DNA of 44,390 nucleotides from Pseudomonadales bacterium (GCA_051008535.1 JBPCXM010000619.1:1-44390), one strand, 5' to 3'. Shown: positions 1 to 44,390, counted from the first letter of the stretch. Notes: generated by a model not told the origin, from the letters alone. Translations and numbers: made by a program.

Positions 1-1272
1 CTTCGCTTGTTGTTGTGAGAACTCACCGGTCGCCAATGCCGCCTGCGCCGACGTGCCCGGCCGCAAACTAAACGCCGGTAGGAAGCAACCCGGGCATTGC
101 CCACAGTTTTGCCAATCGTCTTGAGTAATTCCTTTCACGGTGAGATGACCCGACGCGCCGGCGGCGACATGATTCATCTTTGCCTGTTCCACCTGTGTTT
201 CGCATTGCGCAGATTCGGGATCGCCGCATTGGCGACGAATAATCTCCCCGGCTTGCCAGCAGCAAGGAATATAAGCGTCGGCGGGTGGCGGGCAGTAAGC
301 CTTGCCAGCCACGTCGTAAGCGACCCCGCGCCAGGAACGATACTCTTCGGAGTTGCCATGCCCAGAGAAAACCTCGATTAAATTTTGCCGATCGCCACCA
401 GCGGAGTCGCCGTGGAGTTGCTTTTCCCAGTTGCTGCCCGGCGGTGTATAAAGACCCCAGGCGTTGCCATGCGGAATAACTATGTATTCGCTGCGCCACT
501 CATTAAGGCGGGCAAACAGATCAGCAGGCGTGCCCGCTGATTCGTGGCAATCTACGGGCAGCTTGGTGCTGTTAACTGCCGGGTCGCAGGCTTTCGTCCC
601 AAACGACTGCAATGTGTATTTCAAATACTGCCAATGCTCGGCCCTGTTCGCCGGATCATAAAAAGGCCGCAGTAGCCGGTCTTTGAGCACATCCCAATAC
701 GGCATACCGACATTAAATTGATTGGAACCATCACTGCTGCTAATTGGCCGGGCCGGCAGTTTGGCGTCGGCTAAATCGCGAAGAACAACGTTTTTGTGAC
801 CGTAGTGATTATCCGGCGAGGGTCCAATCTGGGTCCACTCCCAGCCCAGAAAAGACACCATATCGGGATTGTTAGCACTACCGGAGACGGCGTTGCATTG
901 CCGAATCAGGTCGCGGGTATTTTGCCAACGCGCGGGGCTGAGAAACTCGGCGTGGTCGTTGATGCTCCAGAAGTCCAATCGCGAACAATAGCGGGCAAAG
1001 TCGCACGCGTCGGCCGGTGGGTGAGCGCCATCGCCACCAAAAAAACTCAGGCTTTTTTCGAATGCATCCATGGAGTAAGTGGTGTGCACGTGCAAGTCGC
1101 CGAATAAGATTTGCGTGCCATTAGCCTGCGGCCCGGTTGCGGTTAACGCGCGCGCTACGGTACTCGGCTTGCCCACAGCTTCATATACATCTTGGCCGCA
1201 GCTGCAGAGTAGTAAGCCGAGCGCGGTATATGCAACAACAATAGCGACATTGTGGAGAGGTTTATGCTTCAT
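1..1272 (-). CDS. DUF3604 (PHP-like metallohydrolase) family protein, probable lipoprotein; C-terminus runs off the window start
   Basis: Not in the ORF track because it has no stop in the window. Manual translation from ATG 1272 (GTG 1275 is an alternative) is open to base 1: MKHKPLHNVAIVVAYTALGLLLCSC...ILFGDLHVHTTYSMDAF...LDFWSINDHAE...FLGWEWT...HYGHKNV...IPHGNAW...IEVFSGHGNSE. The GDLHxHT and DH.E motifs match those of 4059..5924. Confidence 0.85.
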   Translation of the reverse strand, partial: MKHKPLHNVAIVVAYTALGLLLCSCGQDVYEAVGKPSTVARALTATGPQANGTQILFGDLHVHTTYSMDAFEKSLSFFGGDGAHPPADACDFARYCSRLDFWSINDHAEFLSPARWQNTRDLIRQCNAVSGSANNPDMVSFLGWEWTQIGPSPDNHYGHKNVVLRDLADAKLPARPISSSDGSNQFNVGMPYWDVLKDRLLRPFYDPANRAEHWQYLKYTLQSFGTKACDPAVNSTKLPVDCHESAGTPADLFARLNEWRSEYIVIPHGNAWGLYTPPGSNWEKQLHGDSAGGDRQNLIEVFSGHGNSEEYRSWRGVAYDVAGKAYCPPPADAYIPCCWQAGEIIRRQCGDPESAQCETQVEQAKMNHVAAGASGHLTVKGITQDDWQNCGQCPGCFLPAFSLRPGTSAQAALATGEFSQQQAK

Positions 1273-1301
1273 CACGGCATTGCGCAAACTTATGTGGCAG
1301 T

Positions 1302-1670
1302 TTAGTCAGCTTGCACTTCCTTTATTGCGTTTTCGACTGGCCCAAGCATAGAAGCGGCGCGCGGGTAACCGGAATACTGGGCAATCATCAACAATAGCTC
1401 GCGCAATTCATCCGCCGTCAATTCTCCATTTTTTAGCGCAGCTTTAGCCTGTATACCGAAAGTCATGGATTCACCTTTTTCGGCGATGATACCGAGCAAC
1501 AACAGGCGACGATCACGTATCGACAGAACATCTCGTGACCACACCTCGGCAAACAGCTGCTCAAGCATGACATCGGTAAAAGTATAACCTTCTTCGGGAA
1601 CAACCACGTCGCCTGCATATACTTTGTTAATTACCTGCAAGCCTTTGGCCCGGCGTTCAGAATCGCTCAT
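1302..1670 (-). CDS. carboxymuconolactone decarboxylase (CMD) family protein
   Basis: F.EVWSR..LS.RDRRLL and ALKNG.LT.DELRELL....YSGYP motifs; 4-bp overlap with the upstream gene. Confidence 0.85.
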   Translation of the reverse strand: MSDSERRAKGLQVINKVYAGDVVVPEEGYTFTDVMLEQLFAEVWSRDVLSIRDRRLLLLGIIAEKGESMTFGIQAKAALKNGELTADELRELLLMIAQYSGYPRAASMLGPVENAIKEVQAD

Positions 1671-2170
1671 TTAGATTTCTCCTCACTTTTGATGTGTGGG
1701 GAAGCGTGACGACACCGCAGCATAAAAGACGCCCGCAGCCGAAACACCTCTTCCTCTTTTTGATTGTACATCTGGCAGCATGACCGCACGATGCCTGCGG
1801 CCGAGTTGCTTTTCGAGTGCCGCGTTTCTTCAACGGTAGCGATGTTGACCAGCGTATCGCCGGCATAGACCGGCTTTAGCATTCGCAACTGATCAAATCC
1901 CAGTGATGCTAATGGTTGCTGCACGGCACCACTTTCCCACTGTTGACTGATGGCACAAAATATCGAAAAGATATGCGCGGAACAGCAAGTGAGCCCACCA
2001 AAAATAGACTCTATTGCCACCTCCTCATCAATATGAAACGGCTGTGGGTCCCATTGCTTGGCGAAATCTATAATCTCTTGCTTGTCAACCGTGTAGCTGA
2101 TAGAGCGATGTTGTTGTCCAATAGTGTAATCTTCGAAATAAAACGGCTCGCCCCGCATTTTACTCATCAC
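1667..2170 (-). CDS. MaoC-like hot-dog dehydratase / (R)-hydratase
   Basis: YFEDY.IG and FA.QWDPQPFHIDEE.A..S.FGGL hydratase motif; LR...PVYAGDTL. Confidence 0.85.
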   Translation of the reverse strand: MMSKMRGEPFYFEDYTIGQQHRSISYTVDKQEIIDFAKQWDPQPFHIDEEVAIESIFGGLTCCSAHIFSIFCAISQQWESGAVQQPLASLGFDQLRMLKPVYAGDTLVNIATVEETRHSKSNSAAGIVRSCCQMYNQKEEEVFRLRASFMLRCRHASPHIKSEEKSK

Positions 2171-2179
2171 TGTGTAGTC

Positions 2180-2992
2180 CTAAATCAAGGGGGTGATAAT
2201 ATCTAGCAGGAAAAATACCAACATGCTCGCCGCAAGCGCTTCGACAATCACTTTGGACAAAGGCCAATTTTCGTCTGCAGCCTCGTCAATGCGATAAGCA
2301 AAGGGAAAACTCACCAGAAAATAGCAGGCATAGAACGCTGAGCCGTACTTCAGCATCCAACCCAAGTCTTTGTAGTAGAAGAAAGGCTTATTGGCATCGG
2401 TCGCTACCAGTCTCGTTTCAGCCCAGGCAAAAAAATACGCAAACACAACAGTGACTATAACCACAACCCAGGGACCAATGTTGAGGCGCGACGTAAATAT
2501 TCGGCGCATAAAAACAAAGGCCAAACTGTGATAAACGACAAAAAAAGCGGCGGCGTTAAAATACATGCCTAGCGGGATTTTTTGTTCGCCGCTGCCAACC
2601 AACACAGCATCCCAGTAGAGGCTTACTTGTGGAAAGTGGTACACCATTCCGAGTACATCGAAAAAATACTCGGTAAAAAAATAGGTCGCCGCAAAAGCGA
2701 AGACATAGTTCCAAACGTTAAACTTAAACCAATACGTTTGGAACCAGCGGCGCCCAAAAGCTGTTTCATTGTGAATCAGCAATGGCACAATATACAACGG
2801 CGCGAGCATAATTATATTTTGCCCAATGTGCCAAAGATTACCAGCGTCCATCCAGCCGAACGCCTGCTTGCCCACATTGAGAAAAAAGAAGAAAGGCAGA
2901 TAACACAAAAAGAATTTTTCGCCCCAGGCTTTGCTAGGGTTTTTGGAGAACCAGTATCCCTTTTCGGAAGTAGCAATCACAGCATTTTGCAT
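2180..2992 (-). CDS. cycloeucalenol cycloisomerase (cyclopropylsterol isomerase, CPI1)-like polytopic membrane protein
   Basis: Collinear blocks against recalled Arabidopsis CPI1: WFSKNPSKAWGEKFFLCY vs WLAPNPSKRWGELFFLFY; YWFKFNVW..FAFAATYFFTEYFFDVLGMVYHFP vs YWVKANLW..FSYVGNYFWTHYFFKVLGASYTFP; FYACYFLVSFPFAYRIDE..ENWPLSKVIVEALAASMLVFFLLD vs FYAIYFIVSFPMFFRMDE..DEWDLSRVAVDALGAAMLVTIILD. Similar length. Confidence 0.85.
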   Translation of the reverse strand: MQNAVIATSEKGYWFSKNPSKAWGEKFFLCYLPFFFFLNVGKQAFGWMDAGNLWHIGQNIIMLAPLYIVPLLIHNETAFGRRWFQTYWFKFNVWNYVFAFAATYFFTEYFFDVLGMVYHFPQVSLYWDAVLVGSGEQKIPLGMYFNAAAFFVVYHSLAFVFMRRIFTSRLNIGPWVVVIVTVVFAYFFAWAETRLVATDANKPFFYYKDLGWMLKYGSAFYACYFLVSFPFAYRIDEAADENWPLSKVIVEALAASMLVFFLLDIITPLI

Positions 2993-2996
2993 TGGT

Positions 2997-4016
2997 TCAA
3001 CCTTGTGGAAACAATCTGGGCAGCTGTTGTTTTTGTAAATGTCCCGCCTCTACCAACCAGCACAAGCTATCGGCAAAGGTTTTTTCCGGATCGCAAAATG
3101 ACAAGCCAAGCTCGGTAAATTTTTCGCTCGGCTTTACGTTTGGCCACTGAGTACTATAACGCATCGTTTCCGCGGAGATGGGCGAATCGACCGTGGTAAA
3201 TAAGCGTCTGAAATCGTAGAACCGGCCCATCGCCCGAAAAACCCAACCTTTTGCCGGTACGCGCTTGAGTGTATAACCCGACACCTTTTCCAGTAAATCA
3301 GCTAACTGCGACCAGGTTAGGTAGGGGCCGGGTAGCAAGTAACGCGCTCCGCTAGTGGATTCTTCCAATAGAGTTACAATAAAAGACGCCAGGTCACGCA
3401 CATCAACGTGTTGCATACCACCTTCGGTAATTCGAAAGCCATCGTTAAAACGATGAATGAGCGCTTTGAAGGCATCAGACAAGCCGGGGTCGTTGGGGCC
3501 GATCACACCTCCCGGGTAGACGATATCCACAGCGGCACCGTTGTTCTGCATCTCGCGCACCGCCATATCGGCCTCAACCTTGCTACGCCCGTAAGGCATT
3601 CTGGAAGGCGACAGCGGTGCCTGTTCGGTTACCTTGCTAGCGTCAGTATTAAAAATGGCGGTGATACTGGAGACATGAACAATACGTCGGATGCCAACAT
3701 CAGCTGCAGTACCAATCACATGCTTCACGCCATCGACATTGGTTTTAAATAACACGGCGGTGTCGTCACCCTTGATAGGCGTAGCCGCGGCGGCATGTAC
3801 TACGGCGTCGCAACCTACTATTGCACTGCGCACGCTGGCAGCGTCGGTAACATCGCCGCGTTTCAGCGACAGCATCGATGTACCGGCCTGGGAATAGACG
3901 CTGCGCGCCTTACCCTCGTCACGCACCAACAGCTGCACTGCATGGCCCAGCCCGAGCAACTGCCGGGTAACATGAGAGCCAACAAAACCCGTGCCTCCAG
4001 TTACCAAAACTCGCAC
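2997..4016 (-). CDS. NAD-dependent epimerase/dehydratase family extended SDR (3-beta-HSD/HpnA/DFR-like)
   Basis: TGGTGFVG Rossmann motif, HAAA, HVSS, catalytic YGRSK, VDVRD; GTG start. Confidence 0.85.
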   Translation of the reverse strand: MRVLVTGGTGFVGSHVTRQLLGLGHAVQLLVRDEGKARSVYSQAGTSMLSLKRGDVTDAASVRSAIVGCDAVVHAAAATPIKGDDTAVLFKTNVDGVKHVIGTAADVGIRRIVHVSSITAIFNTDASKVTEQAPLSPSRMPYGRSKVEADMAVREMQNNGAAVDIVYPGGVIGPNDPGLSDAFKALIHRFNDGFRITEGGMQHVDVRDLASFIVTLLEESTSGARYLLPGPYLTWSQLADLLEKVSGYTLKRVPAKGWVFRAMGRFYDFRRLFTTVDSPISAETMRYSTQWPNVKPSEKFTELGLSFCDPEKTFADSLCWLVEAGHLQKQQLPRLFPQG

Positions 4017-4058
4017 TATCTAAACCCGAATCCACTAACAGCTTGATAAAAATGTGTT

Positions 4059-5924
4059 TTACGGCGCATACCAAATTGCAGAACTGATCGCCCTTTCCTG
4101 CAGAGTCGCCGGCTTTGGTGCAGCGATGCCCAACTTCCTCGCATCGTAGGTTGTCCAACGTGGTGTGGGAATTTCGATAACGCGCGCATAGTAAAACGCT
4201 TCATTGGTTGGATCAAAATCCGGATCGCTCCACACGGTCGCAAGCCTGCCCGCACCAATCACATTGGCGTAACTTGCATTGCGCACGTGGACGATGTTAC
4301 CGACAGAAGGGACTTTGCCAGTGACCGGATCCGGGACGCGTTCTCCCGAGGCGGCGACATCAAAGACTTTCTCATGGCTAGATCCGCTGGCGTCAACCCA
4401 ACCTTTGATAATCTGCACGCGGTCCAAATTGGCCCCCTCCGGGTCTTTCTCTGCCCATACCGCAAACGTCGGTGCTGCTACATTTTTCTGCTTGGGTGGC
4501 AACACACCTCCCATCGGCACCCCAGCTGCGTAAGCTTGCCTTACAGCATTCGTTCGGTCGAACAGCGATGTTGTATAGCGCCAACCGCCGAAAAAGCGCA
4601 GCCTAATTCGCGACCCCGAAGTTGCGTAAGTTTCCTTGCGTCGCATCGCGTCAAACAGGGAGGCGCGCGTGTTCTCCTCGGCCCATACTGCGGCCAAGCC
4701 TGCGGCACTCCACATCCCACCGCGGTTTTGACTCTTTGGCAGCAAAGTGGCTGTGTTCATGCGTAACGCGGCGCTGCCGTCCATGATTGGTAGCTTACCG
4801 TGGTAGTTATCCTCCTCCACCGGAGAGCTGGCGTTGTGACCGTCGCTGCTACCAATGACACCGAATTTGTATGGATTAAACCCCTCGCTATGCGACAATT
4901 CTAGTCCAGTGCGCAGTGCGTCGCGCATATAGCCCCCCTTAGCTTTGGCGATACCGCCCTTTTGCCTGAGCAACAGTTCATAGATTTCGAAATCCGCGAA
5001 TTCGTCTTCAGTCGATAGTATTGGATGCGTTTCCGATGTTCCTTTGACCTGCATGATCTCACTGATGGGTTCATAACGCATGCGCAGCGCCGCATATTTT
5101 TCCGACAGCGGCTCACCTTGGTAGTTACGTTTTTCCCACATTCTACCGTTGCTAACATTGCTATTATGCGGAATCGCAAACGCTTGCATGTCTCGCCTAT
5201 TCTGCTTATCAAGCAAGCGCCACAAATCTTCCGGGTTGGCGGAGTCCAGAGAGCTGTATGGTAGTTTCGGTACGCGCAGGCCACGGTAAATTACATTGCG
5301 GTGTAAATTGTCGCCGTCCGGCATAGAACTCCATTCGTAGGCAATAAAAGTGGTAAAAACGCCGGGTTGGTAATGTTGCTGAGCCGCGTCTATGGTCTGC
5401 TGCCAGGCGCTACGCATGACCAAATCGGCATCGTCATCGAATTCAATATCCTTTAAATCAAAACCCAGCACGGTTTGCAGATAGGTTTTGGTAATTGCGA
5501 AGCGACTGCCGTTGATCAACACATCACGCAATGAACGACGCGACAACGGCAGATCAGGATTCATCGCACGAACGACTCCCAAGTATTCCGAGTGGTCGGT
5601 AACAGCGGCAAAGTCCAGTGGTCGCGATATGCGAATCGGGTAGCCGGCAGCGTGCTCAATGGTCCCGCCCTTGGCAAAAGTGTAAGCGTCATCGGGCAGG
5701 GCCCGCACCCCCATCGTAAAGGCGTCGGTGGAAAGGCTGGTGTGAATATGCAGGTCGCCGAAAAAAACGTTCTTATCTGGATTAGCTGCTACGGCGGGTT
5801 TTACAGGTGGCGGTTTCGCGGCGCTTGGCTTGTAGTTTGGATACAAACTTGGATCGTGCACTCTGCTGCAACCGACCAGAGCGATCAGAACTAACGACAT
5901 GAATAATTTTCGCGGATTTATCAT
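4059..5924 (-). CDS. DUF3604 (PHP-like metallohydrolase) lipoprotein
   Basis: Lipobox LVGC; FGDLHIHTSLSTDAF, VTDHSEY, AYEWS, NLHRNVI, IPHNSN, EIMQVKG and GSSDGH motifs; C-terminal FYYARVIEIPTPRW..QERAISSAIWY. Confidence 0.88.
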   Translation of the reverse strand: MINPRKLFMSLVLIALVGCSRVHDPSLYPNYKPSAAKPPPVKPAVAANPDKNVFFGDLHIHTSLSTDAFTMGVRALPDDAYTFAKGGTIEHAAGYPIRISRPLDFAAVTDHSEYLGVVRAMNPDLPLSRRSLRDVLINGSRFAITKTYLQTVLGFDLKDIEFDDDADLVMRSAWQQTIDAAQQHYQPGVFTTFIAYEWSSMPDGDNLHRNVIYRGLRVPKLPYSSLDSANPEDLWRLLDKQNRRDMQAFAIPHNSNVSNGRMWEKRNYQGEPLSEKYAALRMRYEPISEIMQVKGTSETHPILSTEDEFADFEIYELLLRQKGGIAKAKGGYMRDALRTGLELSHSEGFNPYKFGVIGSSDGHNASSPVEEDNYHGKLPIMDGSAALRMNTATLLPKSQNRGGMWSAAGLAAVWAEENTRASLFDAMRRKETYATSGSRIRLRFFGGWRYTTSLFDRTNAVRQAYAAGVPMGGVLPPKQKNVAAPTFAVWAEKDPEGANLDRVQIIKGWVDASGSSHEKVFDVAASGERVPDPVTGKVPSVGNIVHVRNASYANVIGAGRLATVWSDPDFDPTNEAFYYARVIEIPTPRWTTYDARKLGIAAPKPATLQERAISSAIWYAP

Positions 5925-6197
5925 GTACGACTACGTGTTACCAGAAACGGCTGTACTATTGCGCACCTAAAAGGATTATTTTTCCTGCGCGGCGCAATCA
6001 TACAAGGAAAAAGGCCACGAGTCTCGGCGGAGGAAAAACCCGTGCACTGCGCTGGCATCGATTTCGTCGTTACGATGTTTAGACGACAACCTTTATGCAC
6101 AACGTTGTCGCGTGGACTTGACAGTAAGGATGGAAAGCAACAGGCTTGCCAGAACTAAGCCGCCTGCAGTGACCCGGCTTATTCTAGGAGCACAAGC

Positions 6198-6524
6198 ATG
6201 ATCATCAGCAATATCGAAATCATTCCCGGCAGAAAGGTGAACAAACACCTTGGTATGGTGCAGGGCAATACGGTACGCGCAAAACATGCCGGCAAAGACA
6301 TTATGGCCGGTTTCAAAAATATCTTTGGCGGTGAGCTCAAAAGTTATACCGAGTTGCTGCACGAGGCGCGCGAAGAGGCCGTGTCACGTATGGTGGCCCA
6401 AGCCAAAGCCATAGGTGCAAATGCTGTGCTAAATGTTCGATTCTCTACATCATCCATCACCGCCGGTGCCGCTGAGCTGTTTGCTTATGGCACGGCAGTC
6501 ATTCTGGATGATGAAACGTCATGA
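6198..6524 (+). CDS. YbjQ/UPF0145 family (putative heavy-metal-binding) protein
   Basis: GKDIMAGFKNIFGGELKSYTELL.EAREEA..RM..QA...GANAV.NVRF..AYGTAV; RBS AGGAG. Confidence 0.9.
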   Translation: MIISNIEIIPGRKVNKHLGMVQGNTVRAKHAGKDIMAGFKNIFGGELKSYTELLHEAREEAVSRMVAQAKAIGANAVLNVRFSTSSITAGAAELFAYGTAVILDDETS

Positions 6525-6997
6525 TGTTCGAATTGATTATATTCATCACTCTGGTTTTTCTCGGTTTCGTATTTGGACGACGCGCCGAGCAAAAGCACTT
6601 TAAATCCATTTTGCAGCGCGAACACGATTACGCCTCTTTGTTAACCTTCAGCGAGCGCTTTCCTCCGCCTGATCTTGACGTCAAGCAGTCTGCATTGGTA
6701 ATTGGCAGCGTGGTGATTTCCATTGACTATTTCAAGCGTATTGCCGCCGGCCTACGCAGTTTTTTCGGCGGCCGAATCGGCGCCTACGAATCGCTGATCG
6801 AACGCGCACGACGCGAAGCGATTCTACGCATGAAAGAAGAGGCTAAGGCTATGGGCGCAAGCATGATCGTTAACGTCAAGCTGGAAACTGCATCCATCAC
6901 CAAAGGTGCTGAAGATCAGGTCGGTGCAGTCGAGGTGTATGCTTATGGCACCGCCTTGGTAACGCCACAACAGCCAGCTATATCTACGGCCGCCTGA
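6521..6997 (+). CDS. YbjQ family protein with N-terminal membrane anchor
   Basis: N-terminal TM helix; FFGG.I..YESLIERARREAILRMKEEA..AYGTA; ATGA overlap with the upstream gene. Confidence 0.85.
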   Translation: MMFELIIFITLVFLGFVFGRRAEQKHFKSILQREHDYASLLTFSERFPPPDLDVKQSALVIGSVVISIDYFKRIAAGLRSFFGGRIGAYESLIERARREAILRMKEEAKAMGASMIVNVKLETASITKGAEDQVGAVEVYAYGTALVTPQQPAISTAA

Positions 6998-7002
6998 AAA
7001 CA

Positions 7003-7842
7003 GTGAAATACGAAAACCGCCAGGTTCCCGAAGGAATCAATGTCAGCAACGAACACCCGCTGAAGGAGTTCCTCGTACTACTGGCCGGCTTGATAGTGAT
7101 TATTATCGCCGTGGTATTCGTGTTAGCCATACTGGCACAATACATGGCACCGCTTATACCCTTCAGCACTGAGCAAAAACTACTCAGCAAAATAGAAACC
7201 GCATGGCAAGAGAGTGAGCCCGCAAGCAAGCACGATAAAAAAGTCCAACAGTACTTACAAGAACTGGGCGCCAATCTTGCCGCCGAAATGGATTTACCGG
7301 AGGCCATGCAACTCAATATTCGATATAGCAAAGACAAAACGGTCAACGCCTATGCTACGCTGGGCGGCAACGTCATGATGTATCGCGGCATGCTGCGCAA
7401 TCTGCCACATGAGAATGCCGTTGCTATGGTGCTCGCTCACGAGATCGCCCATATTAAACTACGCCATCCCATCGTCGCTGCCGGACGCGGAATAACAGTC
7501 GCACTCGCGCTGGCAAGCGTTACTGGGTTGAGCGACAACGGCCTGATAGCTGGCTTGATCAATCAAATTGGTCTGACCTCAACACTTGGCTTTAGCCGCC
7601 GCCAGGAAAGCAACGCCGACAAAGAGGCTTTGCGCGCCTTACAAAAACACTACGGTCACGTCAACGGAGCGGAAGTATTGTTCCAAGTATTAGGCGAACA
7701 CTCAGCGATGATATCACCGGCTTTCTTGAGCACACATCCGGGGAGCAAACAGCGCATACAGCGGATTAAAGATTTCGCCCAAGAGCACGCGAGCGGAGGC
7801 GATGTCACGGCTTTGCCTAACTTCTTACAGCTTCGCAAATAG
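7003..7842 (+). CDS. M48 family zinc metallopeptidase
   Basis: N-terminal TM; NAYATLGG, AHEIAH (HExxH), FSRRQESNAD, FLSTHP. Confidence 0.88.
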   Translation: MKYENRQVPEGINVSNEHPLKEFLVLLAGLIVIIIAVVFVLAILAQYMAPLIPFSTEQKLLSKIETAWQESEPASKHDKKVQQYLQELGANLAAEMDLPEAMQLNIRYSKDKTVNAYATLGGNVMMYRGMLRNLPHENAVAMVLAHEIAHIKLRHPIVAAGRGITVALALASVTGLSDNGLIAGLINQIGLTSTLGFSRRQESNADKEALRALQKHYGHVNGAEVLFQVLGEHSAMISPAFLSTHPGSKQRIQRIKDFAQEHASGGDVTALPNFLQLRK

Positions 7843-7864
7843 AATCCCCTCATTCACTGCGGCA

Positions 7865-9904
7865 CTAAAAGACAAACTTAACCCCTAACGACGGAATTAG
7901 CGGCAGCCCCTCTTCCTCCTCCAAACGAAATTCCGCCGTACCGGCGATTGGCTCGTATGCCACCGCACCACCGTTGCGACGCGCATATACGTTGATGATG
8001 TCAAAATAATAGCTGCCTTCAACGCGGCTGAATCTGAATAGCCGCTCAGCGCGCAAGTCTAGTCGATGGTAGGCTCCCGCTCGCTCACTGTTGAGTTTGC
8101 CGTAGACCGGCAGGTAAAAGCCGGGGAAATCTGGATTTTCGCGGTTGCCAGTGATCGGCGTGTAAGGCATGCCGCTGCGGTAATTCCAACGCAGCCCTAC
8201 ATTCCATTTGCGCAATTGATAGTTGAGCACCAGGTTCGCAACGATCGGCGTGTCGTAGTCGGCGTTGGTGGTCAGACCGGTCAAGTCATTGGTGCGGCGG
8301 GTTTTGGCGTAACTTAGCGCGAACCAACCATACCAACGGTCACGCTGCGCTTTTTGCAACATCAACTCGACGCCGTACGCCTCTCCCGTCGCCGCATTGA
8401 CATAGTTGCGTTCGTCGTCCACATCAACGGCAAGGTTTTTCAGATCTTTGTAGTAAAGATCCAAATCAATCGACCAGCCGTCTCCAAACTCACCTTTAGT
8501 ACCAACAACATAATGGGTGGCTTCGGGCGAGCGCAGTTGCGGATTGCCAAATACAGGAATGATCTGGTCTATTTCCGGCAGTTGGTGATACTTTCCCCAC
8601 GAGCTTATCAGCCGCCAATTTTCGGTCAAGGTCAAACTAGCCTCGATGCGCGGTTCGGCGAAAGAGTCCTTCAAGTAATCGTCGCTTGACCATTGCATGC
8701 CCACTGTAATCAATAGCCTTGGCGTTACCTGCCACGCATCCTCGACGAATAGCGCTGTAGTCGCCACGTCCTGCCTATCGATTGCTTGTAGCAGTTCGCC
8801 AGGTTCCGTCTCGCAAGAAGGGTCGAAATCGCTGCAGCTTTGATAGCGCAGCTTCACGGCATAGTCGAACTCCTGCCGTTGATTTTCGCCACCCAGCGCT
8901 ACCCGGTGAGCGTTTGTCAGCTGTCGGGTGTAATGGCTCTTCACCGTCCAACCTGTGGTGTCGATCTCCAGGAATTCCGCGCCGTCGCTGAGTCGATCGC
9001 GTCGCGACTCCTGCAAGCGGCCGATGCCGGTCTTTAGTTCGTTGTTGTCATCGCGATAATCCCAACGCAGACCAACGCTATTAAATTTGGTATCGAGTGA
9101 TGCCCGCCCCGTACTACCGGGGTCGATCAGGGCGTCATCCGAGTTGCTACCAAGCGATAAAGCAGCGCGATCGCTGGCTCCCAGCGCCAGCAACGACACG
9201 CGGTTGTTTTCGTTGGGCGTCCAGGAGTACTTTGCCTGATAGTCGTCGGACCGCGGCCAACTGTTGATCTCAATATCCTCCTCATCCTTGAGATCTTCAT
9301 CGCCTTCGATCGCCTCCAGAATCAGATGCACCAAGCTCTCTCGCACCGACACATAAAACGCCTGGTTTTCCGTCACCCGACCTTCAAGCAACACGCCAGC
9401 GCGTAAAAAGCTGGCGTCAATCGTGGTGGTGAGATCTTGCGAAAGTGGTTCGCGCAGGCTGACATCGAACACGGCGCCGGTGGCCTGACCATAACGCGAA
9501 CCAAAGCCAGCGGCTTTGAGACCAAAGTCGCGAATAAGATGCTCGTTAAATACACTGTTACCAAAATCGTGAAACACATAGCTGGTAGGCAGGAAGTCGA
9601 TAAGAAAGGTGTTGTCATCAGGACCCGAGCCACGCACCGCCGGTTGGCCATCGCCGTCTTCCACTTCGACCACGCCGGGCAGGGAAAATATCGCTCGCAT
9701 CGGGTCACCAAGCGTGCCTGGAACGCGCAGCAGCTTTTCGGTGAGCAATGTCGGGGCAGTACGGTCCTGGTCTTTCTGTCCATCGACAATGACTTCCTCA
9801 ATCGCAGCTGAACTGTCGTCTTCCGCGTCGGCCGACGCTATCGCCATAGCATTAGAAATTACAATAAGTAGGCCTATATATAGCGGTGCGCTGATCGTTT
9901 TCAT
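7865..9904 (-). CDS. TonB-dependent outer-membrane receptor
   Basis: Signal peptide from ATG 9904; TonB-box-like IEEVIVDG; plug LPGV..PAVRGSGPDDN; beta-barrel pattern ending in GVKFVF. Confidence 0.88.
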   Translation of the reverse strand: MKTISAPLYIGLLIVISNAMAIASADAEDDSSAAIEEVIVDGQKDQDRTAPTLLTEKLLRVPGTLGDPMRAIFSLPGVVEVEDGDGQPAVRGSGPDDNTFLIDFLPTSYVFHDFGNSVFNEHLIRDFGLKAAGFGSRYGQATGAVFDVSLREPLSQDLTTTIDASFLRAGVLLEGRVTENQAFYVSVRESLVHLILEAIEGDEDLKDEEDIEINSWPRSDDYQAKYSWTPNENNRVSLLALGASDRAALSLGSNSDDALIDPGSTGRASLDTKFNSVGLRWDYRDDNNELKTGIGRLQESRRDRLSDGAEFLEIDTTGWTVKSHYTRQLTNAHRVALGGENQRQEFDYAVKLRYQSCSDFDPSCETEPGELLQAIDRQDVATTALFVEDAWQVTPRLLITVGMQWSSDDYLKDSFAEPRIEASLTLTENWRLISSWGKYHQLPEIDQIIPVFGNPQLRSPEATHYVVGTKGEFGDGWSIDLDLYYKDLKNLAVDVDDERNYVNAATGEAYGVELMLQKAQRDRWYGWFALSYAKTRRTNDLTGLTTNADYDTPIVANLVLNYQLRKWNVGLRWNYRSGMPYTPITGNRENPDFPGFYLPVYGKLNSERAGAYHRLDLRAERLFRFSRVEGSYYFDIINVYARRNGGAVAYEPIAGTAEFRLEEEEGLPLIPSLGVKFVF

Positions 9905-9979
9905 AGCATCCATCCAATGACAGTCAAACACAGCTCACATGCTATAAGCTAGGCGGTGATCACTCAGTAAGAGTTTGGT

Positions 9980-9996
9980 TACCGTTTGTAACGGTA
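9980..9996. promoter_or_regulatory. palindromic putative regulator site between the divergent TBDR and DUF885 genes
   Basis: TACCGTT-tgt-AACGGTA, a perfect 7-bp inverted repeat. Confidence 0.35.
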
Positions 9997-10134
9997 TGTA
10001 GCATCGGTTGAGGTCGACGCTGGCTTGTTCGTTCTACTTTACATTAACCAACCCTCGCCAGAAACAAGAATCGTGGTATCTTCTTGCCCACCACTTGATA
10101 TCAAACTGATTGTAAAATACACAATGGAGTCGCT

Positions 10135-11976
10135 ATGTTAAAACGATCATTCACCTTTCTGCTGCTAATCGTCGCAGTTGCCGCATGCACGTCAACTGAG
10201 CGGCTATCAACCCCGACCGACGAGTCGGCGACTGAAGCAGAGTCGGCAAAAGCCAATACGATGTTCGATCGTTTTTTCGAAGAGTCTGTTGCGCGTAGCC
10301 CAATGACCCAAGCCTATTTGGGCAGAAAAACAAACATGGACCAATGGGACAACCTGACCGATGAATATAGCAAGGAGACGTTGGAAGTACACAAGCGGCA
10401 GCTCGCCGAACTGCAAACACTGCAGCAAGACAAGCTCGACGATGCCAGCAAACTCAGTTACGCCTTGATGCAAAAGAGCCTGCAAGATGAGATCGAGGAC
10501 TACCGTTGGCGCTTGTATGATTACCCAGTCAATCAAATGCATGGGGTGCATGCCGCCGTACCCACGCTGCTAATCAATCAACACCAGATTAGCGACTTGA
10601 GCGACGCTGAGGCCTATCTGGCACGCTTGAACAACGTGCCTGAGTTTTTCAACCAATTGATTGCGAGCATCGACCAGCGTACAGCAGGTGGCATAGTCCC
10701 CCCCAAATTTGTGTTTCCTCACGTGATTCGTGACAGCCGTAACATCATCAAAGGCGCGCCCTTTGATAGCGGCAAGGACAACACCTTGTTCGCCGATTTC
10801 AAAGGCAAATTGGCGGCGCTGAAGGAGCAGGACGATGCGCTAAGGGACGAGCAAATTGCGCAATTGCTTGGCACTGCCGAAGATGCTCTGCGCAACTCGG
10901 TAAAACCTGCCTATGAAAAACTGATCGCTCATATGACCGAACTGGAGAAGACGGCAACTACCGAAGACGGTGTATGGAAATGGCCAGAAGGTGGAGAGTT
11001 TTTCAAAGTTGCGCTGCAACGCACAACAACGACCGATTTGACAGCTGAGGAAATTCACGAAACCGGCCTCAGCGAAGTTAAGCGCATCCATGCCGAAATG
11101 CGCAAGATCAAGGAACAAGTAGATTTCGATGGTGACCTGCAAGCCTTTATGCAGTTTATGCGAGAAGATAAACAGTTTATCTATACCGCAGACGACGAAG
11201 GCCGAGCGCGCTATCTGCGCGAGGCAACGGACCTTATCGACACAATGAAGTCGCGTCTCGATGAGCTCTTTATCACAAAGCCGAAAGCCGATTTGCGGGT
11301 CAAGGCGGTAGAACCTTTTCGCGAAAAATCGGCCGGCAAGGCATTTTACCAGCAGCCATCGGAAGACGGCTCACGGCCCGGTTTGTATTACGCCAACTTA
11401 TACGACATGGCCTCGATGCCGAGCTACCAGATGGAAGCCTTGGCCTATCACGAGGGCATTCCAGGCCATCATATGCAGATTGCGATGGCACAAGAGTTAG
11501 AGGGCGTGCCCAAATTTAGAAAGTACGGTCGCTACACCGCATATGTCGAAGGTTGGGGCTTGTATTCCGAAATGGTGCCAAAGGAAATCGGCCTGTACCA
11601 AGACCCCTACTCCGACTTCGGCAGGCTGGCGATGGAATTGTGGCGTGCCTGCAGACTGGTAGTCGATACTGGCATTCACGCGAAAAAGTGGACCCGTGAA
11701 CAAGGTATCGATTACTACTTTAACAACACGCCGAACGCCAAATGGGATGCTATCAAAATGGTTGAACGCCACATCGTTATGCCTTCGCAGGCAACAGCCT
11801 ATAAGATTGGCATGCTGAAAATCGTTGAACTGCGCGAAGCCGCGCGCACTAAATTGGGCGATCAATTTGATATTCGCGAATTCCACGATGTGGTGTTGAA
11901 ATACGGTCCATTGCCGCTGAATGTTTTGCAGCAAAAAGTTGAGGAGTGGACGGCAAACGCCGGGACTGCCTCATGA
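10135..11976 (+). CDS. DUF885 family lipoprotein (putative zinc peptidase)
   Basis: Lipobox VAAC; AYHEGIPGHHMQ, AYVEGWGLYSE, RACRLVVDTGIH, QATAYKIG, FDIREFHD. Confidence 0.9.
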   Translation: MLKRSFTFLLLIVAVAACTSTERLSTPTDESATEAESAKANTMFDRFFEESVARSPMTQAYLGRKTNMDQWDNLTDEYSKETLEVHKRQLAELQTLQQDKLDDASKLSYALMQKSLQDEIEDYRWRLYDYPVNQMHGVHAAVPTLLINQHQISDLSDAEAYLARLNNVPEFFNQLIASIDQRTAGGIVPPKFVFPHVIRDSRNIIKGAPFDSGKDNTLFADFKGKLAALKEQDDALRDEQIAQLLGTAEDALRNSVKPAYEKLIAHMTELEKTATTEDGVWKWPEGGEFFKVALQRTTTTDLTAEEIHETGLSEVKRIHAEMRKIKEQVDFDGDLQAFMQFMREDKQFIYTADDEGRARYLREATDLIDTMKSRLDELFITKPKADLRVKAVEPFREKSAGKAFYQQPSEDGSRPGLYYANLYDMASMPSYQMEALAYHEGIPGHHMQIAMAQELEGVPKFRKYGRYTAYVEGWGLYSEMVPKEIGLYQDPYSDFGRLAMELWRACRLVVDTGIHAKKWTREQGIDYYFNNTPNAKWDAIKMVERHIVMPSQATAYKIGMLKIVELREAARTKLGDQFDIREFHDVVLKYGPLPLNVLQQKVEEWTANAGTAS

Positions 11977-13037
11977 GCGACATCGTTTCCGACCCTGCCA
12001 ATATCACGCCAGACTGGCTAACTGAAGTTCTTCGTAGTAGCGGGAATTTGCCAAACGGTAGTGTGACCAATGCTCAATGGCAGAATATCGGCACCGGGAA
12101 AATGGGAGACAACGCGCGTTTCACTCTGCGTTACGATGGCAACTACAATACGCCAACCAGCGTTATCGCTAAGTTGCCAGCAGCCGACGAGACGGCACGC
12201 TCGATGGCCGGCGCGATGGGCGCCTATCGGAAAGAAGTGATGTTTTATCGTGAGCTGGCGCCGCTCACCGGCATGCAAACACCCGAGATCTACTGTGCCG
12301 AAGTCAATGCCGACGGCACCGAATTTATTATTCTTATGGAGGATCTCGCACCCGCTGAACCCGGCAACCAACTCGTGGGAGAGTCACAACAAAGAGCGGA
12401 GCTGGCAGTGATCGAGGCCGCCAAACTGCACGCTCCGTTTTATGCCAAACCCGAGTTGCTGGCGGGCGACTACGTTACTAAAAACAATAAGGATGGCGCA
12501 GAGCTGGGTCAAAGCCTGATGCGACAGTACTGGCCAGGCTTTGTTGATCGTTTTGGCCACGGTCTCGCGCCCGGATGCATCGCACTGGGGGATACGTTTG
12601 CGGCCAATTATGCACAGTGGGCGCAGCGTTATGACGGTGCCAAAACACTGATACACGGCGACTACCGCTCGGAGAATATTCTGTTCGGCGGACGCGGCAC
12701 GGCAACTACGGTAGACTGGCAGACCGTGCAGGAATCATGCGCGTTGGCCGACGTGGCCTATTTCCTTGGCGGCAGCATAGATACAGATTTACGCCGCAGC
12801 ACCGAACAGGATTTGGTGGAAAAATACCGTGCTGCACTCCAAGCGTTGGGGGTAGAGATACCCGCCAAAGATTGCTGGCAGCAATATCGTGAGTTCTCGC
12901 TACACGGCGTAATGATTACCGTGCTAGGTGCCATGTTTACGGCACCGGAAGAACGCAGCGACCGCATGTTTCTCACGATGGCGCAACGGCACTTGCAGCA
13001 GTGTGTTGATATGCATGCCGATGAATTTATCACGTAG
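11973..13037 (+). CDS. APH/ecdysteroid-kinase-like phosphotransferase
   Basis: Real start is probably ATG 11973 (ATGA overlap with DUF885); IAKL, EVMFY, LMEDL, LIHGDYRSENILF and VDWQ kinase motifs. Confidence 0.85.
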   Translation: MSDIVSDPANITPDWLTEVLRSSGNLPNGSVTNAQWQNIGTGKMGDNARFTLRYDGNYNTPTSVIAKLPAADETARSMAGAMGAYRKEVMFYRELAPLTGMQTPEIYCAEVNADGTEFIILMEDLAPAEPGNQLVGESQQRAELAVIEAAKLHAPFYAKPELLAGDYVTKNNKDGAELGQSLMRQYWPGFVDRFGHGLAPGCIALGDTFAANYAQWAQRYDGAKTLIHGDYRSENILFGGRGTATTVDWQTVQESCALADVAYFLGGSIDTDLRRSTEQDLVEKYRAALQALGVEIPAKDCWQQYREFSLHGVMITVLGAMFTAPEERSDRMFLTMAQRHLQQCVDMHADEFIT

Positions 13038-13058
13038 TCACTGCTGCTGTTTGCAGCT

Positions 13059-13949
13059 TTAAGCAGCTTGTTGCCGAACCGCTCCGGGCCCCACGCCAAT
13101 AATCCGTTTGAACGCTTTGGCAAATGCAGCTTCGCTTTCATAGCCGCAGCGTTCCGCGACTGCCAAAACGGAGAGGTTTTCTTCATCCAGCAGATTGTAG
13201 GCAATCTGCATACGCCAGCGCGTCAGGTACTCCATTGGGCTTTCGCCGAGTAAGGTTTTAAAGCGCTCGGAAAAAGAAGAGCGCGACATGGCGGCCAACT
13301 CGGCCAGTTTTCCCACCGTCCATTTGGCATGAGGTTGGGCCTGCATACCAGCCAGAGCTTTATGAATACGCTGGTCGCGCAAAGCAGCGGCAAGGCCTTC
13401 GACCTCTTCACTCTCAGCTACGTACTCCTTGAGAATAATCACAAACAGTGCTTCAGCGAGGCGATCGACGACGGCCTCGGTGCCGGGTGAGGCCTGCAGC
13501 GACTCGCTAATCATCAAGTCCATCAGCGTCGCCATATTGCCCTTTATCTCATTGCGGCGAATAAGAACAACATCGGGAAGAATATCGAGTAAGGAAGAAG
13601 CCGCATTCTGTTTAAAGTGAAAATAGCCACAAATCAAACCGACGCCGTCCTCGCGTAACCCCTCATCGTAGCTGGTCGAGATTTGTTGATTACTACGCAC
13701 ACTGCATTCTGCCACGTTACTCAGTAAATGCTTGCTATCGCGTGGAAACACTACACAATCTCCCTTTTCAAGGTAGGTGACTTCCGCTAAACCCTCGCTG
13801 CGAATATAACAATCCGCGTGGGAAATAATGTGAAAACTCGCCTTACCAGTCCCGGATGTATCCACTGCCCAATCCCCACAATACTGGGCGTTGTTAATTA
13901 AATCGGTTTGTAAGCGAAAGGTTGCCAATAACTGGCGCAGGGCGTCCAT
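13059..13949 (-). CDS. AraC family transcriptional regulator with cupin_6 sensor (RclR-like)
   Basis: N-terminal YCGDW..FH....C cupin and LICG; C-terminal WTV..LA..AAMSRSSF..RF, PM.YL..WRM, GYESEAAF.KAFKR..G..P. Confidence 0.9.
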   Translation of the reverse strand: MDALRQLLATFRLQTDLINNAQYCGDWAVDTSGTGKASFHIISHADCYIRSEGLAEVTYLEKGDCVVFPRDSKHLLSNVAECSVRSNQQISTSYDEGLREDGVGLICGYFHFKQNAASSLLDILPDVVLIRRNEIKGNMATLMDLMISESLQASPGTEAVVDRLAEALFVIILKEYVAESEEVEGLAAALRDQRIHKALAGMQAQPHAKWTVGKLAELAAMSRSSFSERFKTLLGESPMEYLTRWRMQIAYNLLDEENLSVLAVAERCGYESEAAFAKAFKRIIGVGPGAVRQQAA

Positions 13950-14082
13950 TAAAACTTACTTCCCAATTTCAGACGATTGGGCAGAAAGCACGGCCCTTCG
14001 AGCATATTGCTGCGCGCGGATTCCCGGTTTAATGGTAACCGTTTTTAAGTAATTTACTGTCACTACCTGAAGGAGTGTAACC

Positions 14083-14514
14083 ATGAAAAACATCATCATA
14101 TCATTATCCCTGTTGCTTCTCGCTGCTCTAACAGCGGGCACGGCCATCGCCGCGGACCAAAACACGGAACTCGCCAGCGGTAGCCTGCAGGCCGCTTTTT
14201 CTTCCTGGGGCAAGCCATCTATAACAGGAAACTGGAAGATTTTGCAAGAGGGCGGCCGCCACTATATTGAGCTGGCTGACAATTTTAAAGCCAAAAAAGG
14301 CCCCGACGTAAAAATCTTTCTTTCACCCACGCCAGCGGCGGAAATTACCGGTGCGAATGCGGTCAAAGGTAGCGTGTTCGTCACCTTGGTTGCAGATTTT
14401 GAAGGCCGCACGCGAATAGAAATTCCAGCAGGTGCTGACGTCAATCAGTTCCAGTCGCTGGTATTCCACTGCGAGGCCTACACCAAACTGTGGGGCAGCT
14501 CGGCGCTGCGTTAA
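14083..14514 (+). CDS. secreted DM13-domain protein
   Basis: Signal peptide; F...KGPDVKIFLS and FQSLVFHCEAY..LWG DM13 pattern; RBS AGGAG. Confidence 0.8.
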   Translation: MKNIIISLSLLLLAALTAGTAIAADQNTELASGSLQAAFSSWGKPSITGNWKILQEGGRHYIELADNFKAKKGPDVKIFLSPTPAAEITGANAVKGSVFVTLVADFEGRTRIEIPAGADVNQFQSLVFHCEAYTKLWGSSALR

Positions 14515-14530
14515 ATATCATTCCAAGATT

Positions 14531-14557
14531 TTCTCGCGAGCTCTATGCTCGCGGGAA
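14531..14557 (+). terminator. hairpin downstream of the DM13 gene (terminator or REP-like)
   Basis: TTCTCGCGAGC-tctat-GCTCGCGGGAA stem with one G-U pair; no clear U-tract. Confidence 0.35.
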
Positions 14558-14661
14558 TATCATCCACGATCTCTATAACAAATACTTACGCGCGCAATGC
14601 GCAAGCGGTAAACATCGAAACGCAACAGGTGTTGCAGGCAACAAGCGCTGAGTAGAGCTTC

Positions 14662-14708
14662 TTGACAGTCTATAAACCCTATGGTTGAATATCAACTTAT
14701 TGGTTGAT
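14662..14708 (+). promoter_or_regulatory. promoter -35 plus tandem ArsR operator dyads
   Basis: TTGACA at 14662; TAAACC-ctat-GGTTGA (14673-14688) and ATCAAC-ttattg-GTTGAT (14691-14708) directly upstream of the ArsR start. Confidence 0.6.
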
Positions 14709-14720
14709 TGAAGTAGTCGC

Positions 14721-15092
14721 ATGATAACCAAGCCGTCCGCCGCAGTACCCACACCCAATCCGGACGTGCTTGATGCTGTATTCCAGGCGCTAGCCGACCC
14801 GGTACGTCGCGAAATCCTTACCCGGCTCGACGGCGAAGACTTGTTGGTATCGGAACTTGCCGCGCCGTTTGAAATTTCGCTGCAGGCGGTGTCGAAACAC
14901 ATTCAGGTGCTAGTAAGAGCCGGCTTGGTGAGTCAGGAGCGCACCGGCCGTGTCAGCCGCTGCCAACTCGACGCCGGACCGCTCTACGACGCCGCGGTAT
15001 GGATCAATCAGTACAGCCGTTACTGGCAAGACCAGTTCAACACCCTCGCCGCCTGGCTTGGGGAAATCGACGACCAGAACAGGAGTAAGTGA
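14721..15092 (+). CDS. ArsR/SmtB family transcriptional regulator
   Basis: LDAVFQALADPVRREIL, V.ELA.PF.ISLQAVSKHI.VL.RAGLV...RTGR. Confidence 0.9.
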   Translation: MITKPSAAVPTPNPDVLDAVFQALADPVRREILTRLDGEDLLVSELAAPFEISLQAVSKHIQVLVRAGLVSQERTGRVSRCQLDAGPLYDAAVWINQYSRYWQDQFNTLAAWLGEIDDQNRSK

Positions 15093-15661
15093 AGATGACC
15101 AGTCTCCAAACCAGAGAAAAACTTAAAGCCAACTACGATGAAATTATGCGCTTGCGCGGAGAGATTCGCGAACTGACACAAGCAGATTCGCCCGAAGAGG
15201 TGGAAGACTATGCTTTTACCGGTCAAGCTGGAGGCGTTCGGCTTGCCGAACTGTTTGGCGACAAGACCGATCTTATCGTGATCCACAACATGGGCGCCAG
15301 CTGCAGCTACTGCACACTGTGGGCCGATGGTTTCAACGGTGTGGTGCCGCACCTTGAGGACCGTGCAGCGTTTGTCGTGATCTCTCCCGACGCACCAGAA
15401 GCGCAAGCGAAATTTGCCGAATCTCGCGGCTGGAAATTCAAAATGCTGTCACATCAAGGGACCAGTTTCGCGGAAGATATGGGTTACAAGAGCGAACAAG
15501 GATTCGAACCTGGCATCTCGGTATTCCAGAAGCGCGACGGCAAAGTCGTTCGTGTTTCCGATCGACCAATGGGCCCGGGAGATGACTTCTGCGCCATCTG
15601 GCATATGTTTGATCTTATCCCTGAAGGGGCTAATGGTTGGCAGCCGCAGTACAATTATTGA
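15089..15661 (+). CDS. DUF899 family thioredoxin-fold protein
   Basis: EVEDYAF, LAELFG.K..LIV.H.M, CSYCTLWAD (CxxC), PG.SVF, W..FDL.P.G. Confidence 0.85.
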   Translation: MKMTSLQTREKLKANYDEIMRLRGEIRELTQADSPEEVEDYAFTGQAGGVRLAELFGDKTDLIVIHNMGASCSYCTLWADGFNGVVPHLEDRAAFVVISPDAPEAQAKFAESRGWKFKMLSHQGTSFAEDMGYKSEQGFEPGISVFQKRDGKVVRVSDRPMGPGDDFCAIWHMFDLIPEGANGWQPQYNY

Positions 15662-15693
15662 GGTCACGTTTGTTTGGCGCCATGATCCCCGTG

Positions 15694-15847
15694 ACGCGAG
15701 AGTTTGGAGTTATTTCCCCGTTCGATGGGGCGGTCGCTATGGGCTTCCTGCCTGCGCGACGTTTGCACATCCATGTGCATAGTCCGTGCCCCATCCCGCG
15801 TCCATCCATGGCGCCAGTCACTCCGAAATAACTCCAATCTCTCACGT
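15694..15847. repeat. structured intergenic element with 23-bp terminal inverted repeats (MITE/REPIN-like)
   Basis: ACGCGAGAGTTTGGAGTTATTTC (15694-15716) pairs with GAAATAACTCCAATCTCTCACGT (15825-15847) at 21/23; internal GATGGGGC..GCCCCATC and TGCACAT-cc-ATGTGCA hairpins. Confidence 0.65.
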
Positions 15848-15984
15848 GGCTAACCAACGAGTACACCACCCAGGCTTCCAATATACTCGGATAAATACAA
15901 CCAGCTTGAATATTTATACCTCTCGTGTCTAAATGTCGCTTCGTGTGCGCAGTCAAGCAACATATATAGGTACAGTAGATAATC

Positions 15985-16785
15985 ATGAAGCTGCTACAAG
16001 ATCGAGTGGCCATCATCACCGGCGCCGGTGCTGGCATTGGCAAAGGAATCGCCGTCAATTTTGCCCGCGAAGGTGCCAACATAGTTGTTGCAGAGTGCAA
16101 CGAAGAAAGCGGTGCCACAGCGGCTGCAGAGCTAAAACTGTTGGGCGTCAAGGCCAAATTTGTATTGACTGATATCAGCAAATTGGGTTCGGTGGAAGCT
16201 GCAGTTGAGCAAACGATCAACGAATTTGCACGCGTCGACATACTGGTCAATAACGCCTACCCCACCATGAAATATATGCCTGAAGACGTTGAAGCGATTA
16301 ACGAAGATCGTTTGCAGGACTCGATGCTGGCGGGCTTCCACGCTGTAGCAACGGCAATGCGCGCCGTGTTCCCGCACATGAAAGCGGCGCAGTGGGGTCG
16401 CATCATTAATATTTGTTCACTCAACGGTGTGAATGCGCACAAGTTCACAGTCGACTACAACGCCGCCAAAGAAGCGGTTCGCGCCTACACTAGAACCGCA
16501 GCCGTCGAATGGGCGCGGTACAACATAACAGCGAATATCATCTGCCCCGCCGCCGTAACCACACCGTTTAAGGCGCTGGAAAAAATGGCGCCTAAAGTTG
16601 TGGTCGAAGCCGCTCGTTCTAACCCTATGGGCCGCATGGGTGATCCTGATAGGGACATCGGCGGCGTGGCTTTGTGCCTGGCATCCGAATATTGCCAGTA
16701 TGTTACCGGTAACACAATGTTTGTCGATGGCGGCTCTCACGTTAACGGTACGCCATGGGGCGCTGAGAAACCAGACTTCGACTGA
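15985..16785 (+). CDS. classical short-chain dehydrogenase/reductase
   Basis: TGAGAGIG, DILVNNA, S..YNAAK, NPMGRMG, YVTG....VDGG. Confidence 0.92.
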   Translation: MKLLQDRVAIITGAGAGIGKGIAVNFAREGANIVVAECNEESGATAAAELKLLGVKAKFVLTDISKLGSVEAAVEQTINEFARVDILVNNAYPTMKYMPEDVEAINEDRLQDSMLAGFHAVATAMRAVFPHMKAAQWGRIINICSLNGVNAHKFTVDYNAAKEAVRAYTRTAAVEWARYNITANIICPAAVTTPFKALEKMAPKVVVEAARSNPMGRMGDPDRDIGGVALCLASEYCQYVTGNTMFVDGGSHVNGTPWGAEKPDFD

Positions 16786-16858
16786 AGCATTGGCGTCTGG
16801 CGTCAAACCTGGATTTTTTTCGTCCTTCTCAATAAGCGAGCTGTGGAGATTATCTGTC

Positions 16859-17986
16859 ATGCTGTCAAAATTTGACGACTACCCAATTCATCAAACGGCG
16901 AAACCCCTCTTTCACACCGCCTCAAGTGATCGTTTTACCTATGACCGCTATTGGTACAACGGCCATGCAGGGGATGGTGCGTTCTACTTTGGTATTGCGC
17001 TGTGTCGTTATCCCAACTTGGGAATTCTCGATTGCGGCTTTAGCCTAGTAATCGACGGGCATCAGTATGCATTTCATGGATCACGTCGCGCGCCAGCAGA
17101 ACCGACTGAAACCGTAGTGGGGCCGTTAGCTCTACAAATACTTGAGCCAATGGGAAGACATAGGCTGCTGATTGGGCCCAACGAAACCGGCATCGAATGC
17201 GACCTTGTGTTCACGCCACGCACGGCCGTGATTGAAGAGGGTCATCAAACGCTGAGCAACGAACGACATGTTGTGATGGATGCAACCCGACTTGACCAAT
17301 TCGGTTTCTGGCACGGCAGCGTTCGTTACGATGGCAAGGAAATTGTCGTTGATGGCCGGAACACCTATGGACTTAAAGATCGCTCCTGGGGCATCCGTCC
17401 TGTTGGCGCAGCATACGATGGCGGCGCGCCTTTGGATAACTACCAAGCCGTGCACTTCGTTTGGGCGCCAATACATTGGGACGACCACTGTACCCTTGCC
17501 AGCTTTTTCGAAGACGATAAGGGGCATCAGTGGCATAACGACCAGGCTATTTTACCCACGTACCCAAGCATGGAGGATATACCTGGAGTCAACGATGCAG
17601 CCGGCGAAATATGGAGGGGCACCGTGAAGCATAACCTGACGATGGAACCCGGCACCCGCCGCGCAACAGATGCCAGCATTGTCATGACCGACAAATCAGG
17701 AGAAACGCTTGAAATAAGCTTGCAGCCTTCATTGCTCTATCGCATGAAAGGCATCGGTTATCAACACCCTGATTGGGGGCATGGACAGTGGAAAGGCGAA
17801 CTCGCTATCGGCGGAGAAAGTTGGAAGTGCACTGATGTTGACCCGTTAGCTTTGGAGAATATTCATATTCAACAAGTGGTGACAGCGAAATGCGGTGACA
17901 AAACCGGGTACGGTGTTCTGGAACAAATGCATATTGGCCCTTACCAAACCTATGGATTCAAAGACTGGTTCGACGGTGCGTCCTAA
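16859..17986 (+). CDS. conserved hypothetical all-beta protein (tocopherol-cyclase/AttH-like fold suspected)
   Basis: The ORF-track start at 16598 overlaps the SDR; the likely start is ATG 16859 with a GGAG RBS. LSKFDDYPIHQT..DRYWYN..YPNLG..DRSWGIRP..GY.HP.WGHG motifs. Confidence 0.7.
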   Translation: MLSKFDDYPIHQTAKPLFHTASSDRFTYDRYWYNGHAGDGAFYFGIALCRYPNLGILDCGFSLVIDGHQYAFHGSRRAPAEPTETVVGPLALQILEPMGRHRLLIGPNETGIECDLVFTPRTAVIEEGHQTLSNERHVVMDATRLDQFGFWHGSVRYDGKEIVVDGRNTYGLKDRSWGIRPVGAAYDGGAPLDNYQAVHFVWAPIHWDDHCTLASFFEDDKGHQWHNDQAILPTYPSMEDIPGVNDAAGEIWRGTVKHNLTMEPGTRRATDASIVMTDKSGETLEISLQPSLLYRMKGIGYQHPDWGHGQWKGELAIGGESWKCTDVDPLALENIHIQQVVTAKCGDKTGYGVLEQMHIGPYQTYGFKDWFDGAS

Positions 17987-18008
17987 TTTATTACCTCTAA
18001 GCAAGCCT

Positions 18009-21000
18009 ATGCTGCGAACATCAACACTTCTCACCGTACTGACACTGACCCTGCTGCTCAGCAGCTGTGACTGGTTAGGCAACAATCCACCGTCACTGGA
18101 AGAAGGTTACGAATATCTCTTTGACGGCGCTACGTTAAAGGGCTGGACCAAAATCGGCGGTGAAGCCACATTTCATGTAGACGACCAGAATATTGTTGGC
18201 CAGGTCGGCCCTGGTGAAAACACGTTCTTACGCACTCAGCGTGAGTTCGGCGATTTCATTTTAAAAATGGAAGTGAAATTTGACGAGTTGGGCAACTCAG
18301 GTGTGTTGTTCCGCGCCCAACAACGCGACGCTGACCACGAACATTCCGGACGAGCCTACGGTTACCAATACGAACTCGACCACACCGAGCGTGCCTGGTC
18401 TGGTGGTATCTACGACGAAGCCCGCCGTGGATGGCTGTACAACCTGGAAGACAACGCCGCCGCTCGTGCCGCTATTCGTCTCGACGACTGGAATGAAGTC
18501 AGCATAGAAGCGATTGGCGGCTCGATTAAAACATCTCTTAATGGCGAGACTGCCGCCGAGCTGGCCGACGCGATGGACTTGTCAGGCTTTATTGGCTTAC
18601 AGGTTCACGCCGGCGAGACGGGTATTATTCGCTGGCGCAATATCCGCATCAAAGATCTGGGCCAACACGAGTGGCAGACCGTCGGTCTGGCCGAAGTGGA
18701 TGGCTGGAAGGCTAACAACGGCGAGATAAAGTTTAACAATAACAACCTTGCTGTCGATGCCACTGACAACAAAGCCACCCGACTAACTACCCGCCGACAA
18801 TTAGGTGATTTTGCTATTCGCTTTGACCTTCCTGCTTGCGCGCAAGACGCTACGATTAATGTGCGCGCGGTCGATACAAGCGAAGGAGTGAGCATACAGC
18901 TTACCCGGGATCAAGCGACTCTCACCTTGTTGGGTGAAGACGACGAAAATCGGGGCAACATGGAATTGGATACCGCTCTTGCGGCGAAGCGCATTAACGT
19001 AGCCGCAGTGGGCGACACCTTGACCGCCAGTATCAACGAACAATTACTAGGGCGAATCAATGGTGGGCTGCCAGACCGCGGCAAACTCATTATCGAGATC
19101 ACTCCCTGCAAAGGAGGGCAAGTCACCCTTAATAATATCGAGTGGCTGGATCTTAAACAAAAACCGACGAAAAAACTCTTTTATCAAACACTGGATACAC
19201 CGCCCGCCCCCGTACTTAGCCCCGAAGAAGCACTACAAAGCTTTAAGCTTGCGCCCGGCTTTTCTATTGAGTTGGTAGCAGCCGAACCTCTAGTCGCCGC
19301 ACCGGTAGCGGTGACATGGGACGAGGATGGTCGCTTGTTTGTGGTCGAAATGCGCGGCTTTATGCCCGACGCCTATGGTGACGGTCAGGAACAACCAGTG
19401 GGACAAGTCGTTATGTTAGAAGATACCGACGCAGACGGAAAAATGGATTCCAGCACGGTATTCCTCGGCGAGCTAGTAAACCCCAGAGCCGTGGCAGTCG
19501 TCAATGAAGGCATATTGATCGGCGAACCGCCCAATCTATGGTTGTGCAAAAACGGTAGTGACAGTGACAGTAGCAGCAAAAAAACCTGTGGCAACAAAAT
19601 TCGCCTCGGTGACTACGGCGAGTACGAGACCGAAGCAAATGTCGAGTATAGCGAAAACGGCATGCTGATAGGCTTGGACAATTGGATTTACAACGCGAAA
19701 AGTAACAGACGGTTCCGAATTGCCGACGACAAACTAATCGAAGACGCGACTGTCGATCGCGGTCAATGGGGAATTACGCAGGACAACGAAGGCCGGATTT
19801 TTCACAATAACAATTCGGTTTTTGTTAACGGCGACATGTTTCCGGCGGAGTATGTTTTGGCATCAGCGCTAAGCACCGGTGCCAACGGAATAAACAGCGC
19901 CGTCAGCGATCGACCCGACGGCACGGAGGAAGTGTTCAGTGTTCGCGTTAATCCAGGAGTCAATCGGGCGTATCTGGATGGCACCCTAAAAAAAGATGGC
20001 CGACTGGCCTCCCCCACTGCGGTTAGCGGTCTCGCCGTGTATCGCGGCGCCGTGTTCCCGGCCGAATATGCGGGCGATATTTTCGTGACCGAACCAGCTG
20101 GCAATGTGGTGGCACAGTTCCGCTTGAGCGAGCACGGCCTTGAAGTACGCGGCGAGCATATCACTCACCCCGACGAGCAATGGGGGCAACGGGAATTTTT
20201 GGCCTCAAGCGATGAACGCTTCCGACCAGTGGATGCCAAAGTCGGGCCCGACGGCGCGCTATATATTATCGATATGTACCGCGGCATCATTCAGGATCAG
20301 GCTTTTCTGACCGACGAGCTGCGCGAGCAGATTTTTGAACGCAACTTGGATAAGCCGTTAGACCGTGGTCGCATCTGGCGCATTACGCACAAAGACACGC
20401 CGGTAGCGCGCGAACCAAGTAATCTGCCACAGGCCAGTCCGCAACAGTTGATCGGCGCCCTCTCCCACCCCAACGGTTGGCGACGCGATACGGCGCAACG
20501 GCTGCTGGCAACAAAACCATCCACCAGCGTTGCTTTGCGCCGCTTAGCCGCTAGTGGCAAGGGCCTTGGCGCTAGCCACGCACTGTGGACGTTGCAAGCC
20601 CAGAGGAAGCTGGATCGTGAAACAGTTTTGGCAGCACTGGATAGAGGTGAACGAGCTGTCCAACTGCAAGCCCTGCGGGCTGGCATCGATGTTCTCGAAG
20701 CAGGTGACGTGCTAACGCAGATCACACGGTTAAAAACTACTGGCGACAAACTACGTCACCAGCTGGTATTTAACCTGGCACCCCACAATGACGAAGCTCG
20801 AGTTCAAACGGCACTGCTGAGCATTCTCAGCAGCGAGACGGAAAATTCTTACCTTGCGGAGGCAGTCACCAATGCATCCCGAGGCATTGAATGGACTTTT
20901 ATGCAGCAACTGCTAGGCGATACACGTTGGAGCGAAACCTCGGCTGCACGTAGTGCGGTGATCAAACAACTGGCCGCAAACACGTATAGCGCATTGCGCG

Positions 21001-21944
21001 GCGACTTAAGCGCAACCGGCCCTGCACCGGCATTGTTACAGCAGCTACTCACACTTACGCAAGAACAAAGCGGCACCGGAGAATGGCGCCAAATCGCGAT
21101 GCTAGAAGGCTTTAAAAGCGTTAGCACGCGCGACGGTTTCGTCCCGGCTAATCTTCCCGAAGCACCGCCGCTATTTAGCGATGGAACGATAGACGAAGCT
21201 AACCCCTTATGGGATGCGCGGCTGCAAGGTCGACGCGCATTCACCTGGCCGGGCGATGAATTGGCCGCGGGACTTAAACCCCTAAGCGCTAATCAGCTCG
21301 CGCAGCTCGAGAAAGGAAAACTGTTGTATAAGCACTGTGCTGCCTGCCATGGCCCCAACGGACTAGGCTCTCCCGGTCTGGCGCCAACGCTGGTGGGCAC
21401 GTCGTGGGTATTAGGTCCTCCAGAATGGCTGACCCGCATAGTCATGCAAGGTATAAGCGGCCCAATAGAAATTGATGGCCAAACATGGGACGGCGTTATG
21501 CCCGGCCATATCTCCATGCCCGATTTCGACGACGACTCCATCGCGGGGTTATTGACCTTTGTGCGTCGTTCTTGGGGCAACACTGAAAACCCTGTTGCAG
21601 CAGAGCTTGTCGCTCAAGTTAGACAACAGACCAACAATCGTGGCAAGCCCTGGACTGCTGCCGAACTCAAAAAAGTGCCGTTCAGTCGTGGCTATGAAAA
21701 ATTTGCAGGCAAGTATAAGCTCAGCTTTGTGAAGTTCACCGTCACCGCCGAAGCCGATGCACTGCACATGAAAGTTCCTATGTATGGCAGCGGTCCCATG
21801 CAGCAAGTAGACGACATAACATTTAACGCAAGCACAGGCGGCCAAGATGTTAAGGTTGAATTTGAGCTCGCGACCGATGGTAGCGTGCCAGCTATGTTTG
21901 TTTATCGCGACGGACAGAAGATGCGCGCCGAGAGAGTTGAATAG
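18009..21944 (+). CDS. large lipoprotein: DUF1080 (3-keto-disaccharide hydrolase-like) + PVC-type dehydrogenase beta-propeller + HEAT repeats + cytochrome c
   Basis: Likely start ATG 18009 with lipobox LSSC; LFDG.TL.GW..NSGVLFR..GYQYEL..WN..GFIGLQVH..WRNIRIK (DUF1080); LSPEEAL.SF.L..GF.IELVAAEP..FRPV....GPDGALYIIDMY; HPNGWRRDTAQRLL; CAACH with distal M (VMPG). Confidence 0.85.
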   Translation: MLRTSTLLTVLTLTLLLSSCDWLGNNPPSLEEGYEYLFDGATLKGWTKIGGEATFHVDDQNIVGQVGPGENTFLRTQREFGDFILKMEVKFDELGNSGVLFRAQQRDADHEHSGRAYGYQYELDHTERAWSGGIYDEARRGWLYNLEDNAAARAAIRLDDWNEVSIEAIGGSIKTSLNGETAAELADAMDLSGFIGLQVHAGETGIIRWRNIRIKDLGQHEWQTVGLAEVDGWKANNGEIKFNNNNLAVDATDNKATRLTTRRQLGDFAIRFDLPACAQDATINVRAVDTSEGVSIQLTRDQATLTLLGEDDENRGNMELDTALAAKRINVAAVGDTLTASINEQLLGRINGGLPDRGKLIIEITPCKGGQVTLNNIEWLDLKQKPTKKLFYQTLDTPPAPVLSPEEALQSFKLAPGFSIELVAAEPLVAAPVAVTWDEDGRLFVVEMRGFMPDAYGDGQEQPVGQVVMLEDTDADGKMDSSTVFLGELVNPRAVAVVNEGILIGEPPNLWLCKNGSDSDSSSKKTCGNKIRLGDYGEYETEANVEYSENGMLIGLDNWIYNAKSNRRFRIADDKLIEDATVDRGQWGITQDNEGRIFHNNNSVFVNGDMFPAEYVLASALSTGANGINSAVSDRPDGTEEVFSVRVNPGVNRAYLDGTLKKDGRLASPTAVSGLAVYRGAVFPAEYAGDIFVTEPAGNVVAQFRLSEHGLEVRGEHITHPDEQWGQREFLASSDERFRPVDAKVGPDGALYIIDMYRGIIQDQAFLTDELREQIFERNLDKPLDRGRIWRITHKDTPVAREPSNLPQASPQQLIGALSHPNGWRRDTAQRLLATKPSTSVALRRLAASGKGLGASHALWTLQAQRKLDRETVLAALDRGERAVQLQALRAGIDVLEAGDVLTQITRLKTTGDKLRHQLVFNLAPHNDEARVQTALLSILSSETENSYLAEAVTNASRGIEWTFMQQLLGDTRWSETSAARSAVIKQLAANTYSALRGDLSATGPAPALLQQLLTLTQEQSGTGEWRQIAMLEGFKSVSTRDGFVPANLPEAPPLFSDGTIDEANPLWDARLQGRRAFTWPGDELAAGLKPLSANQLAQLEKGKLLYKHCAACHGPNGLGSPGLAPTLVGTSWVLGPPEWLTRIVMQGISGPIEIDGQTWDGVMPGHISMPDFDDDSIAGLLTFVRRSWGNTENPVAAELVAQVRQQTNNRGKPWTAAELKKVPFSRGYEKFAGKYKLSFVKFTVTAEADALHMKVPMYGSGPMQQVDDITFNASTGGQDVKVEFELATDGSVPAMFVYRDGQKMRAERVE

Positions 21945-22028
21945 ACGTTAGGTCACGATCAACTGCGCGCGTGGCTGAAGTAGAATCGCCCGCCATCAAT
22001 TCGGGCATATTAGAAACGGGAAACAACT

Positions 22029-22874
22029 TTGAACAAAAAACTAAAAACTTCGCTCAAAATTGGTGGCGTATTGCTTGGCATTGGACTGCTGGTAGTTGTC
22101 AGCGGCATCGTCTGGTTTTACTTAGACCAACGACAAATGTTCAGCGACCCCGTATTCGATACGATCGCGCCAGAGCTACCTCCCTTGCAAAGCGACAAAG
22201 CAGTGTTGGTATTCAGTAAGACGAACGGGTTTCGCCATCGTGACGGAATTGCCGGCGGACTGGTAGCGTTCGAGAAGCTCGCAAAGGAATTGGGATGGGA
22301 TATGTTTGCCACCGAGAATGGCGCGGTATTCAACGCCGAACAGCTGTCCCGTTTTGACGCCATCGTCTGGTTATGCACCACTGGTCCCGCCTTGACCACG
22401 GAACAACAAAGCGCCTTTCAAGGCTATCTAGAAAACGGTGGCGGATATATAGGGCTGCACGCGGCCGGCGACGGTTCACACAAAGACTGGAGCTGGTACG
22501 TAAAGGAAGTTATCGGTACGTCATTTGTAGGCCACCCGATTAACCCACAATTTCAAGATGCAGTGGTGACGGTGGAGACACCGTCACACCCGACCATGAA
22601 TCATTTGCCAGCAACATTTACCCACAATGAAGAGTGGTATGGATTCGATAAAAGTCCACGCCGCGTAGGCTTAACAGTGCTGGCGACGGTCGATGAAAAA
22701 ACCTATGAGCCGCAGTACACCGCTATGGGAGATGACCACCCTATTATCTGGGTTCACCCCCAGGGTCAGGGTCGTGTGTTCTATTCCGCTCTTGGCCATC
22801 AGGCGTCGGCCTATGACAGCAGTGATTACATGCAAGTGCTAAGTAAGGCACTGATGTGGGTGGCGGGGAATTGA
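22029..22874 (+). CDS. ThuA-like (class I GATase-fold) protein with N-terminal membrane anchor
   Basis: VLVFSKTNGFRH, GGGYIGLHAA, EEWY, DHPIIW, GRVFYSALGH; TTG start. Confidence 0.85.
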   Translation: MNKKLKTSLKIGGVLLGIGLLVVVSGIVWFYLDQRQMFSDPVFDTIAPELPPLQSDKAVLVFSKTNGFRHRDGIAGGLVAFEKLAKELGWDMFATENGAVFNAEQLSRFDAIVWLCTTGPALTTEQQSAFQGYLENGGGYIGLHAAGDGSHKDWSWYVKEVIGTSFVGHPINPQFQDAVVTVETPSHPTMNHLPATFTHNEEWYGFDKSPRRVGLTVLATVDEKTYEPQYTAMGDDHPIIWVHPQGQGRVFYSALGHQASAYDSSDYMQVLSKALMWVAGN

Positions 22875-23019
22875 GGCAGTGCCACTAAAGAAGAGATGGT
22901 TACAGTGGCACGGCTTGCAGAACTCTTCTGTGTTGAAGCTGATCCCGATACCTGTAGGGTGATTTGAATAGCATGACAGTTCGTTTTTGCCCCATAGTTT
23001 GTTTTAACTGACAGCAGAA

Positions 23020-24144
23020 ATGGAACAACAGGCAGCGGACATTATTGTTATTGGAGGTGGGATTGCCGGGGTTTCAGCCGCCGCAGAACTGGCTTCTCAC
23101 AGCAAAGTACTGTTACTGGAACAGGAGTCGCAACTGGGTTATCACGCTACCGGACGCAGTGCCGCTGCGCTCGATGCGCGCTATGGCAGCGATGCCGTGC
23201 AAGCAATGACTGCATCGAGCCAGGTGTTTTTTCGGTCCCCACCCAATGGGTTTTCCGAGCTTGCACTGATTCGTCCCCGCAACTTTCTATTTATTGCCCG
23301 CGAAGATCAACTCTCGCGAATAAAAGCTATGCGTGCCGAGGATCCGCTTTTACAAGTGCTTTCTGCTGAGGCTGCCTGCCGGGAAGTACCGCTTTTATCC
23401 ACTGACTATGTAGCCGGCGCTGTGCAAGATAGCCGGTGCGGAGATTTGGACGTGGACGCCATTTTTCAGGCTTACCTGCGGCTCTTCCGCCGGCACAGCG
23501 GCGAGTTGGTCTGCAGCTGTAAGGTCAATTCCCTAAAGTTTGAGTCGGGTCGCTGGCAACTGCAATGCGGAGAGAAGCAGTTTCATGCGCCTATTGTAGT
23601 CAACGCCGCTGGCCCCTGGGCAGACACCATCGCAGAATTAGCGGGAATAGGCGGGCTGGGTATTACCCCCATGCGACGCACCGCAGTGCTTATCGATCCG
23701 CCTCCTGATGCCAACATCGGTAATTGGCCAATGGTGGTGGATATCGATGAACAGTTGTATTTTAAACCAGATGCCGGGCAACTGTTGGTCTCGCCCGCGG
23801 ATGAAACCCCCAGTGTCGCTTGTGATGCAAGTCCGGAAGAGTTGGATGTCGCCATTGCCGTTGATCGGTTTAAAAAAATGACCTGCATGGAAGTACGACG
23901 CATCAACCATCGATGGGCAGGCCTGCGTAGTTTTGCGCCAGACAGAAATTTTGTACTCGGTTTCGATCCACGCGCGACGGGCTTTTTCTGGTTGGCAGGT
24001 CAAGGAGGGTACGGTGTGCAAACTGCACCAGCGGTTGCAAATCTGGCCACTGCGTTGATAACGGGGACACCGTTAACTTCAGAATTTACAACGCTGTCGA
24101 CGCTAAACGATGTACTGGCACCCCAGCGTTTATTGAGTCAATAG
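23020..24144 (+). CDS. FAD-dependent D-amino acid oxidoreductase, D-arginine dehydrogenase DauA-like
   Basis: IGGGIAG, GYHATGRSAA, VNAAGPWAD, YFKPDAG, WAGLRSF, GQGGYGVQT, collinear with recalled Pseudomonas DauA. Confidence 0.8.
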   Translation: MEQQAADIIVIGGGIAGVSAAAELASHSKVLLLEQESQLGYHATGRSAAALDARYGSDAVQAMTASSQVFFRSPPNGFSELALIRPRNFLFIAREDQLSRIKAMRAEDPLLQVLSAEAACREVPLLSTDYVAGAVQDSRCGDLDVDAIFQAYLRLFRRHSGELVCSCKVNSLKFESGRWQLQCGEKQFHAPIVVNAAGPWADTIAELAGIGGLGITPMRRTAVLIDPPPDANIGNWPMVVDIDEQLYFKPDAGQLLVSPADETPSVACDASPEELDVAIAVDRFKKMTCMEVRRINHRWAGLRSFAPDRNFVLGFDPRATGFFWLAGQGGYGVQTAPAVANLATALITGTPLTSEFTTLSTLNDVLAPQRLLSQ

Positions 24145-24180
24145 ATCTACAATAGTCGGAGGAAGGCTAGAGTGCCTATT

Positions 24181-24663
24181 TCACAACCATTTATACATAA
24201 CCAATGCATCAACGTAGCCTTGATCTGGATGCTTGAAAGCTCTCGGAAGGCAGCCAACCGATTCAAAACCGAGTTTTTTCCACAGTTTAACTGCACCTTC
24301 ATTGCTTGTTGAAACAAAGTTGAACTGCATAGCCTTATAACCAAGTTCTTTAGCGATTTTCTGCGAATGTTCACACATTGCAGTCGCCAGGCCGCGCCCA
24401 CGAGCGTCCGACGATACCATGTAGCCACAATTACAAACATGATCTCCGGGGCCGCCTTGGTTCGTTTTTATATAGTAGGTACCTAGAACAGCTCTAGCTT
24501 CCTCAAATACATATGTCTTTCGCGGCGACTCAATCCAAATCTTGAGAGCCTGTTCTTTCGCTGTGTCAGATGGGTAAGCATACGTGTCTCCTGCAGCAAC
24601 AATTTCATTGAAAATTGGCCAAATTGAATCGAAGTCTTCCTCAGTTGCCTCTCTAATATTCAT
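24181..24663 (-). CDS. GNAT family N-acetyltransferase
   Basis: NCGYMV...ARGRGLA acetyl-CoA motif, MQFNFVSTSN..AV.LW.KLGF. Confidence 0.9.
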   Translation of the reverse strand: MNIREATEEDFDSIWPIFNEIVAAGDTYAYPSDTAKEQALKIWIESPRKTYVFEEARAVLGTYYIKTNQGGPGDHVCNCGYMVSSDARGRGLATAMCEHSQKIAKELGYKAMQFNFVSTSNEGAVKLWKKLGFESVGCLPRAFKHPDQGYVDALVMYKWL

Positions 24664-24809
24664 AGCTATCGTCTTGCTAGTGAAACATAACAGGTGAGTT
24701 TCTCGACCCCCGCTATACTTTGCGATAACGAGGAGTGAGAATCATAAGGCCAAGAATTTTCGACCCGACCGGCCAGGAAAGAATAGTGAAAAACAGGCGC
24801 GCCGGATTG

Positions 24810-26459
24810 TTAGTGACTGCCCAATTTACAGAAACACGAAGATTTTACCGGTACATCTGTTCGTCCATTCGCGAGATCCAGACGATTCTTGATGATGATT
24901 GCCTCTCCCTCCCGATCGAGCCGCAGCAGACATTCGTGGTAACCGTGCAAGCTCCAGACGTTGTCGGGATGTTGGCAGGCGCGGCTCAACGTTGTATCTA
25001 ACCCCAAGTCGGCTCGGTAGACTTCAGCCGCATCTTCCACCCGGTTTTGCTCCAGCAATAGTGCTCCCAATGCGTGACGGGTAGGCTGCATCCAGCCCCA
25101 GGGCTCGTCATAGGGTAGGTTGTCGTCCAGCTTCACAGACTTGCCCAAATGTGCGAATGCGCTTTCATATTCTCCGTTGCGGTAGTCGATTTCCCCCAGC
25201 ATCATTTCTCGCGCCACTGCAAGGATATCCAGGCAAGTATTGTTGAAGACATAGCGGCTGCCCGGCACCCGCTCCATCGCTTCGTCAAACAGTTCTGCTT
25301 GCCGCTCAGCGCCGGGAACATTGCCGCTTGCAGCAAGGGCCACGGCTTTGGAGTAGTGCATCATGGCCGTGGTCACGCAATAGAGCCCTTGATTTTCCGG
25401 CAGGGATTGGTCGATTATCTCCTGCCACTTGCCGAAGCGGATATAAACATGCTGCTTCATCGAGATGAAACCTTCCAGCCAATCCGCCATGGGGGGAGAT
25501 TCGACCTGTAGCAATGCTTCTGGCAGGGTTGAGATCATTTCTTCGGCAGTCTCGATTGCGGGGCGATACTGGCCGAGGAACATCGCACCATAAATTTTGA
25601 AGTGATAGTCATGGCAACGATAAAGCGAATAGAAGTTGATTGGACCTTCGCGCTCTAGAAACTTTCGGTCGGCAACTATCGCAGCTGTATTGGACGAAAC
25701 GACCCTTTCATAGTGACCGCACAACACATCGATGTGGGTCGGCATGTGATTGAGGTGTCCTGCATCCGGCACCAGGGAACGGAGGGCATCGCTGGCTTTC
25801 AAAGCGCGCTGCGGATGGGGTGACATCTCCATCAGATGAATATAGATGTGCAGCAAGCCCGGGTGTTCCAGTGCGCCATCGAGTTTCAGCGCTTTCTCAA
25901 GCACTTCGATGGCCTCAGCTGTGTTAGCGCCTGCCGCGATCTGTCCGGTTGTGAGATCCCAAAGCGCCCAGGGCGTGCGATTCATAATAGCTTCGCCGAA
26001 CAGGGTCGCAACCTCGAGGTCGTCGCTGAATTCGGCGTACACCTTGCGCATCGCATTGGCGAAATCATCATTCCAGGGGCTCATGTCCTCGGCTGGCGCG
26101 GGCACCGGGTAGCGGTAAGGCAGAGCGCTGATCAGGGCTTTTTCGAACGCCGACACATTATCCCGGCGGCTCAAGGCCTCTTGCGTGGCATCGTACGCGG
26201 TCGTCACTGAGCGCTGGGCATCCTCTTGGTCAAAGGCTTCCCATGGCTTGTTGTAATTGCAGCCTGAAGAATAGGCGATACCCCAGTAAGCCATAGCGCA
26301 GTCTGGATCGAATTCCAGCGCACGCTTGTAGCAAGCAACGGACTCATCGTGGTTGAAGCCATAACACCACAGGAGGCCACGATCGAACCAGCGCTGTGCC
26401 TCCGCGGATCGAGTGGTGACTGCGCGGCTATAACTACCCAGATCGTAGTAATCGCTCAT
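24810..26459 (-). CDS. tetratricopeptide-repeat protein with conserved His-rich motifs
   Basis: AQ.WFDRGL..CYGFNH.E...DP.CAMAYWG; HPGLLHIYIHLME; AGHLNHMPTHID; YDEP.GW..P.RH.LG; HP.N.WSLHG. Confidence 0.75.
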   Translation of the reverse strand: MSDYYDLGSYSRAVTTRSAEAQRWFDRGLLWCYGFNHDESVACYKRALEFDPDCAMAYWGIAYSSGCNYNKPWEAFDQEDAQRSVTTAYDATQEALSRRDNVSAFEKALISALPYRYPVPAPAEDMSPWNDDFANAMRKVYAEFSDDLEVATLFGEAIMNRTPWALWDLTTGQIAAGANTAEAIEVLEKALKLDGALEHPGLLHIYIHLMEMSPHPQRALKASDALRSLVPDAGHLNHMPTHIDVLCGHYERVVSSNTAAIVADRKFLEREGPINFYSLYRCHDYHFKIYGAMFLGQYRPAIETAEEMISTLPEALLQVESPPMADWLEGFISMKQHVYIRFGKWQEIIDQSLPENQGLYCVTTAMMHYSKAVALAASGNVPGAERQAELFDEAMERVPGSRYVFNNTCLDILAVAREMMLGEIDYRNGEYESAFAHLGKSVKLDDNLPYDEPWGWMQPTRHALGALLLEQNRVEDAAEVYRADLGLDTTLSRACQHPDNVWSLHGYHECLLRLDREGEAIIIKNRLDLANGRTDVPVKSSCFCKLGSH

Positions 26460-26701
26460 TGATCAGTTCTCCGGTTTCCGTTCTTTTAGCACTCCTAGCC
26501 CTAGCCAGCTTTGCCTTCGTTGGTACGCCACGGATCAATGAGCAGTGGGATGAATCGCGTCAATTCGGAGTTAGCAACGATTCCGTAGAGCCATTGTCAC
26601 GGTCAGCAACGCGATCATACACCAGTCAATCGGTGCAGGAAAATCTAGTGTCAGAAATCAACACAACCGGCGCCGAGCTCACGTTAGCCATAGTTTCAGG
26701 A

Positions 26702-27970
26702 TCACACGGGTGATCGGGCAATCCAATGCTCAACGGCGCGTTGAGCAACGATCCGTTCTACCTCACGTGGTACAGGTTGCACGCCATTCTTAAGTGATTT
26801 GTCGTCATCAGTCAGAAATTGAAGACTCAGTGACTGCAGCGCCAATCCCAGGTCCATGATTTCGATCGGGTTACCGTCTCCAGCGGCCAGATTGACAAGG
26901 TTGCCTCGAGAAACGAGAAATAGCTTACGATTATCAGCTAGAGCATATTCAGTTATATCTTCTGTAATCTCTCTTTTCGATTCGGACAGACCTTCAAGCG
27001 CCGGTACATCAATCTCCGACGCAAAATGACCAGCGTTCGCAATAATTGTTCCCGACCGCATTGCCTCGAAGTGCTCCCTCCTGAGTATGTTGTCATAACC
27101 AGTCACCGTAATGACAATGTCAGCAGTGTCGACGCATTCCTCAAGCGCAGATGTCCGAAAGCCCTCCAGATGCGCTTCAAGCTGCGCCAACGGATCTCGC
27201 TCAACGACCGTGACATGAGCCCCCATGCCACGAAGTCGCTGCGCAACACCCGCACCGCAGTACCCGTATCCGATGACTACAACGCTTTTGCCGTGCAGCA
27301 TCACATTGGTTGCTCGCATCAGACCGTCCACCACGGAGCTTCCTACACCAAATCGATTCTCCACGATCCTCTTAGTCAAAGTGTCGTTGATGCTCAGCGT
27401 CGGAAAGTCGAAGCATTTGATGGACTCTCGCAGTCGAGTTGTGCCCGTCGTTGTCTCCTCGGTTGCGCCAATAAGCGTCTCATGTAATGATCTGAATTCA
27501 TCGCGCGAATAGATCAGGTGGTGCAGATCCGCACCATTGTCGGCGATCAAATCGGGTTTCGATTGCAAAACGTATCCGCAATGCGTCAGGTGATCATCAA
27601 AGGATTCGTCACTTCGTGCGAAAACGTGAACGTTTTCCAGCATATTTAGTGCAGCAGCCGTGTCATCCTGTGTTGAGCCAGGGCTACCGGTAATGAATAT
27701 TTCCGCGCCACCTGCTGTCAGCGCCTCAATCCATACACCTGTCTTGGCCTCAACGTGTAGGCAAATACCGATTCTCAGATTTGCAAACGGTCTCTTTGCC
27801 CTGAACTCGTCCGCCAAGCTAGCAACGATCGGCATATTTGCTCGCGCCCAATCGATTCGTTTAGCGCCTTCAGTTGCTAGATTGCGATCGACGATATTTG
27901 ATTTCATTTTTCTCAACAAATTCGGGTCAATGCCAAGATGCTGTTCGACCGCTTGGGTCGATCGCGTCAA
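26702..27970 (-). CDS. ahcY: adenosylhomocysteinase (SAH hydrolase) family, short archaeal/Firmicutes-type, divergent paralogue
   Basis: WA..NMP, CLHVEAKT, STQDD, EETTTG, GYGYCG.G, NAGHF, LVNLAAGDG; several active-site substitutions (see findings). Confidence 0.75.
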   Translation of the reverse strand: MTRSTQAVEQHLGIDPNLLRKMKSNIVDRNLATEGAKRIDWARANMPIVASLADEFRAKRPFANLRIGICLHVEAKTGVWIEALTAGGAEIFITGSPGSTQDDTAAALNMLENVHVFARSDESFDDHLTHCGYVLQSKPDLIADNGADLHHLIYSRDEFRSLHETLIGATEETTTGTTRLRESIKCFDFPTLSINDTLTKRIVENRFGVGSSVVDGLMRATNVMLHGKSVVVIGYGYCGAGVAQRLRGMGAHVTVVERDPLAQLEAHLEGFRTSALEECVDTADIVITVTGYDNILRREHFEAMRSGTIIANAGHFASEIDVPALEGLSESKREITEDITEYALADNRKLFLVSRGNLVNLAAGDGNPIEIMDLGLALQSLSLQFLTDDDKSLKNGVQPVPREVERIVAQRAVEHWIARSPV

Positions 27971-28255
27971 TATTAGCTATCGCACGTCCACCGACAGCAA
28001 TGTGATCCTACACCGGTCTGCGCCTTTCGCAAAACTCGGAGTTTAATAAACAACGCAACCGGCCAACAGCGGGCATACAAAAATGTAATTCACGATCCAA
28101 ACGACTTGGATTCGATTGATGGCGCGCGCCTAATTCCTGGCATTCTGCCCTAGCGGTCGTGATATCCCACGATCGACCTCAACAGGCCGAGTAGCTGACA
28201 TTCATCGAAGTATTAGGTGCATCCAGTAATCTCTCACCGACAACCGCTAACAAGC

Positions 28256-28580
28256 CCGCTCTTTCGTTCGTCCAGTCAGGGAGGCGGCAAGTTGTGTTGC
28301 GTCGTACCGCGATGACGCGGCAGACGGCCATCAAAATGATCAAACGCCGGGCACTCGAGGCCGGCTTACCCGCTGAAATTTCAATCACAGTTTTCGCGGG
28401 ACCGGCATCACCGAGTACTTGCACAACGGTGATGATTTGGAAATCGCCGCACGCATCGCCGGTCGTGAATCAACCCGAACGACGCAACTCTACAATCGAG
28501 TGCACGAAGAACTGCCGCTCGATGAGATCGTGCGGATTCACCTCTGGGACGATGTTATTGAACATCGGCCACTGATGTAA
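28256..28580 (+). pseudogene. tyrosine recombinase/integrase C-terminal remnant (frameshifted)
   Basis: Successive frames give PLFRS / AMTRQTAIKMIKRRALEAGLPAEI / NHSFRGTGITEYLHNGDDLEIAARIAGRESTRTTQLYNR..LDEIVRI. HxxR and the catalytic Tyr remain, the box-II His is Arg, and the N-terminus is missing. Confidence 0.8.
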
Positions 28581-28630
28581 GTTCTGGTCAGTGGCTATGA
28601 ACGAACCGATGAATTTTGATCTATTTTCAT

Positions 28631-29098
28631 CTAAGCGAATATAGGGGTTTCACCTTGGGCGAGCTTCAGCCTGGTCCATACATTCATATTGATGACGATG
28701 GCGGCCATCTCAGCGATCTCCACCTCGGAGAAGAAGGCGGTCATCTGCTCGTGTTTTTTCTGGAAGTCGGGATCCTTGCCATGATTGAGGCTATCTGTGT
28801 ACTCAAGTGCGGCCTTCTCTGCGTCTGTATACAGCTCGCTCTGCCACCAGGAGGAGATATTATCCACCTTCGAAGGGTGGATACCTATGTCCCTGGCAGT
28901 AGCCGCATGCAGGATGACACAATAAGCACACTCGTTGTGCTGCGCCACTCGCAGTCGCAGCAATTGGGTCAGCTCCTTATTTACGCTTAGATCCGCAGTA
29001 TACCCGAAGGCTTTCGCCATCTCTTTGGCCAAAGCGAGGAAAGGCGTCAGTTCCGGGTCGAATCTTCTATTCTCAAATCGTACGTTTTCCATGGTCAT
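28631..29098 (-). CDS. AhpD-like carboxymuconolactone decarboxylase family protein
   Basis: LRLRVAQHNECAYCVILH (CxxC...H), AEKAALEY, INMNVWTRL. Confidence 0.88.
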   Translation of the reverse strand: MTMENVRFENRRFDPELTPFLALAKEMAKAFGYTADLSVNKELTQLLRLRVAQHNECAYCVILHAATARDIGIHPSKVDNISSWWQSELYTDAEKAALEYTDSLNHGKDPDFQKKHEQMTAFFSEVEIAEMAAIVINMNVWTRLKLAQGETPIFA

Positions 29099-29102
29099 TA
29101 CT

Positions 29103-29369
29103 CTATGCGTTTATGGGTTTCTGGTTCAGTAGGAAATAGATCACTTTTTCTGCCAACATCTCACAGGGCTTCAAGTGATCCTGGGAGGAGGAAGTGTAAA
29201 AATTCAGACTGATGAAGTCCGTGCCTTTGAGTTCCTCGGCATATATCTTGACACTCTTCCCTTCATTGAATCGTTTTACGGTCATGCCATATCGGCTTTC
29301 CTTATATGACACCTCTGAGTAGCCATCAGGCAGTTTTTGGATGATCTGTTTCAGTGCCAGGGTAGGCAT
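29103..29369 (-). CDS. small conserved protein (LKPCEM motif family, often labelled peptide methionine sulfoxide reductase)
   Basis: LP.GYS...Y...RY....F..GKS.K.YAEEL.GTDFISLN.Y.....LKPCEM..EKVI.F; 4 bp from the AhpD-like gene. Confidence 0.7.
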   Translation of the reverse strand: MPTLALKQIIQKLPDGYSEVSYKESRYGMTVKRFNEGKSVKIYAEELKGTDFISLNFYTSSSQDHLKPCEMLAEKVIYFLLNQKPINA

Positions 29370-29456
29370 CGCTAGGAGTTATTCGTCGAATCCGCGCACC
29401 GCGACCATAGCCTCGGGATCGTATCACGAACCTCGAAAGTGTTTCGTGCGTGTCGT

Positions 29457-30095
29457 CTATCCGCGGGCGGCATTTATTTCCGTATTATCCAAGGTACACG
29501 CCACACCGGTCCCACCAAGCCCGCAGTATCCGCGAGGATGCTTAGCAAGATACTGTTGATGCTTCTCTTCGGCATAATAAAAAGGCGGCGCGAGCTCGAT
29601 CTCTGTCGTGATTCGATCATGACCGGCCAGCGAAAGCTGCTCCTCATAGCGCTCGAACGACGCTCTGGCCGCATTGGCCTGTGCGTCGGACGTCGCAAAG
29701 ATGGCCGAGCGGTACTGCGATCCAATATCGTTACCCTGACGAAAACCTTGGGTGGGATTGTGTCCTTCCCAGAAGAACTTGAGCAACTGTTCGTAGCTGA
29801 TCACGTCCGGGTCATAAACCACCAATACAACCTCAGCATGTCCGGTGTCTCCGCCGCACACTTCGCGATAAGCCGGGTGCACTAGATCCCCGCCGGCGTA
29901 GCCAACCGCCGTGGTGTACACCCCCTCAAGTTCCCAGAAGCATCGCTCGGCACCCCAAAAACAGCCCATGCCAAAAATGGCCGTTTCAAGCCCAGCTGGG
30001 AACGGGGGCTTCAGCTCCGTTCCGTTGACAAAGTGACTATTGGGAACGGGCATTGCAGCTCGTTGCTCCCGTTGGTTCGGGTTAGCGAGGTTCAT
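29457..30095 (-). CDS. msrA: peptide-methionine (S)-S-oxide reductase
   Basis: [54 protein letters not shown]. Confidence 0.95.
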
Positions 30096-30152
30096 ACCTT
30101 GTCTCCTGTGGCAGCCGCTGCGTTGTCAACGTTTGGTCACTCAAGCTCTGTC

Positions 30153-30330
30153 CTACAGCACTAGCAGTCCGTACGTGCCCAGCTTCGGCAATCCATTCAG
30201 CTTCTGTTTGAGGCTTAAGTCACCATTGCGATGAATATCGAATACTATCACCTGCCCTTTGTTGCCGATCAGCTGAAATAAACTTCGGCCATCATCACTG
30301 ACTGCCAAGCCACTGAAGAACAACAATTCG
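30153..30330 (-). pseudogene. orphan last blade of a lactonase-like beta-propeller
   Basis: GLAVSDDGRSLFQL....GQVIVFDI..NGDLSL.Q...GLP..G.YGL*; no plausible start, upstream part replaced by the P460 gene. Confidence 0.5.
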
Positions 30331-30370
30331 GGGTCAGATTTGAAAGCGGTTAGGTTTTTCAACCGGGCGG

Positions 30371-30931
30371 CTACTCCGAACTCAGCGTCGGATAGGCTTC
30401 CGTATACACCCAATCGTTAGCCTTAGCCGGTACGTGGCAACCCAGGCAATCCGTCTTGTAGTTCGTTGCGACGTTCTTATCCCTATCATCAGGCTTGTAC
30501 AGCGCCCAACCCCAGCCGTCGCCCCACAGCGGGTTATTGGCGAAGCGTCCTTTCGCGTCTTTGATCATCACGAACCATTGTTTGAGGCCATCGGTGGCAT
30601 AGCTTACCCCCTTGCCCGTGGTGTAAGTGCCCGCATTGGATGACCGCAGCTCCTTGACGAGTGTCGCACCGTCGGGAAACTTGCCGGTCTTGCGAAACGC
30701 TTCGACGCTTGCTATTTCGGTGTACACATCGTGGAAACCGCTGGCATCGCCCTCGGGTACAAACCAGGATCCCAGGTGGACCATGGAGGTACGGAAACCG
30801 TCCGGGAAACTAATATTACCTTTATCATCAACGTAGGGTGAAAAGTCGTCGCTTGCGCTTAGCGGCGATGCGATGAGACCAAACAACACCGCGAAAGCCA
30901 GGCCGACACTGGCTTGGTATGGATTCCACAT
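30371..30931 (-). CDS. cytochrome P460 family protein (paralogue B)
   Basis: Signal peptide; FHDVY, TGKFPDGATLVKEL (Lys kept), MIKD..RF...WGWA.Y, C-terminal CLGCH..DWVYT.AYP.L; likely start ATG 30931. Confidence 0.85.
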   Translation of the reverse strand: MWNPYQASVGLAFAVLFGLIASPLSASDDFSPYVDDKGNISFPDGFRTSMVHLGSWFVPEGDASGFHDVYTEIASVEAFRKTGKFPDGATLVKELRSSNAGTYTTGKGVSYATDGLKQWFVMIKDAKGRFANNPLWGDGWGWALYKPDDRDKNVATNYKTDCLGCHVPAKANDWVYTEAYPTLSSE

Positions 30932-30933
30932 GA

Positions 30934-31563
30934 TCAATTCCCCATGGACAATGGACGCGACAGCTTGGATTGCTTACCGCCTGTGCCTTCTTCGCCCGTG
31001 GCCTTGCCTGCGCGCAACACCGGATAATACTGGGTGAAGACAAAATCATCGGCGGCCGCGGCGGCATGGCAAGCGTTGCAGGCGGCGGCTGGGAACGCTT
31101 TAGCTGTGGGCATCAGCGTCTTATGGTCCGGCGTCGAGAAACTGTAGTAAGCCCAGTTACCCGGCTCGCTCGGGAAATGCTTCTTGCTTTTGATTGTGGC
31201 TTCCAGACCAATAAAGTCGCCCTGAAAGTAACCGTTGCCGCTGACGGCCGCCTTCGAACCGACGTTGACCAGCTCTTTCATGAGAATGGTGCCGTCACGA
31301 AACTCACCGGTCTTTTTCCAATGCGCCCAACTTTCCGGATCGATATAGACATTGTGATGCTCGGGAAACGCTGCCTTTCCATCGTTGAGATCATTCGGTG
31401 TGACCGGGGTACCTACATAGATCCACTCGCGATACCCGGTTGGCCGTTCGAGTTCACCGTTCTTAATGGTGTATAACTCTTCTGCGACCGCCGGCGTCGC
31501 GAGCAGTTGCGCGAGCGCCCCGACTATCGCAATGCTCATGAATGTCTTCTTTATCGTCTTCAT
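30934..31563 (-). CDS. cytochrome P460 (paralogue A, Nitrosomonas CytL-like)
   Basis: Signal peptide; YREW..VGT.VTPN.LNDGKA.F, VY.DPES.AHWKKTGEFRDGT...KEL, SGNGYF.GD..GLEA..K, EPGNWA, CNACH, FTQ.YPVLRA.KATGE.G. Confidence 0.9.
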   Translation of the reverse strand: MKTIKKTFMSIAIVGALAQLLATPAVAEELYTIKNGELERPTGYREWIYVGTPVTPNDLNDGKAAFPEHHNVYIDPESWAHWKKTGEFRDGTILMKELVNVGSKAAVSGNGYFQGDFIGLEATIKSKKHFPSEPGNWAYYSFSTPDHKTLMPTAKAFPAAACNACHAAAAADDFVFTQYYPVLRAGKATGEEGTGGKQSKLSRPLSMGN

Positions 31564-31608
31564 CTTCTTCTCTCCTGGTTGTCGGTTGTTGGCTCGGGTG
31601 TGTGCCGT

Positions 31609-32061
31609 TTACTCATCGGAATAGAAAAATTGCAAATACTTGCCGTAGCCCTGCGCCTCGAGCTCGTCGCGTGGAACGAACCGCAGCGCGGCGGAGTTGA
31701 TGCAGTACCGCAAACCGGTTGGCTCGGGTCCGTCCGGAAACAGGTGACCGAGATGCGAATCGGCATCCCGTGAGCGCACCTCGGTGCGGATCATGCCATG
31801 ACCCCGATCTGTGACTTCGTTGATGTGCTCGGCAGTCAGTGTCTTAAAAAAGCTCGGCCATCCACTTCCTGAGTCGAACTTGTGCACTGAGGCAAATAGC
31901 GGTTCACCGCTCACCACATCGACATAGATCCCTTCTTCCTTATGATCCCAGAACTCGTTGTCGAATGCACGTTCGGTCGCATCGTTCTGGGTCACCTCGC
32001 GCTGAATGGGCGTGAGGTGCGACAGCATATCGGCAGCATCGCTTTTGTTGGCGTCAGTCAT
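31609..32061 (-). CDS. msrB: peptide-methionine (R)-S-oxide reductase (non-zinc type)
   Basis: [63 protein letters not shown]. Confidence 0.95.
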
Positions 32062-32154
32062 TAGTGTCTTTGAACTCCGTGCAATAATTATTTCGTGTGC
32101 AAGGAGTGTAACGCTGGGTGCCGTTCTAGGGAAATATCGATTAGATGCGGCCCG

Positions 32155-32169
32155 ATAAGCGCTGCTTAT
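32155..32169. promoter_or_regulatory. LysR-type binding dyad upstream of msrB
   Basis: ATAAGC-gct-GCTTAT, a perfect dyad containing T-N11-A, about 95 bp upstream of msrB. Confidence 0.55.
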
Positions 32170-32236
32170 GACACGCCCACGCGTGTAGCGTATTGTGCGC
32201 CCTCGGGGCTGGCCTACAAACTACGGCGATTGAGGG

Positions 32237-33121
32237 CTAGTCGCCGACCTGCCAGTCGTGAATCCTCGCCTGCTCGATGAGCATGTCCAGCGCCGCCGTG
32301 AGTTTGGGCTGGTCGACGACGGCGAATTCGACTTTCCGAAACAGCGCGGGGTCTTTGATTGGTCGATAGTCGAGCTCCGGCCGCAACAGAGAAAACTGTG
32401 GAATCACGCTGACCCCAACGCCGTCGCGGATCAGACTCTGAATCCAGTCTTCGCGCTGACTCCGGAACACGACATCGAGTTCGAAATGCTCATTTTCGCA
32501 AAACTCGAGAAACTCGTGTCGGAACTCGCAGTGCAGCCGATCGACGTAGCGCTGCTTGGCGACCGTCCGAAGCGGAACTGCACCCATCTCAGCGAACGCA
32601 TGGCCTGGGGGAAACGCAACCACCATCGCTTCCTCGAACAGATTGACATAGCGCAACTGTGGATGAGGCGGACCATGGCGCGCACAAAATGTCCCGTCGA
32701 GCGCACCGGACAACAACAGATCCGGAATCGATGTTGGCGTTACGTCGTGCAGCACGAGCGACACCATCGGGTGCTGCATCTGAAACGCGTCCAGCATTCC
32801 GGCAAGCAGCTGCGGACCGATGGTGCACATGAGCCCGATGTTGAGCTCAGCGATTTCGCCGGTCGTCACGGCCTTCGCGGTCGTCCGGACCAAATGCCGT
32901 GTGCGGTCGATTTGCTCGAAATGGCCGCGTAACGACTTGCCCAGCTCGGTAAGCTCGGTATACCGGCCGTCACGATGGATCAATTCACCGCCGAGTTCTG
33001 CTTCCAGGCGCTTGATCGCCTGCGTCAGCGCCGGCTGAGACACATAACACTGCTCGGCCGCGCGCGTGAAATTGAGCGTATTGGCGAGTGCCAGGAAATA
33101 GCGAACCTGATTGAAATCCAT
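32237..33121 (-). CDS. LysR family transcriptional regulator
   Basis: QVRYFLALA.TLNFTRAAEQCYVSQPALTQAIKRLE.ELG..L..R HTH plus substrate-binding domain. Confidence 0.93.
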   Translation of the reverse strand: MDFNQVRYFLALANTLNFTRAAEQCYVSQPALTQAIKRLEAELGGELIHRDGRYTELTELGKSLRGHFEQIDRTRHLVRTTAKAVTTGEIAELNIGLMCTIGPQLLAGMLDAFQMQHPMVSLVLHDVTPTSIPDLLLSGALDGTFCARHGPPHPQLRYVNLFEEAMVVAFPPGHAFAEMGAVPLRTVAKQRYVDRLHCEFRHEFLEFCENEHFELDVVFRSQREDWIQSLIRDGVGVSVIPQFSLLRPELDYRPIKDPALFRKVEFAVVDQPKLTAALDMLIEQARIHDWQVGD

Positions 33122-33572
33122 GATTTTTCAGCTCTTCGGAAGTTACTCAAGATATACCATACGCGAGCAGCTTGGGCACGAGGGAGTCGCTGCAATTGCG
33201 CTGATAGTCCCAATGGTCGTGTGGCCCCCAGCGATACGTCTTCCCTAGCTCAAGATCAACTGAAATATCCGAGTGGAGTTGAATTCCGTTACCGATGGAA
33301 GCTCTGAAAGACCGCATCCAGTCCGCGAGTTGCCTGTTAGAAATTCTAATGCTTTTTAGAATCGATCGCCTACTTCTAGGCGATTCCGTCTATAGCGCAT
33401 TCTCGATAGATATACGCCTCGTGAATTTCGCGAACGTCGCCTGTGGGTCGTTCTGCGTCGGTCGCTATTCTACCACGCGACTGACTGGAGTTAGGCGGTT
33501 TCAGCCGTACATCGCACCGCCGATTTTAGTTCTAATCGACATAGTAATCTGTACTAAATCACAAGTTAGCGC

Positions 33573-34433
33573 TTATTGTTCGAGAATACTTTTGAGTCGC
33601 GCGGGATCATCAGTAATAAAATAGTCAATTCCCTGCTTAGTGAAACGTTCGATATATTCGATCTGTTGTTCGTCGGAGAGCCACACCCCCAACCATTTTG
33701 AGTCTTGGGAAAAAAGCGTCCACGCCCCTATTGCTAAACCTTTCTCATGCACTTGCTGAACCGTATCGTCATCAAACATATTGACACTCATATTCGTTAG
33801 GGTCGACCCCATCAATTTCCCTATAAAACTTGACTCCATTACGTTATGTAAGAAACCACTTTTTTTTACGGACTGCGGAGAATACGTAAAACCTGATTCT
33901 ATTCCCGGACAGGTCCATTCCAGCCAACGCAACGGAAAAAAATTAAATGATGTCACAAAGACATCCTTAAAGAGATCCATCCTTTTAATCAATTTTGCCA
34001 ATTCTGTGCCCGTATGCCGTTGGCCGAAATCAATGCCGTAGGCCTTAATTTCGATGTCGACAATCAATTTGCCTTTCATTTCTTCCAGCGCATCTTCCAG
34101 AAGAATAATTTTTTCTTTTTTGCCGTAGTCAATCACCTTGTCGCCAACATTAATTGAAGAGGCTATCTCCAGGTCTTTTATCTCATCCCAGTTCATGTCT
34201 GGGATGCGCCCATTGAACCCCGTTAAGCGTTCAGTCTCGATATCATGAAAAACGACCAGTTGTTTGTCTTTTGTCAAAAAAACGTCCAGCTCTACACCAT
34301 CAAGCCCTAAATCAATTGCTCGCTTGAAGCCCGCCATGGTGTTTTCTTGATGTTCTTCTGGAACACCCCGATGACCAAAAGCAAGTGGGCGAGAATGTTG
34401 TGAAAATATAGGGGATTTGCTTGTCATGATCAC
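33573..34433 (-). CDS. glycerophosphodiester phosphodiesterase family protein
   Basis: GHRG....ENTM..F..A...G.DGVELDV.LTKD..LVVFHD, IEIK, TSF, WT..ITDDP. Confidence 0.9.
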   Translation of the reverse strand: MIMTSKSPIFSQHSRPLAFGHRGVPEEHQENTMAGFKRAIDLGLDGVELDVFLTKDKQLVVFHDIETERLTGFNGRIPDMNWDEIKDLEIASSINVGDKVIDYGKKEKIILLEDALEEMKGKLIVDIEIKAYGIDFGQRHTGTELAKLIKRMDLFKDVFVTSFNFFPLRWLEWTCPGIESGFTYSPQSVKKSGFLHNVMESSFIGKLMGSTLTNMSVNMFDDDTVQQVHEKGLAIGAWTLFSQDSKWLGVWLSDEQQIEYIERFTKQGIDYFITDDPARLKSILEQ

Positions 34434-34457
34434 TGCCTCCTTGTATTACTTACACAA

Positions 34458-36152
34458 TTACGCCAACATCGCAAAAATCTTGTCCCTATCATCCGGTGCT
34501 AATAGCAATAGAGAATCGCCTTCCTGAGCCCAGGCAAGCGCTTTTTTCGCACCCTCGAATACCGAGTCGGCGTATTCGATCTCTTGCTCTGCAACGCCAA
34601 GCTCTTGCAATTGACCTGCAATAATGCGCGGTATTTCACCCGACTCTCTGCCACGCAAATAATTTGGCAATTCCGCCACAACCCAATGGTCTACACCCAG
34701 CTTATGGGCGGCTGCAGCCAGGGTTTGCATTTCAAGGTCGGACCGATCACCCGCATGCCCCAGCATCAATAAGCGGCGTTTTGCAGGGATGCTTTTCAAC
34801 GTGTCGACGATGGCGTTCATACTATGCTCATTGTGGGCGAAATCAACAAACACCTTGGCACCTCGGTATTCAAACTGGTTGCCGCGGCCGGGGTTATCTT
34901 TGGCGCTACTGTGAAATGCTGACAAGCCCTTAGCTATGGCGGCAGGACTGAACTGCAGGGCCTTGCACAAGCCGACGACACCAAGGGCATTGGCAACGTT
35001 ATGCTTTGCCGCGCCATTCATGGTCATGGGAATTTGCGCCACCGTGATGATCTCTTCTTCCACACCGTTATGGTGATAAATTAATCGGCCGTCGCGCTCG
35101 AACACGACGCGTCCCCCTTGTTGCATGTGTTGTTGCATGACATGGTTAGCGCTGCTCAAACTGAACCAGCAGAGTGTATTGTCTATCTTATTGCTGTATT
35201 CGACTATCGAGTCATCATCCGCATTCAACACCAGTATGCCATCTGGACCCAGCGCTTTGGCTACCACAAATTTTACCGCGGTAAGTTCCGCCAGGGTGTT
35301 AATGCCATAGTCGCCAAGATGGTCTTCGGCAAGATTGGTTATCAGCGCCGCTGCGGCACTTTCAATGGGCAAACCACGGCGCAATATACCGCCACGCGCA
35401 ACTTCCAACAAGGCCAACTCGGTGCGCTCATCGCGCAACAAAACCCGCGCTCCGCCGGGGCCGGAATAGTCTCCCTCGTCGATGATGTGGTCGCCAACAC
35501 GTATAAAGTCGGTCGACGTCACCCCTGCCGTAACTCCTGCTACCTCGGCAATTTTCGACGCCACACGCACACTGGTGGATTTACCGTTTGTGCCAGTAAT
35601 TAGTGCGCAGGGGATATGTCGTGCCGCGCTCCAATTAACCTCTTCCACGGCGGGCGCTTCCGGAGTCGGCCAGATCTGCACAGTCTTACCGTGACCAATA
35701 GAGACCTCGTCATCATCCCATAAAAACGCAGCACCGTATTCGGTGGCGAATTTCTGTAACGCGATAAGATTGGGATTGCGTTCCTCTCCGATGGTTTTTT
35801 TCAACTCGGCAACGCTGCTCTCAAAATCGGGCAACTCTTCGCCTGCAATCTGCAGACAACTTCGCTGCCAAGCGATTTCGTTAACATCGCAGCTCGCGTA
35901 TAGCGCATCGATCGGGCTGCTGATGGCGAGACTGGCGCCGCCATCAAATACGCGCACGCAGCTAGCTTCGCTTTGCCAACCCACTGCGTCGAGCAATTGA
36001 CGAACCTGTTGCTGCCAGGATTCAACTACATGTTCGATGGGCACGCCGGTCACCAATACGTCAATAATGGAGCCGGGTTCGTCCCACAACAAACTCGGGC
36101 CGGTCAGACGACGTAAGTCATCGATAACTAGCTGCGGCTCGGCATGATTCAT
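34458..36152 (-). CDS. cyanophycin-synthetase-related Mur-ligase protein lacking the ATP-grasp domain
   Basis: N-terminal RRLTGPSLLW and NPNLIAL...A...SIGHGK echo CphA, then directly ITGTNGKST, GDYSGP, LEVARGGILRRGL, DHLG, HNVANAL, NPGR.N, DFAHN, GDR. Confidence 0.8.
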   Translation of the reverse strand: MNHAEPQLVIDDLRRLTGPSLLWDEPGSIIDVLVTGVPIEHVVESWQQQVRQLLDAVGWQSEASCVRVFDGGASLAISSPIDALYASCDVNEIAWQRSCLQIAGEELPDFESSVAELKKTIGEERNPNLIALQKFATEYGAAFLWDDDEVSIGHGKTVQIWPTPEAPAVEEVNWSAARHIPCALITGTNGKSTSVRVASKIAEVAGVTAGVTSTDFIRVGDHIIDEGDYSGPGGARVLLRDERTELALLEVARGGILRRGLPIESAAAALITNLAEDHLGDYGINTLAELTAVKFVVAKALGPDGILVLNADDDSIVEYSNKIDNTLCWFSLSSANHVMQQHMQQGGRVVFERDGRLIYHHNGVEEEIITVAQIPMTMNGAAKHNVANALGVVGLCKALQFSPAAIAKGLSAFHSSAKDNPGRGNQFEYRGAKVFVDFAHNEHSMNAIVDTLKSIPAKRRLLMLGHAGDRSDLEMQTLAAAAHKLGVDHWVVAELPNYLRGRESGEIPRIIAGQLQELGVAEQEIEYADSVFEGAKKALAWAQEGDSLLLLAPDDRDKIFAMLA

Positions 36153-36157
36153 AAGGA

Positions 36158-38971
36158 TTAGTCCGAGTCTTCCTCGTGTTCAACCACCAAACGCACTCCG
36201 CGCTCGTCCTGCACCAGACGTTGACCTTCTTGCAATTCAAACTTATGTTCTTCTGCTTCAAAAATCTTTTCGCCGCTCTCCATGGATACTGTAATCTTCG
36301 GCACATCCTTGCCTTCGCTATTAAAGTGAATGATCTGTTTCCAGCAGCGAGTTGGCGCGTCTCCCAGAATTACCACCAGATCGCCGGGCTCAGCACTTTT
36401 CAATACGGCGTCGATCGCTTCCTGTTCGTCGGGAATGATGTCAATGGCGTCATCAGCAACGCCGCAGGCAAGCAATTCTTCGCGCAATAATTTTGGTACT
36501 TCGTCGTGACCGCGGCGGCGGCGATCGTCATCGGCTTTACAAATATAAAAATCAAATACTTTGGACGCAACGCGCGCGACATCTCTGATGTCTTCATCGC
36601 GGCGGTCACCCGGTGAGGTGAGTACAACGCGTCGCTTACCTGTTACATCAATTCGCGCTGCTAAATCGGTGATTGCTTTAACGGCCGCCGGGTTGTGTGC
36701 GTAGTCGAGAATCACCTTGAACGGATGTTCATCGTAAACGTTGGTGCGACCAGGCGCCTGGAAAAAGCTGGTATTAAACGTACGCAAACCATGCGAAATA
36801 TCTTCCAAAGACTTGCCAAAGCTGAAGGCGATTGCCGCAGCAAACATCGCGTTTTGTACATTGTGAAGCGCCTTGCCTTCTAATGTCGCGGGAATCAGAT
36901 GCGTCCAGAGCAAGGGAATGTGTGATCCGTTGTCATAGATGGTGATCATATCGCCATTGATGCCCTTCTCAAGCACGGCAGCACGCCCACCCGCTCGAAT
37001 ATGTTCACGCACCAGCCCATGGCCAGGGTCCATGGTGACGTAGCAGAGGTGTTCGGCCCGGGTGTAGTCGGCCATCGCCAAACAGTGGGCATCGTCTGCA
37101 TTCAAAACCACGGTGTTGCCAGCGACTTCCACCACCACGCGTTTAATTTGCGCCAATTGCTCAAGTGTGTCGACGCCGCGCTGGCCCAAATGATCGGCAG
37201 TAACATTTAAGCAGGCCGACACATCGCTACTGCTATAGCCCAAACCGCGTTTGAGTATGCCGCCGCGCGCGGTTTCCATAATGGCGAAATCCACCGTGGG
37301 CTCACGCAACACGATGTGCGCCGACGTCGGTCCGGTCATATCCCCCTTTACGGTCAAATGGCCATCGATATAAACGCCATCGGTAGACGTCATGCCGGTA
37401 ATATGGCCGGCTGTTTTTAAGATATGCGCCAACATTCTGGACGTTGTGGTTTTACCGTTGGTGCCGGTGATTGCGGCGATGGGTATTCGACTGTCAGTGC
37501 CAGGCGGGAATAACATTTCGATGACGTTGCCAGCCACGTCTCTGGGTTCGCCTTCACTCGGCGCGACGTGCATGCGAAACCCAGGGGCAGCATTCACTTC
37601 AACGATGCCACCACCGATGTCTTTATACGATTGGGTAATATCGTCGGTGAGGAAATCCACCCCTCCGACATCCAGACCCACGGCGCGAATGGCGCGAACG
37701 GCCATATCTCGATTGTCGGGGTGGACCACGTCGGTTAAATCAATGGCGGTGCCACCGGTGGACAGGTTTGCGGTAGAGCGCAAATAGAAAATTTCGTCCA
37801 CCGGTAACACGGTTTTTTCATCGTTCCCGGCCTTTGCCATTAAACGCTTCGCTTGATCATCCAACTCCAGGCGCGTGAGTACTTTTTCATGGCCAATACC
37901 GCGGCGCGGATCTTCGTTGACCTTGTCAACTAATTCACTGATGGTGGATTGACCATCGCCCACGACATGACCGGGTACTCGCTTTGCTACCGCGACCAAC
38001 TCGTTATTGACCACCAGCATGCGATGGTCGAGTCCTGTCATATAACTTTCAACTAACACTGCACGACTGCTACCGTGTTCTCTGGCGGTGCTAAACGCCC
38101 GGCGCACTTCTTCGTCGCTATTGAGGTTTATGCTAACACCACGCCCGTGGTTGGCGTTTAACGGTTTCAGTACCACAGGAAAGACGATGCGATGCGCAGC
38201 ACGCACTGCCTGACTTTCGCTGTAAACCATATATTGTTTAGGTACCGGCAACCCCAACTCGCTTAGCAAATTATGCGTGTCTTCTTTATCGCAGGAGATC
38301 TCAACCGCGATGTGTTTGGTTTCGCTGGTGATGGTCGCTTGTATGCGTTGTTGGTGTTTGCCGTGCCCGAATTGCACCAGGCTGTATTTATTCAACCGCA
38401 GCCATGGAATGTTGCGTTCCTGCGCGGCTTTGACCAGTGCAGCGGTACTCGGCCCCAATTCGCGGCGCTGCGCCATACGCACAAAGCCTTGTAGTTCATC
38501 GTTGAAATCAAATTCTTCCTCGAACTCGTAGTCGACTTGATCCTTGACCGCAGCCGGCAACAAATTCATCAACAATTTGATCGCCAACTCCCCTGCTTCC
38601 AGACCCACATCGCGCTGCTGGTATTGGAAGATCATGTTGTATTCGCCGAGATTGCCGGTGGAGCGGGTCTTGCCAAAGCTCACGTCGGACCCCGCCAGCG
38701 TTTGCAACTCAAGCGCGACGTGCTCCATGATATGGCCCATCCACGTGCCCTCGTCTTCGCGCAGGCGGCGCAAAAATCCACCAGCTTCGCGATAAGAACA
38801 GCCGTGTGTTTCCAAGCTGGGAATGGCGGCAACCAGGCCTTCGATAAACTCCGACCCAAGTTTTACCGACGGCCAGTCTTCCAACACGCTCAGATCGAGC
38901 ACATGACGGATGACCGGAAAATTGGCATACACATTGGGACCAACATAGACATTTGTAGACAGGATACGCAT
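36158..38971 (-). CDS. cphA: cyanophycin synthetase
   Basis: Likely start ATG 38971 (MRILST); N-domain HGCS..GGF..GHIMEH; ATP-grasp KP..ANHGRGV, NLSTGG, EVNAAPGFRMH; Mur domain ITGTNGKTT, ETARGG, DYAHNP. Confidence 0.95.
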   Translation of the reverse strand: MRILSTNVYVGPNVYANFPVIRHVLDLSVLEDWPSVKLGSEFIEGLVAAIPSLETHGCSYREAGGFLRRLREDEGTWMGHIMEHVALELQTLAGSDVSFGKTRSTGNLGEYNMIFQYQQRDVGLEAGELAIKLLMNLLPAAVKDQVDYEFEEEFDFNDELQGFVRMAQRRELGPSTAALVKAAQERNIPWLRLNKYSLVQFGHGKHQQRIQATITSETKHIAVEISCDKEDTHNLLSELGLPVPKQYMVYSESQAVRAAHRIVFPVVLKPLNANHGRGVSINLNSDEEVRRAFSTAREHGSSRAVLVESYMTGLDHRMLVVNNELVAVAKRVPGHVVGDGQSTISELVDKVNEDPRRGIGHEKVLTRLELDDQAKRLMAKAGNDEKTVLPVDEIFYLRSTANLSTGGTAIDLTDVVHPDNRDMAVRAIRAVGLDVGGVDFLTDDITQSYKDIGGGIVEVNAAPGFRMHVAPSEGEPRDVAGNVIEMLFPPGTDSRIPIAAITGTNGKTTTSRMLAHILKTAGHITGMTSTDGVYIDGHLTVKGDMTGPTSAHIVLREPTVDFAIMETARGGILKRGLGYSSSDVSACLNVTADHLGQRGVDTLEQLAQIKRVVVEVAGNTVVLNADDAHCLAMADYTRAEHLCYVTMDPGHGLVREHIRAGGRAAVLEKGINGDMITIYDNGSHIPLLWTHLIPATLEGKALHNVQNAMFAAAIAFSFGKSLEDISHGLRTFNTSFFQAPGRTNVYDEHPFKVILDYAHNPAAVKAITDLAARIDVTGKRRVVLTSPGDRRDEDIRDVARVASKVFDFYICKADDDRRRRGHDEVPKLLREELLACGVADDAIDIIPDEQEAIDAVLKSAEPGDLVVILGDAPTRCWKQIIHFNSEGKDVPKITVSMESGEKIFEAEEHKFELQEGQRLVQDERGVRLVVEHEEDSD

Positions 38972-39118
38972 GATTAATTTACCGTCCGTAGTTACGATTG
39001 AATTAACAAGAGTGGCTATGGCGCCGACTATAAACAGAAATGAGCGCCGCGCCAATCAGAACTGATGGAAATAAAAACAAAGTCCATTAACGCTGCTATG
39101 ATGACGCGCCACCGCATG

Positions 39119-39387
39119 CTAGTGTAGTGTCCTATATAAACCGTCCATTTAGCGAGCCGCTCAAGAGTTAGCCGCTAGGCGCATTTTCGAAGTCATAGTG
39201 GGCCTATGTCTAGGAAATGCAACGACGCGGATGGCTCTTGAGCGACTCGCCCGAAGGGAAATACCCCATTTGCCCTCAGCTTCGTTATTATTCTTGCCAA
39301 GAGGTCCACTCTTCCCTGCGAACAATGCCTCGCTGAGAAAAAGTGGGGCGTTTCGAAAGGGACGTTTGAGAGAGGACACTACACTAG
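39119..39387. mobile_element. MITE-like element with terminal inverted repeats flanked by CTAG
   Basis: CTAGTGTAGTGTCCT (39119-39133) and AGGACACTACACTAG (39373-39387) form a perfect 15-bp inverted repeat that extends to 27/32; two long internal hairpins; no transposase. Confidence 0.75.
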
Positions 39388-39395
39388 GTCACAGG

Positions 39396-40220
39396 CTACT
39401 TCGGCGCAAAAGCCTCGCGAGTTTTTATATTGTAACGTCCGGCGTCGGCTAACAAATGCAGCTTTAAACCCAACAATGTCAGCGCTTCACCACTGCCGGC
39501 AGCGGCCATAGATGAATATCTGAGGTCGCTGGCATCAATGATGGTCACGCCACCGCTGCCGACTACTTCCATCACATCATCTGGTCCGATAAAAACGCTC
39601 GTATCTTCGTCGAGTCCAACACCGGTCAAAAAGGGATTGTAAGACACCGCCACTAACAAACGACCTAGACGGCTACGTTCATTGAAATGCTGGTCGATCA
39701 CCACGGAATTGGTCAGTCCCAGGCCCGGTGCCAAATTCACGCCATCTTCCGTAGGCACCAGACCTGTCGCGCCACCCGCAATCATGTGCTCGGGCATAAT
39801 TGCCGCGCCCGCTGAAGTACCTCCCACATGAACACCGCATGCGTTCAATTTACGAATTTTCTGGAAAATTGGCGTACCACCCAGGATAGTGGAGAGGCGC
39901 AGTTGATTACCACCGGTGATGAAAATGCCTGTGACACTGTCGAGAATCTCCAGGTAGTCATCGCGTTGTGCATCTTCGCGTTCATTGATCGGTAGTGATA
40001 CGGCTTTCTTCGCGCCCAATTCGGTAAACACTTCCTCATACCTGGAGCCGGTATCTTCCAGCATTGAGGCGGTTGGGATGATGGCGATCACTGCATTCCG
40101 GTCGCCACAAACCTCGACATAGCGACCAAGCACATTAAGGTCGAAGATCTTGTCTTCACCGCCACCAATGGGAATGACGTAACCCCGCTGATTGCCCTCA
40201 AGTACCGGAGACGGGGCCAT
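39396..40220 (-). CDS. cphB: cyanophycinase (S51 peptidase), intracellular
   Basis: IGGGEDK, PTAS, FITGGNQLRL, GGTSAGAA (Ser), IDQHF..R.RLGRL (His), GLDED (Glu); no signal peptide. Confidence 0.93.
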   Translation of the reverse strand: MAPSPVLEGNQRGYVIPIGGGEDKIFDLNVLGRYVEVCGDRNAVIAIIPTASMLEDTGSRYEEVFTELGAKKAVSLPINEREDAQRDDYLEILDSVTGIFITGGNQLRLSTILGGTPIFQKIRKLNACGVHVGGTSAGAAIMPEHMIAGGATGLVPTEDGVNLAPGLGLTNSVVIDQHFNERSRLGRLLVAVSYNPFLTGVGLDEDTSVFIGPDDVMEVVGSGGVTIIDASDLRYSSMAAAGSGEALTLLGLKLHLLADAGRYNIKTREAFAPK

Positions 40221-41392
40221 TATTGTTGCTCCTCGAATAGATCGACTATTGTCTGCGTGCCATCATTGATATGCCACCGGCCCATTGCCATAACGTCCGT
40301 GATGTTGTGTTGCGCATCAATAATCAGCAAGTCCGCGTCCATGCCTTCCGCGATTTGCCCCTTGTGTTCCAGTTTTAAAAGCCTGGCAACGTTGCTGGAA
40401 AAGATTGGCAGTATTTGTTCAAGCGAGAGCCCATCTGCAAGCAGTTCCTGCAAGGTTTCCGTCAGCGCGCTGGCACGACCAAAATCCATGGTCACCAGCT
40501 CGCCCCGCTGATCAAATGTTGGCAAGCATCCGCCTCCATCTGAACTGACCGTTAACTTATCAGCGGGTAATTCACGCTCTAAATATAGCTTGATTGCTTG
40601 CGCCGCCGTCCAACTATGTTCGTCGGCCGGGAAAGCGGTGACATCGATATAACAACCTTGTTGCGCCAATTCGCAGGCTTCATCAAACAGCCAGCGCTGC
40701 CGATTGACATGAGTAGGGTTAAACACTCGCGCGGGTATTTCTGACTTTTCCAAGGCTTCCCGCACCAATTGCAGACCTCGCTTACCGTCACCTAAATGCA
40801 AATGCAGGACGCCGGCCTTACCGCTCATTAAACCCGCCACGTGTGCTTCGCTCGCAACACGCAACAGTTCGTCCAGCGTGGGCTGACTTGAGCGATGATC
40901 GCTAATCGCAATTTCGCCGACGCCAATCACCGGGTCGATAAACACAATGTCGCCGCGCACGCTGCCAGTTACCGTAACCGGCGGAACATGATAACCACCA
41001 CAGTAGCAGTAAGCTGACAAACCTTGTTTGCTCAAGCCCCTCGCCTGAGTGACCAAGGTTTCGGTATTACGGGTAAGGTCGTCGGTGCCGAGCAAACCTA
41101 CCACCGTGGTCACGCCTGCGGAAGTAAATTGACTGAGAAACACCGGCGGCACACGCGATTCTGGTCCGGTTTCACCGCCACCGCCCGTAATGTGCGCGTG
41201 GCCGTCGATAAAACCAGGGAGCAAGCGCTTGCCTTTAAGGTCGGTGACGGAAACATTCAGCGTTGGGTCAAGATTAGGAGCAAGTTCGGTAATACTAATG
41301 ATTTTATTACCAGCCACCAGCAAGTTCCTGACTCCTAGCGGAGCAGGTGAATAAACATCCGCATTTAAGATGAGCTGTATCTGGCTGGCCAT
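40220..41392 (-). CDS. iadA: isoaspartyl dipeptidase (amidohydrolase)
   Basis: PGFIDGHAHITGGGGE, VGLLGTD, GEIAISDHRSSQP, HLHLGD, PTH.NR, SSDGGG; 1-bp overlap with cphB. Confidence 0.93.
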   Translation of the reverse strand: MASQIQLILNADVYSPAPLGVRNLLVAGNKIISITELAPNLDPTLNVSVTDLKGKRLLPGFIDGHAHITGGGGETGPESRVPPVFLSQFTSAGVTTVVGLLGTDDLTRNTETLVTQARGLSKQGLSAYCYCGGYHVPPVTVTGSVRGDIVFIDPVIGVGEIAISDHRSSQPTLDELLRVASEAHVAGLMSGKAGVLHLHLGDGKRGLQLVREALEKSEIPARVFNPTHVNRQRWLFDEACELAQQGCYIDVTAFPADEHSWTAAQAIKLYLERELPADKLTVSSDGGGCLPTFDQRGELVTMDFGRASALTETLQELLADGLSLEQILPIFSSNVARLLKLEHKGQIAEGMDADLLIIDAQHNITDVMAMGRWHINDGTQTIVDLFEEQQ

Positions 41393-41470
41393 GGTTAGTA
41401 TGCAGGGTGGACTGCAGGAGTAATGAGGCCGCGCAGCATAGCAAAAATATCGGTAAAGCTGAATTGAAAC

Positions 41471-42586
41471 CTACGCTTGCAAGTCGGCCAATTTAAAGAC
41501 TTCTGCCTGCGGCGTTTCGACGTCACCTTCTACCAGAAAAAAGCGCCAGAACAGCATGCCGAATAGATTGCCCTCGCTATCCAGCCAGTTCGCGGCACCA
41601 GGATTCTGAGCAGAGAGGACCATCCGAAACGAACCGTCTGGTTCAAGCTCAGTTTGTGCGCGGTTTAACGAAGCACTGCGGTTCACGTAGTCGTAGGTTT
41701 GCTGGAAGCGATTCCACAAGCACACGTTGCCAAACCGGCATTGCGGCCAGCGGCCGGTCAGCACCAGGGCTTCACCTTCGTTGATAAAGAACGGCGCCAT
41801 GGAGTAATGCGCGTCAAATGCAGACAACGTAAAGTTACCCGGCGGCTGCGGAACTGGAAATGTATTGGGTATTAAAGATACAAACGACGGCGGCTCCGAA
41901 TTGGCCATTGGCGGCATACCCAGAGTGCGTGAGCGCACGAAATTGCCTACCCGGCGAATGCCGGCTGCGACACTCTCGTCATTCAGTGGTGGCGGAACAT
42001 CAGTCTCACTCAGACATTCAATGCGCATGCGTGGTTCCAGATTCGGATCCTTAGCGGCGGGTTGCTGCTGCTCAAAGTAGTGGCGAGTGGTGACCCGAGA
42101 GGCACCGTCATTTAAGGGCAGCCAGTTTTTATCTCGATGTTCACCGCCCAGGAAAACCGTAAAGTTTCCATTGCTGTCGATATCCATCATGGTGTCATTA
42201 ATAACACCGTCTGTTTTATCGGCGAAACCACCATCTTCAGCACCGCTTTCAATGGTCATTGAAAAATACGCCGCGCCGTTGGTGCTGCCAGATACAACAT
42301 ATTCATAAGCCGGGCTGACGGGCGCGTCGAAATAGATGGCATCGCTGTTATCGCCCGTCAGTTTGCGGCTTGGAGTGACGATACGGCGAAAGTCCGGAGC
42401 GCGTACATCTTGTTCGAAGTTGCCTACCAGGCCGGCTTCAAGAATATGCATTAACGCGCGATGGGAGCCAACAATATCGTCAGCAGAGGCCAGGTTCCAC
42501 TCTTCGCTAGACCAACGTTCGTCTACTTCTTGTAGCAGGCCAATCAACTCATTTAACGCATTGCGACTTTCGGTTTGTATAGGCAT
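41471..42586 (-). CDS. DUF1214 domain protein
   Basis: P.RKLTGDNSDAIY, Y.VSG, TRHYFE, WNRF.QT.DY..R.ASLN..Q...DGSFR.VLS..NPG..NWLD.EG. Confidence 0.75.
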   Translation of the reverse strand: MPIQTESRNALNELIGLLQEVDERWSSEEWNLASADDIVGSHRALMHILEAGLVGNFEQDVRAPDFRRIVTPSRKLTGDNSDAIYFDAPVSPAYEYVVSGSTNGAAYFSMTIESGAEDGGFADKTDGVINDTMMDIDSNGNFTVFLGGEHRDKNWLPLNDGASRVTTRHYFEQQQPAAKDPNLEPRMRIECLSETDVPPPLNDESVAAGIRRVGNFVRSRTLGMPPMANSEPPSFVSLIPNTFPVPQPPGNFTLSAFDAHYSMAPFFINEGEALVLTGRWPQCRFGNVCLWNRFQQTYDYVNRSASLNRAQTELEPDGSFRMVLSAQNPGAANWLDSEGNLFGMLFWRFFLVEGDVETPQAEVFKLADLQA

Positions 42587-42771
42587 GGCTCCCTCTTCAG
42601 TACACTGGCAAATAAGGCGAGATATTAAACCGCTAGCATCAGAACGGGAAGCGCAAGTGAAGGAACCTTAATTATTGTTAGTGATTCACCACAAATGAAG
42701 GAAATTTGCTACGATCATCACAACGAATACCAACTTACAGTGGCTTAGCAGAAAAACAGGTTTTAACGCAA

Positions 42772-43737
42772 ATGAGTAAGTTCCCATTTCCAATTCCGCA
42801 CGGCTGGTTTGGTTTGTGCTTTTCCCACGAGCTCAAGCCCTCCGAAGTAAAGAAGGTACGTTTTTGCGCCCGCGACCTGGTCGTTTTTAGAACGGAGTCA
42901 GGGAAAGCTGCCGCCCTTGACAACTACTGCCCGCATCTTGGGGCGGCGTTGAGTCAAGGTTGCGTGCGAGGGGAAGCCATACAATGCCCGTTTCACAACT
43001 GGCAGTGGGATACCGCAGGCAAGTGTGTCAACATCCCCTATGCTAAGAAAATCCCTGAGCGAGCCGTCACAGAGAGCATACCGGTGCGCGAAGTCAACGG
43101 CATGCTCTTGGCTTGGCATCATCCAGACGGCAAAGCGCCTTATTTTGAAGTACAAACAGTTGCCCCTTTGGGTGAGGAGAAAGACGAGTGGAGCGAGGTA
43201 CACTTTCTTGAGCATGACTTACCGACATGCCTGCAAGAAATCTCTGAAAATGACGTGGATACAGCACATTTTCCTTACCTGCACGGTATGCCCGGCATGC
43301 ACGATGCGGAATCGAAGATCGATGGACCCATCAAACACACCGTACAGACCTTCCTCACCGGTGACAACTTTGTTGTAGGAGAGGCTTCATCAGAGACTCC
43401 GTACCTGTCGGTGCGGGAATCTTATGGGCCGGGCAGCATCACCGTATGGTCCAAGAATGTGCCCGGCGTCGCGCCCAACGTCTTGGGTGAATTTCTTCTT
43501 TATAACGTGTCTACGCCTGTTGAAGAAGACAGAACCATTCTGCGCTGGTCAATGCTGATGACCAAAAATCTGGAACACGATGATATGGGGAAAACCATGC
43601 TGGTTAGTCACGCCGAAGGGGTGAAAGCCGATATTCCCATTTGGCAGGAAAAGGTTTATCAGGAAAATCCCGTGTTGTGCGATGGCGACGGTCCCATTGC
43701 AAAGCACCGAAAATGGTTTTCCCAATTTTATCACTAG
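42772..43737 (+). CDS. Rieske oxygenase of the KshA (3-ketosteroid 9-alpha-hydroxylase)/Neverland type
   Basis: Likely start ATG 42772; CPH..CPFH Rieske motif; EN.VD.AH..LH mononuclear iron motif; DIPIW..K.Y..NP.LC.GDGPI..R.WFSQFY tail. Confidence 0.8.
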   Translation: MSKFPFPIPHGWFGLCFSHELKPSEVKKVRFCARDLVVFRTESGKAAALDNYCPHLGAALSQGCVRGEAIQCPFHNWQWDTAGKCVNIPYAKKIPERAVTESIPVREVNGMLLAWHHPDGKAPYFEVQTVAPLGEEKDEWSEVHFLEHDLPTCLQEISENDVDTAHFPYLHGMPGMHDAESKIDGPIKHTVQTFLTGDNFVVGEASSETPYLSVRESYGPGSITVWSKNVPGVAPNVLGEFLLYNVSTPVEEDRTILRWSMLMTKNLEHDDMGKTMLVSHAEGVKADIPIWQEKVYQENPVLCDGDGPIAKHRKWFSQFYH

Positions 43738-43760
43738 GGAGTGTTCCGGGAAGCGCGTAG

Positions 43761-44390
43761 TTAGGCTTTTCCAGCAACAACGCCCTCCGCATGCAGTGTC
43801 TGGATTGTACGTTCATCGTAACCAAGTTCACGTAAAATGTTGTTGGTATGCTCTCCTCGCGGCACCGCGTCGTGCTTGATATCCCCCGCCGTTCTGCTGA
43901 AACGTGGCGCTGGCGCGGGTTGGTAAATTCCATCGTGTTCCAGGTACGTTGAGCGGCTGGCGTTGTGTGAGTGATCTTTTACTTCCGCCATAGACAATAC
44001 GGGTGCATAGCAAACATCACTGCCCGCCATTAAATCATCCCATTCTTCACGTGTTTTTTTCTTGAATATAGCAGCAAGCTGTTCCTTCATTTGCGGCCAG
44101 TTTTCCACATCAAACTGATTGCTAAAAGGCTCGGCCTCAGCGCCCAGTTTTTCCAATAGCGCTGCGTAGAATTGCGGTTCGATGGAGCCAAGGGAAATAT
44201 ACTTATTATCGCTAGTCTCGTATACCTCGTAGAAATGCGAACCCGAGTCGAGCATATTCTCCCCACGTTTATCCGACCAGAAGCCCGCTTGGGACGCCGC
44301 GTACATACTCGTCATCAAGGTTGACGCACCGTCAACCATGGCAGCATCAACCACCTGGCCCTTTCCGGAAGTGCGCGCCTCGAGCAGCGC
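43761..44390 (-). CDS. CaiB/BaiF CoA-transferase III, alpha-methylacyl-CoA racemase-like; N-terminus runs off the window end
   Basis: Frame is open to the window end (ALLEARTSGKGQVVDAAMVDG); N.LDSG.HFY..YET.D.KY.S.G.IEPQFY; QPAPAPRFSRT. Confidence 0.88.
   Translation of the reverse strand, partial: ALLEARTSGKGQVVDAAMVDGASTLMTSMYAASQAGFWSDKRGENMLDSGSHFYEVYETSDNKYISLGSIEPQFYAALLEKLGAEAEPFSNQFDVENWPQMKEQLAAIFKKKTREEWDDLMAGSDVCYAPVLSMAEVKDHSHNASRSTYLEHDGIYQPAPAPRFSRTAGDIKHDAVPRGEHTNNILRELGYDERTIQTLHAEGVVAGKA

Follow-up and report, generated by a model that had tools for sequence, protein, structure and literature searches.

Plant cycloeucalenol cycloisomerase is represented by the Arabidopsis enzyme CPI1, and eukaryotic CPI accompanies cycloartenol synthase. 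To our knowledge, no bacterial CPI homologue has been assayed, and none was found in the literature searched. A Mycobacterium is reported to convert cycloartenol and 24-methylenecycloartanol into C19 steroids, which serves as a precedent.

In bacteria, CPI1 homologues have been reported from sterol-making myxobacteria, in Plesiocystis pacifica (PMC2817430) and in an eight-gene set (PMC8237579). They are discussed there within de novo sterol synthesis. Gene pairs of Cyp51, ferredoxin and 8,14-Bsr (NTF2) have been described in methanotrophs, Mycobacteriales and other proteobacteria (PMC13277303). This published CYP51 and NTF2 protein system acts on lanosterol, and the same paper proposes that non-producers modify exogenously acquired sterols; the words CPI, cyclopropyl and cycloisomerase have no occurrence in its main text. 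Finally, the SdmA/SdmB system of C-4 demethylation and HpnA are covered by the models NF052578, NF052579 and TIGR03466.

A CPI family protein in a run of six genes

The window is a stretch of 44,390 nucleotides from a Pseudomonadales bacterium (GCA_051008535.1). ORF calling confirmed the six same-strand ORFs that the first-pass annotation had placed at positions 1-5924. The gaps, in order from the DUF3604a gene downward, were 42, 4, 9 and −4 bp, as annotated. The last gap, between the CMD gene and the DUF3604-related gene, had been given as about 29 bp; it is 14 bp if the latter starts at the TTG at 1287 and 29 bp if it starts at the in-frame ATG at 1272. Given this spacing, the six ORFs may be co-transcribed. 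Promoter and terminator scans of the locus gave counts at chance level.

Table 1. Features of the six-ORF locus in the window.
Feature	Coordinates	Strand	Basis and remarks
DUF3604 lipoprotein (DUF3604a), 621 aa	4059..5924	-	Pfam 723.8 bits; genus backbone gene upstream of the block
Extended SDR (HpnA/SdmB/3beta-HSD-like), 339 aa	2997..4016	-	Pfam Epimerase 106.9 bits, 3Beta_HSD 81.6 bits
CPI-family (cycloeucalenol cycloisomerase-like) integral membrane protein, 270 aa	2180..2992	-	Homology, fold, invariant residues
MaoC-like hot-dog hydratase/dehydratase, 167 aa	1667..2170	-	Pfam MaoC_dehydratas 45.7 bits
CMD/AhpD-like (carboxymuconolactone decarboxylase family), 122 aa	1302..1670	-	Pfam CMD 29.9 bits; 4-bp overlap with MaoC
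DUF3604-related lipoprotein-like gene, 429 aa present, cut by contig end	1..1287	-	Pfam DUF3604, partial
Accessory insertion: SDR, CPI, MaoC, CMD, DUF3604-related gene	1..4058		Missing at the syntenic position in two same-genus genomes

By homology, predicted fold and conserved residues, the 270-aa product of 2180-2992 truly belongs to the CPI1 (cycloeucalenol cycloisomerase) family, which bears out its original annotation. The ORF gave no match to Pfam and NCBIfam profiles. It has 495 homologues, many of them named cycloeucalenol cycloisomerase at source, and the Hondaea fermentalgiana protein of that name aligned with residues 14-269 at 43% identity (E 6.4e-52). The Atlas model of the exact protein (pLDDT 0.87) matched a Streptophyta-dominated cluster named cycloeucalenol cycloisomerase with a TM of 0.86 over 252 residues; this cluster is 95% eukaryotic, and the models on both sides of the comparison are predicted. 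All 12 residues that were invariant over 16 bacterial and eukaryotic sequences, the present protein included, were retained (E25, P70, K90, Y109, F110, Y118, P140, R163, G217, Y221, F225 and P230). Like plant CPI1, the protein appears to be a polytopic membrane protein, with at least four strongly hydrophobic segments, and its length is similar to the 297 and 326 aa of the representatives of the plant cluster.

The protein also differs from plant CPI1, and its activity is putative. Identity to the eukaryotic members of the alignment was 27-39%. In both trees, a mainly gammaproteobacterial CPI clade containing this protein stood apart from the eukaryotes and from two Myxococcota clades (support 99), and identity to the Myxococcota loci was 45-51%. 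The association with cycloartenol synthase that defines eukaryotic CPI did not hold in this genome, in which no cyclase was found and no other sterol-pathway enzyme was detected.

An accessory block beside a backbone gene

The first-pass annotation had treated the six genes as one system, but as a set they are not conserved. Judged from synteny, DUF3604a is part of the backbone of the genus, and positions 1-4058 are an accessory insertion beside it, whose far end lies beyond the contig. DUF3604a was syntenic in both same-genus genomes (78% DNA identity in G013 and 72% in G012). It is followed there by unrelated genes, and nothing of window positions 1-4058 was found in either genome. The DNA matches of both genomes to window positions 1-10000 end at 4060-4063, and the gene after DUF3604a in G012 matches the extreme end of another contig of the present assembly (C532). 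In addition, the 2-kb bin at 2001-4000 has a G+C content of 0.492, against 0.51-0.56 for the remaining bins along the contig. No CPI was found in the eight other genomes of the family; the gene is dispensable in this organism and may be a passenger.

The SDR is a conserved partner of CPI. An SDR homologue lay within 300 bp of CPI at 21 of 80 genome loci and 8 of 80 metagenome loci, and that of the nearest relative (L002) was 66% identical to the SDR here. The TGxxGxxG motif (TGGTGFVGS, residues 6-14) and the YxxxK motif (YGRSK) were kept. The protein aligned end to end with the HpnA model (160.3 bits, cut-off 367.65) and the SdmB model (121.5 bits, cut-off 600), as did the SDRs of L002 and L068. 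Since these scores are far below the cut-offs, the SDR is not an equivalog of either. The locus further differs from the SdmA/SdmB system in that no SdmA-grade Rieske partner was found (at best 71 and 51 bits, where the cut-off is 600).

Homologues of MaoC were found after CPI in L002 (56% identity), after a CYP51-SDR pair in a genome of the same family, G007 (55%), and in the G101 cluster (51%); no MaoC paralogue above 60 bits was found in this genome. A CMD homologue occurred within 300 bp of CPI at 10 of 80 genome loci, mostly of Solimonas, Nevskia and Hydrocarboniphaga, and at 4 of 80 metagenome loci. Another, of 57% identity, was located about 1.5 kb from a CYP51-SDR pair in G006. The gene set common to the block and L002 is SDR-CPI-MaoC only. 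From these neighbourhoods, we conclude that SDR-CPI-MaoC-CMD is the meaningful core, each gene of which recurs, in varying combinations, in the CYP51 and NTF2-family clusters of relatives.

The flanking DUF3604-type genes are of two kinds. DUF3604a matches PF12228 over its full length (profile positions 1-591 of 591). The gene at the contig end had been annotated as a second DUF3604. It is related and lipoprotein-like, but it is not a clean DUF3604: the Pfam match covers residues 58-116 only (37.7 bits). Because only profile positions 4-68 are matched, we regard it as a partial related form or a paralogue family; its full-length paralogues have 681-765 aa. Both proteins look as if they start with lipoprotein-like signal peptides, the lipobox being judged by eye (LVGC in DUF3604a).

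CYP51 linkage in relatives and the search for sterol genes in the host

CPI was present in 25 of the 301 genomes of an order-level sample. Among the other 24 CPI-bearing genomes, 23 carried CYP51, the sterol 14-demethylase (at least 40% identity); it lay within 10 kb of CPI in 19, and in four the two genes were far apart or on separate contigs. By comparison, CYP51 was found in 13 of the 276 genomes without CPI. CYP51 was within 3 kb of CPI and on the same strand at 40 of 80 genome loci (61 with at least 3 kb upstream), and within 3 kb at 40 of 80 metagenome loci (44 with at least 3 kb upstream). The CYP51 protein of L002 scored 403 bits to PDB 6mi0 (entry name Cytochrome P450 51), which is the Methylococcus capsulatus CYP51 (PMC7947880). 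Many CYP51 open frames of the relatives have 555-600 aa, a length that would fit a putative ferredoxin fusion.

A small ORF between or before these cluster genes was assigned to the NTF2 family solely by Atlas (0.97). It occurred within 3 kb of CPI at 23 of 80 genome loci and 24 of 80 metagenome loci. The cluster order in relatives is NTF2-family protein, CYP51, SDR and CPI, to which MaoC, CMD and a TetR regulator are often added; in some of them the flanks include acyl-CoA ligases, a CoA-transferase III and a dienoyl-CoA-reductase-like flavoprotein. Cultured bacteria with the cluster include Litorivivens lipolytica CECT 8654, Solimonas flava DSM 18980 and Steroidobacter denitrificans. The relatives thus resemble the Cyp51/8,14-Bsr pairs in having CYP51 and an NTF2-family ORF, matched by family, beside CPI. 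In contrast, the window contains neither a CYP51 nor an NTF2 gene.

In the order sample, the 24 other carriers of CPI yielded no full-length oxidosqualene/squalene cyclase. Nor was one found in four of five named CPI-bearing gammaproteobacterial genomes; only one of five CPI-carrying Myxococcota MAGs showed a cyclase. The view that bacterial homologues belong to sterol-making myxobacteria agrees with the published cases (PMC2817430, PMC8237579), but it is too narrow, as a database survey found the CPI family to be common in cyclase-less Gammaproteobacteria.

The host genome (838 contigs, 96.55% complete) was searched for the same functions. Oxidosqualene cyclase and squalene epoxidase, reported as absent from the window, were indeed not found among the window ORFs scanned, and the genome search returned no sterol or hopanoid cyclase (best PF13243 match 21.4 bits, under the cut-off). 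Squalene epoxidase gave one partial match of 28 bits, with a model that also matches E. coli. The best tblastn match for CYP51 in this 838-contig assembly was 30% over 159 aa, with none at E 1e-40, so this genome is one of only two exceptions among the 25 CPI-bearing genomes. The NTF2 ORF of L002 had no tblastn match in this fragmented assembly. Searches of the genome for C14-reductase, EBP and sterol methyltransferase were negative, two of the three lacking a positive control.

Of the steroid-catabolism equivalogs searched for in the genome, none reached its cut-off. The best HsaC-model score was 282 bits (cut-off 450), equal to that of the BphC model. The HsaC cut-off was passed in none of 46 genomes, and sub-threshold matches were found in 21 of 25 CPI carriers and 14 of 21 non-carriers. 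The genome has four KshA_C matches, the best of which adjoins an ABC exporter and a luciferase-like oxidoreductase, with no steroid context. A KshA_C Rieske gene (42706-43737) and a CoA-transferase III fragment (43761-44390) are located in the window. These catabolic-type genes, recorded by the first-pass annotation, do exist, but at a distance of about 37 kb from the six-ORF run, and they do not attain any steroid-catabolism equivalog score.

Interpretation of the block

Given that no sterol-making cyclase was found and that relatives of the block adjoin CYP51, the block probably processes algal or plant sterols. An exogenous cyclopropyl-sterol substrate, already suggested by the first-pass annotation, is the most economical reading because in other genomes members of the CPI family show tight linkage to CYP51. 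We therefore lean, with modest confidence, toward the block having branched off, without CYP51, from a bacterial module for the processing of cycloartenol-type sterols of exogenous origin. The functional unit would be the four-gene accessory block SDR-CPI-MaoC-CMD (1302-4016), just downstream of a pre-existing DUF3604 gene. Its parent would be a cluster for processing the sterol nucleus, found widely among Gammaproteobacteria without a triterpenoid cyclase. The membrane CPI would open the 9β,19-cyclopropane of cycloartenol-type sterols from algae or plants to give a delta-8 sterol. The SDR would oxidise or reduce the sterol at C-3, perhaps in a reaction coupled to removal of a C-4 carboxyl, and MaoC and CMD would be accessory enzymes. 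The products would go on to further modification or breakdown, and the block may have a role in growth on sterols.

The plant-derived name may mislead if the CPI of the gammaproteobacterial clade uses another substrate, for example if it isomerises a double bond or ring in lanosterol-type sterols or in other exogenous triterpenoids. The separate clade in both trees, the 27-39% identity to eukaryotic members and the carriers without cycloartenol synthase are consistent with this, and lanosterol is the substrate of the published CYP51 and NTF2 system. However, we consider it unlikely: all 12 invariant residues are kept, the fold matches the plant cluster, and CPI is an add-on to CYP51, whose occurrence without CPI in 13 genomes agrees with a step that only cyclopropyl substrates require. 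Furthermore, obtusifoliol, the product of CPI, is preferred by the CYP51 of M. tuberculosis (PMC7947880). It is also improbable that the block is a passenger, without function or in decay, left over from a CYP51 cluster whose CYP51 and NTF2 genes were lost on transfer. Its five ORFs are intact and tightly spaced with one 4-bp overlap, the invariant residues and SDR motifs are preserved, and CPI and CYP51 are unlinked in four of 24 CPI-bearing genomes as well. The failure to find CYP51 and NTF2 in the genome would fit a passenger, although CYP51 may be unassembled in a draft of this completeness and contig number; the eight other family genomes without CPI and the insertion of slightly lower G+C would also fit a passenger.

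The single strand and short gaps, the exported look of both DUF3604-type proteins, the CoA-related genes and flavoprotein beside the cluster in some relatives, and a DUF3604 gene about 4.5 kb from the G101 cluster could suggest a single catabolic system made up of all six genes. In such a system, DUF3604 would deconjugate sterol esters or glycosides, the SDR would oxidise C-3, and CPI would open the ring toward the 9,10-seco pathway. We regard this as very unlikely. DUF3604a stands alone, as backbone, in both same-genus genomes, and a DUF3604-type gene was found within 3 kb of CPI at 0 of 160 related loci (80 genome and 80 metagenome). DUF3604-like genes occupy 34 places in this genome (23 of the DUF3604a type and 11 of the type at 1-1287) with no recurrent partner gene, and steroid-catabolism equivalogs were not found. 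Nothing supported DUF3604 as a deconjugating enzyme: no activity is described in the searched papers that mention it, and no relative was found in the PDB. A part in making sterols de novo through cycloartenol, a route in which CPI1 acts in plants and is reported from sterol-making myxobacteria (PMC2817430, PMC8237579), is scarcely credible here. Neither the cyclase nor CYP51, C14-reductase, EBP or sterol methyltransferase was found, the epoxidase match is partial, and the other CPI-bearing genomes of the sample also yielded no full-length cyclase.

Beyond the preferred reading of the block as an offshoot that processes exogenous cyclopropyl sterols, we tentatively raise a broader possibility. 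CPI, CYP51, the NTF2 reductase and the HpnA/SdmB-like SDR in cyclase-less Gammaproteobacteria (Cellvibrionales-type, Steroidobacteraceae and Nevskiales) might constitute a previously undescribed route. Algal or plant cycloartenol, 24-methylenecycloartanol and cycloeucalenol would be taken up, and opening of the cyclopropane and removal of the 14α-methyl group would leave a nucleus that can be degraded or used. The window would then hold a minimal SDR-CPI-MaoC-CMD version able to act alone. If true, this route would also indicate where the long-puzzling CYP51 of bacteria that make no sterols obtains a natural substrate.

Gene arrangement at the end of the contig

The window spans the entire contig C619, which belongs to a 6.2-Mb MAG of 838 contigs (completeness 96.55%, contamination 6.78%); four DNA runs of one study contain 21-47% of the sampled words. 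Six minus-strand ORFs sit at the left end of the contig, with the gaps of 42, 4, 9 and -4 bp that the first-pass annotation had described; the last gap is 29 bp, as also described there, when the ATG at 1272 is the start, and 14 bp when a TTG is. Promoter and terminator scans of window 1-6600 gave 4 and 8 sites, compared with 5.3 and 9.3 expected from shuffles, which is chance level, and no RNA run was listed; the proposed co-transcription of the six ORFs is therefore suggested by their spacing. The SDR carries the motifs TGGTGFVGS and YGRSK and aligned end to end with the NCBIfam models HpnA (160 bits) and SdmB (121 bits), both well under cut-off. Both DUF3604-type proteins have a lipoprotein-like signal peptide at the N-terminus.

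Genes of the window, with strand where recorded
Feature	Position	Strand	Details
DUF3604-related, truncated at contig end	1-1287	-	429 aa; 37.7 bits, confined to some 60 residues at the N-terminus
CMD-family protein	1302-1670	-	122 aa; 29.9 bits
MaoC-like hot-dog protein	1667-2170	-	167 aa; 45.7 bits
CPI family	2180-2992	-	270 aa; no Pfam/NCBIfam match; assigned by homology and fold
Extended SDR	2997-4016	-	339 aa; Epimerase 106.9, 3Beta_HSD 81.6 bits
DUF3604a, full-length DUF3604	4059-5924	-	621 aa; Pfam 723.8 bits
YbjQ-YbjQ-M48 peptidase trio	6198-7842		divergent from the six ORFs; genus backbone
DUF885	10135-11976
Ecdysteroid-kinase-like (EcKL/APH)	11946-13037		6 kb from the SDR-CPI-MaoC-CMD block
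1349-aa multidomain protein, then ThuA-like gene	17895-22874		3-keto-disaccharide hydrolase, DUF7133, cytochrome c, DUF3471 domains
MsrA	29457-30095
Cytochrome P460	30371-30937		tandem; 4-bp overlap with next
Cytochrome P460	30934-31563
MsrB	31609-32061
Cyanophycin gene set	34458-41392
Mur-ligase-type protein (second of the set)	34458-36152
Cyanophycin synthetase	36158-39055
Peptidase_S51, cyanophycinase-like	39396-40220
Amidohydrolase	40220-41392
KshA_C Rieske protein	42706-43737		KshA_C domain 117 bits

Two further genomes of the genus were compared with the window. In both, window 4060-10000 was collinear at 72-78% DNA identity (DUF3604a, two YbjQ genes, the M48 peptidase and a TonB-dependent receptor). 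The DNA match ended at the DUF3604a stop codon, beyond which unrelated genes followed, indicating that window 1-4058 is, by this comparison, an accessory insertion adjoining the backbone gene DUF3604a, with its far end lost in an assembly gap. The gene after DUF3604a in one of the two genomes (G012) matched the extreme end of another contig of the source genome. Contig C97 was considered as a link across this gap and rejected, having no DUF3604-type C-terminus. The G+C content was at a low of 0.492 at window 2001-4000, and searches of the family's eight other genomes returned no CPI.

DUF3604-type genes are strongly expanded in the source genome, at 34 places on 29 contigs. The full-length type accounts for 23 of these and the related type for 11, and tandem copies occur (three on C266, two each on C644 and C664). 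No recurrent partner was found among the neighbours of these 34 genes; the largest neighbour cluster comprised five ORFs on four contigs, one of which matched a luciferase-like c18 query. The literature found that mentions DUF3604 describes no function for it, and no PDB relative of the family was found.

The CPI-family protein

Plant CPI requires a substrate in which the 4alpha-methyl group is present and the 4beta-methyl group is absent. The identification of the window protein as a CPI1 homologue held up. Among 1247 candidates, 495 were homologues at E <=0.001, many of them carrying the JGI/NCBI name cycloeucalenol cycloisomerase; a Steroidobacter denitrificans protein so named is 56% identical to the window CPI. 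HMMER, run exhaustively against 1.84 billion representatives, returned 430 matches at E <=0.001. A cycloeucalenol cycloisomerase-named protein of the stramenopile Hondaea fermentalgiana was 43% identical (E 6.4e-52), and further eukaryotic matches came from fungi, one holozoan and an MMETSP transcriptome of eukaryotic plankton. The Atlas model of the exact window protein, a predicted structure, aligned with a mostly Streptophyta CPI cluster at TM 0.86. When 16 members from bacteria and eukaryotes were aligned, 12 residues proved invariant; the window CPI has all 12, and it contains at least four strongly hydrophobic segments.

The phylogenetic position relative to eukaryotic and myxobacterial CPI was determined with FastTree on 96 rows and a quick IQ-TREE run (LG+G4) on 36 of those rows, both without bootstraps. 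In both trees, the window protein paired with that of its nearest relative (locus L002; support 99), and the pair nested in a distinct, mainly gammaproteobacterial clade (support 99), separate from two Myxococcota clades and from the long-branched eukaryotic rows.

CYP51, NTF2 and cyclase genes in CPI carriers

The neighbours of CPI were compared across the best 80 of 178 confirmed genome loci and the best 80 of 134 confirmed metagenome loci, whose origins partly overlap. No relative in the metagenome scan was above 66% identity. The commonest neighbour elsewhere was a P450 that matched PDB 6mi0 (entry named 'Cytochrome P450 51') at 403 bits; this entry is the Methylococcus capsulatus CYP51 (PMC7947880). 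Beside CYP51 lay a 160-aa ORF assigned to the NTF2 family by Atlas (0.97). The first-pass annotation had treated the six ORFs as one system; they do not form a conserved unit, as evidenced by the absence of both DUF3604 types within 3 kb of CPI in these 160 loci and by the same-genus synteny ending at DUF3604a.

Genes near CPI in the best 80 of 178 genome loci and the best 80 of 134 metagenome loci
Neighbour	Genome loci	Metagenome loci
SDR within 300 bp	21/80	8/80
CMD within 300 bp	10/80	4/80
MaoC within 3 kb	1/80	0/80
Either DUF3604 type within 3 kb	0/80	0/80
CYP51 within 3 kb	40/80, same strand (61 loci with >=3 kb upstream flank)	40/80 (44 loci with >=3 kb upstream flank)
NTF2 ORF within 3 kb	23/80	24/80

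Related clusters place the window genes beside CYP51. The nearest relative (77% CPI identity) has NTF2, CYP51, SDR, CPI and MaoC. Within the family, G007 has TetR, then CYP51, SDR and MaoC without CPI, and G006 has CoA-transferase III and an EcKL kinase, then NTF2, CYP51 and SDR; an aldehyde dehydrogenase gene and a homologue of CMD (57%) are nearby. In G101, the gene set is much as in the window and the order is different: MaoC, CYP51, SDR, NTF2, CPI, two YbjQ, M48, acyl-CoA ligase and a DUF3604 gene. Its CYP51 lies in an open frame of 555 aa, consistent in length with a possible ferredoxin fusion. The YbjQ-YbjQ-M48 trio of G101 (L092:4606-6256; YbjQ1 83% identical) lies directly downstream of CPI on the same strand, and the trio was in none of the 160 other CPI loci (best 80 of 178 genome and best 80 of 134 metagenome loci). 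The 57% homologue of the window EcKL gene in G006 (L091:4875-5981) directly adjoins the NTF2-CYP51-SDR cluster in divergent orientation, and the EcKL gene may be a candidate small-molecule (sterol?) kinase linked to the cluster. A CoA-transferase fragment at the end of the window opposite the six ORFs was ruled out as shared synteny with G006, being only 47% identical to the G006 copy. A conserved Myxococcota string (L021:4946-14067 and about 15-20 related loci) runs TetR, CYP51, (NTF2), CPI, beta-lactamase-fold protein, FAD amine-oxidase-like protein, unknown ORF, BphC-like extradiol dioxygenase and alpha/beta hydrolase.

We then considered a sample of 301 genomes from this large gammaproteobacterial order, in which kinship among genomes and MAG incompleteness apply to all counts. 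CPI was carried by 25 genomes (about 1 in 12) in 19 of 134 genera. CYP51 (>=40% identity) was present in 23 of the 24 carriers other than the source genome, within 10 kb of CPI in 19 and far apart or on separate contigs in four; it was present in 13 of the 276 genomes without CPI. Full-length triterpenoid cyclase matches occurred in four sampled genomes (G305, G144, G303 and G210) and in no CPI carrier of the sample, G091 having only short matches of <=34 bits. The pattern of CPI and CYP51 without cyclase spans 14 family codes among these related genomes and incomplete MAGs. Among five named carriers, the cyclase was absent from a Halioglobus MAG, Litorivivens lipolytica, Solimonas flava and Hydrocarboniphaga daqingensis and present in Nevskia soli; it was seen in one of five CPI-bearing Myxococcota MAGs. 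One locus without CPI (G303:C1:573989-578655) looks like a candidate true sterol-synthesis cluster: a 1226-aa open frame there has a cyclase-type match of 183 bits, and a gene resembling CYP51 (34% identity) is 2.4 kb away.

Across the whole source genome, no cyclase was found (best match 21.4 bits), and the one squalene epoxidase match, partial and of 28 bits, was unconvincing, coming from a model that also matches E. coli. Searches there for an ERG4/24-type reductase, for EBP and for the C-domain of sterol methyltransferase found nothing, two of the three being without a positive control. Neither CYP51 nor the NTF2 partner was found in the 838-contig assembly, which makes the source genome one of two CYP51-less genomes among the 25 carriers. 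Given the fragmented assembly and the constancy of the CPI-CYP51 association elsewhere, the missing CYP51 may be either a true loss or an unassembled gene.

Possible role of the block

In the literature found, CPI1 has been taken to mark sterol synthesis by the cycloartenol route, which plants, algae and a small number of myxobacteria use (PMC2817430 and PMC8237579, as far as their available text goes). Lee, Giner and Welander describe an arrangement of Cyp51 and an NTF2-fold 8,14-sterol reductase gene in methanotrophs, Mycobacteriales and other proteobacteria, and the available text suggests modification of exogenously acquired sterols (PMC13277303). The CYP51 and NTF2 ORF beside CPI in the relatives of the window match this arrangement, the NTF2 likeness being at family level. 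CPI is not mentioned in the main text of that paper. The bacterial Cyp51/NTF2 sterol-modifying cluster appears to exist in a wider version that includes CPI, and we lean, with modest confidence, towards explaining the four-gene accessory block (SDR-CPI-MaoC-CMD) as a variant of that version lacking CYP51. The analysis directly established the protein families, gene order and spacing, the insertion and the CYP51/NTF2 linkage in relatives, and its searches for cyclases failed to find one in the genomes concerned.

In such a cluster, CPI would open the 9beta,19-cyclopropane of exogenous cycloartenol-type sterols and the SDR would act at C-3. In full clusters, CYP51 would next take off the 14alpha-methyl group and the NTF2 protein would handle the resulting diene. 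MaoC and CMD would be accessory enzymes. More speculatively, the CMD protein, of a decarboxylase family, might aid with a 3-keto-4-carboxy intermediate. Ring opening before 14-demethylation fits the finding that M. tuberculosis CYP51 prefers obtusifoliol, which is the product of CPI (PMC7947880).

The cluster may serve sterol catabolism or remodelling. Several neighbours speak for catabolism: in Steroidobacteraceae loci CPI is flanked by acyl-CoA ligases and SDRs, in G101 it has ligases and a dienoyl-CoA-reductase-like flavoprotein on its flanks, G006 has the CoA-transferase III, and a related group of Myxococcota loci has BphC-like dioxygenase and hydrolase genes 3-5 kb downstream; a cited report, seen as a reference-list entry, has Mycobacterium turning cycloartenol into C19 steroids. 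However, no steroid-catabolism equivalog was reached in the source genome or in 45 other genomes tested, and the usable marker, HsaC, fails to separate CPI carriers from non-carriers: none of the 46 genomes passed its cut-off (25 carriers and 21 non-carriers, the latter non-random and many picked from the CYP51 list), and sub-threshold matches did not discriminate. The KshA-like Rieske gene, earlier counted as catabolic, reached no steroid-catabolism equivalog; its sole NCBIfam match, to SdmA (sterol C-4 methyl oxidase), scored 71 bits where the cut-off is 600 and was confined to the Rieske domain. Contigs C597, C209 and C250 were rejected as a steroid-catabolic context, holding a generic meta-cleavage set, a KshA_C protein without steroid neighbours and an acyl-CoA ligase at 409 against 750 for the steroid-24-oyl-CoA synthetase model. 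Of the earlier proposal of a six-gene catabolic or remodelling system for cyclopropyl sterols, the CPI1 homologue and the lack of a detectable cyclase stand, and the six-gene unit does not.

On bacterial CPI outside myxobacteria and on cyclopropyl-sterol degradation, the literature found, in its available text, gives only myxobacterial CPI (PMC2817430, PMC8237579) and the Cyp51/Bsr paper. No description of CPI homologues in cyclase-less Gammaproteobacteria or of their CYP51 linkage was found in main texts outside subscription journals, and the supplements of PMC13277303 and PMC8237579 might already show some. The CPI-containing version of the Cyp51/NTF2 cluster is, supplements excepted, so far undescribed in the literature found. 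If the enzymes act as named, these bacteria work on the sterol precursors of other organisms, an idea that is directly testable because several cultured carriers exist, such as Litorivivens lipolytica CECT 8654, Solimonas flava DSM 18980 and Steroidobacter denitrificans. The claim is weaker for this window, since its block is without CYP51 and the NTF2 partner. If true, the idea would bear on why bacteria that do not make sterols retain a sterol 14-demethylase, on the natural turnover of 4-methyl and cyclopropyl sterols, and on the reliability of metagenomic sterol-pathway genes as signs of sterol production.
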